A stretch of DNA of 64,000 nt from the NCBI GenBank assembly GCA_900755685.1, contig CAAEHI010000052.1:39150-103149 (forward strand), given 5' to 3'. The notes under the pieces are model-generated. The model did not search any database, had not been told where the DNA came from, and worked only from the letters and a program-made list of their open reading frames with translations. The DNA comes from an uncultured Collinsella sp. (GTDB lineage Bacteria; Actinomycetota; Coriobacteriia; Coriobacteriales; Coriobacteriaceae). The first letter of the stretch is position 1. Each line of letters begins with the position of its first letter. The translations under genes were made by a program, and so were the position numbers. Shown one piece after another: positions 1 through 64,000 of this stretch.

Positions 1-257
1 CCTCCATCGTGGTCTACGCGACCATGAACATTGGTGGCGCCATCCTGACCGAGTCTGCTCTGTCCTTCCTCGGCATGGGCGTTATTCCGCCTACGCCTTC
101 GTGGGGCTCCATGATTCAGGACGGTCAGCAGTATCTGCTGACTGCTCCCTGGATGATGATCATGCCCGGTCTGGCAATTCTCTCGACGGTGCTCGCCTTC
201 ACCCTGCTGGGTGACGGTTTGCGCGACGCCCTCGACGTCAAGATGAAGGACGCATAA
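1..257 (+). CDS. Oligopeptide/dipeptide ABC transporter permease, C-terminal fragment (gene begins upstream of the window)
   Basis: Open frame from the window edge to the stop at 255-257. The translation ends with a typical OppC/DppC permease C-terminus (…PSWGSMIQDGQQYL…AILSTVLAFTLLGDGLRDALD). Confidence 0.8.
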   Translation, partial: SIVVYATMNIGGAILTESALSFLGMGVIPPTPSWGSMIQDGQQYLLTAPWMMIMPGLAILSTVLAFTLLGDGLRDALDVKMKDA

Positions 258-259
258 GG

Positions 260-1351
260 ATGAAGAAGAACAAGAACTATGTGGACCTGAAGGACCAGCC
301 GGTTCCCGAGGGCCAGCATCTGCTCGAGGTCGATGACCTAAAGATGTATTTCCACACCGAGGATGGCGTCGTTCGCGCTGTCGACGGTGTCTCCTACACG
401 CTCGATCGCGGCGAGACCCTGGGCGTCGTCGGTGAGTCCGGCTCCGGTAAGTCCGTGACCGCCATGACCATCATGGGCCTTATCTCGATGCCTCCGGGAA
501 AGATTGAGGGCGGCGACGTTCGCTATCGCGGTCGTTCTATCCTCGAGATGACCGAGGAAGAGATGCAGCACATTCGCGGTAACGATATCGCGATGATCTT
601 CCAGGATCCTATGACCTCCTTGAACCCGGTCTATAAGATCGGCAAGCAGGTAGGCGAGGGTCTTCGTCTGCACCGTGGCTACTCCAAGCAGGAGGCGCTC
701 AAGCGCGCCACCGAGCTTTTGGACCTCGTTGGCATTCCCGAGCCCGAGAAGCGCGTCAATGAGTATCCGCACCAGTTCTCTGGCGGTATGCGTCAGCGCG
801 TCATGATCGCTATGGCTCTTGCCTGCGACCCCGATATTCTGATTGCCGACGAGCCCACGACTGCCTTGGACGTTACCATTCAGGCTCAGATTATTGAGCT
901 TATGCAGGAAATGCAGGAGAAGAACGGCAACGCCATCATCATGATCACCCATGACCTGGGCGTTGTCGCCGATATGGCTGACAAGATCATGGTTATGTAC
1001 GCCGGCCGTCCCGTCGAGTTCGGTACTGCTGAGGAAATCTTCTACGAGAGCCGCCACCCCTACACCTGGGGCCTTATCCGCTCCATCCCGGAGCAGGCCA
1101 TCGAAGAGAAGAAGCCTCTTACGCCGATTCACGGCAACCCGCCTTCGCTCATGAACCTGCCTGAGGGCTGCGTCTTCTCTCCTCGCTGCCCCTATGCGAC
1201 GGACAAGTGCCGCAAACAGCGCCCCGAGCGCGTTGTCACCGAGTCTGGTCATTACTCTGCGTGCCACTACTCCGGTGACCCCGAGTTCCTCAAGAACGCT
1301 CCTGAGACGTCCCGTACGCGCAAGGATTCCAAGAAGGGAGGCGAGGCGTAA
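260..1351 (+). CDS. oppD: Oligopeptide ABC transporter ATP-binding protein (OppD-type)
   Basis: 363 aa. Walker A GESGSGKS, ABC signature FSGGMRQR, Walker B ILIADEPTTALD and the OppD/F-type C-terminal Cys-rich tail. The start sits 2 nt after the permease stop. Confidence 0.9.
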   Translation: MKKNKNYVDLKDQPVPEGQHLLEVDDLKMYFHTEDGVVRAVDGVSYTLDRGETLGVVGESGSGKSVTAMTIMGLISMPPGKIEGGDVRYRGRSILEMTEEEMQHIRGNDIAMIFQDPMTSLNPVYKIGKQVGEGLRLHRGYSKQEALKRATELLDLVGIPEPEKRVNEYPHQFSGGMRQRVMIAMALACDPDILIADEPTTALDVTIQAQIIELMQEMQEKNGNAIIMITHDLGVVADMADKIMVMYAGRPVEFGTAEEIFYESRHPYTWGLIRSIPEQAIEEKKPLTPIHGNPPSLMNLPEGCVFSPRCPYATDKCRKQRPERVVTESGHYSACHYSGDPEFLKNAPETSRTRKDSKKGGEA

Positions 1352-2379
1352 TGGCAGATACCAACGAGCGCACTCCGCTGCTGAAGGTCGAGCACCTCTC
1401 TAAGGAGTTTCCCGCTGAGTCCGGCATGTTCGCCAAGCGCTTCTCCAAGCGTGTCGTCTCTGCTGTAAATGACATCTCTTTTGAGATTTATCCTGGCGAG
1501 ACCTTTGGTCTGGTTGGCGAGTCTGGTTGCGGCAAGTCCACGACGGGCCGCACCATCATGCGTCTGACCAAGCCGACCGCCGGTAAGGTGTTCTTCCAGG
1601 GCAAAGATGTTGCCGAGATGAGCAAGCATGAGATCAAGGACATGCGTCGCGAGATGCAGTTTATCTTCCAGGATCCTTATGCTTCGCTCAACCCTCGTAT
1701 GACCATCGGAGAGATTGTCTCCGAGCCCATGACCATTCATGGCGTGGGTACCAAGGAGGAGCGCATTGAGCGCGTCCGCGAGCTTCTCGACGTCGTTGGA
1801 CTGAACCCCGAGCACATCAACCGCTATCCGCATGAGTTCTCCGGCGGTCAGCGTCAGCGTGTCGGCATTGCCCGCGCTTTTGCGCTGAAGCCCAAGCTGA
1901 TTATCTGCGACGAGCCGGTTTCCGCTCTGGATGTGTCCATTCAGGCCCAGGTTCTGAACCTACTGAAGGAGCTCCAGGACAAGTTCGGTACCGCATATCT
2001 GTTTATCGCCCACGACTTGTCCGTCGTGCAGCACATCTCCGATCGCGTTGCCGTTATGTATCTGGGTAAGATGGTCGAGGTTTCGGACTGGAAGACGCTC
2101 TACAGCGAGCCTCACCATCCGTACACGCAGTCGCTGCTGTCTGCCGTGCCGGTTCCCGATCCTGATATCCAGAAGACCCGCAAGCGCATCATCCTCGCTG
2201 GCGATCCGCCGTCGCCGCTGGATCCGCCGACCGGCTGCCGTTTCCACACGCGCTGCCCGATCGCTCAGGGCATCTGCTCCGAGAAGCTTCCCGAGTTTAA
2301 GGAAGTCGCACCGGGTCACTGCTGCGCCTGCCACTTCGCGGAGCCGTTCCCGATTAAGGAATCGCACATCGACTTGTAG
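1351..2379 (+). CDS. oppF: Oligopeptide ABC transporter ATP-binding protein (OppF-type)
   Basis: 342 aa. Walker A GESGCGKST, signature FSGGQRQR, Walker B ICDEPVSALD. The ATG overlaps the oppD stop (TAATG). Confidence 0.9.
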   Translation: MADTNERTPLLKVEHLSKEFPAESGMFAKRFSKRVVSAVNDISFEIYPGETFGLVGESGCGKSTTGRTIMRLTKPTAGKVFFQGKDVAEMSKHEIKDMRREMQFIFQDPYASLNPRMTIGEIVSEPMTIHGVGTKEERIERVRELLDVVGLNPEHINRYPHEFSGGQRQRVGIARAFALKPKLIICDEPVSALDVSIQAQVLNLLKELQDKFGTAYLFIAHDLSVVQHISDRVAVMYLGKMVEVSDWKTLYSEPHHPYTQSLLSAVPVPDPDIQKTRKRIILAGDPPSPLDPPTGCRFHTRCPIAQGICSEKLPEFKEVAPGHCCACHFAEPFPIKESHIDL

Positions 2380-2395
2380 CCGGTTGTTATCGTCC

Positions 2396-2522
2396 GGGCC
2401 CGCCCTGAAGTTACTTTTCAGAACGTCCTCGGACATGCAAGAAACCCCCGCTGCGCACTTCGTGCGGCGGGGGGTTCTTGCGTCCTGCGGAGTGTTCTGA
2501 AAAGTAACTTCAGGGCGGGCCC
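2396..2522. repeat. 127-nt perfect palindrome (29-bp arms) enclosing a second nested hairpin; probable terminator without a U-tract, or a structured RNA
   Basis: gggcccgccctgaagttacttttcagaac…gttctgaaaagtaacttcagggcgggccc. The inner hairpin is caagaaacccccgc…gcggggggttcttg with an innermost cgcac-ttc-gtgcg. Confidence 0.5.
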
Positions 2523-2707
2523 TGGGGTAACTCGGCAGGGAGAGTGCGATTCCTCGATCGCTCACTTAATCAAATGGAAAAGTTAGTGAGGCCGGAGCTT
2601 TGGCTCCGGCCTCCTCATATAAGGGCTCGGCAAAGCCGAGCCACCAAATTTGCATCAGCCCCCAGAACATGTTTGAGAACTGTGCACGGAGTACATACCC
2701 CTAGGGC

Positions 2708-2824
2708 CGGAATGAGGTTGCTTTCCAACGCATTCCGCAGGGGGCGGCATTATTTTGTAGCGCGAAGCGCGGAGCAAAATAATGCCGCATGCCCGAGGAC
2801 GCGTTGGAAAGCAACCTCATTCCG
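2708..2824. repeat. 117-nt perfect palindrome (24-bp arms) with a nested inner hairpin
   Basis: cggaatgaggttgctttccaacgc…gcgttggaaagcaacctcattccg. Inner hairpin gcggcattattttg…caaaataatgccgc with an innermost cgcg-aag-cgcg. Confidence 0.5.
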
Positions 2825-2885
2825 CCCCGAACAGGTCCGTCTACCTGCACATCTACAAATTCGTAAACTTTTTTGAAAAAAGTGC

Positions 2886-2914
2886 TTGCACAGTTCTCGA
2901 ATCATAGGTTATTA
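2886..2914 (+). promoter_or_regulatory. Putative sigma-70-type promoter for tRNA-Leu (UP-like A-tract, -35 ttgcac, -10 ttatta)
   Basis: ttttgaaaaaagtgcttgcac, then 17 nt, then ttatta. The UP/-35 part is nearly identical to the elements upstream of the tRNA-Gly copies at 6357 and 8712. Confidence 0.4.
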
Positions 2915-2972
2915 TCTTCCTCGTTGAACGCGCGGTTCCAACAAAACGAACCGTGAATCAACAACATAGCAT

Positions 2973-3062
2973 GTCGGAGTGGCGGAATTGGCAGACGCGC
3001 TAGCTTGAGGTGCTAGTGACCGCTTTTTGGTCATGCGGGTTCAAGTCCCGCCTCCGACACCA
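2973..3062 (+). tRNA. tRNA-Leu, anticodon GAG, with long variable arm and encoded CCA
   Basis: Acceptor stem gtcggag/ctccgac, anticodon stem ctagc/gctag with loop ttGAGgt, long variable arm, T-arm gcggg-ttcaagt-cccgc, 3' ACCA. Confidence 0.9.
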
Positions 3063-3072
3063 TCGCATTTGA

Positions 3073-3097
3073 GAAGCCTCTTCGGAGGCTTTTTTGT
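3073..3097 (+). terminator. Rho-independent terminator after tRNA-Leu
   Basis: aagcctc-ttcg-gaggctt followed by tttttt. Confidence 0.7.
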
Positions 3098-3121
3098 TAC
3101 CGATAGACGGTGAGGTCCACG

Positions 3122-5467
3122 ATGGAAACGCTTGAACGCAACGAGTGGGCAGATGTTGCCCAACTGGTCGAGATCACGAGCGATGCTGTCATCATTTGCG
3201 AGCTCGACGGAACCATTCTGCATGTGAATAATCGCTTACTTGGCTTGATGTGCGAGGAACGTGCCGACGTCATCGGTGGAGATGTTAAAGACGTCCTGTA
3301 CTCGTCCGCTTTTGAACGTGCGACGGAACATCGTCTGCCATTTGAAACTGATGGCTCCGAGAACGAACTGATGCTCAAGCTGAGTGACGGCTCTTTTATC
3401 CCCGTCTTGGTTCGTGCGGGCTCCGTAACGCCTCCACGCATCTTTGGGCGCCGCGCACCACGTGTCCTAGTGGCGCTTCACAGTATCGAGGAACAGTATT
3501 CTCACGACCGTCAACTTAAGCGTGCGTTATCGGAGCTTAGAGTGGCGAACAAGCGTCTCTCTGGCACGCTCTCGGTCATTATGAGCACTGTGGGCTCCGA
3601 TGAGTTACCCAGCCTGCTTGATACTGTTTTGAACCAGCTTGTAGGAACGCTCGATGCTTCGGGTGCCGCTATCTATTTTTCTGAGAGCGGCGGTTTTAAG
3701 CTACGCGGTGTTTCCAAGGAGCTGTATGACAGCTACCTGCCTGAGTTTTTGCCGTATGGCGCTGGCATTCCGACGTATGTTCTTCGCGAGTCGCGTGCCT
3801 GTCGCTTGTCGATTCAACAGGACCTTGAGGGCGATAGGGCCGCCTCCGGTATGTTCATGGACTTGGACAATCGTTCTAAGCACCTGTTGCGCGTGCAGGA
3901 TATGCCTCCGTACCGCAGCGAGATTTGTCTTCCCGTTTTTTACGGTACGCAGATCCTTGGCGTGCTTGAAGTTGGTTGGAAACGCCCCCAGGCACCGCTC
4001 GCCTATGACGTTAATGTGCTCGAGGTCATTTGCGATTACCTGTCTATCCAGCTGGTCGGCATGGCATCGAGCCTTCGCTCCCGTCGCACGGCCGAGCTTG
4101 GCCGCTCGCTCAATGTCTTGCGTGATGAGTTGTTTGCCTTTCTAGACGATTCCGCCGCGGCTACCCAGGCGGTATCGTCCGAGATCTGCAATATGCTTAA
4201 CTGCCATTTTTGCCCTGTTGAGTATGACGCCAGTCTGGATTCCTACGTCATAGATTTTGAAGGCGGCAGTCGCGTTGCTTTGCCGGACGATCCCGAGAAG
4301 CTTTTCTTTTCCACGACGGCGCCAGCGGCACGTCTGGGGGCTGGCCCTGATGGCTTTGAGGCATCTGTTTTGGGCGGTACGAGTGCCGAGGACCTTAAAC
4401 ACGTCCGTATAACTCGCGTTGACGAATCGATGCCTATGGGAGGCTGGCTTAGGGCGCACGGTCTGCCTTGTCAAGGTCTCTACGTTGACTCCGGCATCGA
4501 GGCGGGGCGCCCGCGCTCTGAGGGTGATGGCAGGCACAGTAACGACGCGATTGTTCCTGCTTCTGTTGCGAAGAGCCCGACGACGCGCGCGCTGCTGCTT
4601 CGTGATGGTAGCCAAGAGCCGATTGATGATCTTGAATATGACTACTTGGTGCACTTGGCGCATGACTTTGAACTGATCTACGAAGGCGAATCTCAAAAGC
4701 GCGAGGAGCGCCATATCGCTCAGACCCTTCAGATCGGCATGAGAAATTCCCTGGGGGATGTTCCGGGTATCGCAACCGATTCGGTGTACCTGTCGGCCAC
4801 GAACTCGGCGTTGGTCGGCGGCGATTTCTATACGCTCATCCGTCTTCCCGACGACTGCGCCGTCATGATTCTGGGTGATGTGTCTGGCAAAGGCATTGAG
4901 GCCGCATCGATGTCCGCGCTCGTCAAGACGGCCCTGACGGCATATGCCTGGGAGGGCGCTGGACCGGCCCGCATGGCACGCTCCCTTAACAGCATGCTCA
5001 TGGGCTTTTCGAGGGTCGAGACGTTCGTGACGGCCTTTATCGCCAAGATTGACCTTAAGGCCGGACGCGCAACGTATTGTTCGGCGGGCCATCCTCCGAC
5101 CATGGTCATCAGGCCAGAGTCGATGCCGCTGGGTGGCGGTGAGGCACGTGGGGGAGAGGTTGAGCTGCTTGGATGCCAATCGGGCGTAATCGGTGCCTTT
5201 GAGAGCATGGTGTACGAGACAGGCGTGTTTACGTTCGCCCCCGGCGACATGCTCTTCATGTATACGGATGGAACGATTGAGGCCCGCGACCGCACCGGAG
5301 CGTTCTTTGGCGAGCAGCGCTTGCGCGACCTTCTGCTTTCTGTTTCGGGGGAGGGCGTGTCGGGCATTTGCGGCAAGGTCTTGGGCGAGCTTGACCGATT
5401 TACCGAATCGGCGCTGGACGATGACATTGCATTGGTGTCCCTTGAGTTTTTACGGGGTCGTTCATAG
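3122..5467 (+). CDS. Sensor serine phosphatase: PAS and GAF domains plus a PP2C (SpoIIE/RsbU-type) phosphatase domain
   Basis: RBS ggtgagg 6 nt before the ATG at 3122. N-terminal PAS-like region, a central GAF-like region, and C-terminal PP2C motifs (GGDFYT…ILGDVSGKGIEAA…TAFIAKID…SAGHPP…FMYTDG). Confidence 0.8.
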   Translation: METLERNEWADVAQLVEITSDAVIICELDGTILHVNNRLLGLMCEERADVIGGDVKDVLYSSAFERATEHRLPFETDGSENELMLKLSDGSFIPVLVRAGSVTPPRIFGRRAPRVLVALHSIEEQYSHDRQLKRALSELRVANKRLSGTLSVIMSTVGSDELPSLLDTVLNQLVGTLDASGAAIYFSESGGFKLRGVSKELYDSYLPEFLPYGAGIPTYVLRESRACRLSIQQDLEGDRAASGMFMDLDNRSKHLLRVQDMPPYRSEICLPVFYGTQILGVLEVGWKRPQAPLAYDVNVLEVICDYLSIQLVGMASSLRSRRTAELGRSLNVLRDELFAFLDDSAAATQAVSSEICNMLNCHFCPVEYDASLDSYVIDFEGGSRVALPDDPEKLFFSTTAPAARLGAGPDGFEASVLGGTSAEDLKHVRITRVDESMPMGGWLRAHGLPCQGLYVDSGIEAGRPRSEGDGRHSNDAIVPASVAKSPTTRALLLRDGSQEPIDDLEYDYLVHLAHDFELIYEGESQKREERHIAQTLQIGMRNSLGDVPGIATDSVYLSATNSALVGGDFYTLIRLPDDCAVMILGDVSGKGIEAASMSALVKTALTAYAWEGAGPARMARSLNSMLMGFSRVETFVTAFIAKIDLKAGRATYCSAGHPPTMVIRPESMPLGGGEARGGEVELLGCQSGVIGAFESMVYETGVFTFAPGDMLFMYTDGTIEARDRTGAFFGEQRLRDLLLSVSGEGVSGICGKVLGELDRFTESALDDDIALVSLEFLRGRS

Positions 5468-5545
5468 ACGACGCTGGGCGGGCTGAGTCCGTACGGTTGG
5501 GGAAACGAATGCATCGAGTGGGCTTTTTTGGGGAACCATGGTCGT

Positions 5546-6292
5546 ATGAATGAGTGGAATGACATAGCGGTTTTGACGCCACCAGGCGATATCGACATCG
5601 CCACGGTGCCTGCGCTGCGTCGGCGGTTGGATGCCTTGATTGGCCGCGGCGTGCGTCGTGTCGTTATCAACTGTCAGGCTGTTAGCTTTATCGATTCGAC
5701 GGGCTTGGCATTCCTGCTTACGCGCGCTCGTGAGCTCATGAGGCGAGAAGGCCTGCTTTCGCTCGTCAATGCATCAGGTGAAGTTGTTCGCTTTTTGGAG
5801 ATTGCTCGTCTTGTCGATATCCTTCATGTCGCGGGGCCGGCACGGGAGTCTATTCCCGCTATTCCGGTGGGGGAGCTGCCTCGCTGGAGTAAGAGTGTCG
5901 AGGTCCGTCAGGGTATCGAGAATCTTCCATACTACCGACATCGCATCGCCGAACTCCTTGAATCGCTTCCGTTGCGCCGTGACGAGCGCTACGATGTCGC
6001 ATTGGCATCGGGGGAGGCGCTGGGTAATGCCTATGACCATGCGGGCGGTATCGGGTGCGTCCTGACGGTTCAGGCCTATGGCGATCGCGTTGTGGTTGAG
6101 GTGCTTGATCGAGGTGCCGGCTATTCTATCGATGAAACGAGCGAGCCGGTCGCATCTGAGGAACGCGGCCGTGGTATCAAGCTTATGCGTATGCTCGTCG
6201 ATAACGTGGAGGTTGCTCGTCGTACGGACGGCGCCGGCACGCGCGTGCAGATGGTGAAGCTGTTTAGCGGAGCGCTGGAATCGTGCGCCTAG
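5546..6292 (+). CDS. Fused anti-sigma-factor antagonist (STAS) and anti-sigma serine kinase (RsbW/SpoIIAB-like GHKL ATPase)
   Basis: The N-terminal ~110 aa are STAS-like (VINCQAVSFIDSTGLAFLL). The C-terminal ~130 aa carry GHKL motifs (EALGNAYDHAG, VLDRGAGY, RGRGIKLMR). The start codon is uncertain: the frame opens at TTG 5528, the first ATG is 5546. Confidence 0.75.
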   Translation: MNEWNDIAVLTPPGDIDIATVPALRRRLDALIGRGVRRVVINCQAVSFIDSTGLAFLLTRARELMRREGLLSLVNASGEVVRFLEIARLVDILHVAGPARESIPAIPVGELPRWSKSVEVRQGIENLPYYRHRIAELLESLPLRRDERYDVALASGEALGNAYDHAGGIGCVLTVQAYGDRVVVEVLDRGAGYSIDETSEPVASEERGRGIKLMRMLVDNVEVARRTDGAGTRVQMVKLFSGALESCA

Positions 6293-6356
6293 CCAATCGC
6301 TTTAGCGCGTTTGGCTATTAAGAACATGCGGCAGACAAGTTTTTTGAAAAAAGTAC

Positions 6357-6385
6357 TTGCGTCTTTTGGACAACTCGCGTAAATT
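6357..6385 (+). promoter_or_regulatory. Promoter of the tRNA-Gly/Cys/Gly cluster (-35 ttgcgt, 17-nt spacer, -10 taaatt, upstream A-tract)
   Basis: ttttttgaaaaaagtacttgcgt-(17 nt)-taaatt, ending 12 nt before the tRNA 5' end. Confidence 0.55.
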
Positions 6386-6397
6386 AATAACCCGCAA

Positions 6398-6473
6398 GCG
6401 GACATGGCTCAGTTGGTAGAGCACAACCTTGCCAAGGTTGGGGTCGCGGGTTCGAGCCCCGTTGTCCGCTCCA
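6398..6473 (+). tRNA. tRNA-Gly, anticodon GCC (copy 1 of 3 identical copies)
   Basis: gcggacatggctcagttggtagagcacaaccttGCCaaggttggggtcgcgggttcgagccccgttgtccgctcca. Cloverleaf with anticodon stem caacc/ggttg and encoded CCA. Confidence 0.9.
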
Positions 6474-6507
6474 TTGCATTTCCGGACCGTTTAGGCGGTC
6501 CTTTTTC

Positions 6508-6581
6508 GGCGAAGTGGCCAAGTGGTAAGGCAGAGGCCTGCAAAGCCTTTACCCCCGGTTCGAATCCGGGCTTCGCCTCCA
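6508..6581 (+). tRNA. tRNA-Cys, anticodon GCA
   Basis: Acceptor ggcgaag/cttcgcc, anticodon loop ctGCAaa, T-arm cccgg-ttcgaat-ccggg, encoded CCA. A small hairpin with a T-tract lies just upstream (6483-6507). Confidence 0.9.
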
Positions 6582-6623
6582 GGCAACATCCGGGCGCTCC
6601 GGCGCCCGTTTTGTTTTACATAT

Positions 6624-6699
6624 GCGGACATGGCTCAGTTGGTAGAGCACAACCTTGCCAAGGTTGGGGTCGCGGGTTCGAGCCCCGTTGTCCGCTCCA
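6624..6699 (+). tRNA. tRNA-Gly, anticodon GCC (copy 2, identical to copy 1)
   Basis: 76/76 identity with 6398-6473. Confidence 0.9.
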
Positions 6700-6707
6700 A
6701 ACGCAGC

Positions 6708-6739
6708 AGCCCGACTACCACGGTAGCCGGGCTTTTTTG
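6708..6739 (+). terminator. Rho-independent terminator after the tRNA cluster
   Basis: cccgactacc-ac-ggtagccggg followed by cttttttgt. Confidence 0.55.
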
Positions 6740-6877
6740 TACCCATCGCCTGGGCTCGAACCCGAGAGGGAGCGAGCGTTTTGGGGCGTGGCTGTGGCGT
6801 TGTTTGCCGCGAATGTCCGCTTTGGGCGTATCATCGTGGGCATCTCGCATAACCTCGTTGCAAGGGAGATATGTCCC

Positions 6878-8611
6878 ATGACTACAGAAAAGTCTTCTTC
6901 GCGCTCATGGATGTCTGATGCCGCGATCTATCAGATCTACCCGCGCTCGTTTAAGGATTCGACTGGTTCGGGTCTGGGTGATATCGCGGGCATTACCCAG
7001 CAGATGGACTATCTTGAGCGGCTGGGTATCGAGGCCATCTGGCTGAGCCCGTTTTACCCATCGCCTCTTGTCGATGGTGGCTATGATGTGACGGACTACT
7101 GCGATGTCGATCCACGTCTCGGCTCGCTTGGCGACTTCGATGACATGATCGCTGCGGCTCACGCGCGCGGCATCAGGATTATCGTCGATATCGTGCCCAA
7201 CCATTCATCCAACCAGCACCCCTGGTTCAAAGCCGCTCTTGCCGCCGGCTCCGGATCGCCCGAGCGCGCCCGTTATATCTTCCGCGATGGTCGCGGCGAG
7301 CATGGCGAGCTGCCTCCCACCAATTGGAATGCCAACTTTGGCGGCCCCGCATGGACGCGTGTTGCGGACGGTCAGTGGTATCTGCACATGTTTACGCCCG
7401 AGCAGCCGGACTTTGACTGGTCATGCCCTGAGGTTCACGCGCTCTTTTGCGACGTCCTGGCGTTTTGGAGCGATCGAGGCGTCGACGGCTTTCGCATTGA
7501 TGTGGCGCAGGGTCTCGCCAAGGATCTCGACCGCGATGACCTCGACCGGTGGCATCTCGCCGAGGGCGATGACATGGTTGACGACGGCACCCATCCGCTG
7601 TGGGACCGCAATGAGGTCCACGAGATCTATCGCGAGTGGCGCCGCGTGTTCGACCGCTATAATCCGCCGCGCTGCGCCGTTGCCGAGGCGTGGGTGCTGC
7701 CCGAGCGCCAGTATCTCTACGCGCGTCCCAGCGAGCTTGGCCAGACATTCAACTTTGAGTTTGCCAAGGCCACTTGGACCTATGATGACATGCACACTGC
7801 AATCGAGAAGGGCTTGAAGGCAGCCGTCGAATCTGATTCCGCCTCGACCTGGGTACTCTCCAACCACGACGTGCCGCGCGTGGCGACACGCTATGCCCTG
7901 CCGCAAATCAAGGCGACGCGCTACCACCAGATTGCGCTCGACTGGCTCTTACGCGACGGGTCGTCTTATGACGAGGACCGTGAACTCGGCGAGCGCCGCG
8001 CGCGGGCGGCCCTTTTGCTTGAGCTGGCGCTTCCGGGCTCGGCATACGTGTATCAGGGTGAGGAGCTCGGCCTTTTTGAGGTGGCTGATATCCCGTGGGC
8101 TGCACTCGAAGACCCTACTGCGACCAATACGCACGGACCGAAGCGTGAGAAGGGGCGCGACGGCTGTCGTGTGCCCCTGCCGTGGGTGGCGGCGGACGAT
8201 CCCGCGCATGGCGGATCGTTTGGGTTTTCGCCGGTGAACGCCGATGCGGCGCCCCATCTGCCGCAGCCTGCATGGTTTTCCGATTACGCTGCCGATAGGG
8301 AAGAAGCGGACCCGACATCGATGCTTACGCTCTATCGTGACGCCCTCTGGCTACGGCGCAAGCTGCGCGGGTGCGCCAACGATCTTGCGTGGCTTGATCT
8401 TGACGGGCGCACCGGTCTTGCGGATGGTGCCGAGGGCGCTGAGGGTGGTGTCATTGCCTATCGCCGCGATAACGGCTGGGCGTGTGTGACGAACTTTGGC
8501 GCAGCACCCGTGGAGCTGCCGGCGGGCAGGGTCCTGCTCACCTCATCACCGCTTGCAGACGGCAGGCTCGCGCAGGACAGCTCCGCCTGGATCATGCTCG
8601 GTGAGATGTAG
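6878..8611 (+). CDS. GH13 alpha-glucosidase, oligo-1,6-glucosidase-like
   Basis: RBS agggag before the ATG at 6878. AIYQIYPRSFKDS…GIRIIVDIVPNHSSNQHPWF…GFRIDVAQG and other GH13 alpha-amylase-family motifs. The six-frame ORF from 6404 runs through the tRNA genes and is not the real start. Confidence 0.85.
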   Translation: MTTEKSSSRSWMSDAAIYQIYPRSFKDSTGSGLGDIAGITQQMDYLERLGIEAIWLSPFYPSPLVDGGYDVTDYCDVDPRLGSLGDFDDMIAAAHARGIRIIVDIVPNHSSNQHPWFKAALAAGSGSPERARYIFRDGRGEHGELPPTNWNANFGGPAWTRVADGQWYLHMFTPEQPDFDWSCPEVHALFCDVLAFWSDRGVDGFRIDVAQGLAKDLDRDDLDRWHLAEGDDMVDDGTHPLWDRNEVHEIYREWRRVFDRYNPPRCAVAEAWVLPERQYLYARPSELGQTFNFEFAKATWTYDDMHTAIEKGLKAAVESDSASTWVLSNHDVPRVATRYALPQIKATRYHQIALDWLLRDGSSYDEDRELGERRARAALLLELALPGSAYVYQGEELGLFEVADIPWAALEDPTATNTHGPKREKGRDGCRVPLPWVAADDPAHGGSFGFSPVNADAAPHLPQPAWFSDYAADREEADPTSMLTLYRDALWLRRKLRGCANDLAWLDLDGRTGLADGAEGAEGGVIAYRRDNGWACVTNFGAAPVELPAGRVLLTSSPLADGRLAQDSSAWIMLGEM

Positions 8612-8711
8612 GGGCCTTTTGCGGCGAGTTTGCGTTTGTCTGCGCCTTCCGTGGTGGCTGATGTCTTCGCGAGGTTCGCGAGGGCGTCGCAAAACTTTTT
8701 AAAAAAAGATC

Positions 8712-8740
8712 TTGCATTTGGGTGGATCATCCCGTATATT
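8712..8740 (+). promoter_or_regulatory. Promoter of the tRNA-Gly/Val pair (-35 ttgcat, 17-nt spacer, -10 tatatt, upstream A-tract)
   Basis: ctttttaaaaaaagatcttgcat-(17 nt)-tatatt, ending 12 nt before the tRNA. Confidence 0.55.
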
Positions 8741-8752
8741 AAATCCTCGCAG

Positions 8753-8828
8753 GCGGACATGGCTCAGTTGGTAGAGCACAACCTTGCCAAGGTTGGGGTC
8801 GCGGGTTCGAGCCCCGTTGTCCGCTCCA
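8753..8828 (+). tRNA. tRNA-Gly, anticodon GCC (copy 3, identical)
   Basis: 76/76 identity with 6398-6473. Confidence 0.9.
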
Positions 8829-8831
8829 TTT

Positions 8832-8906
8832 GGGCGTTTAGCTCAGGGGGAGAGCGCTTCCCTGACACGGAAGAGGTCAGAAGTTCAAATCTTCTAACGC
8901 CCACCA
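8832..8906 (+). tRNA. tRNA-Val, anticodon GAC
   Basis: Acceptor gggcgtt/aacgccc, anticodon stem cttcc/ggaag with loop ctGACac, T-arm agaag-ttcaaat-cttct, encoded CCA. Begins 3 nt after tRNA-Gly. Confidence 0.9.
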
Positions 8907-8918
8907 AATGTTCGCAGC

Positions 8919-8950
8919 TCAGAGACTATGTCTCTGGGCTGTTTTGTTTT
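8919..8950 (+). terminator. Rho-independent terminator after tRNA-Val
   Basis: cagagac-tat-gtctctg followed by ggctgttttgtttt. Confidence 0.55.
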
Positions 8951-9256
8951 ATGTCGTCAAATGTGGCACCAGATATTGAACTCAAGATCCGCGTGCGATG
9001 ATCTTCGCATCCCGTAGGGGCACTGGCTGATTGCATACGTCCTGACCGCGCGTGACCGCAACATGTTGGTCAAGCGCAATCTTTTGGATTATTTTGGCGT
9101 GAGCGGCTTGGTTTTAGTAGGATTTGTCAGCGGCTTGACTAAGGGGGTTTTATAACTGCCATGCAGGTAGCCGTGTTGGTAACGTTTTACCGACTTGTCA
9201 AATACCCCTCATTTATAATGCGTCTGCAAAATGACTAATTGCTTTGACCTGCTGAA

Positions 9257-9272
9257 ACACTATATGTTGTGT
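9257..9272. promoter_or_regulatory. NrdR-box-like 16-bp palindrome upstream of nrdD
   Basis: acactatatgttgtgt matches the NrdR operator consensus (acaCwAtATaTwGtgt). It lies ~260 bp upstream of the nrdD start in an AT-rich non-coding region. A weaker second half-site lies ~31 bp downstream (acaggatatagatgca). Confidence 0.5.
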
Positions 9273-9529
9273 TTGACCTAAAAAAAGAATACAGGATATA
9301 GATGCATCTTTGTCGTATGATAGATGGCGGACAGAGAACGAAGACCTTAATTGCCTCTTTTGAACGTGTCCTTGAGCCGCTTGATCGGCTCCTGGGAATG
9401 TCCGCATAGAGGCTTATGGTTTATCGAGAACACAGATTGCGCGACGGCGCCGCAAGACAGGGGCAAGCCCTGCCGGGCATCGTTTGGCTCTGAAGCGCAA
9501 TGAGGCTACGACGCGAAAGAGGCAAGAGG

Positions 9530-11752
9530 ATGAAGATCATCAAGCGCAGCGGCACCGAGGTTGTCTTTGACATCGATAAGATTGTCAATGCCATCCGCGC
9601 CGCTAACTTGGAGGTCGAGGAGAGCTCTCGTCTAACCGACCGCCAGGTGGTTTATGCGGCGCAAAACGTCGCCGAGGCATGCGAGAACGCGGGCCACACC
9701 GTTTCGGTCGAGGAGATCCAGGATTTGGTCGAGGACGAGATCATGCGTCTCGACTGCTACGAGGTTGCCCGCCACTACATCATCTATCGCTATGTTCAGA
9801 GCCTGAAGCGCCAGAAGAACACGACCGATGACAAGATCCTGTCGCTGATCGAGTGCAATAACGAAGAGGTCAAGCAGGAGAACTCCAACAAGAACCCGAC
9901 CGTCAACTCCGTTCAGCGCGACTATATGGCTGGCGAGATTTCCAAGGACCTGACCCAGCGCGTGCTGCTGCCTCAGGAGATCGTGGATGCCCATAATGAG
10001 GGTCTGATCCATTTCCACGATTCGGATTACTTTGCCCAGCATATGCACAACTGCGATCTGGTGAACCTGGAGGACATGCTCCAGAACGGCACTGTTATTT
10101 CGGGCACGCTGATTGAGAAGCCGCACAGCTTCTCGACCGCCTGCAATATTGCGACGCAGATTATCGCCCAGGTTGCTTCCTCCCAGTACGGCGGCCAGTC
10201 CATCTCGCTGACCCATCTTGCCCCCTTTGTTGAGGTGAGCCGTCAAAAGATTCGTGGCGAGGTCGCCCGCGAGCTCGAGGAGCTCGGCGTTTCCGCATCT
10301 CCCGAAAAGGTTCGCGAGGTCGTTGAGGATCGCCTGCGTGACGAGATCCGTCGCGGCGTCCAGACGATTCAGTATCAGGTCGTGACCCTTATGACCACCA
10401 ATGGCCAGGCGCCGTTCGTGACGGTCTTTATGTATCTTAACGAGGCCCGTACGCCTCAGGAGAAGCACGACCTTGCCATGATCGTGGAGGAGACGCTTCG
10501 CCAGCGCTACGAGGGCGTTAAGAACGAGGCCGGCGTGTGGATTACCCCGGCATTCCCCAAGCTTATCTATGTACTCGAGGACGATAACGTTCACGAGGAT
10601 TCCCCGTACTTCTACCTGACCCAGCTGGCTGCCAAGTGCACCGCCAAGCGCATGGTGCCCGATTACATCTCCGAGAAGAAGATGCGCGAGCTCAAGCTGT
10701 CTAAGGGCGAGACCGCCGGCAACGGCGATTGCTACACCTGCATGGGTTGCCGCAGTTTCCTGACGCCCGACCGTTCGGGCAACGGTTTTAACAACGTTGC
10801 CAACGCGCTGAACTACGACCCGAACAAGCCCAAGTACTATGGTCGCTTTAACCAGGGCGTTGTGACCATCAACCTGCCTGATGTCGCACTGAGCTCGCAC
10901 CAGGATATGGACAAGTTCTGGAAGATCTTCGATGAGCGCCTTGAGCTGTGTCACCGTGCCCTGCTGTGCCGTCATGAGCGCCTGATGGGTACACTTTCTG
11001 ACGCCGCGCCGATTCTTTGGCAATACGGCGCCCTGGCGCGTCTGAAGAAGGGCGAGACGATCGACAAGCTGCTCGTGGGCGGATACTCTACGATCAGCCT
11101 GGGCTATGCCGGCCTGTATGAGTGCGTTAAGTACATGACGGGTCACAGCCACACCGAGAAGGAGGGCACGCCGTTTGCCATGGCCGTCATGCAGCACATG
11201 AACGACAAGTGCGCCGAGTGGAAGGCCGAAAGCGATATCGACTTCTCGCTGTACGGCACCCCGCTTGAGTCGACGACCTACAAGTTTGCCAAGTGCCTGC
11301 AGCGCCGTTTTGGCATTATCCCGGGCGTGACGGACAAGGGCTACATTACCAACAGCTATCACGTCCATGTGTCCGAGGAGATCGACGCATTCGACAAGCT
11401 CAAGTTCGAGGGTATGTTCCAGCAGCTTTCGCCGGGCGGTGCCATCTCCTACGTCGAGGTTCCCAACATGCAGGACAACCTCAAGGCTGTCATTCGCGTG
11501 ATGCAGTACATCTACGACAACATCATGTACGCCGAGCTCAACACCAAGAGCGACTACTGCCAGGTGTGCGGCTACGACGGTGAGATCAAGATTGTCGAGG
11601 ACGATGGCAAGCTGGTGTGGGAGTGCCCCAACTGCGGCAACCGCGACCAGGAGAAGATGAATGTCGCTCGTCGTACGTGCGGCTACATCGGTACCCAGTT
11701 CTGGAACCAGGGTCGAACCGAGGAGATCCGCGACCGCGTGCTGCATCTCTAA
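9530..11752 (+). CDS. nrdD: Anaerobic ribonucleoside-triphosphate reductase (class III RNR)
   Basis: RBS aagagg before the ATG at 9530 (MKIIKRSGTEVVFD…). ATP-cone N-terminus, C-terminal Zn-ribbon CPNCG, and the glycyl-radical motif region (RRTCGYIGT) at the C-terminus. Confidence 0.9.
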   Translation: MKIIKRSGTEVVFDIDKIVNAIRAANLEVEESSRLTDRQVVYAAQNVAEACENAGHTVSVEEIQDLVEDEIMRLDCYEVARHYIIYRYVQSLKRQKNTTDDKILSLIECNNEEVKQENSNKNPTVNSVQRDYMAGEISKDLTQRVLLPQEIVDAHNEGLIHFHDSDYFAQHMHNCDLVNLEDMLQNGTVISGTLIEKPHSFSTACNIATQIIAQVASSQYGGQSISLTHLAPFVEVSRQKIRGEVARELEELGVSASPEKVREVVEDRLRDEIRRGVQTIQYQVVTLMTTNGQAPFVTVFMYLNEARTPQEKHDLAMIVEETLRQRYEGVKNEAGVWITPAFPKLIYVLEDDNVHEDSPYFYLTQLAAKCTAKRMVPDYISEKKMRELKLSKGETAGNGDCYTCMGCRSFLTPDRSGNGFNNVANALNYDPNKPKYYGRFNQGVVTINLPDVALSSHQDMDKFWKIFDERLELCHRALLCRHERLMGTLSDAAPILWQYGALARLKKGETIDKLLVGGYSTISLGYAGLYECVKYMTGHSHTEKEGTPFAMAVMQHMNDKCAEWKAESDIDFSLYGTPLESTTYKFAKCLQRRFGIIPGVTDKGYITNSYHVHVSEEIDAFDKLKFEGMFQQLSPGGAISYVEVPNMQDNLKAVIRVMQYIYDNIMYAELNTKSDYCQVCGYDGEIKIVEDDGKLVWECPNCGNRDQEKMNVARRTCGYIGTQFWNQGRTEEIRDRVLHL

Positions 11753-11763
11753 TAACCATCCCA

Positions 11764-11900
11764 GGCTGCCCCGTAGCGAGGCCCCGGACCTTTACTCGCT
11801 ATTTCGGACAGTCCTGGCTCACGACGGAGGCGCCACTGGCGCCTCCTGTTCGTGCGGAACTCATATCGAGCAAAGGTCCGGGGCCTCGCTACGGGCAGCC
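11764..11900. repeat. 137-nt palindrome (29-bp arms, one bulge) with a nested perfect hairpin, immediately after nrdD
   Basis: ggctgccccgtagcgaggccccggaccttt…aaaggtccggggcctcgctacgggcagcc, enclosing ggaggcgcc-actg-gcgcctcc. Same nested architecture as the elements at 2396 and 2708 but unrelated sequence. Confidence 0.5.
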
Positions 11901-12078
11901 AAGTTGATGTAGCTGAGATGCGGCATGCGGTCTGCTCGCTCCTCGAAGTTCTTAGCGGAAATAATTTGAGCTGCAGCTGCGATTTACTTGCGATGGCGGT
12001 TGAGCTGCAGCTGAGTATTTATTGGACCTCGAACCCTATGCTCGATGTTCGCTTCGTTCATTGAGTTACCCTTTGCAT

Positions 12079-12162
12079 GAGGCCGGGACATATCGTCCCG
12101 CCCGCAGTTTCGCAGGCCGAAGGCCGAGAATGTTTGAGGACGGGAAGATATGTCCCGGCCTC
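12079..12162. promoter_or_regulatory. 84-nt hairpin (16-bp perfect arms) ending 3 nt before the nrdG Shine-Dalgarno
   Basis: gaggccgggacatatc…gatatgtcccggcctc. The right arm abuts cccgggaga (RBS) and the ATG at 12178. Confidence 0.45.
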
Positions 12163-12177
12163 CCGGGAGAGTTACTT

Positions 12178-12759
12178 ATGAACTACGCGAACATTAAGTA
12201 TTTCGATATTGCTGATGGTGAAGGCGTTCGTACTTCTCTGTTTGTGAGCGGGTGCCGTCGTGGGTGCAAGAATTGCTTTAACTCTGTCGCGTGGGACTTT
12301 GCTGCGGGCGAGCCGTTCGATCGCGCCGTCGAGGATAAGATTATCGAGAGTCTCGATCATCCCTTTATCGATGGCCTGACGATTCTGGGTGGCGAGCCTA
12401 TGGAGCCCGAGAATCAGGCGGGGCTTGTTGACTTTATCGAGCGCGTGCGTGCGGCCTATCCTGCTGGGTCGGGCAAGACCATTTGGTGCTTTACCGGTGA
12501 CGTGCTCGAGGAGCTTATGCTGGGTGGCCGTCATCATACCGAGGTGACGGACCGTATCCTGGCCTGCCTCGACATGTTGGTGGACGGCCCGTTCGTTCAG
12601 GATCTGTACGATATCTCGTTGCGCTTTAGGGGCTCGAGCAATCAGCGCGTGATCGACATGAACGCCACGCGCACTCGTGCTGCACGTGAGGGCGTTGCGC
12701 TTTGCGATGCTGTGGAGCTTTGGCGGGACGATCCGGTCTATTCGACCCATACTATGTAG
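12178..12759 (+). CDS. nrdG: Anaerobic ribonucleotide reductase activating protein (radical SAM)
   Basis: MNYANIKYFDIADGEGVRTSLFVSGCRRGCKNCFN. The three cysteines form a CxxxCxxC-like NrdG cluster motif. RBS gggaga. Confidence 0.85.
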   Translation: MNYANIKYFDIADGEGVRTSLFVSGCRRGCKNCFNSVAWDFAAGEPFDRAVEDKIIESLDHPFIDGLTILGGEPMEPENQAGLVDFIERVRAAYPAGSGKTIWCFTGDVLEELMLGGRHHTEVTDRILACLDMLVDGPFVQDLYDISLRFRGSSNQRVIDMNATRTRAAREGVALCDAVELWRDDPVYSTHTM

Positions 12760-12826
12760 CTGGCAGAGGTTGCGTGCCGGCGTGGTACCATAGCGCGAAC
12801 GCGAAATCGAAAAAAGTGAGGCCCAG

Positions 12827-13384
12827 ATGGTCGATCAGGAAAAAGTCGAGACTGCCATTAAGCTGCTGCTTGAAGGTATAGGCGAGGACCCAACTCGTGA
12901 GGGCCTGCTGGAGACTCCGGCACGCGTCGCCCGTATGTATGGCGAGATTGCCGGCGGTATGGACCAGAGTGCCGAGGAGCACCTGTCCAAAACTTTTGCC
13001 GTCGCTTCGAACGATTTGGTTATCGAGCGCGACATTACGTTCTACTCGCTGTGCGAGCATCATCTGCTGCCGTTTTATGGTAAGGCTGCGATCGGCTATA
13101 TCCCTAACGGTCGCGTGGCAGGTCTGTCTAAGCTTGCCCGCACGGTTGAGGTCTATGCCCGTCGTCTGCAGCTGCAGGAGCAGCTGTGTGCGCAGGTTGC
13201 CGATGCCCTCATGGAATATCTTGCTCCCCAAGGGGCGATTGTGCTGATGGAAGCCGAGCACATGTGCATGACCATGCGCGGCGTGCAAAAGCCCGGCACC
13301 AAGACCGTGACGCTCGCTCGTCGCGGCGTCTTTGAGACCGATCCCGCGCTCGAGGAGCGGTTCTTTAGGATGCTGGGCCGTTAG
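12827..13384 (+). CDS. folE: GTP cyclohydrolase I
   Basis: 185 aa. Active-site region [33 protein letters not shown] and conserved C-terminus. Confidence 0.9.
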
Positions 13385-13385
13385 C

Positions 13386-13967
13386 ATGAGGGTCGTCAAC
13401 GACTTTACATCGAAGACCGATGAGGGGACGTCGCGTCGCGGTTTTATGGCTTCGGGCCTGGCGCCTTTTGGCGTCATGCCTCGTATCGATTACATCTGTG
13501 CCAATGGCCTGTTCCGGCGGCACCTGGGCAACATTGCACAGTTGGAATCGGGGCGCATCTTTTGCCGCCACGGTATTGACCATCTGCTGGATGTCGCGCG
13601 CATTATGTGGATTAAGAATCTCGAGGAACAGCTCGAATTTGACCGCGAGGTCATCTACGCCACGGCACTTCTTCACGATATCGGCAAAGATGAACAGTAT
13701 GAATCGGGTATATCCCATGATGTTGCAAGCGAACGCGTCGCTGATGCGATTCTCGGCGGCATGCCCGATGACGTGGCGTTTGAGCCGGCCGATGCCGCAG
13801 CCATTAAGACGGCCATTCTGGGCCATCGAAAGCTGCGCGTGAACAGCCAACCGCTTGAGCGTCTGCTCTATGCAGCCGACAAAGCGTCGCGCGCCTGCTT
13901 TGCATGCCCCGCGCGCAATGCTTGCAACTGGAGCGATGATAAAAAGAACCTGTCGATTCGCGTGTAG
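13386..13967 (+). CDS. HD-domain metal-dependent phosphohydrolase
   Basis: The ATG sits 1 nt after the folE stop. HD signature …ALLHDIGK… plus a downstream His. Terminal CxxC…C motif (CFACPARNACNW). Confidence 0.7.
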   Translation: MRVVNDFTSKTDEGTSRRGFMASGLAPFGVMPRIDYICANGLFRRHLGNIAQLESGRIFCRHGIDHLLDVARIMWIKNLEEQLEFDREVIYATALLHDIGKDEQYESGISHDVASERVADAILGGMPDDVAFEPADAAAIKTAILGHRKLRVNSQPLERLLYAADKASRACFACPARNACNWSDDKKNLSIRV

Positions 13968-14010
13968 TTAGTTTACGCGGTCGGGGTTCTAAACGAAGGA
14001 GACGATCGCG

Positions 14011-14496
14011 ATGAGCAACAAGAAACTGCCCGAGAATGCAACCAAGACTGAAGGCGCCGAGCTCGCCCGCCGTGGAAGGGGCGAAATATCCACCGCAACG
14101 GCGGTGCCCCACGTGAACTATGACGATCTGCGCCATGCCGACCGCATCACCGTTGAAGGTCTTGAGGTTTTTGCTAACCACGGCGTGTATCCCGAAGAGA
14201 ACGCGCTGGGCCAGAAATTCATCGTGTCCTTGGTACTCTATGCTGACCTGCGTGCAGCGGGAGAGCACGATAACTTGGACGCCTCGATTGACTACGGCTC
14301 GGTGTGCCACGATGTCGATGGCTATCTGCGCGAGCATACGTTTAAGCTCATCGAGGCGGCAGCTGAAGGTACGGCCCAGATGCTGCTGCGCCGTTATCCC
14401 TCGCTGCTTGGTGTGCGCATCAAGCTCGATAAGCCGTGGGCGCCTGTTGGCCTGCCCTTGGCAAGCTGTGGCGTCGAGATCGAGCGTGTGCGCTAA
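14011..14496 (+). CDS. folB: Dihydroneopterin aldolase with ~35-aa N-terminal extension
   Basis: RBS aaggaga. FolB core ITVEGLEVFANHGVYPEENALGQKFIVSLVLYADL…IDYGSVCHDV. Confidence 0.8.
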   Translation: MSNKKLPENATKTEGAELARRGRGEISTATAVPHVNYDDLRHADRITVEGLEVFANHGVYPEENALGQKFIVSLVLYADLRAAGEHDNLDASIDYGSVCHDVDGYLREHTFKLIEAAAEGTAQMLLRRYPSLLGVRIKLDKPWAPVGLPLASCGVEIERVR

Positions 14497-14502
14497 CCGG
14501 TT

Positions 14503-15342
14503 CTAATACGTCTCTATGGGTGGCTGCTTGAGCCGCTGCGACAGAGCCCTGTTGTTGGGGCAGTACGTGTCGAGCAGCGCGTGAAACCGATGATTGTGGC
14601 TCGGCTCGAGCAGGTGGACGAGCTCGTGGGCGACAACCATGTCAAGGCACTCGACGGGGTAGGCGGCAAGTTCTCGTGCGATGCGAATGGCGCCGGTTTT
14701 GGGCGTGCATGATCCCCAGCGCGTTTTCATGCTGCGCACGGAAACGCGGGAAACGGCGACACCCATTGCGATTTCGTATGCGTGCACCATATCACGCAGC
14801 GCCGATGTGACTTCGGACGTATAGAGCTGGTCAATATGGGCTTGGATCTCACTGGGCGTTAAGCCGTCGAGGGTCGCGTTCCACTTGGCCTGCGGACGTT
14901 CGTCTGGCTCGTCGGCACCCATAAAACTTGCGAAGGTGGCCTGCTTGGGCCGCGGTGCGGGTGATGCAAAGTTGTGATCGAGTGCGTCCTGTACCGTGAT
15001 GGGCTTGCCCCAAAGCGCAATGATGGACGAGGGGCTGAGCGGCTCTCGTGCCGTCGCCTGACGTTGCTCGCGCTGGGCAAGCCGGCTGATAATCCAGGCG
15101 CTGTTGCGCTTCACAAACGCTTCGATGCGCTCGCGACTGGCGCCGAGCGGTGCGCTGGCGTGGACCTCACCGCTCGATGTGACGCGTAGGTTGAAGTTCT
15201 TGACGCGCTTTTTGGTAACGACGACGGGGATGGGCGTCCCATCCGGTCGGGATACGGAAATCGTAAACTGCTGCGTCAAAAGCGGTCCTTCAGATTGGGG
15301 ACGGGCCGGCATGTCAACCGTTCGGCATGCCGACCTGCTCAA
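14503..15342 (-). CDS. DUF45/YgjP-like metal-dependent hydrolase (SprT/WLM-like HExxH)
   Basis: 279 aa. C-terminal HELVHLLEPSHNHRFHALLDTYCP zincin-like motif. Confidence 0.6.
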   Translation of the reverse strand: MSRSACRTVDMPARPQSEGPLLTQQFTISVSRPDGTPIPVVVTKKRVKNFNLRVTSSGEVHASAPLGASRERIEAFVKRNSAWIISRLAQREQRQATAREPLSPSSIIALWGKPITVQDALDHNFASPAPRPKQATFASFMGADEPDERPQAKWNATLDGLTPSEIQAHIDQLYTSEVTSALRDMVHAYEIAMGVAVSRVSVRSMKTRWGSCTPKTGAIRIARELAAYPVECLDMVVAHELVHLLEPSHNHRFHALLDTYCPNNRALSQRLKQPPIETY

Positions 15343-15353
15343 GGGATGTGAAA

Positions 15354-16367
15354 TTAATAACGCTCAAAGAAGGCAAGCGCGTTGTCGCTGCAGAGCTTTT
15401 GCATCACGGTCTTGCCAAAATGCTTGGAAAGCATGTTCTGGAACTCGGGCATCTTGCTGGCATCGGAGAGGAAAGCGGGCACCGTGGCACCGTCCCAGTC
15501 GCCGCCGAGTGCGATGACGTCCTCGCCGCCCAGGTCGAGCCAGTGCTCGATATGTGCCGCTAGCTGGTCGAAGGTGACGTCTGCGGCGGTCTTGTCGGTT
15601 GCGTCGTTGGAAAGGAACTCGCTGCAGTAGTTGAGGCCGACGATACCGCCCATGTCGCGAATGGTGCGGAACTGGTCGTCGGTAAGGTTGCGTTTGACGC
15701 CGCAAACCGCACGGGAGTTGGAGTGGCTGGCGACGAAGGGACGCGTGGCGTGGGCGACAACCTCGTCAAAGCACTCATCGTTGAGGTGGGAGACGTCGAG
15801 TACCATGCCGGCGTGCTCCATCTGCGTAAGTGCCTCGATGCCGGCGCCGGTGAGGCCGGCGTGGGTGTCGTGGCCGCTCGCGAGCGGCCCCTGCGCATTC
15901 CAGCTGAGTGACGACATAAGCACGCCCAAGCTCTTGAGCACTTCGATCAGCGCGGGGTCCTCGGCAAAGAACGTGGCGTTTTCGATGGTGTGGATGCAAG
16001 CGACCTTGCCGTCCTTGAGCGCGGGGCGAATGTCTGCGGCGCTGCGCACGTTGACCATACGGTCGTGGTTGAGCATTGCCTGGCCGCTCATATGCGCCAT
16101 GATCTGCGCCTGGAAGCGCGCGGCGTGGGCGGTGGGAATCTCGTCGGGGACAAACGTGGCGAAGCACTGTGCCCACGGCGTGTTGCCGATCTTTGCGAGC
16201 GAGATGGCACAGGCGTTACCCTCGATGAGGTCGAAATCTTGCGGATGCGTTTCGTCGCCGGGGAAATAGCCGTCGGTGCCGGCGGTAAAGCGCAGGTCGA
16301 GATCGAGCGTGGCCCAGCCGATGCGGTCGGCGGTGTCGCAGTGTAGGTCAAATACGGGATATGCCAT
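15354..16367 (-). CDS. Membrane dipeptidase (peptidase M19 family)
   Basis: MAYPVFDLHCDTADRIGW… is a typical M19 N-terminus. RBS ggagg before that ATG. The six-frame ORF extends 10 codons further upstream. Confidence 0.8.
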   Translation of the reverse strand: MAYPVFDLHCDTADRIGWATLDLDLRFTAGTDGYFPGDETHPQDFDLIEGNACAISLAKIGNTPWAQCFATFVPDEIPTAHAARFQAQIMAHMSGQAMLNHDRMVNVRSAADIRPALKDGKVACIHTIENATFFAEDPALIEVLKSLGVLMSSLSWNAQGPLASGHDTHAGLTGAGIEALTQMEHAGMVLDVSHLNDECFDEVVAHATRPFVASHSNSRAVCGVKRNLTDDQFRTIRDMGGIVGLNYCSEFLSNDATDKTAADVTFDQLAAHIEHWLDLGGEDVIALGGDWDGATVPAFLSDASKMPEFQNMLSKHFGKTVMQKLCSDNALAFFERY

Positions 16368-16487
16368 GGTTCCTCCGGTTGCAGCGTTTCTTTGCAAACT
16401 GTCATTGAATTGTATGACTAGGGTATAGTTAGCGCCATATGTTCACGGCGGCCCGCGTTGTGCGCCGCCCTTATCACGGAGGTTACC

Positions 16488-16916
16488 ATGTCCAACCAGG
16501 GCAAGAAGGTCAAGACCCATTATCGCGGCACGCTCGACGACGGCACGCAGTTCGATAGCTCCTACGATCGCGGTGAGCCGCTGGAGTTCACCTGCGGCGC
16601 CGGCCAGATGATCAAGGGCTTCGACGCCGCTGTTGTCGACATGCAGGTGGGTGAGAAGAAGACCGTGCACATTCCTGCTGCCGATGCCTACGGCGAGCAC
16701 AATCCCGAGATGGTTCTGACCTTCCCGGCCGAACAGGTTCCCAACATCGAGCAGATTGAGAAGGGCATGAAGCTCTTCTTGTCCACGCCGAGCGGTATGC
16801 CCGTCCCCGCCGTGGTCATCGATGTAACGCCCGAGGCCGTGACGCTCGACGCCAACCACGAGCTGGCCGGTAAGGACCTCAACTTTGATATCGAGCTCGT
16901 CGAGGTCGAGGGTTAG
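16488..16916 (+). CDS. FKBP-type peptidyl-prolyl cis-trans isomerase (SlyD/FkpB-like)
   Basis: RBS ggagg before the ATG at 16488. FKBP domain (HYRGTLDDGTQFDSSYDRGEPLEFTCGAGQMIKGFD) with an inserted IF-like flap and no His-rich tail. Confidence 0.8.
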   Translation: MSNQGKKVKTHYRGTLDDGTQFDSSYDRGEPLEFTCGAGQMIKGFDAAVVDMQVGEKKTVHIPAADAYGEHNPEMVLTFPAEQVPNIEQIEKGMKLFLSTPSGMPVPAVVIDVTPEAVTLDANHELAGKDLNFDIELVEVEG

Positions 16917-16919
16917 AGT

Positions 16920-17498
16920 ATGCCTGAACGCTTGGTTTCGACGACATGCTTGGGAAATCTCAACGATCCGTCCTATGAACTCCTGCTTCGCCGGAAGTTG
17001 GGCGGCGTCTTTGAAGTTGACGATCTGCTGCTCGATTGGGACCAGGCTGATGTATACGCGTTTGTGGGCGTGACGGAGCTGGGGCGCACGGTCGATGTTC
17101 GGCTGGATACTGCCGACGGCGGTCGTCTTGCCGACGGCGACGTGCTCGCCATTGACCGTTCGGGCATGGTGCCCGTGGCGGTTGTCGTGCGCTTGCGCAG
17201 CGCCGAGGTTTATTTGGTCGAAGTTGACCGCATGGACCCGATTGCGCTCGCGCATTCGTGCTGGGAGATCGGCAACATGCATGCGCCGCTCTTCCGGGGC
17301 GACTCGGACGAGCATACTGTGCGCATGTATACGCCGGTGCAGCCTGTTTTGGGCCGCATGCTCCGGGGTGTCGAGGGTGTTCGGCTCTCGCTGGTTACCC
17401 GTGAACTCGATGCGGACCGGCGCTTTGCGTCGAGTGCGGCGGAGGTCGTCGTGAGCATGGCTCCCGACTTTACCATCGTAAAAAAGGCGCGCGGCTAA
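16920..17498 (+). CDS. UreE-like metallochaperone-domain protein (no urease genes nearby)
   Basis: Starts 3 nt after the FKBP stop. …GDVLAIDRSGMVPVAVVV…DPIALAHSCWEIGNMHAPLF… parallels the UreE C-domain (…GDVL…ACYHLGNRHVPL…) including the conserved GN-H motif. Confidence 0.5.
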   Translation: MPERLVSTTCLGNLNDPSYELLLRRKLGGVFEVDDLLLDWDQADVYAFVGVTELGRTVDVRLDTADGGRLADGDVLAIDRSGMVPVAVVVRLRSAEVYLVEVDRMDPIALAHSCWEIGNMHAPLFRGDSDEHTVRMYTPVQPVLGRMLRGVEGVRLSLVTRELDADRRFASSAAEVVVSMAPDFTIVKKARG

Positions 17499-17581
17499 GC
17501 GCGCGTATGCGCAAGACGGGCTTTGAGGGGCGACCGATCAAGGTCCGTCTTGCTGTTGATATGAGGCTTTGGGGGAAGCAT

Positions 17582-18379
17582 ATGGGTCTTGAGGGAATCA
17601 AACTGATTGCATGCGATTTGGACGGCACGTTGCTGCATCCGGGGGAGCGCGAGCTGCGTTCCGAGGCCTTTGAGCTTATCGATGAGCTGCATCGTCGTGG
17701 TATCGTGTTTATGCCGGCGAGTGGCCGTCAATATGCGAGCTTGCGCTACCTGTTTGCCCCGGTGGCCGATGAGCTCGCCTATGTATGCGAAAACGGAACC
17801 CTGGTGATGAGCGAGGGGCGTGCCGTCGTCAAGCGTTCCATGGAGCGTAGCCTTGCTATGGTTATCGCGAATACCGTGGTTGCGTATCCCCATACCGACA
17901 TGACCCTTTCGTGTGAGGGGCACATCTACACCATGAGCGGCAACGATGCGTTCGTCGACCATTTGCGCTATGTGGTCCACTGCGATGTGGCGGTGGTCGA
18001 CCGTCCCGAGGACATCGACGAGGATGTCATTAAGATTGGCTTCCAGACGCCCGAGGTGGATTATCCGGCGGCCCGGGAGTATTTCGAGCGCCTCTTTGGC
18101 GACCGTGTCGATGTGATGACGTCAGGAACCGCATGGACGGACCTTATCGGTTTCGGTTCGGGCAAGGGCTCCGCGCTTGTCGATTACGGTCGTGTCCTGG
18201 GGATTTCGCCCGATGAGATGATGGCATTTGGCGACAATGAGAACGATCGCGACATGCTCAACGTCGTGGGCCATCCCTATCTGATGGAGAGCTGCAACCC
18301 CACCATGCGCGGTATCAACGATCGCGTCCGTTACGTGCACACGGTCGAAGAAGAACTGCGCCGCCTGCTCGCCGAGTAG
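17582..18379 (+). CDS. Cof-type HAD-IIB hydrolase
   Basis: MGLEGIKLIACDLDGTLL… The DxD motif is at the N-terminus. RBS ggggga. Confidence 0.75.
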   Translation: MGLEGIKLIACDLDGTLLHPGERELRSEAFELIDELHRRGIVFMPASGRQYASLRYLFAPVADELAYVCENGTLVMSEGRAVVKRSMERSLAMVIANTVVAYPHTDMTLSCEGHIYTMSGNDAFVDHLRYVVHCDVAVVDRPEDIDEDVIKIGFQTPEVDYPAAREYFERLFGDRVDVMTSGTAWTDLIGFGSGKGSALVDYGRVLGISPDEMMAFGDNENDRDMLNVVGHPYLMESCNPTMRGINDRVRYVHTVEEELRRLLAE

Positions 18380-18382
18380 GTT

Positions 18383-18452
18383 TTCGGGACATGCCTAGAA
18401 ATGTACTGTTTGCTGCAAAGCGCGGAAAGGTGGATTTTAAGGCATGTCCCGA
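18383..18452. terminator. Bidirectional terminator hairpin between the convergent HAD hydrolase and fur genes
   Basis: ttcgggacatgcct…aggcatgtcccgaa 14-bp arms. Confidence 0.5.
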
Positions 18453-18456
18453 ACAT

Positions 18457-18837
18457 CTACCGGCAGTCGGGGCAGAGACCCTCGAAGATGGTGTAGTGCG
18501 ACGTGACGTGCCAGCCGATTTGCTCGGACGCCTTGGCGTCGAGCTGGGCATCGAAGGGGAGCGGTACGTCGATGACGCGGCTGCACGAGGTGCAGATGAT
18601 ATGCGCATGCGGCTCGATCGTGCGATCGAAGCGGCTACCGCCCGGCGTCTTGATGGAGAGGATTTCGCCTGCGTCGGCCAAGAGATTGAGATTGCGGTAG
18701 ACCGTACCGCGGCTGATTTTGTCATCCTGCGCGCGCACGACGTTGTAGATTTCGTCGGCGGTGGGATGGTTATAGCTTTGGCGCACGGCGTCAAGAACCA
18801 GCTTTCGCTGCCTGGTATTCCTTCTTTGCACCGCCAT
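18457..18837 (-). CDS. Fur-family metalloregulator (Fur/Zur/PerR)
   Basis: 126 aa. HTH at the N-terminus, then HxH…CxxC…CxxC metal sites (PHAHIICTSCSRVIDV…FEGLCPDC). Confidence 0.85.
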   Translation of the reverse strand: MAVQRRNTRQRKLVLDAVRQSYNHPTADEIYNVVRAQDDKISRGTVYRNLNLLADAGEILSIKTPGGSRFDRTIEPHAHIICTSCSRVIDVPLPFDAQLDAKASEQIGWHVTSHYTIFEGLCPDCR

Positions 18838-18898
18838 GCGCCTCGCCTCTTTTCTATTAACGGTCGTAGGTAAATGATACCGTATTTAGCACACAATA

Positions 18899-19309
18899 CT
18901 AATAATGAGGACTGAAACCGTCTTCATTGGCAAGTGGGGCTCGGGCCTGGGCGTCTACGAGGCGAAAACGCGTTCCCATGCGCTCGTAGGAGGCATGAAG
19001 CGCCTCGAGATGAGATAGGATGTTTGCCGGAGCTCCCTGTATCTCCATCTCGACTGAGCCGTCTTCCATGTTACGCACCCAGCCGGTGAGGGAGCGTGCC
19101 TGCGCGAGGTTGGTGTTGGTAAAGCGAAAACCAACGCCTTGGACTTGCCCCGTCCAGTGCAGGAAATAGCGCAGGGGAGTGTTTTGAGTGGCCTCGTCGC
19201 TTGCGAGTACGGTAAGCCTGCGGCGCAGCTCGAGCTCGACGTTCGATGGTTTTTGAGGCTCTCGACTGCCGCCGGTGACGCTGGAGAAGAACGTATCGAA
19301 GAGGCCCAT
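18899..19309 (-). CDS. Acylphosphatase-domain protein with ~45-aa N-terminal extension
   Basis: VQGVGFRFTNTNLAQARSLTGWVRNMEDGSVEMEIQG is the acylphosphatase signature. The ATG at 19309 is 3 nt downstream of the upstream oxidoreductase stop. Confidence 0.65.
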   Translation of the reverse strand: MGLFDTFFSSVTGGSREPQKPSNVELELRRRLTVLASDEATQNTPLRYFLHWTGQVQGVGFRFTNTNLAQARSLTGWVRNMEDGSVEMEIQGAPANILSHLEALHASYERMGTRFRLVDAQARAPLANEDGFSPHY

Positions 19310-19311
19310 CG

Positions 19312-20418
19312 CTATGCCTGCTTGTCTGCGTCGGCCGGGAAGGTAATGCCGGCCTGCTGGCGCACGGCATCCATGATGCGCAGTGAGACGAGCGTGACAT
19401 CGCGGTAGTGGCCAAGCTCGTGGCGTCCTGCCGGGGTCTCCCAAATCTCTTCCTTAACGTTATCGATGCCGCCGATGGCGGTGATAAAGTCTGTGAGTTC
19501 GTATTCCATAGTGTTGCTCGATTTGGGCAGGTCGAGCACGCGGCCGTTCTCGTCCTGTTCGCGCGGTGCCTCGGTCGCCGAGCCGCGTACGACGTCGCCG
19601 CGATAGTCGATGCGGACGTTGCGGGGCGTGGACAGATGGTCGATCTGGATAGTGCCACGCTCGCCTTCTATCTGCGAGGGCAGCAGGTCATTCGTAATTT
19701 TGGAGTGCGCGAGCTCGACGGAGATGCGGCCACCGCCGTAGCTGGCGAGGATGGAACCGCAGCCGTCGATGGGGCCGTGCGTGAGCTGTCGCGTGGTGGG
19801 GTCGAGCAGAGTAGTCATGCTCGTAAGGCCGGAGGGCATGCCGAAAATCTCGACCATGGGCTCGACGGTGTAGACGCCAATGTCCATGAGGGAACCCGAT
19901 GCCATATTGCAGTCGAAGATATTGGTGGCGCGTCCCGCGAGAATCTCGTTGTAGCGCGAGGAATACTTGCCAAAGCGCAATGAGGCGCGGCGGATGGGGG
20001 CGATCTCGCCCAGGGCGTCCTCGATGGCGTGGAAGGCGGGATCGTGGAGGGGACGCATGGCCTCGAGGGCCACGACACCTGCTGCCTCGGCAGCGCGGAA
20101 GACTTCCAGCGCCTGTGCTTCGGTGGCGCAGAAGGGTTTCTCGACGATGACGTGCTTGCCACCGGCGATGCAGGCGAGCGCCTGCTCGTAGTGGAGCGCA
20201 TTGGGGCTGCCGATGTAGACAGCGTCGACGTCGGCAGCGGACGCAAGCTCGTCAAGCGCGGTGAAGTAACGCTCGCCGCCGTGCTTAGTGGTGAAGGCGG
20301 CGCCGCGATCTGCATCGCGCGAGAGCGTGCCCACAAACGCGGCTTGGTCGTTGGCGTTGACGACCTGGATAAAGTCGTCGGTAATCATGGATGTGCCGAT
20401 GGTCGCTATACGCAGCAT
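19312..20418 (-). CDS. Gfo/Idh/MocA-family NAD(P)-dependent oxidoreductase
   Basis: MLRIATIGTSMITDDF… is a Rossmann N-terminus, followed by the GFO_IDH_MocA C-domain. RBS gaggggg. Confidence 0.8.
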   Translation of the reverse strand: MLRIATIGTSMITDDFIQVVNANDQAAFVGTLSRDADRGAAFTTKHGGERYFTALDELASAADVDAVYIGSPNALHYEQALACIAGGKHVIVEKPFCATEAQALEVFRAAEAAGVVALEAMRPLHDPAFHAIEDALGEIAPIRRASLRFGKYSSRYNEILAGRATNIFDCNMASGSLMDIGVYTVEPMVEIFGMPSGLTSMTTLLDPTTRQLTHGPIDGCGSILASYGGGRISVELAHSKITNDLLPSQIEGERGTIQIDHLSTPRNVRIDYRGDVVRGSATEAPREQDENGRVLDLPKSSNTMEYELTDFITAIGGIDNVKEEIWETPAGRHELGHYRDVTLVSLRIMDAVRQQAGITFPADADKQA

Positions 20419-20493
20419 ATATCCCCCTCGTGCCGTTCGGTTTACAGGATGAGTGTAGCGCGAGGGGGCAGGAAATAGCGTGCGAAAACGCCG

Positions 20494-20979
20494 TTACAGG
20501 TCGCTCTCGTTAAAGCCGGTGTCGATATCGAGGTTGCTGCCGTCGGCCGCCGTGGTGGCAAGCTCGTCGCAGCGCTCATTGAGCTCATGGCCGGCGTGGC
20601 CCTTAACCCAGATGAACTCCACCTTGTGCTTGCTCTTTGCGGTGAGTAAGCGCTCCCACAGATCGCGGTTCTTAACGGGCTGCTTGTTGGCGGTCTTCCA
20701 GCCGCGTTTTTTCCAGCCGTCGATCCAGTGCTTGTTGAAGGCGTTAACAACGTACTGCGAATCGGAATGGACTTCGACATCGCAGGGGCGGTTGAGCGCC
20801 TCGAGCGCCACGATGACGGCCATGAGTTCCATGCGGTTGTTGGTGGTCTTAGCGTAGCCGCGCGAAAGCTCGGAGGTGAAGGTCTTGCCGGCGGGGTTGG
20901 TGTATGTGAGCACGGCACCGTAGCCACCGCGTCCCGGATTTGATCGGGCCGAGCCGTCGGTATAGATGATGACCTTCAC
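20494..20979 (-). CDS. rnhA: Ribonuclease HI
   Basis: [24 protein letters not shown]…[12 protein letters not shown]…DSQYVVNAF… Probable GTG start with RBS aaagga. The ORF tool started 17 codons earlier. Confidence 0.8.
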
Positions 20980-21042
20980 ATGGTTCCTTTCGTTGGGTAC
21001 GTTTCGTGTGAGTGACCATTGTAGCGCCATGCCCGCCGGGGG

Positions 21043-21981
21043 CTAGCAATCTACGATTTCTACCCCGTCTTCTGACAGTTGGTCGGCATGGATGATGCGG
21101 TTGAGCTCGTCGAGGTATTGCTGCAAGAGGGGAGAGGGCTTGCGCTCGTCGTGCATGATATAGCCTACGCGCATCGTTGGGGCGTCTGCTAACGGGATCG
21201 ATGCCATACCCCATTGCATTTCATTGGAGAGGACGCCGGTCGACAGGGTGTAACCGTTCGACGTGATAAGTAAGTTAGTAAGTGTTCCGCGGTCCGAGAT
21301 TCGTATGTTGCGGTCGCAAGGGATATAGCTAAAAGGTTCCTCGGCGTAATAGAAGGAGTTTGAGGTTCCCTGCTCAAAGCTGTAGCGCGTATAGGGCGTG
21401 AGGTCGGCAAGGGACAGCTGGGGGCGGCGTGCGAGTGGGTGGCGCTCGCTAACGAAGACGTGGACCGTCGCGTCGAATAGGGGATGGAAGCTTGCACGGG
21501 CATCGGCGAAGGCCTTCTGCAGAACGCGGGCGTTAAAGTCATCCAGATACAGAATGCCGATATCGCTGCGAAACGCACGGACGTCATCGATGATCTGCGA
21601 TGTGGTGGTCTCGCGCATGATGAACTCGAACTTGCTGTCGCGGCAGCGCTCGACCACGTTGACAAAGGCCTCGACCGAAAAGGCGTAGTGCTGGGCGGAA
21701 ATGGCGAGGCGGGCTTGCGGGGTGCCGCCGTCCTCGTAGCGCGCCTCGAGCATATCGGCCTGCTCTACGACCTGGCGCGCATAGCCCAAAAGCTCGGTGC
21801 CGTCGTTGGTGAGCGTGACGCCGCGGCTGGAGCGCGTAAAGATCTCCAGGTGGAGCTCCTGTTCCAGGCTTTTGACGGCGTTTGAGATGCTGGACTGAGC
21901 GGTATAGAGGCGCTGAGCTGCGGCATTGATTGAGCCGGACTCTGCTACGGCGATCAGGAAACGAAGCTGCTGGAGGGTCAT
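21043..21981 (-). CDS. LysR-family transcriptional regulator, divergent from metY
   Basis: N-terminal HTH MTLQQLRFLIAVAESGSINAAAQRLYTAQSSISNAVKSLEQELHLEIF plus a LysR substrate-binding domain. Confidence 0.85.
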   Translation of the reverse strand: MTLQQLRFLIAVAESGSINAAAQRLYTAQSSISNAVKSLEQELHLEIFTRSSRGVTLTNDGTELLGYARQVVEQADMLEARYEDGGTPQARLAISAQHYAFSVEAFVNVVERCRDSKFEFIMRETTTSQIIDDVRAFRSDIGILYLDDFNARVLQKAFADARASFHPLFDATVHVFVSERHPLARRPQLSLADLTPYTRYSFEQGTSNSFYYAEEPFSYIPCDRNIRISDRGTLTNLLITSNGYTLSTGVLSNEMQWGMASIPLADAPTMRVGYIMHDERKPSPLLQQYLDELNRIIHADQLSEDGVEIVDC

Positions 21982-22255
21982 CGGCGTCCGTCCTTTCGAT
22001 TGCTATCTATAAAACCGATAACAGGTTAGCGCTTTTAAGTGATTGACCGAGCGAAACAATGCTCGTACTATTCAAAACACACAAAGACGGTAGGTAATTA
22101 AACCGACCACGGAACCGGGATGCGAAAGGAGGCCCGCATATGAATTGCTTACCAAGACGAATGCCGGGCTCCTGTTTGCGCCCGTCGGCGTGATCAGGAG
22201 ACAGCGACTTACTTCTCTCTAATTTATTAACTTTTGTTCGATCAAGGAGATCATC

Positions 22256-23566
22256 ATGAGCCAGTTCATCAACAACCCCGAGCACACCTTTGGTTTCGAT
22301 ACCCTGCAGCTTCACGTTGGCCAGGAGAGCGCCGATCCCGCATCCGACTCCCGCGCCGTGCCTATCTACCAGACCACGAGCTATGTGTTCCGCAACTCCC
22401 AGCACGCCGCCGATCGCTTTGGTCTTGCCGACGCCGGTAACATCTACGGCCGTCTGACCAACTCCACCCAGGGCGTCTTCGAGGACCGTATCGCCGCACT
22501 CGAGGGCGGTGTGGCAGGTCTTGCCGTCGCCTCCGGTGCTGCTGCCATCACCTATACCCTGCAGGCTCTTGCCCAGGCCGGTGACCACGTGGTGGCTCAG
22601 AAGACCATCTACGGTGGCTCCTACAACCTGCTGGAGCATACGCTCTCCCAGTTTGGCGTCGAGACCACCTTCGTCGATGCCCACGACCTGGACGAGGTCG
22701 AGGGCGCCATCAAGGACAACACCACGGTCATCTACCTCGAGACGCTCGGCAACCCCAATTCTGACATCCCCAATATCGACGCCATCTCCGAGATCGCCAA
22801 GAAGCACGGTTTACCGGTTGTCGTCGACAACACCTTCGGCACCCCGTATCTGTTCCGTCCGCTGGAGCATGGTGCCAACATCGTCGTCCACTCCGCAACT
22901 AAGTTCATTGGCGGCCACGGCACCTCGCTGGGCGGCGTGATTGTCGATGGCGGCAACTTTGACTGGAAGGCGAGCGGCAAGTATGCGCAGATCGCCGAGC
23001 CCAACCCCTCCTACCATGGCGTCTCGTTTGCCGAGGCTGCCGGTCCCGCCGCCTTCGCGACCTATGTCCGCGCTATCTTGCTGCGTGACGAGGGCGCCTG
23101 CATCAGCCCGTTCAACGCCTGGGTCCTGCTCCAGGGCACCGAGACTCTGTCGCTGCGCGTTGACCGTCATGTCGAGAACACCAAGAAGGTCGTTGAGTTC
23201 TTGACCGGTGACGGCCATGTTGCCAAGGTGAACCACCCGAGCCTGTCTGAGCACCCCGATCACGAGCTCTATCAGAAGTACTTCCCCAACGGTGGTGCCT
23301 CGATCTTTACCTTTGAGATTAAGGGTGGCCAGGAGGCAGCTTGGAAGTTCATCGATCATCTGCAGGTCTTCTCACTGCTCGCCAACGTGGCCGACGTCAA
23401 GTCGCTCGTCGTGCACCCGGCTACCACCACGCACTCCCAGCTCTCTGCCGAGGAGCTCGCCGAGCAGAACATCACGCCCTCCACGATCCGTCTTTCCATC
23501 GGTACCGAGAACGCCGAGGATATCATTTGGGATCTTAAGCAGGCTTTCGCCGCGCTGGACGAGTAA
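22256..23566 (+). CDS. metY: O-acetylhomoserine/O-acetylserine sulfhydrylase (PLP-dependent, MetY/CysD family)
   Basis: 436 aa. PLP-lysine region HSATKFIGGHGTSLGG and the Cys/Met-metabolism PLP fold throughout. RBS aaggaga. Confidence 0.9.
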   Translation: MSQFINNPEHTFGFDTLQLHVGQESADPASDSRAVPIYQTTSYVFRNSQHAADRFGLADAGNIYGRLTNSTQGVFEDRIAALEGGVAGLAVASGAAAITYTLQALAQAGDHVVAQKTIYGGSYNLLEHTLSQFGVETTFVDAHDLDEVEGAIKDNTTVIYLETLGNPNSDIPNIDAISEIAKKHGLPVVVDNTFGTPYLFRPLEHGANIVVHSATKFIGGHGTSLGGVIVDGGNFDWKASGKYAQIAEPNPSYHGVSFAEAAGPAAFATYVRAILLRDEGACISPFNAWVLLQGTETLSLRVDRHVENTKKVVEFLTGDGHVAKVNHPSLSEHPDHELYQKYFPNGGASIFTFEIKGGQEAAWKFIDHLQVFSLLANVADVKSLVVHPATTTHSQLSAEELAEQNITPSTIRLSIGTENAEDIIWDLKQAFAALDE

Positions 23567-23626
23567 GGCGACTTGTGCAAGGACCCCTTGCGACTCGATA
23601 GGTATAACTGCATAAAATGCCTGCTC

Positions 23627-23668
23627 AAGGCGCCTGTGCGAACAATGGTTGCACAGGCGCCTTTTTTG
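23627..23668 (+). terminator. Rho-independent terminator after metY
   Basis: ggcgcctgtgc-gaacaatggtt-gcacaggcgcc followed by ttttttg. Confidence 0.65.
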
Positions 23669-23878
23669 CATAGAGAGGGCGCAAAAACAGGGTTTTTGAC
23701 ACGCTTTATGCATTCGAGTTGTGGAAAACTCCTGTTGAGAGGATGTGAGTTTTACGCAATTGACGTGCGCCTTTTGAGTAAAACCGCAGGTCGCGATTTG
23801 CTCGGGGTACTATGCAGCGCGATCGAATCACACGCAGCTCAAACGCAGCAAAAACGCACTACGGAGGTTTCCAGCTAC

Positions 23879-24652
23879 ATGAGGATCGATTCACGAAAAT
23901 CGAAAGCCGCCGCCCTTTCCGCCGCTCTGACCGTGGCACTTTTGGCGGGCGCCGGTGCAACTGATGCCCACGCCGCAACACTGTCCGATACGGTTGGATC
24001 TACGCCGTCCGAGACGACGCTGGTACAGCCCGTTGACTATCGCGGCGATGGTTATGGTTCCATGCAGGAGTGGAACGCCTCGATGGAGGCCAAGCGCGAT
24101 TCCCTGGAGATGCGCGCTCAGATTATCATGAACATGTACGGTGACTATGCCACGGATGACGAGCGCACTGTGCTGCAGGGTTGTATCGACGGCGCGGGTA
24201 GCCTGTTGACGATGGGGGAGGTCGACGCCAAGTCGACCGAGCTCGATGAACTGCGCACTGCGCTTGAGGATGCCAAGCGCGAAGCGCTCGAGGCTGCCGC
24301 CGAGGCGGAGGCTGCCGAGGTCGCCCAGGCTTCGTACTACAACGCCGGTTACACTCCGTCCTACGCGTCTGCCGCGTCCTACGCGAACGGATCGGGCCTG
24401 ACGCGCTCTGCGGGTGTCAATAACTACAACGGGCGCCGCGAGACCTATTACAGCAGCAATGTGCTTTATCACTATCGCACGGGCGAATGGACTCAGGATT
24501 CTGAGGGCTTCTGGCGCGATTCCGACGGCTATTACGTTGTTGCCGCGGGCGATATGGCCCAGGGCTCGACCTTTACGGGCTCCAAGGGTGATTGCAAGGT
24601 CTATGACTCCGGCTGCGCTGCCGGAACCACCGATTACTACACCGGTTGGTAA
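23879..24652 (+). CDS. Secreted hypothetical protein (Sec signal peptide, coiled-coil, Gly/Tyr-rich C-terminus)
   Basis: MRIDSRKSKAAALSAALTVALLAGAGATDAHA is a signal peptide. RBS ggagg. The six-frame ORF started 102 codons earlier with no support. Confidence 0.6.
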   Translation: MRIDSRKSKAAALSAALTVALLAGAGATDAHAATLSDTVGSTPSETTLVQPVDYRGDGYGSMQEWNASMEAKRDSLEMRAQIIMNMYGDYATDDERTVLQGCIDGAGSLLTMGEVDAKSTELDELRTALEDAKREALEAAAEAEAAEVAQASYYNAGYTPSYASAASYANGSGLTRSAGVNNYNGRRETYYSSNVLYHYRTGEWTQDSEGFWRDSDGYYVVAAGDMAQGSTFTGSKGDCKVYDSGCAAGTTDYYTGW

Positions 24653-24838
24653 TTTTTCTGCATCACGGATATTTGGCGGACGGGCGTCTTTACCGAGCTT
24701 TAGGGCAACGTAAGGACGTCCGTTCTATGTATGCGTTTGAGTTAACAGAGCCCTTACCGTGGCGGTACGCTGGGCGTATGGATGCGGGGCACACTGGTTC
24801 TTGAGAAATAAGGTCTTTCTCTTGGAGGAAGTGGTCTT

Positions 24839-25045
24839 GTGAATGCTCGAGATATTGCCGTTGCCGCCGTCGCGTTGATGCTTGGCTGCCTTGGTCCCAC
24901 GGCCGCGCTCGTCGCGGGCATGCAGGGGACATGCGGGGCTGCTCCTATCGTGGTCGGCGCGCTGATCGCGGCCACGCTGCTGGGAAGCGCAGGCGTGGTT
25001 CTTTGCCGCGACGATGAGGACGAGGTGCCGGGGTCGCAACGCTAA
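24839..25045 (+). CDS. Possible small two-helix membrane peptide (68 aa, GxxxG-rich)
   Basis: GTG start with ggagga 8 nt upstream. Hydrophobic GxxxG-rich sequence. No homology recognised. Confidence 0.3.
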   Translation: MNARDIAVAAVALMLGCLGPTAALVAGMQGTCGAAPIVVGALIAATLLGSAGVVLCRDDEDEVPGSQR

Positions 25046-25154
25046 CTGTTGTGAGATCGGCCGCCGGTCATAGACGAAGATGAAGGCCGCCGCAGGGGAA
25101 AGGTTCCCTTGCGGCGGTTTTGCTGTTAAGGCTGTTGAATGCGGCGCGTCGGCG

Positions 25155-26069
25155 CTACCAGCTTTTCTCGATATCGCGGATGCGCCGATAGAGCCACTCG
25201 TTTTGCGGTGCCTGGATATCGTGTTTGGCTGCGAGGCGGCAGATGGTGCCCGCGAACTCATCAACCTCGGTTTTGCGCCTTGCGATGCGGTCTTGAGCCA
25301 TCGAGGGCATACCGGCGGGGTCGATTCCCTCGATGAGGTGCACCATTTGCGTCAGGTCTGCCTCGGTCAGTTCAACGCCCTCGGCGTTGGCGACCGCAAG
25401 CGTTTCGCGCATGGCGGAAACAAAGCAGCGACGCTGCTCGGAGCCCGGCTCCGTGGCGCTTCCGTAGGTCCCGCCGTAGGCCATGCAGGTCTGGTTGATG
25501 CCGTCGTTGAGCATGAGTTTGGCCCACATGCGGTGGGCGATGTCGTCCTCGACGGTATGGGCGATGCCGCAGCGCGTATAGAGCTCGTCGATTGCGGTGA
25601 TGGTTGCGGGGTTCGTGCCGGCCGCCGCGCCAAAGCGGATTTCGCCCGCATTGGTAAAGGTGAGCGCGCCGTTGAGAAACACGGCGTCCATGCCCTGGCA
25701 GATACCAAGAACGGTATGCTCCCAGCCAAAGCGTTCGGCAATCTTTTGCTCGCTCGTAATGCCGTTGCACAGCGAGGCGATGAGCGTGTTGGGTCTCACG
25801 ACGCGCTCCATAGTCTTGAGCGCTTGGTCGAGACCGGTGGTCTTGACTGTCAGGATGACCAGATCGGCGGGCGTCGCCTCGCTGGCACGGACGGACGTGA
25901 GATCGCAGGGCTTGCCGTTGACGGTGAGCGCGTCGTTCGCGTGACGCTCAAAACGGGTGTCATCCATAACGTATTCGACGGCGTCATTGCCGAGGGCCTT
26001 GGCAATCATGCTGCCGTAGAGCAGGCCGACGCCGCCCTTGCCGATAAAGGCGACCTTGTTGATCTGCAT
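25155..26069 (-). CDS. panE: 2-dehydropantoate 2-reductase (ketopantoate reductase)
   Basis: MQINKVAFIGKGGVGLLYGSMIA… is the ApbA/PanE N-terminal Rossmann, followed by the PanE C-domain. RBS ggggag 9 nt before this ATG. Confidence 0.8.
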   Translation of the reverse strand: MQINKVAFIGKGGVGLLYGSMIAKALGNDAVEYVMDDTRFERHANDALTVNGKPCDLTSVRASEATPADLVILTVKTTGLDQALKTMERVVRPNTLIASLCNGITSEQKIAERFGWEHTVLGICQGMDAVFLNGALTFTNAGEIRFGAAAGTNPATITAIDELYTRCGIAHTVEDDIAHRMWAKLMLNDGINQTCMAYGGTYGSATEPGSEQRRCFVSAMRETLAVANAEGVELTEADLTQMVHLIEGIDPAGMPSMAQDRIARRKTEVDEFAGTICRLAAKHDIQAPQNEWLYRRIRDIEKSW

Positions 26070-26377
26070 GTGAATCATCTCCCCATGTAAAAGGCGCCCG
26101 CGTAAGGGGCGCCTGATGGATTGTATGCTGCCAGGGTGATTGGTGGGTGCGCGGGGCGGCTGTTATGAAAAAGAAACTATTGCGCTGTGCGCTTATGCCG
26201 CGGGGCAGACCGCAAAGACATGCGCGTGGTGATGCCCGGCTCCTTTCATTGGGCTTTTTGCTGATGTTAAAGCGGTGCCGTGACGGCTCGATTTCTGCTG
26301 CGTTACGATACGTTCTCGATTGCGATTCCACGATGTTTCGGCTGCGTGACCATTGTGTTTCGCTTGCCGGGGCGCTG

Positions 26378-27586
26378 ATGGCGAAGGGAGGGGTCGTGCA
26401 ATACCGTGTTGACCCCAAAAGTGGTAACCGAATATCCGCTCTGGGTCTGGGCTGCATGAGGTTTCCCGGTGCGCCGGGACACCCCGATGCGAAGACGGCC
26501 GATGCCATCATCTCCCGTGCGGTGGAGCAGGGGATTAATTATCTGGACACGGCCTATCTCTATCCCGGCAACGAGGCTTGCGTGGGCGCTTCGCTTGAAC
26601 GCCTGGGCTTGCGCGACCAGGTTTTGCTCGCAACCAAGCTGCCGCATGCTTCGTGCAAATGCGCGGAGGGTTTCGATCGGTTTTTCGACGAGCAGCTGCG
26701 CCGCCTGCAGACCGACCATATCGACTATTACCTTATGCACAACATCACCTCGCCTGCGCAGTGGGAGCGCGTGGTGGCGCTGGGCATCGAGGACTGGATC
26801 GCGCAGCAAAAGGCTGCAGGGCGTATTCGTCAGATAGGCTTTTCGTACCACGGCAGCGCGGCGGACTTCCTTACGATGCTCGATGCGTATGAGTGGGACT
26901 TTTGCCAGATCCAGTACAACTACGCTGGAGAACGATATCAGGCGGGAACGGCGGGGCTCATGGCCGCCGCCGAGCGAGGTCTCGCGGTGTTTGTGATGGA
27001 GCCGCTTTTGGGCGGACGCTTGGCAGGCAAATTGCCTCCGCGGGCGCGCGCTGTTCTCGATGGTGCATGCGATCGGCATTTGCATACGCCTGCCGCTTGG
27101 GGGCTCTCGTGGGTGTGGAATCATCCCCAGGTGACCATGTTGCTTTCGGGTATGACCGATACCGCGCAGGTGGACGAGAATTCGTCACTGGCAGACCTCG
27201 CGTTGCCGAATTCGATGACGGCCAACCAGCTCGACACGATCGCGCACGTGCTGGATGAGTTTGAAAAATCGAATCGCGTGCCCTGCACGGGATGCGGCTA
27301 TTGCATGCCGTGCCCTAAAGGCATCAATATCCCTGGATGTTTTGCCGCCTACAACGCAAGCTATGCGCACAGCTGGTTTACGGGGCTGTCTCAATACTTT
27401 ACGGCGAGCGCGGTGCGCACAAGCGAGCCCAAGTTGGTGAGCAATTGCGTCAAATGCGGCAAATGCGCGCGGCACTGCCCGCAGCACATCGATATTCCCG
27501 AGTGTCTCGACGATGTGCGCCGACGTTTCCAGCCTGGTCCCGTGACGGCGGTGCTTAAGGCCTTCGGCAAAACGCGCTCCTCATGA
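26378..27586 (+). CDS. Aldo/keto reductase fused to a C-terminal 2x[4Fe-4S] ferredoxin-like domain
   Basis: AKR N-terminus from MAKGGVVQYRVDPKSGNRISALGLGCMRF. C-terminal CTGCGYCMPCP and CVKCGKCARHCP motifs. The start is uncertain: the ORF tool began 77 codons upstream. Confidence 0.7.
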   Translation: MAKGGVVQYRVDPKSGNRISALGLGCMRFPGAPGHPDAKTADAIISRAVEQGINYLDTAYLYPGNEACVGASLERLGLRDQVLLATKLPHASCKCAEGFDRFFDEQLRRLQTDHIDYYLMHNITSPAQWERVVALGIEDWIAQQKAAGRIRQIGFSYHGSAADFLTMLDAYEWDFCQIQYNYAGERYQAGTAGLMAAAERGLAVFVMEPLLGGRLAGKLPPRARAVLDGACDRHLHTPAAWGLSWVWNHPQVTMLLSGMTDTAQVDENSSLADLALPNSMTANQLDTIAHVLDEFEKSNRVPCTGCGYCMPCPKGINIPGCFAAYNASYAHSWFTGLSQYFTASAVRTSEPKLVSNCVKCGKCARHCPQHIDIPECLDDVRRRFQPGPVTAVLKAFGKTRSS

Positions 27587-27676
27587 CCCTTTTATAACTT
27601 TCGGTGGAATAGTTCCTGTTTGCGGCAGAATAGGGGCCAAACAGGAACTATTTCACCGCAACTGAAGGGGGCTGTC
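27587..27676 (+). promoter_or_regulatory. Conserved promoter plus structured 5' leader, copy A (ttttataactt, 21-bp-stem hairpin, RBS), upstream of the oxidoreductase gene
   Basis: cccttttataactttcggtggaatagttcctgtttg-cggcagaataggggc-caaacaggaactatttcaccgcaactgaaggggg. See the paired copy at 28767. Confidence 0.45.
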
Positions 27677-28696
27677 GTGGGCCATCGGGATTCATGTGAT
27701 GATTTGCGTGAGGTTCGTTGGGGCATTTTGGGTGCCGGACACATTTCGCATCGATTTGCATCGTCGCTCAAGGAGGTGGACGGGGCACGGCTTGTGGCTG
27801 CCGCCGGCCGCACTCCTTCGCATGTTGAGGAGTTTTGCAGGGCGTTTTCGATTGATGCCGCGCACAGTTATGCCACGGCTGACGATAGCGGCGATGTGGC
27901 TTATGATGCGCTGATTGCCGACCCCGATGTCGACGCAATCTACTTGGCTCTTCCACATGGCATGCATGCGCATTGGGTCTGTCGGGCACTGCGCGCGGGA
28001 AAGGCCGTGCTGTGCGAAAAGCCGGCCGTTTTGAGTGAGGAAGAGGCTCTCTCGATTGCCTCCACCTCTCGTGAGCGCGGCGTGCTGTTTATGGAGGCGA
28101 TGAAGAATCGGTTTTGCCCGATGCGCACTCGCGTGAAGGACTTGCTTGCGTCGGGTGAGCTTGGCCGTATTGTCTCGATTGAAAGCGTGCAAAAGCTCGA
28201 TTACGGCGAGCCTCCTTCGGGCTATCTGCTTGATTCGTTGCAGGGCGGCTGTCTATATGACATGGGCTGCTATGCGGTCGGTTGGTTTGAGGATTTGCTC
28301 GCGGGCGCGTGCGAGGTTTCATCCCGTGAAGTTCGCTGGCGTGACGTATCAGGCGGCCGCGTCGATTGGGCCGACGAGATCCGTATGAGCGTCGGCGGTA
28401 TACCCATTCATATGGTGTGCGACGGCAAAGCAACATATGAAAGCCGCTTAACGATTGCCTGTGAGCGAGGCTCGTTGGAAATCGAGCGTCTCCATCGCCC
28501 CGAGCTCGCCCATGTGAAGTATTCCGACGGTCGAGTACTCGAAATCGATGCACCATTTGAGGTTGATGATTTCTACGGCGAAATCCAGCATGCGACGCAG
28601 CTCATTCAGGCGGGGAAACTCGAAAGCCCCATCATGTCCCTAGCCGCCACACAGCGCTGTGCGCACATCATCGATGCAATCCGTCTAGCCCTCTAG
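27677..28696 (+). CDS. Gfo/Idh/MocA-family oxidoreductase
   Basis: GTG start after RBS aaggggg. WGILGAGHISHRFA… Rossmann, then the GFO_IDH_MocA C-domain. Confidence 0.75.
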   Translation: MGHRDSCDDLREVRWGILGAGHISHRFASSLKEVDGARLVAAAGRTPSHVEEFCRAFSIDAAHSYATADDSGDVAYDALIADPDVDAIYLALPHGMHAHWVCRALRAGKAVLCEKPAVLSEEEALSIASTSRERGVLFMEAMKNRFCPMRTRVKDLLASGELGRIVSIESVQKLDYGEPPSGYLLDSLQGGCLYDMGCYAVGWFEDLLAGACEVSSREVRWRDVSGGRVDWADEIRMSVGGIPIHMVCDGKATYESRLTIACERGSLEIERLHRPELAHVKYSDGRVLEIDAPFEVDDFYGEIQHATQLIQAGKLESPIMSLAATQRCAHIIDAIRLAL

Positions 28697-28766
28697 GACT
28701 TGGCGCTGACGCGTAGGGGATCATGACGCCGGCGCCCGTGGTGCCCGGCGGCCCACATCTCTGATG

Positions 28767-28862
28767 CCCCTTTTATAACTTGCGGTGGAATACGGTCTGT
28801 TTGCGCCAAAATAAGGCACCAATAGACCGTATTTCACCGCAACTGATGAGGGGGAGTTGGAG
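28767..28862 (+). promoter_or_regulatory. Conserved promoter plus structured 5' leader, copy B, upstream of nfo
   Basis: cccttttataacttgcggtggaatacggtctgtttg-cgccaaaataaggcac-caatagaccgtatttcaccgcaactgatgagggggag. The stem interior differs from copy A but stays complementary. Confidence 0.45.
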
Positions 28863-29729
28863 ATGCTGACGATCGGGTGTCATCTTTCGACGACGAAGGG
28901 CTATCGGGCGATGGGGGAGACGGCGTTGTCCATTGGCGCCAATACCTTTGCGTTCTTTACGCGCAACCCGCGCGGTGGTAAGGCAAAAGACCTTGACATG
29001 GATGACGTGGCGGCCCTGCGCGAGCTTATGGAGCAAAACGACTTTGGCCCGCTCGTGGCTCATGCCCCGTATACCTATAACCCCTGCTCCGCTAAGGAGC
29101 GGGCGCGCGAGTTTGCCCTGGAGGCCATGGCCGAGGATCTGCAGCGCATGGAAGCGCTGCCCGGCAACTACTACAACTTCCATCCCGGTGCGCATGTAGG
29201 ACAGGGGGCAGACGTCGGCATTCAGATGATTGTTGATACGCTGTGCCAGGTGATGTTTGAGGGACAGCAGACGACGGTATTGCTTGAGACCATGGCAGGC
29301 AAGGGCACCGAGGTGGGCCGTAGCTTTGAAGAACTGGCGTGCATTATCGAGGGCGTTGCCGCCAAGTGCCCAGAGCTGTCCGATAAGCTGGGCGTTTGTT
29401 TGGATACCTGCCATGTGAGCGATGCCGGCTACGACATCAACCATGATCTGGACGGCGTACTCGACGAGTTCGACCGCGTGGTGGGTATCGATTGCTTGCA
29501 TGCCGTACACATCAACGATTCGAAGAACCCTTGTGGCGCCCATAAAGATCGTCACGAGTGCATCGGCAAGGGATACCTTGGCAGCGAGGAATTTGGTGGC
29601 GGTATGCAGGTTATGCAGAATATTGTATCGAATGGCCGCTTGCGCGCATTGCCATTCATTTTGGAGACACCGAACGAACTTGCAGGTTATGCGGCTGAAA
29701 TCAAACTGTTAAGGTCATTGCAGCAGTAA
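28863..29729 (+). CDS. nfo: Endonuclease IV (AP endonuclease family 2)
   Basis: Collinear with E. coli Nfo: [10 protein letters not shown] / HAPYTYNP / FHPGAH / [12 protein letters not shown] / CLDTCH / HINDSK / DRHE / ILETP. RBS gagggggag. Confidence 0.85.
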
Positions 29730-29876
29730 TGGCTGCCATAAAGTGGGACGCTCCATTCACGTTATGGGTTTGTTTCAATCAGTTTTCTAATTGCAGATTC
29801 TTCCAAGCGGGTGCATAATAACCCTCAGTTTTTGCAGACCTCTGAATCACGTGGGGTCATTGGAAGGAGACTGATT

Positions 29877-30737
29877 ATGAAGCTGAAGAAGCTTGGCGCA
29901 TTTGCCGCCACGGGTGCCATGGCGCTCGCCCTCGCTCTGACGGGCTGCGGCTCGTCCAACGCCACCTCTGGTTCTAATGCCGGTTCCAGCAGCTCTGACG
30001 ACGCTAAGGTCGAGAAGGTCGACGGCTCTAAGGAGTACGCGCTCGTCAAGGACGGTACGCTGACCGTCGGCACCTCTGCCGAGTACGCTCCGTTTGAGTA
30101 CAAGGATGACAACGGCGATTATCAGGGCTTTGACCTTGAACTCATCAAGGCTATCGGCGACAAGCTGGGCCTGGATGTCGAGTATGTCAACAATGACTTC
30201 GACACGCTGGTTCCGGGCGTCGCTTCGGGCGCCAAGTATGACGTCTCCATCGCGGCTATCACCGACACGCCCGAGCGTGAGAAGGAAGTCACTTTCTCTG
30301 ATTCCTACTACATGGACGATCAGGCTATCGTGACCAAGGTCGATAACACCGACATCACGGCCGACAACTACAGCGAGAAGCTCAACAACGCCGATGCTAC
30401 CATCATCGTCCAGTCTGGCTCGACCGCCGAGTCCTTTGCCCAGGAGAACTTCCCCAAGGCCAAGATTGTCCCCTACAAGGACGCCACCGAGTGCTTCAGC
30501 GCCCTGCAGTCCGATAAGGGCGACGCCGTAGTCACCAACCGCTCCGTTGCCAGCCAGCTGACCGCCGAGCAGTTCAACACCTGCCAGACCATTAAGCAGA
30601 TCAGCACCGGCGAGGAGTACGCCATCGCCATCAACCAGGGCAACACCAAGCTCAAGGACGACATCAACCAGGCCATCAAGGACCTGACCGACGACGGTAC
30701 CGTTGACGCCCTCATGGCTAAGTACAACATCAAGTAA
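29877..30737 (+). CDS. Amino-acid ABC transporter substrate-binding lipoprotein (SBP family 3)
   Basis: MKLKKLGAFAATGAMALALALTGCGSS is a lipobox signal. RBS ggaaggag. Periplasmic-binding-protein type 2 fold. Confidence 0.85.
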   Translation: MKLKKLGAFAATGAMALALALTGCGSSNATSGSNAGSSSSDDAKVEKVDGSKEYALVKDGTLTVGTSAEYAPFEYKDDNGDYQGFDLELIKAIGDKLGLDVEYVNNDFDTLVPGVASGAKYDVSIAAITDTPEREKEVTFSDSYYMDDQAIVTKVDNTDITADNYSEKLNNADATIIVQSGSTAESFAQENFPKAKIVPYKDATECFSALQSDKGDAVVTNRSVASQLTAEQFNTCQTIKQISTGEEYAIAINQGNTKLKDDINQAIKDLTDDGTVDALMAKYNIK

Positions 30738-30855
30738 AATAGCTACTTGATTGCTCGCGGGCCCTTTCCGCTTTGGCGGAGAGGGCCTTTGCGCTTCTCT
30801 TGACGGAGAGCATTTCCGTCTCGTTTTGCCGGCAACTTCTACGATAGGAGCCACC

Positions 30856-32217
30856 TTGTCTCGACTGAACAAAGGGGCCGTGGAGCAGCGTTTTCCACTG
30901 CCCGCCTTGCTCCAAAAGCTAGTCTGCGTCATGGCCGTGGCGCTCGCGCTGGTGTGTGTGGGGGCATATGCGCCCACGACCGCTCAGGCGCTTGAGACCG
31001 CAAAGATTACCGCCCGACCCAACACCGGTTCGGGCAGCGCTGTGGTCGGCGGTACCGAGACGCGCATTACCTGGGAGGTCCAGGCCGATGCCGATGAGGA
31101 GCTGAGCGGTCTTTCGCTGACGTTTGTCGACGGCACGACGTTTGGTACCGATGACACGCGATTGACGATGCTCTCGGGCGAGGACCTCATGGATCGTACG
31201 CCCATGAAACCCACGTGCAAGGCTGACGGCCAGACGCTCAAGATTGACTTTGGCGAGACGGCGCCTGCCGGCGGCTTTTTCCGTGTCGAGGTTTATGGTG
31301 TGACGTTTCCCGTCGAGGGCGGCGATGAGGCCTTTAGCGGCACCTATACGCTCGCCGACGGTTCGACCAAGAAGATTTCAAAAATTCCTTCCGTCGAGAT
31401 CAAGGGCGTGACGGCCTTCGATAACTTCCTGGCCGATCTTAAGGAGCAGCCGTGGGTCGAGGCCTGGAACTCCAATATGTTCCTGCGCCTGTTCTTGAAC
31501 CCGGTCATTTTGGTCCAAAGCCTGCCGATCGTCTTTAAGGGCTTCCTTATGTCGCTTTCGATCGTGCTTGTGGCGTTTCCGCTGGCAATTCCCTTCGGTT
31601 TTGCCCTGTCGCTCATGCGCATCTCCAAGTCGCGCATCCTGCGTTGCCTCGCCGGCATCTACGTGAATATCATTCGCGGTACGCCGGCGTTCCTGCAGAT
31701 CTATATCGCGTTCTTCGGTCTGCCGTTGGCCGGCGTCAAGGTGGACGACTATGTCTTGGGCGTTATCGTCATGGCCATGAACTCGTCTGCGTACCTGTGC
31801 GAGATCTTCCGTGCCGGTATTCAATCGATCCCCAAGGGCCAAAACGAGGCTGCTCGCTCTCTGGGCATGAATGCCTTCCAGACGCTGCTCTACGTTATGA
31901 TTCCGCAGACATTCCGCAATGTTTTGCCTACGCTGACCAGCGAGTTTATCTTGCTTTACAAGGATACGTCGCTGCTTGCCGCCGTGGGTGTGGTCGAGAT
32001 CGTCATGAACGCCCGTACCATCGTGGCCACGACGGGCTCCATCACGCCGTATGTGGTTGCCGCCCTGTTCTATCTGGTCATCACCCTGCCGCTCGCTCGC
32101 TTGGTGAGCGGTCTTGAGGCGAGGCTTTTGGGCACGGCCGAGACCAAGAAGAAGCGTCCCGCCAAGAGCGCCGGACAGGTTGTCGCGACGCCTGCCGATC
32201 ACATCGCCGGTCTGTAA
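30856..32217 (+). CDS. Polar-amino-acid ABC permease fused to a ~200-aa N-terminal extracytoplasmic domain
   Basis: The C-terminal ~230 aa are a HisM/GlnP-type permease (EAA-like loop …ARSLGMNAFQT…). N-terminally there is a signal-anchor (VCVMAVALALVCVGAYA), then a domain of unknown function. The start is uncertain: TTG 30856 has RBS taggag; the first ATG is 30931. Confidence 0.7.
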   Translation: MSRLNKGAVEQRFPLPALLQKLVCVMAVALALVCVGAYAPTTAQALETAKITARPNTGSGSAVVGGTETRITWEVQADADEELSGLSLTFVDGTTFGTDDTRLTMLSGEDLMDRTPMKPTCKADGQTLKIDFGETAPAGGFFRVEVYGVTFPVEGGDEAFSGTYTLADGSTKKISKIPSVEIKGVTAFDNFLADLKEQPWVEAWNSNMFLRLFLNPVILVQSLPIVFKGFLMSLSIVLVAFPLAIPFGFALSLMRISKSRILRCLAGIYVNIIRGTPAFLQIYIAFFGLPLAGVKVDDYVLGVIVMAMNSSAYLCEIFRAGIQSIPKGQNEAARSLGMNAFQTLLYVMIPQTFRNVLPTLTSEFILLYKDTSLLAAVGVVEIVMNARTIVATTGSITPYVVAALFYLVITLPLARLVSGLEARLLGTAETKKKRPAKSAGQVVATPADHIAGL

Positions 32218-32229
32218 GGAGGTCCTATC

Positions 32230-32982
32230 ATGAGCGAAACCAATAACTCGAACGAGGTCGTCGTCAGTATCAAGAACCTCCAGAAGGCCTTTGGCGACAA
32301 CGTGGTCCTGCGCGATATCGATCTGGATGTGCACAAGGGTGAGGTCGTTGTGGTCTTGGGCCCCTCGGGCTCGGGCAAGTCGACGATGCTTCGCTGCATC
32401 AATCGTCTGGAGCATCCCACGAGTGGCTCGATTATCGTTGAGGGCGTGGATGTGTGCGCCAAGGGTGTCGACCTCAACAAAGTGCGCACGCACCTGGGCA
32501 TGGTCTTTCAGCAGTTCAACCTGTTCCCGCACCTGTCGGTCAAAAAGAACGTCATGCTCGCGCAGCAGAAGGTGCTCAATCGCAGCAAGGAAGAGGCCGA
32601 GAAGATTGCCGTCGAGGAGCTGACCAAGGTCGGTCTTGCCGAGCGTATCGACTTTATGCCGAGCCAGCTCTCGGGCGGCCAGCAGCAGCGCGTTGCCATC
32701 GCCCGCGCCCTGTCGATGAACCCGCACGTGATGCTCTTTGACGAGGCTACGTCAGCGCTTGACCCCGAGCTTGTCCGCGACGTTCTTGGCGTCATGCGCG
32801 ATCTTGCACGTGACGGTATGACCATGATCGTGGTGACGCACGAGATGGGCTTTGCCCGCGATGTCGCCGACCGCGTGGTCTTTATGGACGGCGGCGTTAT
32901 CGTGGAAGAGGGCACGCCGAGCGAGGTCTTCGACCATCCCAAGAGCGAACGCACCAAGGCGTTCTTGGGCAATATCTCGTAG
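32230..32982 (+). CDS. Polar-amino-acid ABC transporter ATP-binding protein
   Basis: Walker [10 protein letters not shown], signature [15 protein letters not shown], Walker [11 protein letters not shown]. Confidence 0.9.
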
Positions 32983-33009
32983 CCGCTTTATATGACTGAC
33001 ATAGCAGAA

Positions 33010-33046
33010 AACGGGAGCCGGATGTGATCCGGCTCCCGTTTTTGTT
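33010..33046 (+). terminator. Rho-independent terminator after the ABC ATPase gene
   Basis: cgggagccgg-atgtgat-ccggctcccg followed by tttttg. Confidence 0.65.
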
Positions 33047-33099
33047 GGGACGCGAATGTGTTTTGGTGCAGAGCGCGTTACGGGCGGAGCTCATTGCCG

Positions 33100-33519
33100 C
33101 TAGGCGAGCTCGGCTCCAAGGGCGCGGCAGGCCGCCTCGCCCTCATCGTCGGGGGCGTCGTAGCAGATGACGGAATCGACGACGTTAACACCCGCCTCGT
33201 CGGCGTCCGCCTTCCAGTTGTCCATCCATTCGCCCTCGGCCCACGAATAAGAGCCAAAGAGGACGACCTTCTTGTCGCCGAGAGTCTCCTTGACCTCGTT
33301 CCACATCGGCTGGAACTCATCGTACTCGAGTTCCTCGGAGCCCATGGCGGGGCAGCCGAAGGCGAAGGCGTCGTAGTCGGCGGCCCTGTCGGTAGAGAAG
33401 TCGGCGCAGGGGATGACCTCAGTTTCGGCACCCGCGGACGTGGCGCCTTCGGCGACGAGATTTGCCATGGCCTCGGTATTGCCCGTGCCGCTCCAATAGA
33501 CGACGGCGATCTTGCTCAT
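33100..33519 (-). CDS. Flavodoxin (short-chain)
   Basis: MSKIAVVYWSGTGNTEAMA… is the FMN phosphate-binding loop. 139 aa. Confidence 0.85.
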   Translation of the reverse strand: MSKIAVVYWSGTGNTEAMANLVAEGATSAGAETEVIPCADFSTDRAADYDAFAFGCPAMGSEELEYDEFQPMWNEVKETLGDKKVVLFGSYSWAEGEWMDNWKADADEAGVNVVDSVICYDAPDDEGEAACRALGAELA

Positions 33520-33565
33520 GTTGAGTCCTTTCAGTTGTGCGGCAGGTTGCCGCGGCTTCTATGTT

Positions 33566-34270
33566 CTATCGGGTTGCCTGGGCAAGTTGCGCCAAGCTGC
33601 AGCCCTGCTGATAGACAAAGGTGAGGTATTGAGTGCAAGCGCGGTAGGCGTCAAACATCGCAAGCGCTTGCTCGACATTCGTGTAGACCTTCCAAGCTCC
33701 AAAGACCTTGTAGTTCTCGCCGCGCTGGACGATAAACTCGCGCACATCGTCGTAGGGATATCCGAGGAAGTAGCCTATTTCGTGCGGAAACTCGCAGGTG
33801 CAGTCGTTGCTGCAGCTAGCTTGCTGGGGTAGTGCGCATCGAGTCTGGCTACAGGCGCATTCCGCGACGTTATTGCTCGCGAGCGTGATGCGTGATGCCA
33901 AATGCACAAGGCATGTCGAAAGGTCTTTCGTGTCGTAGCCTTCCGAGGCGAGCGCCGTTTGGGCGCGAGGGTCTGCGAAATAGGTGGTGAGGCTTTTGGC
34001 TCGGTACATATACACGAGCGCTCCGCAGGGCCGCCAGACCAAAACACTCAGGTGGATACCGAACGGGTCAAGCTCGCGATTGCACTGGGCGATAACGTTG
34101 AGCAGGCGTGCTCGGCGCTCTGCGATGGTTTCGGTTGCGACCGAGCCGTCCCCGTGGGCGTAGGTGCCTGGATAGGTAAAGAGCGATGCCGGCTTGATGC
34201 CCGCGAGCGTGGGAGAGCAGTTGCGCACGACTGCCGCCTGAAACGTTGGGATGTCTATGGTTCGAGTCAC
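33566..34270 (-). CDS. Cys-rich hypothetical protein, co-directional with and just upstream of flavodoxin
   Basis: 234 aa with a C-x-C-x4-C…C-x3-C-x-C cluster (ECACSQTRC…CSNDCTC). No confident family assignment. Confidence 0.5.
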   Translation of the reverse strand: MTRTIDIPTFQAAVVRNCSPTLAGIKPASLFTYPGTYAHGDGSVATETIAERRARLLNVIAQCNRELDPFGIHLSVLVWRPCGALVYMYRAKSLTTYFADPRAQTALASEGYDTKDLSTCLVHLASRITLASNNVAECACSQTRCALPQQASCSNDCTCEFPHEIGYFLGYPYDDVREFIVQRGENYKVFGAWKVYTNVEQALAMFDAYRACTQYLTFVYQQGCSLAQLAQATR

Positions 34271-34444
34271 GGCGCTCCTTACGGATCTAAACTGTTAGCC
34301 TAGGAAAACTTATACACGAAAGTAAGCCATGGTCAACAAAAAAGTTTGAAGAGGGAAACTAATTGACCGAACGGACATGATTTTAGGTTAAGATGGGGAC
34401 ACCCCATGGGGGTATCTAGATAGTGCTACTTGAAAGGGGAACGC

Positions 34445-34828
34445 ATGAGTGACTTGCTCAACCCTGCGAATCTCATCGTGCTGGCCGTCATTGCCGCCGG
34501 CATGTTTTTTGGACTGCGTCGCATTGCCGCTTCGACACACGGGAAGAGTTGTTGCAGCGATGGCGCGAGCGGCAAGAAGGCCAAAAAGGTTGTTGTGACG
34601 GATACCGATGCGTCGCACTATCCCTATAGCGATGAGCTGCTCATCGGCGGCATGAGCTGTGACGGCTGCGCTCAGAATGTAGCCAATGCCCTCAATGCGC
34701 TGGATGGCGTGTGGGCAACGGTGACGTATGCGGACCACACGGCACGCGTGCGCTCTAAGCAGCCGGTTGATCGTGGTGTCCTCGAGACGGCCGTGAAAGA
34801 CGCGGGCTACTACGTCATGACGCTGTAA
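34445..34828 (+). CDS. Heavy-metal-associated (HMA) domain protein with N-terminal TM helix
   Basis: GMSCDGCAQNVANALNALDGV is an HMA MxCxxC motif. N-terminal hydrophobic segment. RBS aagggga. Confidence 0.7.
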   Translation: MSDLLNPANLIVLAVIAAGMFFGLRRIAASTHGKSCCSDGASGKKAKKVVVTDTDASHYPYSDELLIGGMSCDGCAQNVANALNALDGVWATVTYADHTARVRSKQPVDRGVLETAVKDAGYYVMTL

Positions 34829-34854
34829 GCGCCGCCCTGGATGCGTTTCCTTGG

Positions 34855-35292
34855 CTAGGCTCGGCCGCGCAGCTCGATATCTTGGATATCGTCGAAATCG
34901 ATGGCGATATCCCTGAGTTTGAGGAGCTTGAAGGCAGGGAGTACCTCGTCGAGGATGCCGGTACGGGAGCGATAGCCGTACGTATCGTAATAGGTGACGC
35001 GGACCAGGTCGCCACGTTTGAGACCCTCGAGCTTTTTAGAAAGCACGAGGGCTTTTTCTTCCGTGAGCTCACGTTTTGGCTCGACGGTGATTTCCTGCTT
35101 GCGCACGAGTTCGTAGTATCCCGTGAGGGCGGAAAAGGGCATAAACTGTGCGGCGCGGTTGGCGCGCACGGCACCGTTGGCTGTGAGGCTGGGGTCGGCG
35201 GCGCGGCGTCTGCCCTCGGGGTCCGCCAGGCGCTCGAAGGCGGTCGGCGGGCGCACGGGCTGTTGTTTGGGTTTAGGCACGGTGTCCTCCAA
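34855..35292 (-). CDS. YolD-like protein (companion of Y-family polymerases)
   Basis: 145 aa, immediately downstream of and overlapping the Y-family polymerase gene. The C-terminal region resembles the YolD family. Assignment by context and weak similarity. Confidence 0.55.
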   Translation of the reverse strand: MEDTVPKPKQQPVRPPTAFERLADPEGRRRAADPSLTANGAVRANRAAQFMPFSALTGYYELVRKQEITVEPKRELTEEKALVLSKKLEGLKRGDLVRVTYYDTYGYRSRTGILDEVLPAFKLLKLRDIAIDFDDIQDIELRGRA

Positions 35293-36844
35293 CTTGGTCG
35301 TTGCGTTCGCGCGCGGTGGCGCCGGCGGTAAAGCTTAATCCCTTGACGAGCGCGTTCTTGCCGTACTTGTCTTTCACAGCCAGGACGGCGCGCGCCAGGT
35401 CGCGCTCGCGCTCATCGGCCTCGACATCGCTAAACAGATCGATAGTGGCAAATTCCTCGGGCACAAGATTGCCAAAGCCCAGGTTGATGCGCTTGACCGG
35501 TCGTTTAGGGTCGACGGTTTTCGCCCAAAGGTCATCGAAATAGCCCATGATCTTCTTAAACGAATTGGTGCGCTCGGGTAGCTTTCGCGAGGCATTGGAG
35601 TGCGCAAAGAGTGCGGCATAGCCACCACGCGGTTTGCCGCCATGCTCTCCCACAAAGATGCCATCGATTGCCTGCGCTTCGCGCACCAGGCGACGCCTTT
35701 CGTCATCGCACTGGACGGGCTTGGGCGCACGGGGTGCGAGCTCGGGGCCGGCGGTTGCGGTGGGTTCGATGCTCGATGTGCTCGAGCGCAGGTGTCCGCA
35801 TCCGTCCACATATTGTGCGGTACCGCTGGCATCAAGCCTGCGGATGTCGGCGCGCTCGCTCGCGTAGCCCACAAAGAGCGAGATGCTGTCACATACCACG
35901 TGCTTATCGACCAAGTCCAGCACGGCACTGTCGACCATCTCGCGCAAGACGGTGTAGGCCTGCTCGTAGGCATAGCCCTTCGAGAGCACCTGTCCTGTAG
36001 TGGTCGAAGTTGCTTGCGGGCGATAGGCTTGGATATCGGCGATGGTTGTCGGCTCGCGTCCGAAGGCGTGGTCGATGAGATACTCGGCATTGACGCCGAG
36101 CTCGTCGTAAAGCAGGTTTTCGTCGAGCGCCGCGACGCCCATCAGATCGTAGACGCCGTATTTTTCGAGTCGTGCTGCCACGCCGGGGCCGATGCCCCAG
36201 ATATCGGTGATGGGACGATGGGGCCAGATTTCCTTGCGAAAGGTCTCGTCGTCGAGTATGCCGATGCGGCTGGGTACGTGCTTGGCGGTGATATCGAGTG
36301 CAACCTTGGCCTGGAATAGGTTGGGGCCGATGCCGACCGTCGCCGTGATGCCGGTGCGCGCCAGGACCTCGTCGCGCAACATGCAGGCGAGCCCTTCCGC
36401 ATCGGTGTGATAAAGGTCCAGATAGGGTGTCACGTCGATAAAGCACTCGTCAATTGAGTAGACGTGAACGTCTTGCGGACTGACGTATTCCAGGTAGATA
36501 CCGTAGATCTGCGCCGACACCTCCATGTAGTGCTGCATGCGCGGTACGGCCTTGATGTAGTCGATGCCGTCGGGAATCTCAAATAGGCGGCAGCGATTGT
36601 GAATCCCTAGGTCCTTCATAGCCTGCGTGATGGCGAGGCAGATGGTCGTGCGTCCGCGCGATTCGTCGGCAACGACCAGGTTGGTGGTGAGCGGGTTGAG
36701 CCCGCGGTCGACGCACTCGACGCTAGCGTAAAACGTCTTGAGGTCGATGCAGATATAGGTGTGACGCTCGTGCCCCACGCGTCCTCCCATCAAACACATG
36801 TTCTTATCGAATATCTGTTCGATAATACCCGCTCGTCCGGACAT
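35273..36844 (-). CDS. Y-family translesion DNA polymerase (UmuC/DinB/ImuB superfamily)
   Basis: YICIDLKTFYASVECVDRGL…SIDECFIDVT… are the catalytic motifs of the impB/mucB/samB family. The start codon is uncertain (TTG 36850, ATG 36844, ATG 36790). Confidence 0.8.
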   Translation of the reverse strand: MSGRAGIIEQIFDKNMCLMGGRVGHERHTYICIDLKTFYASVECVDRGLNPLTTNLVVADESRGRTTICLAITQAMKDLGIHNRCRLFEIPDGIDYIKAVPRMQHYMEVSAQIYGIYLEYVSPQDVHVYSIDECFIDVTPYLDLYHTDAEGLACMLRDEVLARTGITATVGIGPNLFQAKVALDITAKHVPSRIGILDDETFRKEIWPHRPITDIWGIGPGVAARLEKYGVYDLMGVAALDENLLYDELGVNAEYLIDHAFGREPTTIADIQAYRPQATSTTTGQVLSKGYAYEQAYTVLREMVDSAVLDLVDKHVVCDSISLFVGYASERADIRRLDASGTAQYVDGCGHLRSSTSSIEPTATAGPELAPRAPKPVQCDDERRRLVREAQAIDGIFVGEHGGKPRGGYAALFAHSNASRKLPERTNSFKKIMGYFDDLWAKTVDPKRPVKRINLGFGNLVPEEFATIDLFSDVEADERERDLARAVLAVKDKYGKNALVKGLSFTAGATARERNDQVGGHRA

Positions 36845-36962
36845 CGTCAAAACCTGTCAAAAAGGGACTGGTTTGTTTTGGTAGGTATGGTCGTGCAGTT
36901 GGATCGGGTTTTAACGCAGCTCTAAAGAGTGCGAAACAGCTCGGAAAACCTCGCTTCGTAGC

Positions 36963-37538
36963 ATGAGCCTAACGATTGATACCGCCTATGTGCACGGAAG
37001 GGTTATGGGAAAGATGGTCAATTACGGGTTTGGTATGCCGACGCGCCTTGTTGTGGATGGAGACGTGGCTCGCTGGTGCGGACGATTGGTCGCTCACTAC
37101 GGTGGCACCAAGGCGCTGGTCGTGTTGGGCGGTGACAAGCATACGCGCGATGAGCTTGTCTCGGCGGCACTTGGCTCGCTTGATCGAGCCCTACTCGAGC
37201 GCGTACTTTTCCGCTGCGGCTCGGTTGGGGGCGACGGGGGAGACGAACTGATCGACGAAGCCGTGGCCCTGGCGACCGACGAAGGCGTGGACTTTGTCCT
37301 GGCGATTGGCGATGCCGATACTGCTGGCTTTGCGCGCGAGCTCGCGCGTCGCATGGCGGCGCTCGATGCCGGCGAAGACGGTTTTGTCCCTTATGGATGC
37401 ATTCTCTCGGAGGGCAAGGCGCCTGCTGTCGTGGGCACCGGTGAGGTTCCCGTTTTTGCCATTATCGCGCCCGAACTGCTGGAGGGCATCGGGTCTCCTC
37501 TGCGTGAGTTGCTCGGTAGCATCTGCGCCGCGGCCTAA
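36963..37538 (+). CDS. Short Fe-ADH/DHQ-synthase-like N-terminal-domain protein; possible truncated remnant
   Basis: 191 aa. Resembles only the N-terminal Rossmann half of iron-containing alcohol dehydrogenases (…GTKALVVLGGDKHTRDELV…GVDFVLAIGDADTAGFA…) with the GGGS motif degenerate. The C-terminal metal-binding domain is absent. Confidence 0.4.
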   Translation: MSLTIDTAYVHGRVMGKMVNYGFGMPTRLVVDGDVARWCGRLVAHYGGTKALVVLGGDKHTRDELVSAALGSLDRALLERVLFRCGSVGGDGGDELIDEAVALATDEGVDFVLAIGDADTAGFARELARRMAALDAGEDGFVPYGCILSEGKAPAVVGTGEVPVFAIIAPELLEGIGSPLRELLGSICAAA

Positions 37539-37737
37539 TATTTGCCATAAAAGGACGGGTTATTTTTGGTTGGTAAAGCGTTTGACCTGCCAAAATAAGC
37601 CTGTCCCTTTTTAATCGGTTGCCGTTTGGGGGCCGATTGGCAACGCTCGCTGATTGTAGTCTTGACCTGCGCTAGAATAGTGGCATCTGAATGTCCGGGC
37701 GCATGGAGGCGTGCGCCCGTATGCTGAGGAGGACTCT

Positions 37738-39432
37738 ATGGCAACTGTTGCCGCACCTATCGATGCTACGTCGACTGCCGCTTGGAAGGCGCTCGAGGCT
37801 CATCAGGAGAAGCTCGAGGCCGAAGGTATCGACCTCAAGGCCTGGTTCGCTGCTGACGCCGACCGCGTGAACAAGCTGAGCTTTGACGCCGGTGACCTGC
37901 ACTTCGATCTGTCGAAGAACCTGGTGACCGATGAGACCGTCAAGCTGCTGTGCGATCTTGCCCGCGAGGTGAAGCTCGAGGAGCGCCGCGACGCCATGTT
38001 CTCCGGCGAGCACATTAACACCACCGAGGACCGCGCCGTCCTGCACACCGCGCTTCGCCGCCCGGTAACCGAGAAGGGCCAGCTCATCGTCGACGGCCAG
38101 GACGTCGTCGCCGACGTGCACGAGGTCCTCGACCGCATGTATGCCTTCGCCGAGCGCGTGCGTTCCGGTGAGTGGAAGGGCGTTACCGGCAAGAAGATCG
38201 AGCATCTGGTGTCCATCGGCATCGGCGGCTCCGACCTGGGCCCGGTCATGGCCTACGAGGCTCTGCGTCCCTATGCCGACTCCGGTATCGACTGCCGCTA
38301 CATCTCCAACATCGACCCCAACGACCAGGCCGAGAAGCTCAAGGGCCTGGATCCCGAGACCACGCTCGTAATCATCGTCTCCAAGACCTTCACCACGCTC
38401 GAGACCCTCACCAACGCCCGCGAGGTCAAGACCTGGATGCTCGAGCAGCTCAAGGCTCAGGGCGCCATCGACGGCTCCGATGAGCAGAACGCCGAGGCCG
38501 TGGCAAAGCACTTCGTCGCCGTCTCCACCGCACTCGAGAAGGTCGAGGCCTTCGGTATCGACCCCGCCAACGCCTTCGGTTTCTGGAACTGGGTTGGCGG
38601 CCGCTATTCCGTTGACTCGGCCGTGGGCCTGTCGCTGATTGTCGTGCTCGGCCCCGAGCGCTTCCAACAGTTCCTCGAGGGCTTCCGCGCCATCGATGAG
38701 TACTTCTGCAACACCCCGCTCGAGAACAACGCCGTCGCGCTGATGGGCCTGCTCAACGTCTGGTACGTCAACTTCTTCGGTTCCAAGAGCCACGCCGTGC
38801 TGCCGTACTGCCAGTACCTGCACCGCTTCCCGGCCTACCTGCAGCAGCTCACCATGGAGTCCAACGGCAAGCACGTCCGTTGGGACGGCAGCGCCGTGAC
38901 CTCCGATACCGGTGAGATCTTCTGGGGCGAGCCCGGCACCAACGGCCAGCATGCCTTCTATCAGCTGCTGCACCAGGGCACTGTGGTGGTTCCGGCCGAT
39001 TTTATCGCCTTTGCCAATACCGCCAACCCTGCGACCGATAGCGGTCAGGACGTGCATGAGCTGTTCCTGGGCAACTTCCTGGCCCAGACCAAGGCGCTCG
39101 CCTTTGGCAAGACTGCCGACGAGGTTCGTGCCGAGGGCACGCCCGAGCAGATCGTCCCGGCCCGTTGCTTTGAGGGCAACCGCCCGACGACCTCGATCTT
39201 CGGCGACACGCTGACCCCGTTCGCGCTCGGCGAGCTCATCGCCCTGTACGAGCACATCACGTTTGTCGAGGGCACGGTCTGGGGCATCGACTCCTACGAC
39301 CAGTGGGGCGTTGAGCTGGGCAAGCAGCTTGCCAAGCAGATTACCCCGGCCTTCCACGACGACGCCGCCAAGGCCGAGCAGGACGCTTCGACCCAGGCAC
39401 TCATCGAGTTCTACCGCGCTCACCGCAAGTAG
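37738..39432 (+). CDS. pgi: Glucose-6-phosphate isomerase
   Basis: RBS gaggagg. PGI signature regions (…GIGGSDLGP…, …GGRYS…, C-terminal conserved block). Confidence 0.9.
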
Positions 39433-39465
39433 TCGCTGCTGTTAACGCATCGCGCCTTATAGTCA

Positions 39466-39505
39466 GGGGCCCGTATCCTATCGGATGCGGGCCCCTTTGC
39501 TTTGC
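39466..39505. terminator. Terminator hairpin shared by the convergent pgi and T4CP-like genes
   Basis: ggggcccg-tatcctatcggat-gcgggcccc followed by tttgctttg. Confidence 0.5.
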
Positions 39506-39573
39506 CGTGGTCCCGGGGCGCACGGCCTTTGTGGAACATCGCCGGGGCGCCGCGCGCTGCGAGAACCCTGCGC

Positions 39574-40878
39574 CTAGATCTCGGCCTCCGCATGGCCTCG
39601 CTGTGCCTCGGGCAGCTCCCCGTAGAGCGGATGGTCTTCGAGCCTAAAGCGCTCGACCTGTTCGGGAGTGCGACCGCGTACAAAGAGCCACGAGCGATCG
39701 ATCGGCGTCGCCATGAGCGTGCTGGGTAGCGCGTCGGCGCGGTCGGAAAACACCCGGGCACTCTCGGGATCCTGGAACGCCAGCACCAGATGCGTGTCGC
39801 AGTTGCCCATGATGGAGCGTGCGCGTGCCTCGCCATAGAGCGCATCGAGCTGGTTGGTCGACTGCAGCAGCAGCGTTGCCCAGATGTTGCGGCTTCGGAT
39901 AATCGAGAGCACGTTGTCGATCTGGGGGATCTGCAGATTTGCGAAGTCATCGAGCATAAAGCGCACGGGCACGGGCAGGCTGCCGTCGGGCTGCCTATCG
40001 GCCTCACGAATGAGGCCCATAAACGCCTGCGAAATAAAGAGGCCGGTCAGCGGATCGAGATTGCGGTCAATATCGCTCACGGTTACAAACAGGGCGCAGG
40101 GGGTGTGTCCCATGGAAGCGAAGTCCACCTGATGGCACTCACGATAGAGCTGTGCCGCACCGTCGAATCCCAGACACATGACCTTTTCGGCAAGGATGCC
40201 GACGATGCTCGCGTGCATGCGCTCGGCATTTTGCGTAATGGCGTAGCGCCGCCATAGCGAGAGGGCATAGCCTTGGGGGTCGGTCGTGATCAGATCGTCA
40301 AACAATCGGGCCGTGGCACCGTCCTGCAGGTGCTCGATCAGCTTGATGACCGAGCTGATCGTCTGCTCGTCGGCGGGTAGCTGTTCGGTGACGTAGGCGA
40401 TAAGACACGACAGCAGGTTTGCCGCCGCATGATCCCAAAAAGGCTGGTTGTTGTCCTCGATGGGGCAGATGGCCTTTGCCACCGAGAGGATGTCCTGCTG
40501 GTTGGGCCTGCCGTCTGCCTTGCGGCGAATGTGCCTCAGGGGGTTGTAGCCGCAGCGCTCGATGCCGGGCGCAAGGGTCGGGACGGTGTTGAGGTCGGCG
40601 AAGTTGAGACATTGCACGCGGTAACCGTGGGCTGCCAGCACGGGTCCCACTTCGCGACAGAGCGTGCCTTTGGTGTCGAGCACGATGTAGCTTGCGTTCA
40701 TTTGCAGCAGGTTGGGCTTGAGGACGTTTCGGGTCTTGCCGGCTCCCGAGGGGCCGATCACAAGTGCGTTGTTGTTGAGTCCCGTTTGGCGGGTGTCGCA
40801 GGAAAGCGTTCGATCCTTGGCGAGGATGGTGGACGATGCGGACTCAGATGCGGCGAGGCGGCTGGTGAGGTTAGACAT
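39574..40878 (-). CDS. Soluble TraG/VirD4/TraD-family (type IV coupling protein-like) ATPase lacking the N-terminal membrane anchor
   Basis: RBS aggagg before the ATG at 40878. Walker A VIGPSGAGKT followed by the T4CP-typical PNLL…S-IVLDTKGT…G-RV-CLNF block; Walker B FMLDDFANL; C-terminal LLLQSTNQLDALYGE…MGNCDTHLVLAFQD block. No TM segments and no other conjugation genes nearby. Confidence 0.65.
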   Translation of the reverse strand: MSNLTSRLAASESASSTILAKDRTLSCDTRQTGLNNNALVIGPSGAGKTRNVLKPNLLQMNASYIVLDTKGTLCREVGPVLAAHGYRVQCLNFADLNTVPTLAPGIERCGYNPLRHIRRKADGRPNQQDILSVAKAICPIEDNNQPFWDHAAANLLSCLIAYVTEQLPADEQTISSVIKLIEHLQDGATARLFDDLITTDPQGYALSLWRRYAITQNAERMHASIVGILAEKVMCLGFDGAAQLYRECHQVDFASMGHTPCALFVTVSDIDRNLDPLTGLFISQAFMGLIREADRQPDGSLPVPVRFMLDDFANLQIPQIDNVLSIIRSRNIWATLLLQSTNQLDALYGEARARSIMGNCDTHLVLAFQDPESARVFSDRADALPSTLMATPIDRSWLFVRGRTPEQVERFRLEDHPLYGELPEAQRGHAEAEI

Positions 40879-41488
40879 GGGCGACCTCCTTGGTGGTCGA
40901 GAGGATTTCGTGGGCAAAGCCGAGCTCGACGGCGCGCTCGGCCGAAAGGTAGGTGTCTTTTGCAGTGAGGGACTGGATGCGCTTGGGCGTGAGGCCGCTG
41001 CGGTCCGAGAGGATTTGCGTGAGGGTCTTGCGGGTCTGCATGAGACGCCGGCTGGTTTCCTGCAGCGCAAGTGCCGAGCCGCCTGCCCCCTGGGGGATCA
41101 GTGGGTCGTGAATCATGAGCTCTGCATGGGGCGCCATACGGCGATCGTCGCCGCCCATAAAGATCACAGCGCCCATGGACGCGGCGAATTCCAGGCAGAC
41201 GGTGCGGATGGGGCACGATGCGAGGCGCATGGCGTCATAGATCGCAAGACCCGATCGCACGCTTCCGCCGGCGCTGGCGACAAATATGGTGATGGGGCGG
41301 CTGGGGTCGGTGGCATCGAGCAGGCGGATCTGCTGGCATAGGTCGTGGGCCATCGGGGTTTCGATGTTTCCCATGACGGAGAGCTCGCGACGGGCGAGCA
41401 TCTCATCGTAAATGCTGGTGAGCGTGATACCTCGGGCGGATTCACGCATGGTGAGGGGGCTGATGATGGGGGAATGATTGGTGTCCAT
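40871..41488 (-). CDS. ClpP-family (S14) serine protease-like protein
   Basis: 205 aa. Ser (EFAASMGAVI), His (ELMIHDP) and Asp (AKDTYLSAERA) are in the ClpP catalytic-triad arrangement. The stop is 2 nt before the T4CP-like start. Confidence 0.75.
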   Translation of the reverse strand: MDTNHSPIISPLTMRESARGITLTSIYDEMLARRELSVMGNIETPMAHDLCQQIRLLDATDPSRPITIFVASAGGSVRSGLAIYDAMRLASCPIRTVCLEFAASMGAVIFMGGDDRRMAPHAELMIHDPLIPQGAGGSALALQETSRRLMQTRKTLTQILSDRSGLTPKRIQSLTAKDTYLSAERAVELGFAHEILSTTKEVAHV

Positions 41489-41551
41489 GAGGACTCCTTT
41501 CTGTTGGTTGTGTTGTGGAATAGGATTGTTGCCCGCGGAGGGGCTGGCGGG

Positions 41552-42442
41552 CTACAGGGTTCGTCCGAGCCTGAGATCGAGCTCGGTTGTGGGGCAGGCT
41601 GCCTGTCCGTGCGGCTCGCAAGCGCCAAGGGCTCCAAAGCGATGGAGCGTTGCGACGGGCGTGGTGTAGGCGAGCCGCAGCTGATGCTCGATAGGGGCAC
41701 ATCCGTCATTTTTGTAATGAGCCGCGTAGTACTGCGCGATGCTGGCGTTCATCTCGCTGCCATTGCGATGGCGCTCAAACTGGCGTCTGCAGGTCTCGAT
41801 GATCTTTGCTACCGACTTGGGTGCCGTCGCGGGAACAAGGGCGAGATAGCCCTCAAATAGCTCGTTGATGCTCAGGAGGCACAGCAGGTCGATCAGCGTC
41901 CTTATGGCTGCTCCCTCGGCGGAAAAGTGCGCGGTCATGCGGTTATATCGGTTGCGGTCGACGATGGCCACATGGGGTCTTGGAGTTTTCTGCCCCGTGG
42001 TCCCGGGCTTTTGCCGCGCCTGTGTATTGAGCTCGACGTTGCAGCGCTTGAGGCCGTCCAACGGAAGGAACAGTGCGGTGCGCAGGGTGTTCCGCTTGCT
42101 TTCGAGTTCATGACGCTCGCCGGGTTCCCATTCGAGCTTGAGTTTCGTGTCGAGCGCCGTAAGCATATGGGCTAGGCAGCCTACGGTAAGAACGTACGAA
42201 TCGTTGTCGCGTTTTGGGGCATAGGGGTCTGTCAGCTTGCGAATGTCGGGGTCGCCCATGATCTTTGTGCAGCGCTTCAGCAGTTGAGGGTGGTCGGCCA
42301 AGATCGTCGCGAGCGGTAGCGACGCGTAGTTCTTGATGGTCGCGGCGGCAAAGGCGGCGTCATATTCGTTTGCATATGCTCGCTCAATGCGGGCATCCAG
42401 AATGCTTTTCTTATCGCCGTCTTCAGCGTGGTGGTTTGTCAT
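41552..42442 (-). CDS. Hypothetical protein, first gene of the ClpP-like/T4CP-like operon
   Basis: RBS ggaga before the ATG at 42442 (MTNHHAEDGDKK…). 297 aa, no family recognised. The six-frame ORF extends 52 codons upstream without RBS support. Confidence 0.55.
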   Translation of the reverse strand: MTNHHAEDGDKKSILDARIERAYANEYDAAFAAATIKNYASLPLATILADHPQLLKRCTKIMGDPDIRKLTDPYAPKRDNDSYVLTVGCLAHMLTALDTKLKLEWEPGERHELESKRNTLRTALFLPLDGLKRCNVELNTQARQKPGTTGQKTPRPHVAIVDRNRYNRMTAHFSAEGAAIRTLIDLLCLLSINELFEGYLALVPATAPKSVAKIIETCRRQFERHRNGSEMNASIAQYYAAHYKNDGCAPIEHQLRLAYTTPVATLHRFGALGACEPHGQAACPTTELDLRLGRTL

Positions 42443-42784
42443 AGCTTCTCCAATCGGTTGATGTTCGTGCTGTTTGTTGATGTGCTGGTTGTCGTGAGTG
42501 ATGCGCTTGCCGTGGGTGATGTGCTGACGTTGGGGTGCTATGCGGTTTTCAATGAGCCCGTGAGGCAGTTGCTGCAGGGGCGGGATGGAACGGCCCATGC
42601 AAGGCGGAAGGCATCGTGCTCAAAATCGAGACAGCAATGCCCTGGGTGCCTCACATGTGGCAGTTACCTCATTAAGTTGTCATTGCGTTTGGGGTTGTAC
42701 TTTGCCGATCTTCCTTCTCTTACACGCTAAAACTCAAACTTCATATGCTCGATCTACTTAAAACCGCAACGGCGGTCTTTTATC

Positions 42785-42813
42785 AACTTATATGTCAGAA
42801 CGCGTCTTTGCAA
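42785..42813 (-). promoter_or_regulatory. Minus-strand promoter matching the tRNA-promoter consensus, ~335 nt upstream of the hypothetical/ClpP-like/T4CP-like operon
   Basis: The minus strand reads cgcaaaaaagtacttgcaa-(17 nt)-taagtt. The A-tract plus gtacttgc is identical to the tRNA-Gly promoter at 6344-6360. Confidence 0.4.
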
Positions 42814-42931
42814 GTACTTTTTTGCGTTTGTTTCAAATGGGGTGGTTTTGCAACCGTCATGCGCGCGCTGTGCGAACGTGCCCCGGCTCGGATAAGATAG
42901 TGCGCGATAAAAACGATGCAAGGAGGCACAT

Positions 42932-43774
42932 ATGGCAATCAAAGCCATCGCGATGGATATCGACGGTACGCTCACCAACGACCAGAAAGTGATTAGCCCG
43001 CGTACGCGCGAGAAGCTGCTTGCGGCGCAGGAGTCGGGCATTAAGCTCATTTTGGCTTCGGGCCGTCCCGCATGGGGGCTGCACGCCTTGGCGCAGGAGC
43101 TCGACCTTCAAAACCATGACGGTCTGCTAGTTGCCTTTAATGGCGCGCATGTGGTCGACGCTCAGACCGATGAGGTCCTTTTTGACCAGGCCATGCCGTC
43201 TGACGAACTGCACCGTCTGATTGATCATCTGCAAAACTATGATGTGATCCCCATGATCTCGCTCGGTCGCGACTTGCATGTCGAGGATTCGTACCGCTGC
43301 ATGATTACGCTGCCGGATGGCTCGCAGAAGAATATCGTCAAGTATGAGCGCGATGCATGCGATCTTAAGATTCGCGAGGTGGAGAGCCTGCATGAGGTTG
43401 TGGACGCTTATCCCGTGGACAAGCTGCTGACGGCGGGCGATCCGACCTACCTGCAGGCGCATTACGAGGAGATGTATGCGCCCTTTACCCAGACGCTTTC
43501 GGGCATGTTTACGGCCGACTGGTACTTTGAGTACACGGCGCCCGGTATCGACAAGGCCCGCGCGCTCGAGGGTGCCCTGCCCAAGCTCGGCATCGATGCC
43601 GGTGAGGTCGTATCGTTTGGCGACGGCCAGAACGACAAGTCCATGATTGAGTGGGCCGGAACCGGTGTTGCCATGGGCAACGCCGTCGATGAGGTCAAGG
43701 CTGTGGCCCAGATGGTGACCGCCAATAACAACGAAGACGGCATTGCGGTGGCACTGGATAAGCTGCTGGGCTAG
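42932..43774 (+). CDS. Cof-type HAD-IIB hydrolase
   Basis: MAIKAIAMDIDGTLTND… RBS aaggagg. Confidence 0.8.
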   Translation: MAIKAIAMDIDGTLTNDQKVISPRTREKLLAAQESGIKLILASGRPAWGLHALAQELDLQNHDGLLVAFNGAHVVDAQTDEVLFDQAMPSDELHRLIDHLQNYDVIPMISLGRDLHVEDSYRCMITLPDGSQKNIVKYERDACDLKIREVESLHEVVDAYPVDKLLTAGDPTYLQAHYEEMYAPFTQTLSGMFTADWYFEYTAPGIDKARALEGALPKLGIDAGEVVSFGDGQNDKSMIEWAGTGVAMGNAVDEVKAVAQMVTANNNEDGIAVALDKLLG

Positions 43775-43837
43775 AATCGCCGATAATGCATGGTTCGGGC
43801 GTCCGCTTGCGGGCGCCCTTTTGTTAGGGAGGGTGCC

Positions 43838-44497
43838 GTGTCCGCATTTCCGTTCGACGCCGTTATCTTTGACATGGACGGCGTCATTGTCGATACCGAG
43901 TATTACTACCTGGGCGAGACTGCCGCGTTTGCCAAGGAGCTTGGGCTTAACCTGACTCAAGAGGAGCTGAACGGGCAGGTTGGTACCTCGCATCAGTTCT
44001 TCCTGCGTATGCTGGTCGATTGGTTTGAGCGCGCCGGTAAGGGGCATTTAACTGGCGAGGAAGCGTTGGCCCGTTGGGACGAGTGGGCGCATAAGCGTCC
44101 GCGCGACTATCAGGCTTTGATTAACCCAGGCGCCGTGGATACGATTCGAGAGCTGCCGCGCCGCGGTGTTCGCGTGGCGCTTGCCAGCTCGTCTCCCATG
44201 AATAGCATCGAGGAAGTGCTCAATGCGTGCGGGCTGTCAGATGCCTTTGAGTATGTGGTGAGCGGCGAGCAGTTTAAGGAGAGCAAGCCCGAGCCCGACA
44301 TCTACCTGCATGCGCTGGACCTGCTGGGGCTGCCCGCGAATCGCTGCTGCTGCGTTGAGGATTCGGTGCCTGGCATCACTGCCGGCAAGCGAGCTGGCCT
44401 GACAGTCATTGCCAAGCGCGAGGAGCGCTTTGGCTTTAGCCAGGATGCCGCGGACAAGATCATCGACCAGCTGCCGGACCTGCTCACGCTTTCTTAG
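43838..44497 (+). CDS. HAD-IA hydrolase (beta-phosphoglucomutase/phosphatase-like)
   Basis: GTG start after RBS gggaggg. FDAVIFDMDGVIVDTE is HAD motif I; then …SSS…, then K…DS motifs. Confidence 0.75.
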   Translation: MSAFPFDAVIFDMDGVIVDTEYYYLGETAAFAKELGLNLTQEELNGQVGTSHQFFLRMLVDWFERAGKGHLTGEEALARWDEWAHKRPRDYQALINPGAVDTIRELPRRGVRVALASSSPMNSIEEVLNACGLSDAFEYVVSGEQFKESKPEPDIYLHALDLLGLPANRCCCVEDSVPGITAGKRAGLTVIAKREERFGFSQDAADKIIDQLPDLLTLS

Positions 44498-44647
44498 GGG
44501 TGAGGTAGTTGCGCGTTTTTCGGGTCTGATGAGTAAATACCCGACATTTTGGTGCGGCAGCAAGCATACTTTATGCTAATGTGGGCTTAAGGACTTGCTG
44601 AATGCCCTTAAGCCCGTTTTAGACTTAATTGTGCTGGGAGAGGGTAT

Positions 44648-45391
44648 ATGCCACCGACTGAAGGGCTAACTGATGGTAAAGCAGCGATACCGCTGTACCA
44701 ACAGGTTATTGATATCATTAAAAACGAAATCAACTCCGGTGCCTACAAGGCAGGCGCGCGGATACCCAACGAATTCGAATTGGCTGAGAGCTATAAAGTT
44801 GGCCGCGTTACCGTGCGACGCGCTATTGAGGAGCTCGTCCAGCAGGGCTATCTAACGAAGCGGCAGGGGAAAGGCACGTTTGTCAATGCCCCCAAGCTTA
44901 AGCGCAAGATTCGCCAGAAGGATGACGTCCAGAGTTTTTCGGACGCATGCCGCGTTAACGGAATGGAGCCGGGGGCGTGCGTCATTTCGAGAAAGATACT
45001 GCCGGCAGATTCTACCGAAGCGCAGTTCTTTGGTGTTCCCGTTGGAACTGATTTGATTTGCGTTGAGCGTGTACGTACTGCCGATGGAGTCCCCGTCATG
45101 CTCGAGAACAACATATACGTTTACGAGGACAACGCCTATCTATCAACGGCACCTCTATCTAACCAATCCATTTTTGAGTTCGTGCGCAACCGGACGGGCC
45201 GCACGCCCGCGTTTACCGACCCGTGCACGCTCGAGATCGCGTGCGCGTCGCCCGAGGTCGCTCGGCTGTTGGCAGCTCCCGTTGGCGAACCCTTGTTTTA
45301 TATGGAAGCCTTCTTTTTCGATGAGCAGCGACGGCCGTTTATCATCGGTCGTCAGCGGATCGTTGGGTCTCGCTACGTTTTTGACATCTAG
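44648..45391 (+). CDS. GntR-family transcriptional regulator (HutC/FrlR-like, UTRA effector domain)
   Basis: N-terminal wHTH (…ELAESYKVGRVTVRRAIEELVQQGYL…) plus a UTRA domain. Confidence 0.8.
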   Translation: MPPTEGLTDGKAAIPLYQQVIDIIKNEINSGAYKAGARIPNEFELAESYKVGRVTVRRAIEELVQQGYLTKRQGKGTFVNAPKLKRKIRQKDDVQSFSDACRVNGMEPGACVISRKILPADSTEAQFFGVPVGTDLICVERVRTADGVPVMLENNIYVYEDNAYLSTAPLSNQSIFEFVRNRTGRTPAFTDPCTLEIACASPEVARLLAAPVGEPLFYMEAFFFDEQRRPFIIGRQRIVGSRYVFDI

Positions 45392-45609
45392 GACATTGCG
45401 AATGGAAGCGCCCGGTGGATCATCTCACCGGGCGTTTCCATACCGTTCACGGCGCGAACACAACCGTTCAACCGCGTTGCGGCAATCAGTTTGAAATTAT
45501 CTTGATGAAGGAAAAAGCTGCTGGTAATATATGGGACGTCATAGAACGTTTGCATTGTGCAAACGTTGAAGCGAGATGCGATGCGGTCTCGAGTTCTTTG
45601 GAGGTATCT

Positions 45610-47073
45610 ATGTCAGATACGAAGGCGAAGAAGACAAACAGACGTTTTAAGTTCAAATTACCGCATGTCTATACGATCATGTTCTTGCTGATCGTTGTCT
45701 TTGCGGTTCTGACTTGGATCGTTCCCTCTGGTCAGTATCAGCGCAAGACGATTTCGACAGCGGCGGGCGAGCGTGAAGTCGCCGTTGCTGGAACCTATGA
45801 ACAGGTCGATAAGAACTACACCGATTCCGAGACCGGCGAGACCATCAATCTGGGCCAGGATATCTTCGCGGTTCTGCAAGCGCCCACCAAGGGTATCCAA
45901 GAGGCTGCCGACGTCGTTGCGTTCGTCTTATTGATTGGCGGATCGTTCGCGATCATCACCAAGACCAACGCTTTGAATGCCGGCATGAGCCGTGTGATTA
46001 AAAAGCTCAAGAACAAGGACATCCTCATCATCCCCATCACGATGACATTGCTGTCCATTTGCGGCACTACGTTTGGTATGTCTGAGGAAGCCCTGCCGTT
46101 CTATGCCATCTTCATTCCCATCATGATGGGTATCGGTTATGACTCGATGACGGCATTCATCATCTGCTTCCTTGGTCCTAACCTGGGATATTGTGCTTCG
46201 ACCATCGACCCGTTTAATGTTTTGATCGCCCAAGGCATCATTGGCATCGAGGGTAATCCGCAACTGTGGCTGCGCGCCGTTTCTTGGGTCATCTTCACTG
46301 CCGTCGGTATCGCATGGGCCATGCGCTACGCCATGCGCGTCAAGAAAAACCCCGAGTCGTCCATTGTGTACGAGGACGATAAGCTCAAGCGTATCGAGTT
46401 TTCCGTGACCGATGCCTCCATCGAGGAAGAGTTCACTATCCGTCAGAAGCTCGTGCTTATCGATTTTGCTTGCGGTATGGGCATTATCGTCTGGGGTCTT
46501 GTTACCCAGGGCTGGTACATGAATGAGATTTCCGCCGTGTTCCTTGGCATGGGCTTGCTTGCCGGTATCCTGGGCGGCCTTGACCAGCAGACGATCGCAG
46601 AGGAGTTCGTTAAGGGTCTCGCCGACTTTGCGTACGCTGCCATCGTTATCGGTATCGCTCGCGGTATTCTGGTCGTCGCCGAGGGCGGCATGATCATCGA
46701 CACCATCCTCCAGGCGCTCGCTACCGCGCTTGCCGGTGCACCCGCCGCCGTCTACACCACGTTTATGTATATCGTCCTTGGCCTGCTCTCTTTGCTGGTT
46801 CCCTCGAGTTCTGGCCTGGCGGCGCTCACCATGCCCGTTATGGGCCCCCTGACCGAGCTCATGGGCCTCAATCCCGAGGCGGCCGTCACCGCGCTCCAGT
46901 TTGCCAACCAGACCATCAACACCATCAGCCCCGTGGCGGGCATGACGGTCGCCGGTCTTGCCGTGGCTAGGATTTCGTTTGGCCAATGGTGGAAGACCAT
47001 TTGGAAGTTCTTCATTTTCATGGTCGTCTTTGGCGTGATTGTAACGGCAATCTCTGGCATGCTTCCGGTGTAG
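45610..47073 (+). CDS. YfcC/DcuC-type anaerobic carrier-family transporter
   Basis: RBS ggaggt before the ATG at 45610. ~12 predicted TM segments; MSDTKAKKTNRRFKFKLPHVYTIMFLLIVVFAVLTWIVPSG is a typical YfcC N-terminus. Confidence 0.7.
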   Translation: MSDTKAKKTNRRFKFKLPHVYTIMFLLIVVFAVLTWIVPSGQYQRKTISTAAGEREVAVAGTYEQVDKNYTDSETGETINLGQDIFAVLQAPTKGIQEAADVVAFVLLIGGSFAIITKTNALNAGMSRVIKKLKNKDILIIPITMTLLSICGTTFGMSEEALPFYAIFIPIMMGIGYDSMTAFIICFLGPNLGYCASTIDPFNVLIAQGIIGIEGNPQLWLRAVSWVIFTAVGIAWAMRYAMRVKKNPESSIVYEDDKLKRIEFSVTDASIEEEFTIRQKLVLIDFACGMGIIVWGLVTQGWYMNEISAVFLGMGLLAGILGGLDQQTIAEEFVKGLADFAYAAIVIGIARGILVVAEGGMIIDTILQALATALAGAPAAVYTTFMYIVLGLLSLLVPSSSGLAALTMPVMGPLTELMGLNPEAAVTALQFANQTINTISPVAGMTVAGLAVARISFGQWWKTIWKFFIFMVVFGVIVTAISGMLPV

Positions 47074-47082
47074 GTGGTTGTG

Positions 47083-48666
47083 ATGTCTGATCGTTTGACG
47101 GTCCTGACGTCTAAGAGCGTCTTTACCGGTACGGGGGACCTGCCGTTTGAAGGTTTCGTAGCGGTCCGTGCCAATCGAATTGAGGCTGTTGGCACCAAGT
47201 GTGAGGTAGCTTCGTATTTGACCCAGGCGGACGAGGTAGTTGACCTGGGCGACCGCACTGTCATGCCTGGCCTGATCGATGTGCATACCTTCTATACAGG
47301 TTGGGCGCTGCGGACGTTGGGTTCTGATCTGTCCGGCATCGCTGATGCCAAAGAGGCTGTGTCGCTCTTGCGTGCGTGGAAAGAAGATCATCCGGATTGC
47401 GCGGCGGTTTTTGGCCACAACCTACCCGAAACGTTGGCATCGGATGCCGAGAACGCAAATACGGCAGCTGTGTTTGACGATTGTTTTGGCGATATCCCTG
47501 TCGTCTGCTTTACACCGGGAGCGGAGACCTGCGTTCTCAATGCTGCCGCCAGTGCGCGATACGGCTTTACACCCCAGGCGTGCTATGCCGAGAAGATCTG
47601 GCGCATGATGAGCGATTTCCTCGCGCTGCCCGAGGTGCGTGCCGGGTATTCGGACTACATGAGCATGCTTAACGAGCGTGGCGTTACCGCCATCAAGGAA
47701 ATGGCGTTTGATGACTACTACGGCTTTGCCGACGAAATGGCTCGCCGTGAGGAATCTGGTGAGCTGACGGTTCGCGTCTCTATGATGTCGCAGCCGGTGG
47801 GCGCCGGTGCAAATCTGGCATATGCCCGCGAGGCGCGAGAGCGCTTCCGGGGACCGTTCGTTCGTTTTTCTGGCTTCAACCGTATGACCGATCGCGGCGT
47901 ATGGGCGGGGCTTGCCGAGATGATAGACCCCTATGAGGACTCGGCCGATGCGGGCGCTGCCGGCAAGACGGTCGTCGAGGAGCCAGAGTGGGATCTGATT
48001 GAGAACGAGCTGCGTGCAATTGATGCTGACGGCTTCCGATATTCCTTGCATTGCCAGGGCGATGGCGCCGTTCGTCGCACCGTGGCGCTCTATGCCTCGC
48101 TGCCTCGAGACGAGCATGGACGGATGCTTCGCCGCCATGCGATTACCGATCTCGAGAACTCTGACCCGACCGACCTTGTCGAGTTTGGCAAGTTAGGTGG
48201 AATTTGCGAGGTCTATCCGCAGATTCTGACGCTGGACCGGCGCGAGGATTGCCTGTCGATGATGCGTCGACAAATTGGCGAGACGCGACTTTTGCACAGC
48301 TGGAATCGCCGCGGCATGGAAGATTCCGGATGCACAGTGTGCTGCGGCACGGATTTGCCGCTGCTGATTCCGAGCCTGGGCGAGTCAATCTACAGCGCGT
48401 GCGGCGGATTCTTCGCCGACGGACTGCCCGTGAATGAGGTCAACACGCTGACGCTTGTCGAGCTCTTGCGCGCTTGGACTGCCGGGGGCGCGTACGATCT
48501 GATGCGCGAGGACGAGCTGGGTACGCTTGAGGTTGGCAAGCTTGCCGATATCTGCGTGCTCGATCGGGATGTGTTCGACCTCGATTATCGCGACGCACGC
48601 GATCTTGCGGTTGATATGACGATGTCGGACGGACAAATCGTGTTCGATCGAAATAAGGAGGCATAA
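47083..48666 (+). CDS. Metal-dependent amidohydrolase (amidohydrolase-3 family)
   Basis: MPGLIDVHTFY is the metal-binding HxH region. C-terminal GTDLP…D motif. RBS aggtgg. Confidence 0.75.
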   Translation: MSDRLTVLTSKSVFTGTGDLPFEGFVAVRANRIEAVGTKCEVASYLTQADEVVDLGDRTVMPGLIDVHTFYTGWALRTLGSDLSGIADAKEAVSLLRAWKEDHPDCAAVFGHNLPETLASDAENANTAAVFDDCFGDIPVVCFTPGAETCVLNAAASARYGFTPQACYAEKIWRMMSDFLALPEVRAGYSDYMSMLNERGVTAIKEMAFDDYYGFADEMARREESGELTVRVSMMSQPVGAGANLAYAREARERFRGPFVRFSGFNRMTDRGVWAGLAEMIDPYEDSADAGAAGKTVVEEPEWDLIENELRAIDADGFRYSLHCQGDGAVRRTVALYASLPRDEHGRMLRRHAITDLENSDPTDLVEFGKLGGICEVYPQILTLDRREDCLSMMRRQIGETRLLHSWNRRGMEDSGCTVCCGTDLPLLIPSLGESIYSACGGFFADGLPVNEVNTLTLVELLRAWTAGGAYDLMREDELGTLEVGKLADICVLDRDVFDLDYRDARDLAVDMTMSDGQIVFDRNKEA

Positions 48667-48667
48667 G

Positions 48668-49519
48668 ATGTCTGAATCCAAACCGACGCTGCGCCGCGAG
48701 CAGATTGCGGGCATGAATATCCACTACATCATGTGGTCGCTCGATTACTTCCTTGATGTGCAGCAGCGTTTGGGCTTTGAGTCCATTGAGCTGTGGTGTG
48801 CAGAGCCGCATGTGACGCTCGACCACACGGGCTACTTTGAGGCTGAGGTCCTGGCGAAAAAGGCTGCAGGCCGTGGGCTTAGGTATCGTACTCTGTGCCC
48901 CGAGAACGTTGTCTATCCTTGGCAGTACTGCGCACGCAAACCGCTGCATGAACAGCGCAGCCTGGCGTACTTTAAGCACGGCATTGAGCTTGCCGAGGTA
49001 CTTGGGTGCGACCGTATGTCCGTCAACTCGGGCTGGGGCGACTGGGACGAGGACCGCGAGGAAGCCTGGAAGCGCAGCCGCGAGCACTTGTCCATTCTGG
49101 CGGAGTATGCCGGCGAGCACGGTCTGGTGCTTACGATGGAAAGTCTGCGTCCCGAGGAGAGCAACCTTGTGACGACGGTTTCCGATGCGAAGCGCATGAT
49201 TGACGAGGTCGCGAGCCCGTACTTACAGCCCATGGTTGATACAACCGCGATGGGCGTTGCAGGCGAGACGCTCGAGGACTGGTTTGCCGCCTTTGGTGAT
49301 GGGGCAATTCACGAGATGCACTTTATCGACGGTGACCCGTATGGCCATCTGGTGTGGGGCGATGGCAAGCACGATATGGACGCCTTCGTCGCCACGCTCA
49401 ACGCCCATGGTTTCGACGGCATGCTGGGCCAGGAAATCACGGACGGTCGTTACTACGATGATCCGGCGGCGGCAGATGCCAAGAACATGGCCGCATTCGA
49501 GAAATATCTGATTGACTAA
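48668..49519 (+). CDS. Sugar-phosphate isomerase/epimerase (xylose-isomerase-like TIM barrel; FrlC-like)
   Basis: 283 aa AP_endonuc_2/xylose-isomerase-like fold; the start follows the amidohydrolase stop by 1 nt. Confidence 0.7.
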   Translation: MSESKPTLRREQIAGMNIHYIMWSLDYFLDVQQRLGFESIELWCAEPHVTLDHTGYFEAEVLAKKAAGRGLRYRTLCPENVVYPWQYCARKPLHEQRSLAYFKHGIELAEVLGCDRMSVNSGWGDWDEDREEAWKRSREHLSILAEYAGEHGLVLTMESLRPEESNLVTTVSDAKRMIDEVASPYLQPMVDTTAMGVAGETLEDWFAAFGDGAIHEMHFIDGDPYGHLVWGDGKHDMDAFVATLNAHGFDGMLGQEITDGRYYDDPAAADAKNMAAFEKYLID

Positions 49520-49580
49520 AACAACTATCGGCCACGCAGCCAACGTCATTGATTGCGGCCAAACAAGAAAGGAACTGGAT

Positions 49581-50549
49581 ATGAACGCACACGATCTGAT
49601 CAAAGAGGCAATTGCCGAGAAGGGCAAGTTCGACAGCGTCTACTGGATTGCTTGCGGTGGCTCCATGATCGATTTGATCCCGGCTCATGAGCTTCTGCAG
49701 CGCGAGGCAACCACCTTCACTTCGTATATCTATACGGCTCGCGAGTTTGATATCATGCGTCCGCGTCGTCTGGGCGAGAAGTCCCTGGTCATCGCTTGCA
49801 GCCACAGCGGCAACACCCCGGAGGTCGTCGAGGGCTGCGAGATTGCCCTTGCTGCCGGCGCTACGGTGATCGCCCAGACCGACAACGCTGGATCCAAGAT
49901 CGACTCCGGCAAGTGGACCACGTGGGTCTACCCATGGGGCGAGGGCGTGCCGCAGGCCGAGGTCCCCGCTGGCATTTCGCTGTCGCTTGCGGCAGAGCTG
50001 CTCGATCAACAGGAGGGCTACGCCGATCTTGCCGATATGTATGCCGGTATCGCCGAGATGGATAAGATTCTTCCCCCGGCACGCGAGAAGGTAAATGCCG
50101 AGCTGGGCGATCGCTTTGCCAAGCTTTGCCAGGAGCACGAGTTCTTCTATATTCTGGGCAGCGGTCCCAACTTTAGCCAGACCTACGGTTTTGCTATCTG
50201 CTCTCTTATGGAGATGCAGTGGCAGCACTGCAGCTACATCCACTCTGCCGAGTACTTCCATGGCCCCTTCGAGGCTACTCAGGATGGCGTTTTTTACTTC
50301 CTGCAGATGGGCTCCAGCGAGTGCCGTGCTATGGACGAGCGCGCCCTGGCGTTCCTTAAGACGCATACCGATACGCTGATGGTGCTCGATGCCAAGGAGT
50401 ACGGTATGGAAGCCGTGCCGGCGAGCGTCCGTGCCTATCTGGACCCGGTGCTGTTCTACGCCATGAACTGCGAGCTGCGTGCTGTACGCGGCAAGGTGTT
50501 TGATCACGATCCCGATTTCCGTCGCTATATGGGTGTTGTCGAGTACTAG
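49581..50549 (+). CDS. SIS-domain protein (FrlB/GlmS-C-like sugar-amine deglycase or isomerase)
   Basis: RBS aaagga before the ATG at 49581. Two SIS domains (…VYWIACGGSMIDL…IACSHSGNTPEVV… / …FFYILGSGPNF…). Confidence 0.8.
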   Translation: MNAHDLIKEAIAEKGKFDSVYWIACGGSMIDLIPAHELLQREATTFTSYIYTAREFDIMRPRRLGEKSLVIACSHSGNTPEVVEGCEIALAAGATVIAQTDNAGSKIDSGKWTTWVYPWGEGVPQAEVPAGISLSLAAELLDQQEGYADLADMYAGIAEMDKILPPAREKVNAELGDRFAKLCQEHEFFYILGSGPNFSQTYGFAICSLMEMQWQHCSYIHSAEYFHGPFEATQDGVFYFLQMGSSECRAMDERALAFLKTHTDTLMVLDAKEYGMEAVPASVRAYLDPVLFYAMNCELRAVRGKVFDHDPDFRRYMGVVEY

Positions 50550-50563
50550 AAGGGACAAAGGCC

Positions 50564-51427
50564 ATGGCATTTAACGTTAACGCGCTCGGATTTGGCGACA
50601 ACGTCGTCGATCGCTATGAGCATATCCACACCATGTATCCCGGCGGCAATGCGGTGAACTTCGCCGTTTATGCCAAGAAATGCGGTGCCGCACGCTCCGC
50701 ATACATGGGCATTTTTGGCAATGATGCCGCTGCCGAGCATGTCATTGCAAGCCTCGAGGATGAGGGTATCGAGCTTGACAAGTGCGAGCAGATGATTGGC
50801 GAAAACGGAGCGGCTCGTGTGACCGTCGTTGACGGTGACCGTGTCTTCCTTGGCTCCAACGAGGGCGGTATCCGTGGCGATGCGCGCTATGTCCTCGATC
50901 GCTTTGACCTTGCGTACATGAAGCAGTTCGATGTGGTTCATTCGGGCAACTATTGCTTCACCGAGCGCGAGCTGCCCAAGTTGAAGGCTGCGGGCGTCAC
51001 GGTCTCTTTTGACTTTTCGGACGACTCCACCGACGAGTACTACGAGCAGATTGCGCCCTACGTCGATTTCGCTTTCTTTAGTGCGGCGGATGCCGCGAGT
51101 GAGGACGAGATTCGCGAACGTCTGGCATGGGTGAAGGGCCTGGGTCCGCGTTTTGTGTCGGCTACGGCGGGCGCCGAGGGCTGCATTGCTTACGACGGCG
51201 AGCGCTATTACCGCCAGCTGGCTAAACCGGTAACGGACATGAAGGACACCATGGGGGCGGGCGACTCGTTCCTCACCTCGTTTTTGATGTGCTATCTCGA
51301 TTCCGCCAAGCGTGGTGAGGATGGCGCCGAGGCCATCGAACGCGCGCTCGACTTTGCTGCCGGGTTTGCCTCGACCGTGTGCGGTATGGAAGGTTCTTGG
51401 GGCCACGGAGCGCCAATCGTCGAATAG
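50564..51427 (+). CDS. PfkB-family sugar kinase (FrlD-like)
   Basis: Ribokinase-like fold with the C-terminal GAGDSF anion hole and DT-GAGD motif. Confidence 0.8.
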   Translation: MAFNVNALGFGDNVVDRYEHIHTMYPGGNAVNFAVYAKKCGAARSAYMGIFGNDAAAEHVIASLEDEGIELDKCEQMIGENGAARVTVVDGDRVFLGSNEGGIRGDARYVLDRFDLAYMKQFDVVHSGNYCFTERELPKLKAAGVTVSFDFSDDSTDEYYEQIAPYVDFAFFSAADAASEDEIRERLAWVKGLGPRFVSATAGAEGCIAYDGERYYRQLAKPVTDMKDTMGAGDSFLTSFLMCYLDSAKRGEDGAEAIERALDFAAGFASTVCGMEGSWGHGAPIVE

Positions 51428-51548
51428 CTTAAGAAAGCGTACGGCGGTCTGGCTATGAGGCCTTGGACAGCCGATGCAAAACAATAAGCGAAACGCGAAA
51501 AGGGGGCTCGCCATGTGGTGGGTCCCCTTTTGAACATTGGAGAAGACC

Positions 51549-52349
51549 ATGGGTATTAAAGCGTGCGCGGCTGGTTTTTGCTGTGCGGACGTCTATCAAA
51601 ACATCGGCGTGTTCTATCCGACTGGTAATGGCATTGACTGGGGTATCCATCTTGCACGAATGGGCGTTTCGGTATCCGCCGTGTCGGTTGTCGGCAAGGA
51701 CGAGTACGGAGACAAGATGAGAGAGGCGCTGGCCGCTGAGGGGCTCGATATCTCACATCTGCGGGTGGAGGATGGCGACACCTCGGTGATGCTCATGGCA
51801 TTGAAAGACGGCGTCGATCGCGTGCATCTCGAGGCAATCGATGGCGTAATGGAGACATATCGACCGAATGAAGATGACCGGGCGTTTATCCTAGAGCATG
51901 ACATCATTCATACCGACCTGTTTGGCAATTGTTTGGACCTCCTGCCCGAATGGCACGATGCGGGCAAGACGGTGGTTATGGACTTCTCGGTGTTCAGCCA
52001 GGATCCCGAATATGCATGTGAGGCTCATTTTCCTTACGTTGACTACGCATTCATGTCGTTTGAAGAGGACACTCCGGAGCTACGAGACTGGGTACGCCAC
52101 GTGCAGGGATTGGGACCGCGCGTTGCGGTTGCCACGCTTGGCGAGAAGGGAAGCATTGCCTATGACGGTGAGCGCTTCTATGAGTGCGGGATCGTACCGG
52201 CGGAGAAGGTCGTTAATACCGTGGGTGCCGGCGACTCGTATATTGCCGGGTTTACCAAGGGCGTGATCGATGGCCTTAATATTCCGGCGTGTATGAAGGC
52301 GGGCGCTGAGCTGTCGTCCCGAGTGATTGGTTCGTTTGAGCCGTACTAG
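51549..52349 (+). CDS. PfkB-family sugar kinase, second paralogue
   Basis: RBS ggagaag. VGAGDSYIAGF motif. Same architecture as 50564-51427 but divergent. Confidence 0.75.
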   Translation: MGIKACAAGFCCADVYQNIGVFYPTGNGIDWGIHLARMGVSVSAVSVVGKDEYGDKMREALAAEGLDISHLRVEDGDTSVMLMALKDGVDRVHLEAIDGVMETYRPNEDDRAFILEHDIIHTDLFGNCLDLLPEWHDAGKTVVMDFSVFSQDPEYACEAHFPYVDYAFMSFEEDTPELRDWVRHVQGLGPRVAVATLGEKGSIAYDGERFYECGIVPAEKVVNTVGAGDSYIAGFTKGVIDGLNIPACMKAGAELSSRVIGSFEPY

Positions 52350-52355
52350 GGTCAA

Positions 52356-53237
52356 ATGCCTGGAAAGGAGTACGAAATGGTTATCGACATGTTGGTCCAT
52401 CCTATGCTCTACGGCGAGATCTGTACGCCGGGTGATGAGCCTGATGGATTCGGCTTTTGGTCACGAGAATTTGGTATGGGGCATATGGGCCCCATGGATT
52501 GGGATGAGCTTCAAGTCGAGATGGACGTCTGCGATGTGCAGAAGAGCGTGCTCATGCCGCTCGATGTAACCACGGCATGCGGAGGGCACTTTGGCACCAA
52601 TGACCAGATTGCCATGCTGGTTGCCGCGCATCCCGATCGTCTGTGGGGATTTGCGAGTGTAGACCCGCAGGTGAGCGGTGCCGCAGACGAATTGGAGCGC
52701 GCCTTTACCGAGTTGGGGGCAAAGGGGCTTTGCCTGCATCCTGCAAAGCAGGGTTTTGCCCCCGATGATGCTGTGGCCGAGCCGCTTTACGAGCTGTGCG
52801 AGCGCTATAACAAGCCGGTGGTTTTCCATGCCGGTATGTCTTGGGAGCCTGGCGCAGAGCTCTCGCGCAGTAACCCGCTTGCATTTGAGCACACAATCGC
52901 AACGCATCCAAATGTGCGCTTTAGTTTGGCCCACTTTGGCTGGCCCTGGGTGCGCGAGACCGTGGCGATGCTGCTCAAGTATCCCAACTGCTACACGGAC
53001 ACCTCTATCACTTACATCGATTCGCCCGAGGAGATGATGCAGCGTCTTTTCACGGTCGATATGGGGCCGCTGTGGTATGAGCGCGCGCTATCGCACCAAG
53101 TGATGTTCGCCAGCAATACGCCGCGCTTCCGTGCATTCAAACTCAAGCGGGCGCTCGATACCGTGCCCATGCGCGATGATGCGCGAGAAAGGCTCTACTG
53201 GGGTAATGCCCTGCGTTTTCTTGAAGGGGATGAGTAA
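52356..53237 (+). CDS. Amidohydrolase-2 family TIM-barrel metal-dependent hydrolase
   Basis: 293 aa; ends with the Amidohydro_2-type block HFGWPW…. Confidence 0.65.
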   Translation: MPGKEYEMVIDMLVHPMLYGEICTPGDEPDGFGFWSREFGMGHMGPMDWDELQVEMDVCDVQKSVLMPLDVTTACGGHFGTNDQIAMLVAAHPDRLWGFASVDPQVSGAADELERAFTELGAKGLCLHPAKQGFAPDDAVAEPLYELCERYNKPVVFHAGMSWEPGAELSRSNPLAFEHTIATHPNVRFSLAHFGWPWVRETVAMLLKYPNCYTDTSITYIDSPEEMMQRLFTVDMGPLWYERALSHQVMFASNTPRFRAFKLKRALDTVPMRDDARERLYWGNALRFLEGDE

Positions 53238-53239
53238 AC

Positions 53240-53668
53240 ATGGTGACGCTCGAGACATTGAGCTATCTATCGACTGCTCCGGACCAGTTCATCGATATTA
53301 CCGAAGACGTGCACGCTGCCATCGAACGCAGCTCGGTGACCAATGGCTTGGCAGCGATTATTTTGTCGCATACGACCTGTGGAATCGTGGTAAACGAGGG
53401 GCTGCCCTGCGTGGAGACGGATCTTATGGAGACGCTTGATCGCATCGCCCCACTCGATGCCCCCTATGCGCATGCACACTTCCTGCCGAGCTATGGAGCC
53501 ACCGGCAACAACTCCTGTGGGCATATCAAGAGCATGATTTGTGGAAACAGTTGCTTCTTTCCCGTTCAAGATGGCCACATCGTGTGCGGAAGTGCCCAGA
53601 ACATCTATCTTGCGGAGTTTGACGGTCCGCAGAAGCGAAAAGTGTACGTCGAGGTGCTGGGGGAGTAA
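53240..53668 (+). CDS. YjbQ/UPF0047-family protein
   Basis: 142 aa. FIDITEDVHAAIERSSVTNGLAAIILSHTTCGIVVNE is typical YjbQ. Confidence 0.75.
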   Translation: MVTLETLSYLSTAPDQFIDITEDVHAAIERSSVTNGLAAIILSHTTCGIVVNEGLPCVETDLMETLDRIAPLDAPYAHAHFLPSYGATGNNSCGHIKSMICGNSCFFPVQDGHIVCGSAQNIYLAEFDGPQKRKVYVEVLGE

Positions 53669-53701
53669 CGTCCCTGCAATAACCCTATGAAGGAGCACGT
53701 T

Positions 53702-54511
53702 ATGTCGTTTCTAACTTCGATGTTCAAGACCGAAAAGCCGGTTATCGGAATGCTGCACCTGCGTCCTCTGCCGGGCGATCCACTGTATTACCCGGGCGGA
53801 AGCGTGTCGCAGGTCGTGGAAGCCGCCAAGCGCGATCTCGAGGCGTTGCAGCAGGGCGGTGTCGATGGCATTTTGATTACCAATGAGCTCTCGATGCCCT
53901 ATGAGCAGCACGTTTCTCCCTCAACCCTTGCATCGATGGGCTATGTTATCGGGGCTCTATCCCATGATCTGTCGACTCCTTGGGGAGCTGAGGCTATTTA
54001 CGATGGTGATGCCACAATCGAGCTGTGCGCTGCCGTCGATGCGCAGTTCACGCGCTGCAATTTTTGCGGTGCCTGGGCCGGTGATCTCGGGCTGATTAAC
54101 CGAGATTTCGCGCACACCATGCGTCGCAAGGCGGCGCTCCGCCTGGATGACCTCAAGCTTTTTCACTTCATCACGAGCGAGGGGGAGGTTTATCTCAACG
54201 ACCGCACGACTGCGGACATTGCCGATTCACTTCTCTTTAATTGCCTTCCGGATGCAATGGTCATCGGCGGTTCGGCTGCCGGTCGTGGCGCTTCGGGCGA
54301 GCTTGCCGATGAAGTCCGCGAGCGTGTTGGCGAAGTACCCGTGGTATGTGGCACCGGTTGTCGCGAAAATACCGTGGCTGACGTATTTGCTCACTACGAT
54401 GGCGCGTTTGTCGGCACCTGCTTAAAGCGCGACGGAAAGCTGGATGCTCCGGTTGATGTTGAGCGGGTAGCTCGTTTTATGGCTGCCGCTCGTACGGCGC
54501 GAGGGGAGTAG
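53702..54511 (+). CDS. BtpA/SgcQ-family TIM-barrel protein
   Basis: RBS aaggag. …KPVIGMLHLRPLPGDPLY…GVDGILITNE… is the BtpA signature. Confidence 0.7.
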   Translation: MSFLTSMFKTEKPVIGMLHLRPLPGDPLYYPGGSVSQVVEAAKRDLEALQQGGVDGILITNELSMPYEQHVSPSTLASMGYVIGALSHDLSTPWGAEAIYDGDATIELCAAVDAQFTRCNFCGAWAGDLGLINRDFAHTMRRKAALRLDDLKLFHFITSEGEVYLNDRTTADIADSLLFNCLPDAMVIGGSAAGRGASGELADEVRERVGEVPVVCGTGCRENTVADVFAHYDGAFVGTCLKRDGKLDAPVDVERVARFMAAARTARGE

Positions 54512-54517
54512 GCACCT

Positions 54518-56035
54518 ATGGCGCTCTATCTGGGTATTGATATTGGGACAAGCGCCTCTAAAGGCGTTTTAATCGATGATCGATGCAATATCGTTTGCCA
54601 AGCCTCTTGTGGACATGAGACGGACAACCCGTGTGACGGATGGTACCAGCATGATGCAGAGGCAGTCTGGTGGGGCGATTTTTGCCGCTTGTCGCGCGAG
54701 CTGGTGGCGCGATCGGGGGTTAACGCGGCACAGATCGGATGCGTGGGCCTTTCCGCATTGGGTTGCGATTGTGTGCCGGTCGATACCGAGTGCAACGCGC
54801 TGGCGCCCGCGATTTTGTATGGAGTCGATGCACGTTCGAAGCCGCAGATTGACGAGCTCCTTTCCGAATATGGGTCAGATCGCGCACGCGAGCTTTTCGG
54901 GCACGATCCCTGTTCGTCAGATATTGCTCCCAAGATCTTGTGGTTTAAGGAGAATATGCCCGAGGTGCACGAACGTGCCGCGAAGTTCCTGACGGCGTCA
55001 TCGTTTCTATGCGCAAAGATGACGGGGCGTTTTACGGTGGACCGTTATTTGGCGGAGGATTTTCTTCCCCTATACGACCGCTACACCTGGAAGGTTGATG
55101 CTCGTGAATGTGCTCGTTTCTGCCGACCTGACCAGATGGCGGAGGTAATGTCGGCTACCGATATTGCCGGGGTGATTACGCAGCGTGCGGCAGAGGCGAC
55201 GGGGCTCGCGGCAGGGACACCTGTCTTAGTGGGAACGGGCGACTCTGGTGCCGAGGCCATTTCGACGGGTGTATTCCGTCCCGGCGATATGATGGTTCAG
55301 TTGGGGAGTACGGCGTATTTCATCTACCTAGCTGATCATATGATCGATGATGCCCGCCTGTGGCCAGGGACGTTTATCATTCCCGGAACTTACGGGATCT
55401 GCGCGGGGACCAATACGGCGGGTGCGCTCACATCGTGGCTGCGCCAAGAGCTGTATCGCGATGCCGTGGAGGCCGAGGACCACGGTGACCCCGATGCATA
55501 TTCGGTTATGGCGCATGATGCCGCCGACGTGGCGCCGGGTGCCGATGGGCTCCTGTGTCTGCCGTACTTTGCGGGGGAGCGTACTCCGCTCAACGATCCC
55601 GAGGCGCGTGGCGTCTTCTTTGGCCTGACCGGAAGGCATACGCGAGCCCATATGGTTCGCGCCGCCTTGGAAGGCGTCGCGTATACCGTTGCATCCCATG
55701 TCGACATTATCGAGCGAGAGCATGGACTGCCAATTGGGCGCATTATGCTTGTCGGAGGTGGAACCAAGAATCCAGTTTGGATGCAGGCTATCGCCGACGT
55801 ATGCGGGCGCGAGGTCTCGGTTGCCAAGGTTACGGTGGGTGCATGCTTCGGTGATGCCATCATGGCAGCTCTCGCAGGTGGCGCCTATGCATCATGGGAT
55901 GAACTCGCCCGAGTCCTTGGCGTTGCGCAAACAATCGTGCCCGATATGACTGCCCATGAGTTATATGCGTCGCGCCGTCATATCTTTGACGAATTGTATG
56001 CACGCAACCGTGATCTCATGCACGAATTGGTGTAA
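54518..56035 (+). CDS. FGGY-family carbohydrate kinase (xylulokinase-like)
   Basis: MALYLGIDIGTSASKGVLID… N-terminal actin-like ATPase motif and …GGGTKNPVWMQ… C-terminal motif. Confidence 0.85.
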   Translation: MALYLGIDIGTSASKGVLIDDRCNIVCQASCGHETDNPCDGWYQHDAEAVWWGDFCRLSRELVARSGVNAAQIGCVGLSALGCDCVPVDTECNALAPAILYGVDARSKPQIDELLSEYGSDRARELFGHDPCSSDIAPKILWFKENMPEVHERAAKFLTASSFLCAKMTGRFTVDRYLAEDFLPLYDRYTWKVDARECARFCRPDQMAEVMSATDIAGVITQRAAEATGLAAGTPVLVGTGDSGAEAISTGVFRPGDMMVQLGSTAYFIYLADHMIDDARLWPGTFIIPGTYGICAGTNTAGALTSWLRQELYRDAVEAEDHGDPDAYSVMAHDAADVAPGADGLLCLPYFAGERTPLNDPEARGVFFGLTGRHTRAHMVRAALEGVAYTVASHVDIIEREHGLPIGRIMLVGGGTKNPVWMQAIADVCGREVSVAKVTVGACFGDAIMAALAGGAYASWDELARVLGVAQTIVPDMTAHELYASRRHIFDELYARNRDLMHELV

Positions 56036-56114
56036 TGCTGCCGAATTGTACTGCCTACCAATAGGGACTGCGTTGTACGATTCGCATGTCCCTTGGCATT
56101 TTAGCCCACAGGGG

Positions 56115-56897
56115 TTAGCGAAGGTCAAAAACAGCGTGCGCATTTGCTAAAACTGCCGACTCGATGCGCTTTGCGTCACAGTTTTTGAGTGAGGCAATGC
56201 GCATCGAGGTCCTTGTGAGCGATCTGATGAGCGACTGTGCGCTTGTTTCTGTGTTTGGTTCGGCTGGTGAATCGGTCTCGAGCAGTAAACGATCGAGTGG
56301 AATCTGTCGTGAGTATTCGCGACCGCGCTTGGTCGCGAGCATGCGTTCGTTGACGGAAAAATAACAGCCCGCATTACGCGCGCGGGCGAGTTCGTCCGAA
56401 GTGCCGCTAAACCAGTGGAAGATGATAGCGGGGGAGTCGGGGTTTGGGATGAGTAGCCCATGCGATTCGAGGACGTCCAGTACGGCTCCTGCTGAACGAA
56501 CGGCGTGAATTGATATCACGCGTCCGGCAAGAGGATGCTGCACGAGCGCATCGCAGAGCCGGTTAAGTGCCTGTATTTGTAGCGGCTTACTTCCAGCAAA
56601 GCGTGCGGAAAAGTCGAGTCCGACTTCGCCGATGTAGCGCTCTTGGGCAGCAACTTCGCAAAGCAGATTGACTTCGGCAGGACCGCAGCGGCCGTCGGCG
56701 AGCCACCAGGGGTGGAGCCCAGCACCGACGATGATGCCTGGTTGGCGACAGGCGCGCTCGTTTGCGGCCGAAAAGTCGCGCGGATTGACGCCGCAGTCAA
56801 ATAGACCCAAGCACAGCGCCGTCGCCTCATCGGCAACGGCGTCCGGGTGAGCCATTAAATCAAGATGGCAGTGTGCATCAAATAACCGGGGCTCCAT
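56115..56897 (-). CDS. TatD-family metal-dependent hydrolase/DNase
   Basis: MEPRLFDAHCHLD… plus conserved His/Glu/Asp positions of TatD. Confidence 0.85.
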   Translation of the reverse strand: MEPRLFDAHCHLDLMAHPDAVADEATALCLGLFDCGVNPRDFSAANERACRQPGIIVGAGLHPWWLADGRCGPAEVNLLCEVAAQERYIGEVGLDFSARFAGSKPLQIQALNRLCDALVQHPLAGRVISIHAVRSAGAVLDVLESHGLLIPNPDSPAIIFHWFSGTSDELARARNAGCYFSVNERMLATKRGREYSRQIPLDRLLLETDSPAEPNTETSAQSLIRSLTRTSMRIASLKNCDAKRIESAVLANAHAVFDLR

Positions 56898-56911
56898 CTC
56901 GGTGCGCTCCG

Positions 56912-57709
56912 CTAGTCCAGACGTTGGCCATCGGAGCGTACGCGCTCAGTGCCGCGGCCGCTGATCTGGCGGATAACCTCGCCGGCAATCATCTGGCCCA
57001 TGATGGGCGGCATAAAGCTGGCGGTTCCCAGCTCGGTGCGCTCGTGGATGTTGGAAGGGTCGCGGGGCTGTGTCTTAACCGATTCCTCGCAGCTAAACAG
57101 TACATGCAGGCTCTTGATTCCGCGCTTCTTGCATTCTTTGCGCATGATGCGGCTCATGGGGTCACGTACCGTATCGAAAATGTCGGCAAAGCGGAGGCAC
57201 TCGGGATGGAGCTTGTTGGCCCCGCCCATGGAGCTAACCAAACGAATGTCGTGGTCCTGAGCATATTTGGCAATGGTGAGCTTGGCCGAGATGGTGTCGA
57301 TGGCGTCGACGACGTAGTCGAGCTTGCCGTCCGTCTGCTCCAAAACGCTCGCGAAGAAATCATCGATGTTGTCGCTCAGCAGGTATTCGGTGCGCTTGAT
57401 GACGGTAGCGGTAGGGTTGATGTCGTGAATCATAGCCTCCATGACGTCGACTTTGCGCTTGCCGACGGTGCTGTGAAAGGCGATGGCCTGGCGATTGATA
57501 TTGCTGGGCGCGATGATGTCCTTATCCAGAATGACGAAATGACCGATGCCGCCGCGGGCGAGTGCCTCGCAGCAGTTGGAGCCCACGCCTCCGCAGCCGA
57601 GCACTAGCACCGTAGCATCGGCGAGCTTATCGAGTGCCTCGCGGCCCATGATAATCTCGAGCTTGGTGTCGCGTGTCTCGATGGGAGTTTCGGCTGTGGT
57701 TTCGGTCAT
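56912..57709 (-). CDS. ThiF/MoeB-fold tRNA threonylcarbamoyladenosine dehydratase (TcdA/CsdL-like)
   Basis: VLVLGCGGVGSNCCEALARGGIGHFVILDKDIIAPSNINRQ is the E1-like Rossmann. RBS ggagga. Confidence 0.8.
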   Translation of the reverse strand: MTETTAETPIETRDTKLEIIMGREALDKLADATVLVLGCGGVGSNCCEALARGGIGHFVILDKDIIAPSNINRQAIAFHSTVGKRKVDVMEAMIHDINPTATVIKRTEYLLSDNIDDFFASVLEQTDGKLDYVVDAIDTISAKLTIAKYAQDHDIRLVSSMGGANKLHPECLRFADIFDTVRDPMSRIMRKECKKRGIKSLHVLFSCEESVKTQPRDPSNIHERTELGTASFMPPIMGQMIAGEVIRQISGRGTERVRSDGQRLD

Positions 57710-57888
57710 AAATATCCTCCGATGGGGAAGCAGGTCGTGTTTTAGCTATCGCCATTATAGGTAATCGCCCATAGGTTGCGATGGCGTTTGCTTTGATGTG
57801 GTTTGAAGCATTGCGATTAAATAGTTAGACAAACATCTAAATATTGAGTATAGTGTGCACGTCATGAGAGATGATGAGAGGAGGTCTT

Positions 57889-58167
57889 ATGCCGGGAGAG
57901 GGTTTTAAGGCGCTGGCCGATCCTACACGGCGTCACATTTTGGAGTTGCTGCGCGAGGGTAATTGCACGGCGGGGGAGCTTGCCGAGCATTTCGATATCA
58001 GTAAGCCGTCGCTGAGCCATCACTTGGCGACGCTCAAAAACGCCGGGTTGGTGACCGACGAGCGCCATGGCCAAAACATCGTATACAGCTTAAACACCAC
58101 CGTCATGCAGGATTTAATTGGCTGGTTTATGGGTTTTACAAACAATGAAGGTGATAAGGATGAATAA
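57889..58167 (+). CDS. ArsR-family transcriptional regulator (SdpR-like)
   Basis: LADPTRRHILELLREGNCTAGELAEHFDISKPSLSHHLATLKNAGLV is an ArsR wHTH. RBS gagaggagg. Confidence 0.8.
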   Translation: MPGEGFKALADPTRRHILELLREGNCTAGELAEHFDISKPSLSHHLATLKNAGLVTDERHGQNIVYSLNTTVMQDLIGWFMGFTNNEGDKDE

Positions 58168-58866
58168 CGAAAACAAGGGCATTCACCCCACAGGGGTATC
58201 GTCGCGCGTGTGGATTGCGCTGGTCGCTCTGTGCGTCGCCAATGTCGTAGCGCACCTCATGGTGATGCCGAGCTTGCCTGCGCAGATTCCCACGCACTGG
58301 GGCGCGAACGGCGCCGTCGACGGTTGGGGTCCTAGCTGGATGGCCTCCGCGCTCGGCGTGCTGCCTCTGGCGCTTCTCGCAATGTTCTGCGTGGTGCCGC
58401 GCATCGACCCCAAAGGTGAGGCATATCGAACCTCGGGCAAGTTCTACCAGGGCTTCGTAATCGCCTTCACCTTGTTCATGTGCGCCATAAGCTGGCTGGG
58501 AGAGCTTACGGTCTGGGGCGTGGTGCCGGCGGTCGGTTCGGTTAACGTGCTGATTTCCGGTGTTGTCGGTTTGCTGTTCATCGGCGTAGGCAACTACTTG
58601 CCGCGTGTGAAGCAGAACTATACGCTCGGTATCAAGACACCTTGGGCGCGCTTGCCGATCCCGAGAACTGGCGCCGTACTCAGCGTTTTGGCGGCGCCTG
58701 CTTTATGGTGCTGGGTATTGGCCTGATTGTGATGGGCGTGGCAGGCAGCGTGCTTTCGAGTGAAGTCGTCGCCGCGGTGATTGCGGTTCTGGCGTTTGGT
58801 TCGGTTGGAGCCGTCTACGTCTACTCGTATCTGTTGTGGCGCAAATCGCAGCGAGCCGCTCGTTAA
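58160..58866 (+). pseudogene. SdpI/YhfL-family membrane (immunity-like) protein gene disrupted by a frameshift near 58646-58652
   Basis: The reading frame continues from …GIKTPWA (ORF 58118-58726) into the offset frame …LADPENWRRTQRFGGACFMVLG… (ORF 58642-58866). Rejoining needs a 2-nt deletion or 1-nt insertion within the gggcgcgctt run. The start overlaps the ArsR stop. Confidence 0.5.
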
Positions 58867-59050
58867 GGTTGCGGAAAACTAGCGTACGCAGTTCATAGTA
58901 TGTTCCGGGGGACTTTTCCCAGGTAGTATTAGGGGGTGTGGGCAACCATGCCCCTTTTTCGTTACGTTTCAGAGCTGGTTCCCTCATTTCGTTTCCACTA
59001 AAGCGAATCAAGAATAGGGAAACAGCAGGTAGAAAGGATAGAACAGACAT

Positions 59051-60730
59051 ATGGCGGAGTTTATCTACCAGATGTATCAGGCTCGCAAGGCCCATGGCGA
59101 CAAGGTGATCCTTGACGACGTGACCCTGAGCTTCTACCCCGGTGCCAAGATCGGCGTCGTGGGCCCCAACGGTATGGGCAAGTCGACCCTGCTCAAGATT
59201 ATGGCCGGCATCGAGGAGGTCTCCAACGGCGATGCCAGGCTCACTCCCGGCTACACCGTGGGCATCCTGCAGCAGGAGCCGCCGCTCGACGATGACAAGA
59301 CCGTCATCGAGAACGTGCGCATGGCGTTTGGCGACATGATTGCCAAGGTCGATCGCTTCAACAAGATCGGCGAGGAGATGTGCGACCCGGATTGCGACAT
59401 GGACGCCCTCATGGCCGAGATGGGCAAGCTCCAGGACGAGATCGACGCCGCCGACGGCTGGGATATCGATTCCAAGCTCGGCCAGGCCATGGACGCCCTG
59501 CAGCTGCCCGATTCCGACATGCCGGTCAACGTGCTTTCCGGCGGCGAGCGCCGTCGCGTGGCCCTGTGCAAGCTGCTGCTCGAGGCTCCCGACCTGCTGC
59601 TGCTCGACGAGCCCACGAACCACCTGGACGCCGAATCGATCCTGTGGCTCGAGCACTTCCTGCACAACTACCAGGGCGCGGTGCTTGCCGTCACGCACGA
59701 TCGCTACTTCCTGGATAACGTTGCCGAGTGGATTTGCGAGGTCGACCGCGGCCACCTCTATCCCTACAAGGGCAACTACTCTACATATCTGGAGACCAAG
59801 GCCGCGCGTATCGAGGCGCAGGGAAACCGTGATGCTAAGCTCGCCAAGCGCATGGAGGCCGAGCTCGAGTGGGTACGCAGCTCGCCCAAGGCCCGCCAGG
59901 CCAAGAACAAGGCCCGTCTGGCTCGCTACGAGGAGATGGAGGCCGAGGCCCGCGCAAGCCAGAAGCTCGACTGGACCGACATCCGCATCCCCGTGGGCCC
60001 GCGTCTGGGCAACAAGGTGCTCGAGGCCCATCACCTGCACAAGGAGTTCGATGGCCGTGTGCTCATCGACGACCTTTCGTTCACCCTGCCGCGCAACGGC
60101 ATCGTGGGCGTCATCGGCCCCAACGGCGTGGGCAAGACTACGCTCTTCAAGACCATCGTGGGTCTGGAGCCGCTGACTTCGGGCGAGCTCGAGGTGGGCG
60201 AGACCGTCAAGATCTCCTATGTCGACCAGAACCGTTCCGGCATCGACCCCGACAAGAACCTGTGGGAGGTCGTCTCGGATGGCCTGGACCACATGATGGT
60301 CGGCGAGACCGAGGTTCCGAGCCGCGCGTACGTGGCGAGCTTTGGCTTTAAGGGCCAGGACCAGCAGAAGCGCGCTGGCGTACTCTCCGGTGGCGAGCGC
60401 AACCGTCTGAACCTGGCGCTCACGCTCAAACAGGGCGGCAACCTGCTGCTCCTCGACGAGCCCACGAACGACCTCGACGTCGAGACGCTGTCCTCGCTCG
60501 AAGCGGCGCTGCTCGAGTTTCCGGGCTGCTCTGTGGTCATTAGCCACGACCGTATGTTCCTGGACCGCGTCGCCACGCACATTCTGGCGTGGGAGGGCAC
60601 CGACGAGAATCCGGGCAACTGGTATTGGTTCGAGGGCAACTTTGAGGCCTATCAGGCCAACCGCATCGAGCGCCTGGGCGAGGACGCGGCCCAGCCGCAT
60701 CGTATCCACCGCAAGCTGACGCGCGACTAG
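59051..60730 (+). CDS. ettA: ABC-F family translational throttle ATPase (EttA/YjjK-like)
   Basis: Two ABC cassettes (GPNGMGKSTLL / LSGGERRRVAL; GPNGVGKTTLF / LSGGERNRLNL) joined by the ABC-F linker. 559 aa. RBS aaagga. Confidence 0.9.
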   Translation: MAEFIYQMYQARKAHGDKVILDDVTLSFYPGAKIGVVGPNGMGKSTLLKIMAGIEEVSNGDARLTPGYTVGILQQEPPLDDDKTVIENVRMAFGDMIAKVDRFNKIGEEMCDPDCDMDALMAEMGKLQDEIDAADGWDIDSKLGQAMDALQLPDSDMPVNVLSGGERRRVALCKLLLEAPDLLLLDEPTNHLDAESILWLEHFLHNYQGAVLAVTHDRYFLDNVAEWICEVDRGHLYPYKGNYSTYLETKAARIEAQGNRDAKLAKRMEAELEWVRSSPKARQAKNKARLARYEEMEAEARASQKLDWTDIRIPVGPRLGNKVLEAHHLHKEFDGRVLIDDLSFTLPRNGIVGVIGPNGVGKTTLFKTIVGLEPLTSGELEVGETVKISYVDQNRSGIDPDKNLWEVVSDGLDHMMVGETEVPSRAYVASFGFKGQDQQKRAGVLSGGERNRLNLALTLKQGGNLLLLDEPTNDLDVETLSSLEAALLEFPGCSVVISHDRMFLDRVATHILAWEGTDENPGNWYWFEGNFEAYQANRIERLGEDAAQPHRIHRKLTRD

Positions 60731-60739
60731 TAGCAAGTA

Positions 60740-60770
60740 GAAAGGCCGCCACCAAGGGCGGCCTTTCTTG
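60740..60770 (+). terminator. Rho-independent terminator after ettA
   Basis: aaaggccgcc-accaa-gggcggccttt followed by cttg. Confidence 0.6.
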
Positions 60771-61009
60771 TAGCGATTGCACTGCAGCTATGCCCTGGCT
60801 GCTGGTTTGATTCATAATCAAAGTCATCTCTTTGGGATTAAAGCCCGTTTTTGCTATGAGTGATTTTCTAATTCCGTTTAAAACGTAAAGACGCATTGGG
60901 TTGCAAGGACATAAGCAAATCGAATTGAAATATAACCAGTGCTGTAACGTTAAAAAAAGATTATAGAATAGGAGTACCTTATAAGTCGCTTCTCTAGAAA
61001 GAAGAACAT

Positions 61010-62137
61010 ATGCTTTCGCGTCGTCGTTTTCTGCAACTTGTCGCGTCTTCAATTGTCGCCTTAGCCGCACGTCCGAAAGAGGTTTTTGCTTCGACGGGCA
61101 ATATTGATGGTGAGCAGATACAATTTACTTCTGAAATTGCGCAAGAGCTTGCCGATAAATATATAAAGGGACTCCTCGGCTATTCGTATACGCCTTCTGA
61201 CCCTATTCCTTTTGTAGATGTTGATGGGTCCCCGCTTGGTTACATTGTTCCGGTTGTGACATCCAATAGAGCCGCGGGCTATTTGGTTTTAGATGCTTCA
61301 GATGATGAAATACTTACGGGATATCGTTTTGGAGACGGCTTAGTCAGCCCTATGGATCGGGGAGGAGATCTTGGTGTCGAGTCTTATTCGTTCAATAACC
61401 CAGTCGTAATGATCAATCCATTCGAATTCGGCGTGCAATCTTTGGACGGTTCAATAACAACAAATTGCGGAAGAACAATCCCGGCTGTTTCCATAGAAGG
61501 ACGGCCTGTCGTTTTATCGAATAAACCTTCAAGCTGGAACGATGTTGTAATTTACGCAACTCAAATGCAGGATTACACAGTATCTGGATTTCGTTCCATT
61601 TCTCAGTTTATGTCATATGATGAAAGCGAGATTAAGAGGCTTACCGCCCACTATGCTTGTATGGTGACAGCTTTTTCGAACGTTGCGGAACTGTATGGCA
61701 TTGCCAATTTATATAGCGACCCTTCGCAATATATGCAGATATGGAATTACACCAATACCCATGCTCTTTCCGATGAAGAACAGACTGTTCCCGGCGTTGT
61801 TTTGGGTGGAACGCCGATATCAACCTGTGCAACGGGGTTTACAAATTACTGCGCAAGCAGAGGAAGTACTCTTATCGCCCGCACTGTCTCCTCTCCGGCT
61901 ATCGCGAGCATTCAAAATGAGATTAACTCTAATAGACCGAATGTTTTACATGCGAGTTTGTACAACGGATCAGCCCATTCTGTAACAGCGGAGGCTTACG
62001 CCACACTTACTGGTAAGAAAACTGGAGAGACAAGGCAGATGATTGGCATAGCGGACGGCTGGAATTCATCTTTATCCTTCCTGAAGTATGATCAGAGCTA
62101 TTATGCGTGGACTTATGGAACGACTTTTTCGAAGTAG
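61010..62137 (+). CDS. Tat-signal secreted protein of unknown function, in a low-GC islet
   Basis: MLSRRRFLQLVASSIVALAARPKEVFAS is a twin-arginine signal. The gene is ~45% GC with a ~38% GC upstream region, against >60% for the flanks. RBS gaaaga. Confidence 0.6.
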   Translation: MLSRRRFLQLVASSIVALAARPKEVFASTGNIDGEQIQFTSEIAQELADKYIKGLLGYSYTPSDPIPFVDVDGSPLGYIVPVVTSNRAAGYLVLDASDDEILTGYRFGDGLVSPMDRGGDLGVESYSFNNPVVMINPFEFGVQSLDGSITTNCGRTIPAVSIEGRPVVLSNKPSSWNDVVIYATQMQDYTVSGFRSISQFMSYDESEIKRLTAHYACMVTAFSNVAELYGIANLYSDPSQYMQIWNYTNTHALSDEEQTVPGVVLGGTPISTCATGFTNYCASRGSTLIARTVSSPAIASIQNEINSNRPNVLHASLYNGSAHSVTAEAYATLTGKKTGETRQMIGIADGWNSSLSFLKYDQSYYAWTYGTTFSK

Positions 62138-62507
62138 GGCGATTCGTCTAGCTCTGTCTTTGGTGCTGATGGCTTCATTGGTGGGCTGTTCAACAAAGGA
62201 AGAGATATCGCGCGGAGGTTCCGGAGAAGTGACTGCGACAGACTCAGGTTCATTAGAAATAGCTGGCGGGCATGCCGATGTGATGTTACAAGGAAAAGGC
62301 GTGCTTAGGTCGATTGATGCTGAAGACGCTGTCTGCTCAATAGAGGATTTGAAGACAGGTGAAACTGCATCGTACCGAGTTTCAGATAATGCTGCGAATA
62401 TGATTGAGTCGATACCGACTGGAGCGCAGGTTTCTTTTAGATACTTTGCTCCGCAACTTGAGGATGAGCTTGCTTCTCTGGTGTCTATATGCACCGATGA
62501 CAACTAA
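62115..62507 (+). CDS. Small lipoprotein (lipobox LVGC) overlapping the end of the Tat-secreted protein gene
   Basis: …MERLFRSRAIRLALSLVLMASLVGCSTKEE… The start codon is uncertain (ATG 62088/62103/62115). Confidence 0.5.
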   Translation: MERLFRSRAIRLALSLVLMASLVGCSTKEEISRGGSGEVTATDSGSLEIAGGHADVMLQGKGVLRSIDAEDAVCSIEDLKTGETASYRVSDNAANMIESIPTGAQVSFRYFAPQLEDELASLVSICTDDN

Positions 62508-62520
62508 AAGGCCTGAATTC

Positions 62521-62565
62521 AAACGGCCTCGGATGGTCAATTGGCTATCCGAGGCCGTTTTTTAC
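62521..62565. terminator. Bidirectional rho-independent terminator between the islet and the convergent minus-strand gene
   Basis: acggcctcggat-ggtcaattggct-atccgaggccgt followed by ttttt, with an A-rich tract on the other side. Confidence 0.6.
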
Positions 62566-63860
62566 TCGACCGGGGCTTCGACCTTGTCGATGGCCCAGGC
62601 GGCTCCGAGACCGCCGGTGGTGTTGCGGCGGATGCGCACGGTGACTTCGTGGCGCTCGCCTGCCTGCGTGTAACGCAGGGGGAAGCTTGCGCGGTTTCGC
62701 GCGGCCTCGATGGTACCGCGCTCGCGGGCAATCCAGTAGTACTCGCCGACGATGCCGAGCGTGTCGGCGCCGTAGGGGAGATAGGTCGACAACTGGTGCA
62801 GAAGCGGACCGGGGCAGAAGACTTCGGTTGCGAAATCGATGGGGAAATCCTCGGGGATGGTCGGTACTGCAGGTGCGGGGGTTGGGGCCGCTGCGGGTGC
62901 CGAAGCCGATGCCGGTGCGGGAATTTGGCCGCAAGCAGAGGCGGGCACGGATTCGATGACGGGTGTGGGCTCCGGCGTCGTTTCCGGCTTGATCGTGGAA
63001 TCTGCGGGCTCCACGGTGATGGGCGCGTCTGCAGCTGAGGTTTCAACCTCAACCTGCGTCGCGTTCTCGTTCTCGACGCTCGACTTTGCCTCGATGGGCG
63101 TGGAGGCCATGGTGGTGATGCCGGCGTTGGCGTTCTCGGGGTCATAGACGACCGTGAGCGAGATGGCGGGCTGCGGCGTCTCGGGCTCCGGTGTCGACTC
63201 GGTGGTGTCTTGATCGTTGGGTCGATCGTCCTCGGCTTCGTCGCCAAAGACATCGCTGTTTTGGAATGCAGGCGTCTCGGGTTGGTCAGCGGCTTCTTCG
63301 GTTGTCGACTTGGGAGCCTCGTTGAGCTCGGCAGTGGCTTCCTGCTCGGATATGACTTCGGGATCGGTCGTGGCGGCGATTTCGGTTTCGGCTTCTGCTG
63401 TTACCTCAATAGCGACTTCGATCTCTATCTCGGGCTCGGATTCCGGCACGGCTTCAACCATGGCTTCGGGCTCGGCGCGCTTAACGTGCTTGGGGCGCAC
63501 GGCCTTGAAGTCCTTCTCGCCGCGCTTTTTCTTTTTGTAGGACTGCTTGGCACCCTTGGCTGCCTTGGGCTTGTCCTCGCCCTTGGCAAGGGCGGCATCC
63601 CAGGCATCGTTGGCGATGACGGTGGCATACAGGCGACCGCCCTTAAAGACGGTCAGCTTAATGCAGTCGTCGAGCTCCTCGAGCAACTCGCGCGTGGACT
63701 CGAAGCCCAGGTCATAAGCGGCCATGTCACCAGCGGCGAGTGCCTCCTCGACCTGCGTCATAAACGTTTGCTTGCCGCATCCGATTGCATCGCGCAGCAG
63801 GCGATACAGAAAGATGTGGTTGCCCAGCGATAGCGTGGGCCTAACTATTGTCTTGCTCAT
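62562..63860 (-). CDS. Hypothetical protein with a long acidic, Pro/Glu/Thr-rich low-complexity centre
   Basis: RBS agaggag before the ATG at 63860 (MSKTIVRPTL…). Conserved-looking N- and C-terminal domains separated by ~200 aa of E/P/T/A-rich sequence. Confidence 0.5.
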   Translation of the reverse strand: MSKTIVRPTLSLGNHIFLYRLLRDAIGCGKQTFMTQVEEALAAGDMAAYDLGFESTRELLEELDDCIKLTVFKGGRLYATVIANDAWDAALAKGEDKPKAAKGAKQSYKKKKRGEKDFKAVRPKHVKRAEPEAMVEAVPESEPEIEIEVAIEVTAEAETEIAATTDPEVISEQEATAELNEAPKSTTEEAADQPETPAFQNSDVFGDEAEDDRPNDQDTTESTPEPETPQPAISLTVVYDPENANAGITTMASTPIEAKSSVENENATQVEVETSAADAPITVEPADSTIKPETTPEPTPVIESVPASACGQIPAPASASAPAAAPTPAPAVPTIPEDFPIDFATEVFCPGPLLHQLSTYLPYGADTLGIVGEYYWIARERGTIEAARNRASFPLRYTQAGERHEVTVRIRRNTTGGLGAAWAIDKVEAPVE

Positions 63861-64000
63861 GGCAAATCTCCTCTTTACACACCAAAGCATCTTACCATCG
63901 CGCGGGGCTTGCTACCTCGGCGCCCAAGGCAAACGGGCGCGACCGTTGCCGGTTCGCGCCCGTTATACAGGTCGATTATCTATGAGGGGCAAACGTGCTT

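Follow-up and report, generated by a model that had tools for sequence, protein, structure and literature searches.

The window analysed here is a 64-kb stretch of DNA (64,000 nucleotides) whose host is Collinsella aerofaciens, a common human gut bacterium. Two genes lie in tandem on its plus strand, the first encoding a large sensor phosphatase and the second a protein in which a STAS domain and a kinase domain are joined, and tRNA genes are found on either side of the pair:

2973-3062, plus strand: tRNA-Leu(GAG), 59 nt 5' of the phosphatase ATG (ARAGORN, Rfam)
3122-5467, plus strand: sensor phosphatase gene, 781 aa from ATG 3122, with an alternative GTG at 3110 (ORF list, Pfam)
5468-5545, plus strand: spacer between the two genes, 78 nt (60 nt with the TTG start), with GGGGAA 10 nt before ATG 5546
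5546-6292, plus strand: STAS-RsbW fusion gene, 248 aa from ATG 5546 or 254 aa from TTG 5528
6398-6699, plus strand: cluster of tRNA-Gly(GCC), tRNA-Cys(GCA) and tRNA-Gly(GCC) (ARAGORN, Rfam), given as context and outside the module

A preliminary description of this sequence had placed the pair next to tRNA genes, as recovered here, and had stated that no sigma-factor gene is adjacent. Consistent with the latter, neither the annotated nor the scanned genes of the 64-kb window gave a sigma-70-family domain; besides the tRNA genes, the pair has as neighbours an opp ABC transporter operon, a GH13 enzyme gene and nrdD. A sequence scan of positions 2400-6800 returned a sole nearby promoter-like site at 2887-2915, 5' of the tRNA-Leu gene, and it is possible that this tRNA is co-transcribed with the phosphatase gene. 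Since the same scan listed no terminator-like site in the spacer between the phosphatase and fusion genes, these two genes are probably carried on one transcript.

The sensor phosphatase

The 781-aa form of the phosphatase corresponds to the start chosen by gene callers in public annotation. Pfam matches together with the secondary structure of an AlphaFold2 model (pLDDT 74.8) give the domain order PAS, helix, GAF, helix, extra alpha/beta domain, helix, PP2C, with the folded domains located as follows:

3179-3484, plus strand: PAS-like sensor domain, residues ~20-121 (PAS_9; five-stranded alpha/beta pattern over residues 22-121 in the model)
3602-4054, plus strand: GAF domain, residues 161-311 (GAF_2 E 2e-9 and GAF E 9e-9, both over their cutoffs)
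4151-4603, plus strand: extra alpha/beta domain with no assigned family, residues ~344-494 (AlphaFold2 secondary structure only)
4850-5449, plus strand: PP2C/SpoIIE catalytic domain, residues 577-776 (PF07228)

The catalytic domain matches PF07228 at E 4e-44 (151 bits against a cutoff of 25), and its metal-binding aspartates D568, D586 (within GDVSGKG), D716-G717 and D767-D768 are invariant across 36 orthologues; its best solved relative by sequence is the PP2C domain of Rv1364c (3ke6, E 3e-12). All 36 orthologues also carry a GAF domain. The PAS_9 match in the window protein reaches only E 1.4e-3, which is under the cutoff for that family, and the orthologues match PAS_9 in 30 of 36 cases (best E 1.5e-7), PAS_4 in 24 and PAS in 22, so that a predicted PAS sensor is supported at the level of the family. 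The extra alpha/beta domain is flanked by long helices in the AlphaFold2 model (residues 294-339 and 503-540), and a Pfam search with it returned no match. With a catalytic domain that has its aspartates and an N-terminal sensor module, the protein fits the PP2C/SpoIIE partner-switch class, and the initial reading of the gene directly 5' of the fusion as a PAS-GAF-PP2C phosphatase holds, its PAS component by way of the orthologues.

A STAS domain and an RsbW-like kinase domain in one chain

The same description had read the second gene as a single polypeptide of about 250 aa with a STAS domain followed by an RsbW-like GHKL kinase domain. Pfam assigns STAS and HATPase_c_2 domains to the protein in this order. 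Its start at M7 (ATG 5546) is the start found in most homologues and yields 248 aa, in which numbering the STAS domain spans residues 5-95 and the kinase domain residues 125-238; residue numbers below follow the 254-aa form.

5558-5830, plus strand: STAS domain, RsbV/SpoIIAA-type antagonist, residues 11-101 (PF01740, TIGR00377)
5693-5704, plus strand: predicted phospho-acceptor motif D56-S57-T58-G59, with Ser57 encoded by codon tcg at 5696-5698
5831-5899, plus strand: interdomain linker, variable, residues ~102-124
5918-6259, plus strand: RsbW/SpoIIAB-type GHKL kinase domain, residues 131-244 (PF13581)

It is conceivable in principle that such a fusion is an artefact in which a sequencing frameshift or a gene-calling error has merged two ordinary neighbouring genes. 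However, the ORF list and the sequence show one continuous frame, open throughout 5528-6292, and the identical 254-aa product occurs in thousands of independent public assemblies, with 10,159 indexed blocks. The fused layout was also seen again at 24-53% identity in about 60 cluster representatives (50% identity clusters, among the best 150 matches), including unrelated lineages. We consider the artefact to have a negligible probability, and reject it on the strength of the unbroken frame, the identical product elsewhere and the fusion in distant lineages.

The N-terminal half matches PF01740 at E 1.4e-18 (67.1 bits against a cutoff of 22.6) and the NCBIfam anti-sigma antagonist model TIGR00377 with 73.5 bits against a cutoff of 53.45, so the HMM search that had been proposed as a check on this half does find a STAS domain. 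By sequence it matches RsbV (6m36_B) and SpoIIAA (1th8_B), and Foldseek returned the same proteins. The D56-S57-T58-G59 motif is in register with DSTGL of RsbV and DSSGL of SpoIIAA; all 35 Coriobacteriaceae homologues share D56, S57 and G59, and among 55 more distant representatives (22-42% identity) an acceptor Ser/Thr is present in 50 and missing in 5. Where this domain departs from the RsbV/SpoIIAA class is in not being free-standing, as it is joined to the kinase in one frame.

The C-terminal half matches PF13581 (HATPase_c_2) at E 4.7e-16 (59.4 bits against a cutoff of 27.4), and its ATP-binding boxes are intact: E163, N167 and H171 in the N box, D194-x-G196-x-G198 in G1 and G214-x-G216 in G2. 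A profile of this half aligned these boxes with those of RsbW (6m36_A, E 3.5e-25, residues 5-140 of 141) and of SpoIIAB (E 1.6e-16, whole length), and also matched the kinase domain of Rv1364c (3ke6, E 1.5e-10). The Foldseek comparison with RsbW 6m36_A gave a target-normalised TM-score of 0.93 and an rmsd of 1.3, indicating a Bergerat fold. Among the 55 representatives, Glu and Asn of the N box occur in all 55 and H171 in 50, the G1 Asp in 54, the two G1 glycines in 55 and 54, and the G2 glycines in 54 each, while the Arg that aligns with R20 of SpoIIAB is retained in all 55. Both halves are bona fide members of their families, and relatives with as little as about 25% identity still have the predicted acceptor and the N, G1 and G2 boxes. 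The linker between them has a mean pLDDT of 61 over residues 101-110 and differs in sequence and length across the family, and the AlphaFold2 model of the fusion, at a pTM of 0.61, gives only moderate confidence in the domain arrangement.

Conserved gene pairing and a predicted partner switch

Overall, a PP2C homologue is encoded immediately 5' of the fusion homologue, on the same strand, in 89 of the 90 examined loci that carry one. Beyond C. aerofaciens, the fusion is present in further Coriobacteriia, in Armatimonadota and in one lower-GC lineage. Of 7 distinct contexts, 6 show the pairing, the two genes overlapping by 4 nt at one extreme and lying 78 nt apart at the other. Besides the C. 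aerofaciens window itself, the paired contexts comprise two further ones of Coriobacteriaceae type (57% and 61% identity), the lower-GC lineage and three contexts of Armatimonadota type, one labelled as such by its source and two placed by similarity; because the Armatimonadota-type loci L088 and L092 share all neighbouring genes, they are probably one lineage. The unpaired context is an Armatimonadota subgroup (P0298, locus L091) with no adjacent phosphatase gene. The sensors of the phosphatase vary by lineage (PAS+GAF, three GAF domains, HAMP with two GAF domains, or PAS) while the pairing stays, and apart from the PP2C gene the surroundings of the fusion gene change from one lineage to the next. 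These observations indicate that the phosphatase-fusion pair is real and conserved across phyla.

Our literature search found no biochemical or genetic study of the fusion protein or of a close relative. What is observed is that the domains belong to these families, that their catalytic and acceptor residues are intact and that the gene pairing is conserved. From this we propose that the two genes probably form a compact partner-switching phospho-switch, in which the fused kinase is opposed by the PP2C phosphatase; as its target, a sigma factor whose gene lies in another part of the genome is the most likely candidate. In such a switch, the RsbW-like domain would bind ATP and phosphorylate Ser57 of the tethered STAS domain, either in the same chain or in the partner chain of a dimer, and the 5' phosphatase, its activity set by the PAS and GAF sensors, would strip the phosphate from Ser57. 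The dephosphorylated STAS domain could then dock on the partner-binding face of the kinase, including the family-invariant Arg that aligns with Arg20 of SpoIIAB, and so displace, or block the binding of, a protein otherwise sequestered by the kinase domain; once phosphorylated, the STAS domain would release and leave the kinase domain free to hold its target. We infer the kinase activity, the docking and the nature of the target from sequence, and the conserved adjacency (89 of 90 loci, 6 of 7 contexts) suggests that the phosphatase acts on the phospho-STAS of the fusion.

Alternatively, the fused STAS domain might be a pseudo-substrate or regulatory lid, with phosphorylation of separate, free-standing STAS proteins as the true task of the kinase and the module as one arm of a larger network. 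Several cross-talking RsbW and RsbV paralogues are common in Actinobacteria, the RsbW1, RsbW2 and RsbW3 proteins of M. smegmatis differ in role, and in Armatimonadota the kinase half of the fusion has free-standing paralogues with about 50% identity to it; the 5 of 55 family members that lack the acceptor residue and still have the kinase motifs would also fit such a role. On the other hand, an acceptor Ser/Thr is kept in the remaining 50 representatives and in all 35 Coriobacteriaceae homologues, and neither the window nor the related loci showed a free STAS gene; we therefore regard this alternative as unlikely.

Related systems and the possible output of the switch

The RsbU/RsbP-RsbV-RsbW and SpoIIE-SpoIIAA-SpoIIAB switches of Bacillus comprise the same three activities as are predicted for the window pair, and have in common with it the key residues, namely the Ser of DS(S/T)G, the N, G1 and G2 boxes, the R20-aligned Arg and the PP2C aspartates. 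We read the pair as a putative form of the well-known bacterial partner switch and not as a new kind of system. It differs from the Bacillus switches in that their antagonist and kinase are separate proteins whose ratios can be adjusted, whereas those of the window are tethered 1:1, and in that they have a sigma-factor gene in the same operon.

Rv1364c of Mycobacterium tuberculosis, a multidomain SigF regulator, unites the four functions of the window pair in a single polypeptide, arranged as sensor-PP2C-kinase-STAS (PMC7693655). Among solved structures, its PP2C and kinase domains rank with the closest relatives of the window proteins. The likeness to Rv1364c that had been pointed out for this locus, with another domain order and split, is therefore upheld: the window module is divided into two genes between the PP2C and STAS domains, and STAS precedes the kinase. 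According to the account in PMC7693655 of work by Greenstein (2009), Rv1364c autophosphorylates and autodephosphorylates its own STAS domain. This precedent, the conserved acceptor and ATP-binding motifs and the pairing with a PP2C gene are consistent with autophosphorylation of the tethered STAS domain of the fusion and its resetting by the phosphatase. A GAF-GAF-SpoIIE-kinase-STAS protein of the Rv1364c type (P0253) also surfaced in our searches.

By structure, the top whole-chain Foldseek match of the fusion is LvrC (LIC11110; PDB 9qih) of Leptospira interrogans, a fusion of a receiver and an RsbW-like domain proposed to be a phosphorylation-gated anti-sigma factor (PMC13269768). LvrC is also the closest solved sequence to the kinase half in a single-sequence search, the sequence match running via the Bergerat half only. 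Both proteins place a phospho-acceptor domain N-terminal to an RsbW-like Bergerat-fold domain; however, the acceptor of LvrC is a receiver Asp phosphorylated by a separate histidine kinase, and the window fusion has a STAS domain, not Response_reg, with a Ser that its own kinase half is predicted to phosphorylate.

The only studied protein with the architecture of the fusion is SipA (AMIS_54230), which acts as the anti-sigma factor for sigma-SsdA in Actinoplanes missouriensis (Tezuka et al. 2023, PMC10733313). SipA is 243 aa long, with STAS at residues 6-103 and an RsbW-like domain at 158-239, and orthologues have been reported only in Micromonosporaceae and one Nonomuraea (PMC10733313). It resembles the window fusion in domain order, in a length of about 245 aa and in belonging to the phylum Actinomycetota. 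This precedent was absent from the preliminary description; SipA already has the STAS-then-RsbW order, so a fusion of this kind had been described before. [quoted passage not shown] SipA nevertheless has H53-V-E-Q-P57, with no Ser/Thr, where the window fusion has D56-S57-T-G, and D192-G-S-T-D in place of DxGxG, with both G1 glycines gone, whereas the window family keeps acceptor and glycines across phyla. The sipA gene adjoins that of a SigB/F/G-type sigma factor with its own STAS tail (ssdA), while the window fusion adjoins a PP2C gene, a partner to which the static reading gives no role. BLASTP of the SipA kinase-like domain against the window protein found no similarity, and hhalign with the kinase half gave 89.6% probability at 23% identity. 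On these comparisons, with SipA read over residues 33-65 and 146-243 only, SipA appears only distantly related to the fusion. A static anti-sigma factor is accordingly improbable, even more so than a regulatory lid. Points that weigh against the phospho-switch include the constitutive contact proposed for SipA, the Armatimonadota locus without a phosphatase gene and the family members without an acceptor.

The identity of the target is where the favoured switch has its most serious competitor. The same phospho-cycle may have a non-sigma output, in which the dephosphorylated STAS domain or the freed kinase binds an enzyme, a transporter or a DNA-binding regulator; we hold this to be possible, though clearly less probable than a sigma factor. 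In none of the lineages examined did a sigma-factor gene turn up close to the module (within 5-10 kb in the related contexts), and the output therefore need not be a sigma factor. SypA, a STAS protein of Vibrio, provides a non-sigma precedent. Published partner-switch-like precedents are CapK/CapS, in which an RsbW-like kinase phosphorylates the STAS domain of a DNA-binding repressor (PMC13373217), and HenR/All4160 of Anabaena, in which the PP2C-type phosphatase HenR opposes the kinase acting on the STAS-glycosyltransferase All4160 (PMC13555669). Phosphorylation of STAS by an RsbW-like kinase switches activity in both, but in each of them kinase and STAS are on separate proteins, and it is the output module, not the kinase, that carries the STAS domain. 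Within the family itself, a glycosyltransferase gene lies directly 3' of the fusion gene in two Armatimonadota-type loci, and the metagenomic protein P0124 is a cation-efflux transporter joined to a STAS-kinase unit. However, since no neighbour but the PP2C gene is shared from lineage to lineage, gene context points to no alternative target. Moreover, the kinase half is nearest to true anti-sigma kinases (RsbW, SpoIIAB and the Rv1364c kinase) and keeps the R20-aligned Arg, and SipA, with the same architecture, is an anti-sigma factor.

A STAS-RsbW fusion protein and the sensor phosphatase encoded beside it

Two open reading frames, running in the same direction, make up the region of interest:

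3110 (GTG) or 3122 (ATG) to 5467, + strand: sensor phosphatase, 781 aa in the ATG form used by public gene calls
5528 (TTG) to 6292, + strand: STAS-RsbW fusion protein, a single unbroken frame of 254 codons

Most homologues of the fusion protein start at the methionine encoded by the ATG at 5546, which is preceded by GGGGAA, so that its likely product is 248 aa (residue numbers here follow the 254-codon frame). The preliminary description, made from the sequence alone, had a STAS domain followed by an RsbW-like GHKL kinase domain in one polypeptide, encoded directly downstream of a PAS-GAF-PP2C phosphatase and beside a tRNA cluster. This observation is genuine and was read correctly, with the reading frames, domains and tRNAs all lying where they had been placed. 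Pfam assigns STAS to residues 11–101 of the fusion protein (E 1.4e-18) and HATPase_c_2 to residues 131–244 (E 4.7e-16), and the NCBIfam anti-sigma-antagonist model TIGR00377 is also passed (73.5 bits against a cutoff of 53.45). An artefact, in which a frameshift or the merging of two ordinary genes mimics a fusion, is ruled out by the unbroken frame, by the existence of distant fused homologues and by the presence of the exact product in public assemblies, where the 254-aa form is indexed in 10,159 blocks; the 90%-identity cluster of this protein has 8,942 member sequences.

For the phosphatase, Pfam reports SpoIIE/PP2C (E 4e-44) and GAF (E 2e-9), while PAS_9 is sub-threshold in the window sequence itself (E 1.4e-3) and PAS models match 30 of 36 orthologues (best E 1.5e-7). 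The PP2C aspartates are invariant in all 36 orthologues (GGD568, GD586VSGKG, TD716G, D767D768), and, among solved structures, the PP2C domain of Rv1364c (3ke6) is closest in sequence (E 3e-12). An AlphaFold2 model (pLDDT 74.8) predicts the following organization of the chain:

residues ~20–121: PAS-like alpha/beta unit, followed by a long helix
residues ~162–286: GAF, followed by a long helix at 294–339
residues ~344–494 (window 4151–4603): extra alpha/beta unit between GAF and PP2C, without a Pfam match
residues 503–540: long helix
residues 550–776: PP2C

The extra unit is conserved and contains two low-confidence loops (398–415 and 461–484); judging from the model, it may be a second, degenerate sensor domain.

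The G+C content of the two-gene module (0.57) matches that of the window (0.58), and the module therefore looks native. No terminator-like site was listed between the two genes in our scan. A tRNA-Leu gene ends 59 nt upstream of the phosphatase ATG and the single promoter-like site near the phosphatase gene (2887–2915) lies upstream of this tRNA, which suggests that the operon may be co-transcribed with tRNA-Leu. On the other side, a Gly/Cys/Gly tRNA cluster starts 106 nt past the fusion stop codon. An Rfam scan of 2300–9600 found tRNA genes only, with no riboswitch or leader.

Conserved phosphotransfer residues and comparison with known systems

The STAS half aligns with RsbV (6m36_B) of B. 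subtilis and with SpoIIAA (1th8_B), such that D56-S57-T58-G59 falls on the DSTGL/DSSGL motifs that bear the phosphorylated serine of these proteins. A profile of the kinase half matches RsbW over almost its whole length (E 3.5e-25), as well as SpoIIAB (E 1.6e-16), the kinase domain of Rv1364c (E 1.5e-10) and LvrC (E 5e-10), with the N box (E..N..H), G1 box (DxGxG) and G2 box (GxG) in register. These residues are intact and conserved. Across 35 Coriobacteriaceae homologues, D56, S57, G59 and the three boxes show little or no variation, and among 55 representatives of 22–42% identity the N-box Glu and Asn are each kept in 55, the G1 Asp in 54, the two G1 glycines in 55 and 54, and the acceptor Ser/Thr in 50. 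All 55 also retain the arginine aligned with Arg20 of SpoIIAB, a residue through which SpoIIAB contacts both SpoIIAA and sigma-F. In the AlphaFold2 model of the fusion protein (pLDDT 81.7, pTM 0.61), the predicted fold matches that of RsbW (target-normalised TM-score 0.93 on superposition), and RsbV and SpoIIAA could be superposed domain by domain. The interdomain linker of ~20 residues is variable in sequence and modelled with lower confidence; it could permit either a reaction in cis or one in trans within a dimer.

As a system, the pair belongs to a type already known. In the classical modules of Bacillus the three activities also occur together, but they reside in separate proteins and the operon includes the sigma-factor gene. 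The likeness to Rv1364c noted in the preliminary description holds, as does the difference in domain order: Rv1364c carries all parts in one chain (sensor-PP2C-kinase-STAS), whereas the window encodes two chains with STAS before the kinase. An 894-aa protein that surfaced in our searches (P0253, GAF-GAF-SpoIIE-HATPase_c_2-STAS) has the Rv1364c-like order. Rv1364c adds phosphate to its own STAS domain and also removes it (Greenstein 2009, as cited in PMC7693655), and is a direct precedent for one chain cycling phosphate on its own STAS. The best whole-chain structural match to the fusion protein is LvrC of Leptospira (receiver plus RsbW-like domain, 9qih), an analogue that relies on a separate histidine kinase to phosphorylate its fused acceptor domain.

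The closest architecture is that of SipA from Actinoplanes missouriensis (243 aa; STAS 6–103, RsbW-like 158–239), the anti-sigma factor of the adjacently encoded sigma-SsdA, and the bare architecture of the window protein thus has a published precedent (PMC10733313). Its authors knew in 2023 of no reported protein with a similar domain structure, and found SipA orthologues confined to Micromonosporaceae and one Nonomuraea (PMC10733313). In the portion of SipA available from the authors' AlphaFold PDB file (chain A, residues 33–65 and 146–243), the acceptor position reads H53-V-E-Q-P57, without Ser or Thr, and the G1 box is D192-G-S-T-D, with both glycines gone, while the N box (E162, N166, H170) and G2 box (RGRGL) are kept. 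BLASTP of the SipA kinase-like domain against the window protein gave no match and a profile comparison of the SipA kinase half with the window family gave 89.6% probability at 23% identity, so that the two share an architecture and are at best distant relatives. SipA appears, from these segments, to have given up the phospho-chemistry conserved in the window family.

Distribution and gene pairing

A HMMER scan of 1.84 billion representatives returned 8,361 matches. Among the best 150 of these, ~60 are proteins of 230–300 aa that align end to end at 24–53% identity and are probably independent fusions with the same domain order; Pfam found STAS followed by HATPase_c_2 in all four fusion homologues tested. 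The window itself is assigned to Collinsella aerofaciens, given isolate loci that are 99–100% identical, and the best 80 loci in a scan of genome contigs were all Collinsella. Named relatives were found in Collinsella ureilytica, Atopobiaceae and Armatimonadota MAGs; their annotations go no further than 'anti-sigma factor antagonist', 'ATP-binding protein' or 'RsbW'. The family takes in Coriobacteriia (a very common gut species among them) and Armatimonadota, plus one or more additional lineages.

Gene tables place a sensor-PP2C gene immediately upstream and on the same strand in six of seven distinct contexts. The table has seven rows with a phosphatase, of which those for the cluster representatives P0337 and P0333 probably stand for one lineage, since all neighbouring genes are common to both.

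Sensor phosphatases upstream of STAS-RsbW fusion genes (context; upstream gene; spacing)
C. aerofaciens (window); PAS-GAF-PP2C; 60–78 nt gap
Coriobacteriaceae-type context, 57% identity; GAF-SpoIIE; 29 nt gap
Coriobacteriaceae MAG, 61% identity; GAF-SpoIIE; 44 nt gap
Armatimonadota MAG (P0285); GAFx3-SpoIIE; 8 nt gap
Armatimonadota-type contig (P0337); HAMP-GAFx2-SpoIIE; 4 nt overlap
Armatimonadota-type contig (P0333); HAMP-GAFx2-SpoIIE; 18 nt gap
Contig of 48.7% G+C with choline-binding-repeat neighbours; PAS-SpoIIE; 29 nt gap

No phosphatase gene lies near the fusion gene in the seventh context, an Armatimonadota-type subgroup (P0298). By tblastn the pairing was present in 89 of 90 loci carrying a fusion homologue; because ~84 of the 89 belong to one species group, the independent cases number six contexts rather than 89. 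The sensor domains vary between lineages while the pairing of PP2C and fusion persists, the pattern expected of a phosphatase whose substrate is the fusion protein.

The searches also brought up further unusual STAS architectures (P0237, P0225, P0247, P0246, P0253), among them tandem STAS-STAS, STAS-STAS-STAS and 882-aa SpoIIE-HTH-STAS(x3) proteins. Proteins of ~240 aa suspected of having the reverse order, kinase before STAS, turned out by Pfam to be tandem STAS-STAS (P0237). On one 1,971-bp Logan contig, a 573-aa protein (P0124) appears to combine a cation-efflux (CDF) transporter, including its ZT_dimer domain, with a STAS-HATPase_c_2 unit sharing 47% identity with the window protein, which could be either a genuine three-part fusion or a read-through artefact.

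Putative switch, possible targets and flanking genes

Partner switching is a textbook route from a signal to a change in gene expression, and how such a switch behaves depends on the kinase-to-antagonist ratio. The window pair is most likely, judging from its domain identities, intact residues and conserved adjacency, a phospho-switch of this type. In the cycle that we infer, the kinase half would phosphorylate Ser57 of the tethered STAS domain, the PAS/GAF-controlled PP2C would take the phosphate off, and the dephosphorylated STAS domain would then occupy the partner-binding face of the kinase half, freeing a target or blocking its binding.

The preliminary description had also reported that no sigma-factor gene is adjacent, and this was borne out in the window genes examined: no Sigma70 domain was found in gene tables covering ~1–33 kb and 44–64 kb, in large ORFs of 33–44 kb (Pfam; ORFs of at least 200 aa), or within 5–10 kb of the fusion gene in related contexts. 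What appears to be new is a conserved STAS-RsbW fusion family, apparently phospho-competent, coupled to a sensor PP2C and without an adjacent sigma-factor gene. We found no experimental work on it in the literature on STAS plus HATPase_c_2, RsbV/RsbW fusions and Collinsella sigma factors.

A bolder reading, which we regard as rather unlikely, is that the pair is a self-contained minimal partner switch which operates with no alternative sigma factor dedicated to it and which three or more distant bacterial lineages have either retained or evolved repeatedly; in an abundant human gut commensal, its freed kinase or STAS domain would control a non-classical target (such as the primary sigma factor, or a protein of metabolism or the envelope). 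Tethering would fix antagonist and kinase at 1:1, so that the phosphorylation state would read out the phosphatase signal alone. Kinase-STAS pairs with non-sigma outputs are known in CapK/CapS and HenR/All4160. If the target were an alternative sigma factor encoded elsewhere, the protein would be a tidy but unsurprising fusion of two known partners.

A natural version that tethers kinase and antagonist at 1:1 and has a sensor phosphatase as its only companion would be the simplest form of a partner-switch circuit, and a handy system for the question of cis versus trans phosphorylation and for the effect of tethering on the response. SipA, the sole studied protein with this architecture, was thought confined to sporangium-forming actinomycetes. 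C. aerofaciens ranks among the gut Actinomycetota assembled most often, and knowing the target of the switch would reveal which PAS/GAF-sensed signal this gut bacterium answers. To our knowledge, nothing is known of partner-switch signal transduction in C. aerofaciens or Armatimonadota.

Two Armatimonadota-type contexts (L088 6786–7904, L092 5831–6937) have an MGDG_synth/GT28-type glycosyltransferase gene directly after the fusion gene, its start abutting the fusion stop in L088, an arrangement reminiscent of All4160, a glycosyltransferase of Anabaena regulated through STAS. One kinase paralogue is free-standing (P0365, 175 aa; L094 and L095, 6001–7588); it shares ~50% identity with the Armatimonadota fusions over their kinase half, and members of related clusters come from Armatimonadota. 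Its context holds no STAS, PP2C or sigma neighbour, and its gene adjoins one for an Arrestin_N-like protein and an iron-uptake (FeoAB) locus.

Upstream of the module, a ~590-nt non-coding gap (2380–2972) separates an opp ABC-transporter operon from tRNA-Leu; some C. aerofaciens strains carry in the equivalent gap an IS110-family transposase gene (L083 3702–4991, L084 49–807) that is absent from the window. Downstream (6398–8906), three tRNA-Gly(GCC) genes at 6398, 6624 and 8753 share the same Rfam score, with tRNA-Cys and tRNA-Val alongside. The mechanical ORF at 6404–8611 reads through tRNA genes, the real GH13 alpha-amylase-family gene being ~6878–8611, and its spacing from the fusion gene varies among strains (585–772 nt in L081–L084), which suggests variable tRNA copy number. 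Farther away, a 347-aa ORF (41552–42598, − strand) matches nothing in Pfam at E 1e-5 and encodes a product whose exact sequence the public gene index does not list. Genes for a Y-family DNA polymerase (IMS domains; 35273–36850, − strand) and for a type IV secretion coupling protein of the TraG/VirD4 type (39574–41070, − strand) lie a few kb apart and may be remnants of an integrated conjugative element.

Follow-up and report, generated by a model that had tools for sequence, protein, structure and literature searches.

A ClpP-like protease paired with an anchorless coupling-protein-type ATPase and a hypervariable helical protein: a possible three-component conflict module in diverse bacteria

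To our knowledge, ClpP works with AAA+ partners only, and coupling proteins (T4CPs) are known solely as membrane gates of type IV secretion systems (T4SSs). In ClpXP, ClpAP and ClpCP, a ClpP-fold subunit with a Ser-His-Asp triad and a canonical axial region is encoded along with a ring-forming ATPase. The T4CPs of the CD1115 family share the VirD4/TraG/TrwB/Cagbeta fold and are found in Firmicutes plasmids and ICEs. The Sir2-HerA and DUF4297-HerA systems encode a hexameric ATPase of the FtsK/HerA superfamily together with an enzymatic effector. In ietAS (Gao_Iet) and similar pairs, an ATPase gene lies beside a serine protease gene in defence contexts, the ietAS protease being a subtilase. In the cag T4SS of Helicobacter pylori, the helical protein CagZ is encoded beside Cagbeta, a membrane-anchored VirD4-type ATPase. 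We found a three-gene operon that resembles each of these systems in part. It pairs a ClpP paralogue with an anchorless coupling protein, a combination described in no paper that we found, no PADLOC model and no Pfam family. If the two proteins act together, their conserved pairing would extend both fields. Our preferred reading, which we hold tentatively, is that the operon is an undescribed and widespread three-component ATPase-plus-protease conflict or defence module, whose variable partner protein would be a specificity or regulatory subunit.

The operon is located in a 64-kb stretch of a gut Collinsella chromosome (hereafter the window), where three genes, all on the minus strand, are flanked by pgi and a HAD hydrolase gene. 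Its features are as follows.

42785..42822, minus strand: putative strong promoter (A-tract, -35 CTTGCA, 17-nt spacer, -10 TAAGTT)
42443..42784, minus strand: 5' leader, about 335-340 nt long (conserved blocks: a short 5' hairpin, AGATCGAGC...GAAGATCGGCA and ACAACTTAAT)
41552..42442, minus strand: partner gene encoding an all-alpha protein of 296 aa (conserved N-terminal LxxRI and C-terminal PxA...ELxRRL, hypervariable body)
40871..41488, minus strand: ClpP-fold serine protease paralogue of 205 aa (triad Ser104-His127-Asp178)
39574..40878, minus strand: soluble T4CP-fold ATPase of 434 aa (nucleotide-binding domain and all-alpha domain; Walker A GPSGAGKT, Walker B LDDF)
39465..39496, no strand assigned: likely bidirectional terminator, a GC-rich hairpin of 14 bp located between the ATPase gene and pgi, which are convergent

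All three open reading frames of the preliminary description are present and form a real unit. The 63-nt gap between the partner gene and the ClpP-like gene was described correctly. The ClpP-like and ATPase genes, however, are not separated by 2 nt but overlap by 8 nt (ATGTCTAA), suggesting translational coupling. The first protein has 296 rather than 297 residues when read from the ATG after GGAGAAG, and its gene is often called from an upstream ATG to give 348 residues.

The promoter had been likened to a tRNA-promoter consensus, leaving a leader of about 335 nt, and this likeness is borne out. The window contains four copies of the pattern AAAAAGNNCTTGC-N19-21-TANNNT, where 0.01 would be expected; three precede tRNA genes and the fourth precedes the operon (42822-42785). 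This fourth copy is conserved in the same place in 68 related loci, including the diverged alleles L094 and L102. A generic sigma-70 scan made no call for the operon promoter. Judging from the pattern, we regard it as a putative strong promoter of the tRNA type. The leader matches no Rfam family, and a consensus RNA structure is weakly supported. It is nearly identical between alleles whose first genes are just 44% identical.

The ATPase carries every coupling-protein motif attributed to it (GPSGAGKT, PNLL, DTKG, DDF, QSTNQLD and GNCD). It matches the Pfam families T4SS-DNA_transf (1.6e-32), TrwB_AAD_bind (8e-17) and TraG-D_C (8e-20), and passes the NCBIfam model NF045973 ('VirD4-like, CD1115 family') with 256.4 bits against a cutoff of 250. 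The top Foldseek matches of its AF2 model (pLDDT 91.6) are Cagbeta (9e-16) and TrwB (1e-14), with query-normalised TM-scores of 0.66-0.73, and the best of them is the Cagbeta structure solved with its helical regulator CagZ (8dol). After T4CPs and VirB4, the structural neighbours include HerA of the Sir2-HerA and DUF4297-HerA complexes. The cassette nevertheless differs from those systems in its T4CP-clade ATPase with an all-alpha domain, its ClpP-fold effector and its hypervariable helical third component, and their PADLOC models have no match in it. With the CD1115 T4CPs, the ATPase has the fold, the domains and the Walker A/B and Q...YG motifs in common, but it is only 29-32% identical to them and lacks their N-terminal region of about 115-135 aa, which bears two transmembrane segments, a C-terminal insertion of about 30 aa and the long tail. 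Hydropathy likewise agrees with the earlier claim that there is no membrane anchor: the maximum Kyte-Doolittle value over 19 residues is 1.30 and Walker A is already at residue 42, whereas two genuine plasmid CD1115 T4CPs both exceed 2.1 in two N-terminal segments. The in-frame extension upstream of the ATPase start is hydrophilic and overlaps the ClpP-like gene. Nearly all of the 150 closest cluster representatives are anchorless as well; among the new sequences in this set of 150 best representatives, 81 have a recognisable Walker A, and an N-terminal hydrophobic segment is found in one of these 81. In Menshen, the T4SS-DNA_transf domain is reported among the rare sensor domains of NsnA (PMC12065111). 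The cassette ATPase may be pictured as a soluble hexamer derived from Firmicutes-type conjugative coupling proteins, which has lost its anchor, would have no link to a secretion channel and would act as a nucleotide-driven sensor or motor.

The assignment of the second protein to the ClpP fold is supported by a CLP_protease match (1e-44) with an intact Ser-His-Asp triad, by full-length alignment with solved ClpPs and by an N-terminal axial region of canonical type. None of nine Coriobacteriia homologues departs from the triad; of 64 metagenomic homologues, all have its Ser and His and 60 have its Asp. With the NCBIfam models of genuine ClpP, the protein falls short of the cutoffs (150.5 vs 249 bits for NF001368; 122.9 vs 308.6 for TIGR00493). 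Phage head-maturation (prohead) protease was rejected as an identity, with 95.3 bits against a cutoff of 120 for NF045542 and with neighbouring genes that match no Pfam family of capsids or portals. We take Tyr60, Phe82 and Phe112 to be the pocket residues of Escherichia coli ClpP that bind IGF loops. Thr or Ala takes the place of Tyr60 in all nine cassette ClpP-like proteins, the Phe82 equivalent is variable among the homologues, and the Phe112 equivalent is Arg, Gln, Glu, Ala or Leu in the nine cassette proteins and mostly Glu or Asp in the 64 metagenomic ones. These substitutions alter the canonical ATPase-docking pocket for IGF/LGF loops. In the preliminary description, the ATPase was proposed as a substrate translocase, which would feed ClpP. 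An IGF-like loop, the one docking motif looked for, was not found in the ATPase, whose sole such tripeptide (CLGF) lies in a confidently predicted helix and is not conserved; this counts against our preferred reading. Unlike the ATPases of ClpXP, ClpAP and ClpCP, moreover, the cassette ATPase is of the FtsK/HerA/T4CP (RecA-like ASCE) class, not AAA+. A more far-reaching possibility, to which we give little weight, is that of an ATP-dependent protease of a new class, whose ClpP barrel would be served by a soluble hexamer of the coupling-protein type (FtsK/HerA superfamily) in place of an AAA+ unfoldase. Such a hexamer would have kept the substrate-recognition logic of conjugation and would capture relaxase-DNA, signal-bearing invader proteins or the Arg-tailed partner for the protease. 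If this were true, a conjugation motor would have been repurposed as an intracellular interception or degradation device. The likeness to ietAS, drawn in the preliminary description, is formal; the cassette protease has the ClpP fold, its ATPase is of another class, and the IetA and IetS models match nothing.

The partner protein was said to have no recognisable family. This stands for curated libraries, as searches with Pfam and NCBIfam profiles returned no family, but the protein belongs to a fast-evolving family that accompanies the protease-ATPase pair in other genera. The termini of the partner, including the Arg-rich ELxRRL tail, are conserved and partly disordered, and the body is variable. 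Coriobacteriia partners are weakly homologous to neighbours of about 300 aa in low-GC loci (hhalign E 0.002, probability 14%), and the weakness of this homology counts against a conflict module. Neither sequence nor fold similarity to CagZ was detected. The arrangement of a helical protein encoded beside a VirD4-type ATPase is nonetheless that of CagZ-Cagbeta, and the variable blocks of the cassette coincide in the partner and in the all-alpha-domain region of the ATPase. The partner probably binds this domain, as CagZ does on Cagbeta.

The operon is not an orphan, as had been supposed; the protease-ATPase pair is widespread in many bacteria. The three genes are found at the same locus in five diverged Collinsella lineages, and they recur in Enorma, Olsenella and Thermophilibacter. 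In all four genera and in further relatives, the ClpP-like gene adjoins an anchorless ATPase gene, and the gene order varies. We fetched 80 metagenomic loci with ATPase relatives about 34% identical to the Collinsella ATPase. A ClpP-like gene lies next to the ATPase gene in 68 of them, and most exceptions are cut by a contig end. The co-occurrence beyond this genome, on which the preliminary description had staked its reading, is therefore evident. The GC content of the pair-bearing loci ranges from 28 to 66%, indicating taxonomically diverse hosts. Locus L092 has two partner-ATPase pairs and a single ClpP gene, and frameshifted copies of the cassette exist in some assemblies. The view of the operon as a recently acquired cassette had to be abandoned: in all Collinsella lineages and contigs examined, it is a fixed occupant of the HAD-pgi locus, and we saw no empty site among them.

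In agreement with the earlier observation, conjugation or phage genes do not accompany the operon in the window or in about 100 related loci. Homologues of VirB4, VirB6, PcfB, relaxase and TopoIII are present in none of the 80 metagenomic loci, and IMG/VR holds no relatives of the ATPase; embedding in conjugative elements or prophages was thus not seen. In contrast to CD1115 T4CPs, the cassette ATPase never adjoins VirB4, VirB6, PrgI, PcfB or relaxase genes, but has a ClpP-like gene instead. Its nearest anchored relatives (29-32% identity, about 590-620 aa) are encoded in complete T4SS modules without ClpP. A functionless leftover of a decaying prophage or integrative conjugative element could explain why the ATPase passes the conjugal CD1115 model, why frameshifted copies occur and why the protease reaches 95 bits in the head-maturation model, given that phage head modules carry ClpP-fold proteases. 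However, all lineages have intact reading frames and catalytic motifs, purifying selection acts on the genes, the pair has been kept between widely diverged sequences, and capsid, portal, T4SS and relaxase neighbours and IMG/VR relatives are lacking. Such a remnant is therefore highly improbable and already largely excluded.

The cassette evolves much faster than its flanks, and the helical partner fastest. Between genomes that share 98% identity in pgi, identity is 79% for the ATPase, 82% for ClpP and 44% for the partner, and dS is 0.55-1.6 in the cassette versus 0.23 in pgi. Compared with L094, the cassette of the window is a mosaic in which stretches of 99-100% nucleotide identity alternate with stretches of 75-91%. 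The latter span codons 1-190 of the partner and codons from about 175 to 325 of the ATPase, the all-alpha domain region. Fast, mosaic evolution of this kind resembles that of conflict genes and gives a defence role circumstantial support. The dN/dS values of the protease and the ATPase are 0.08-0.20, with the triad and Walker motifs conserved, and that of the partner is about 0.35-0.4. A value below 1 everywhere in the cassette counts against a conflict module.

Outside Collinsella, the neighbouring genes give circumstantial support for defence. The Enorma locus has DarT-NADAR and PsyrT (5e-217) as neighbours and the Olsenella locus PDC-M16B and a Mokosh-like helicase; the Enorma, Olsenella and Thermophilibacter cassettes lie beside DarTG, PsyrTA and PDC-M16. 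Neighbours in the metagenomic loci include McrBC, LlaJI, other type II restriction enzymes, SoFic and WYL. Defence genes are a minority by raw count (roughly 6-8 of 119 neighbour proteins), which also speaks against a conflict module. In PADLOC-DB v2.0.0, the ClpP-like protein and the partner match nothing, and the sole match of the ATPase, to mad8, is a weak one at the P-loop level (7e-8) that an unrelated helicase shares. A role in defence or regulated proteolysis, as suggested at the outset, is still the best reading. The ATPase would be switched by the recognition of a macromolecule of foreign origin, either DNA or a protein that is linked to DNA or bears a signal, and this would trigger or direct proteolysis by the co-translated ClpP-fold protease as the effector, in a complex whose specificity or regulation would be set by the diversifying helical protein and which would protect the host. 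If so, the catalogue of bacterial conflict systems would gain a protease-effector module, and the ATPase would show how conjugation machinery can be domesticated for work inside the cell.

The distribution of defence systems is usually patchy, and fixation at a housekeeping locus under a tRNA-type promoter in every Collinsella genome seen counts against the conflict reading. The operon might instead encode a housekeeping machine for regulated proteolysis with no role in conflict, which we consider unlikely. The T4CP-like hexamer would then be a non-AAA+ unfoldase or adaptor that supplies endogenous substrates to a dedicated ClpP paralogue, and the helical protein an adaptor, anti-adaptor or substrate. 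This would account for the single chromosomal locus without a visible empty site, the conserved leader and strong tRNA-type promoter, the purifying selection on both enzymes, and a canonical axial region and triad combined with a docking pocket altered as expected for a non-canonical partner. The contrast of 44% and 98% identity with the flanks and the recombination mosaics would be unusual for such a machine, however, and duplicated partner-ATPase pairs, variable gene order and a location beside DarTG, PsyrTA, PDC-M16 and McrBC would be atypical. The dN/dS of the partner also argues against it.

In some Firmicutes-type loci there are mobile-element genes, namely for DnaB-like replicative helicases, DUF5688 and ArdC-like anti-restriction proteins, and an element rather than the host could thus be what the module serves. 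It would then be a selfish device now fixed in Collinsella, either a toxin-antitoxin-like addiction system, in which ATPase-ClpP continuously removes a labile partner, or an anti-defence or inter-element competition device of an integrative element. The descent of the ATPase from mobile-element coupling proteins and the exchange of alleles by recombination at the locus are in line with this idea, and the conserved, partly disordered termini around a variable body of the partner would fit a recognised substrate. Integrase, relaxase and T4SS genes were seen near no copy, however, the Collinsella flanks are plain metabolic genes in the window and the syntenic loci, and no toxin-like domain was detected in the partner; we give a selfish device only a minor chance. 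Returning to the conflict module, its fixation, hypervariability and predicted high expression in Collinsella, a very abundant human gut genus, imply that it may shape phage or plasmid traffic in the gut. One anchorless relative of the ATPase is fused to a DUF2726/REase-like nuclease domain.

We found that the operon consists of three minus-strand genes placed between pgi and a HAD hydrolase gene, as follows.

Features of the operon and its flanks
37711-39432, plus strand: pgi, flanking gene, convergent to the ATPase gene
39465-39496: GC-rich 14-bp hairpin between the ATPase gene and the convergent pgi
39574-40878, minus strand: ATPase gene (434 aa)
40871-41488, minus strand: ClpP-like gene (205 aa)
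41552-42442, minus strand: partner gene (296 aa), with an ATG start preceded by GGAGAAG
42932-43774, plus strand: HAD hydrolase gene, the other flank of the operon

The partner and ClpP-like genes are 63 nt apart, and the ClpP-like gene shares its last 8 nt (ATGTCTAA) with the ATPase gene, where the preliminary description had read a 2-nt gap. We found no account of the ClpP-like/ATPase pairing in the searchable literature or in PADLOC-DB v2, Pfam or NCBIfam. An Fe-ADH-family ORF adjoining pgi (36963-37538, plus strand) has 191 aa, while its close relatives have 174-191 aa and the gene at the syntenic locus L100 has 392 aa; this ORF is probably a truncated remnant.

The ATPase is a coupling protein without a membrane anchor. 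It matches the Pfam families T4SS-DNA_transf, TrwB_AAD_bind and TraG-D_C, and lies narrowly above the cutoff of the NCBIfam 'VirD4-like conjugal transfer protein, CD1115 family' (256 vs 250 bits). The AlphaFold model of the ATPase is confident (pLDDT 91.6), and its best structural match is the Cagbeta of the CagZ complex, followed by TrwB, DotL and VirB4 and, after these, by the HerA subunits of defence complexes. On the other hand, the CD1115 coupling proteins of a Paenibacillus plasmid, pMG2200 and a Vescimonas replicon are about 590-620 aa long and share only 29-32% identity with the 434-aa ATPase, and a hydropathy check on two of them (Paenibacillus and pMG2200) showed a pair of hydrophobic segments near the N-terminus of each. 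These genuine CD1115 proteins reside inside T4SS clusters (PcfB, VirB6-like, PrgI, VirB4-like, C40 peptidase and TopoIII) from which ClpP is absent. The window ATPase and all its Coriobacteriia homologues lack the anchor, a C-terminal insertion of about 30 aa and the long tail. Among the relatives, the 644-aa protein P0389 is an anchorless T4CP-like ATPase with a DUF2726/REase_MTES_1575-like nuclease domain fused to its C-terminus, and three others (P0277, P0279 and P0410) have C-terminal extensions of 150-400 aa with no Pfam match. The 637-aa database proteins P0001 and P0003 were rejected as natural ClpP-ATPase fusions, being frameshift read-throughs into an alternative frame, and a PADLOC mad8 match was set aside as uninformative generic P-loop similarity.

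The ClpP-like protein matches Pfam CLP_protease (1e-44) and can be aligned over its whole length, N-terminal axial region included, with solved ClpPs. It falls far under the NCBIfam cutoff for genuine ClpP (150 vs 249 bits) and also under that for the phage head-maturation protease (95 vs 120). Nine Coriobacteriia homologues all keep Ser104, His127 and Asp178; 64 distant homologues retain the Ser and His without exception and the Asp in 60 cases. In E. coli ClpP, Tyr60, Phe82 and Phe112 contribute to the IGF-loop pocket. The Tyr60 position is occupied by Thr or Ala, the Phe82 position is variable, and the Phe112 position carries a charged or polar residue in most homologues. The protein looks catalytically competent, with an altered docking surface. 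A CLGF sequence of the ATPase was considered as an analogue of the IGF loop for ClpP docking and rejected, because it lies in a confident helix (pLDDT ~94) and reads LAF or FSL in two homologues.

An exhaustive ATPase profile search (E<=1e-30) collected 2,343 proteins. The best 150 cluster representatives of this set are mostly 400-460 aa long, with alignments starting within the first ~30 residues, and of the 81 among them whose Walker A is recognisable, only one carries a hydrophobic segment at its N-terminus. ATPase cluster representatives are 30-47% identical to the window ATPase. A metagenome scan queried with a set of distant ATPase representatives yielded 80 loci with GC contents of 0.28-0.66. 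A ClpP-like gene adjoins the ATPase gene in 68 of these, most of the other 12 ending at a contig edge, and homologues of VirB4, VirB6, PcfB, relaxase and TopoIII were found in none of the 80. This linkage, together with the intact active sites, the loss of the anchor and the absence of secretion genes, shows that the cassette is functional as a module and no longer belongs to conjugation. A phage origin was rejected: IMG/VR holds no relatives, and the GenBank 'phage' matches come from gut contigs that lack annotation and encode T4CP relatives of full length (~600 aa) without any ClpP. In locus L091 (236-6003), whose contig starts just upstream, an anchorless ATPase has after it an 825-aa FtsK/SpoIIIE protein and four proteins of ~86-90 aa, and then dnaK-grpE, a layout that recalls a type VII secretion-like cluster.

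The partner has no family match in Pfam, NCBIfam, PADLOC or PDB sequences. Its AlphaFold model is all-helical with disordered termini and of moderate confidence (pLDDT 64.7, pTM 0.70), and no fold match to it was found. The Collinsella partner profile matches the proteins adjoining the pair in other genera (L100, 1e-32; L092, 2e-12; L001, 1e-7; L002, marginal), and the partner-position proteins of L002 and L097 match each other (1e-18). These proteins of ~256-321 aa are remote homologues of the partner. The few invariant positions of an 11-member alignment are an N-terminal LxxR[IL], a PxA motif and an ELxRRL-type C-terminal tail. A profile search seeded with diverse partners returned only Collinsella-type proteins without annotation. 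Same-strand proteins of ~300 aa also flank the ClpP/ATPase pair in metagenomic loci; their largest cluster is collinear with the Coriobacteriia partner profile and has both terminal motifs, the match being weak (hhalign E 0.002, probability 14%; control cluster E 0.8). Ahead of the partner ATG, a 52-codon in-frame extension (42443-42600, minus strand) has no stop, so that many databases list a 348-352-aa partner. The extension is near-identical between alleles whose partner bodies are 44% identical, and may be a conserved leader or a genuine N-terminal extension. Frameshifted or merged cassette genes in several assemblies (loci L017, L035, L043 and L046; proteins P0001, P0003, P0133 and P0151) reflect either assembly errors or occasional pseudogenisation.

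The pairing recurs as a general rule, with a gene order and neighbours that vary between genera. The order is partner-ATPase-ClpP in Enorma and partner-ClpP-ATPase in Thermophilibacter and Olsenella. At L092 (9023-14967), one ClpP-like gene accompanies two partner+ATPase pairs, of 321 aa + 491 aa and of 316 aa + 466 aa; SSB, DprA and transposase genes lie nearby. At L088 (4501-12044), five family-less genes (269, 102, 115, 369 and 638 aa) separate ClpP and ATPase. The 102-aa ORF resembles the ATPase, perhaps as a fragment or pseudogene of it, and the 269-aa and 262-aa proteins are paralogous. The triad is followed by DarT-NADAR and PsyrT (5e-217) in Enorma, by a TOTE-type S1/CSD protein (PDC-M16B) and a Mokosh-like helicase in Olsenella, and by a weak PDC-M16B-like protein in Thermophilibacter, with a Schlafen/AlbA-domain protein close by. 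Among 119 neighbour proteins of 22 non-redundant metagenomic loci, we found DnaB-like helicases (n=4), DUF5688 (n=3), ArdC-like (n=2) and McrBC (n=2) proteins, as well as LlaJI and other type II restriction enzymes, SoFic and WYL proteins, the remainder being ordinary metabolic genes. The flanks of the Collinsella cassette are metabolic genes. Mobile-element neighbours would suit a module serving a selfish element, a reading that we consider less likely than a role in defence. At the loci closest to the metagenome query (L108, 5490-7343; L109, 5147-7117), the two ~300-aa genes upstream of ClpP encode DUF5688 and ArdC-like (ssDNA-binding + metallopeptidase) proteins, McrBC-type genes lie near the cassette genes, and the surroundings resemble a mobile element. 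Directly downstream of the ATPase, a protein with a cold-shock or S1/CSD-like domain recurs, which may represent a fourth component that is optional or just a neighbouring system.

CSD/S1-like proteins downstream of the ATPase
L134, 9387-10403, and 18 similar loci (19 low-GC loci in all): CSD-type protein with an N-terminal CSD
L002, 8538-9752, and L097, 11336-12640 (Thermophilibacter, Olsenella): TOTE-type S1CSD protein

The best 80 genomic matches are all from Collinsella (aerofaciens group) with 99% identical ATPases; since the contig scan gave solely such loci, the breadth of taxa was taken from other searches, and 584 relatives were detected in species-representative genomes. The triad occupies the same HAD/pgi site in four further Collinsella-like lineages, with ATPase identities to the window of 95, 79, 67 and 57%. 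No empty site was seen among contigs with an identical HAD protein and enough flank, every one of which carries the cassette. Thus, the cassette, previously described as acquired, is a fixed resident of the Collinsella lineage and no recent insertion. A promoter-like composite (A-tract AAAAAG-NN-CTTGC, a ~17-nt spacer and TAnnnT) occurs exactly four times in the 64-kb window against 0.01 expected.

Composite promoter-like motifs
2877-2915, plus strand: upstream of a tRNA gene
6348-6385, plus strand: upstream of a tRNA gene
8703-8740, plus strand: upstream of a tRNA gene
42785-42822, minus strand: upstream of the operon

This motif is kept in 68 related loci and looks like the strong-promoter consensus of the organism. 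Fixation in Collinsella and a strong promoter would both fit housekeeping proteolysis, which we consider a less likely role than defence. The leader is conserved well above the partner gene that follows it and contains two AGATCG-containing blocks ~46 nt apart. A riboswitch or known RNA was rejected there, given no Rfam match at E up to 1 and a weak consensus structure.

Between the window and the related locus L096, identity is 98% for pgi, 94% for the HAD hydrolase, 82% for ClpP, 79% for the ATPase and 44% for the partner. The cassette has a dS of 0.55-1.6 vs 0.23 for pgi, and its dN/dS values of 0.33 (partner), 0.20 (ClpP) and 0.17 (ATPase) compare with 0.04 in the flanks. Compared with L094, the window is a mosaic: the partner C-terminus, ClpP and most of the ATPase are 99-100% identical in nucleotides, and the divergent blocks are partner codons 1-190 (75-84%) and ATPase codons ~175-325 in the all-alpha domain region (89-91%). 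Several features point towards conflict or defence as the role of the module: this fast, mosaic, partner-centred evolution, the duplication of sensor-like pairs, the changing order of the genes, the fusion to a nuclease domain and the repeated presence of defence genes nearby. In such a role, the ATPase would be a sensor or motor, the ClpP paralogue an effector and the partner a specificity or regulatory subunit. The CagZ-Cagbeta pair is a structural precedent for the partner and ATPase roles, and the coinciding variable blocks of the partner and of the all-alpha domain of the ATPase give a further hint. In a set of 34 near-identical cassettes, dS is only 0.03-0.07 within the cassette and 0.16-0.32 in the flanks; this hints at allele spread by recombination, in a comparison biased by the picking of loci by ATPase similarity.
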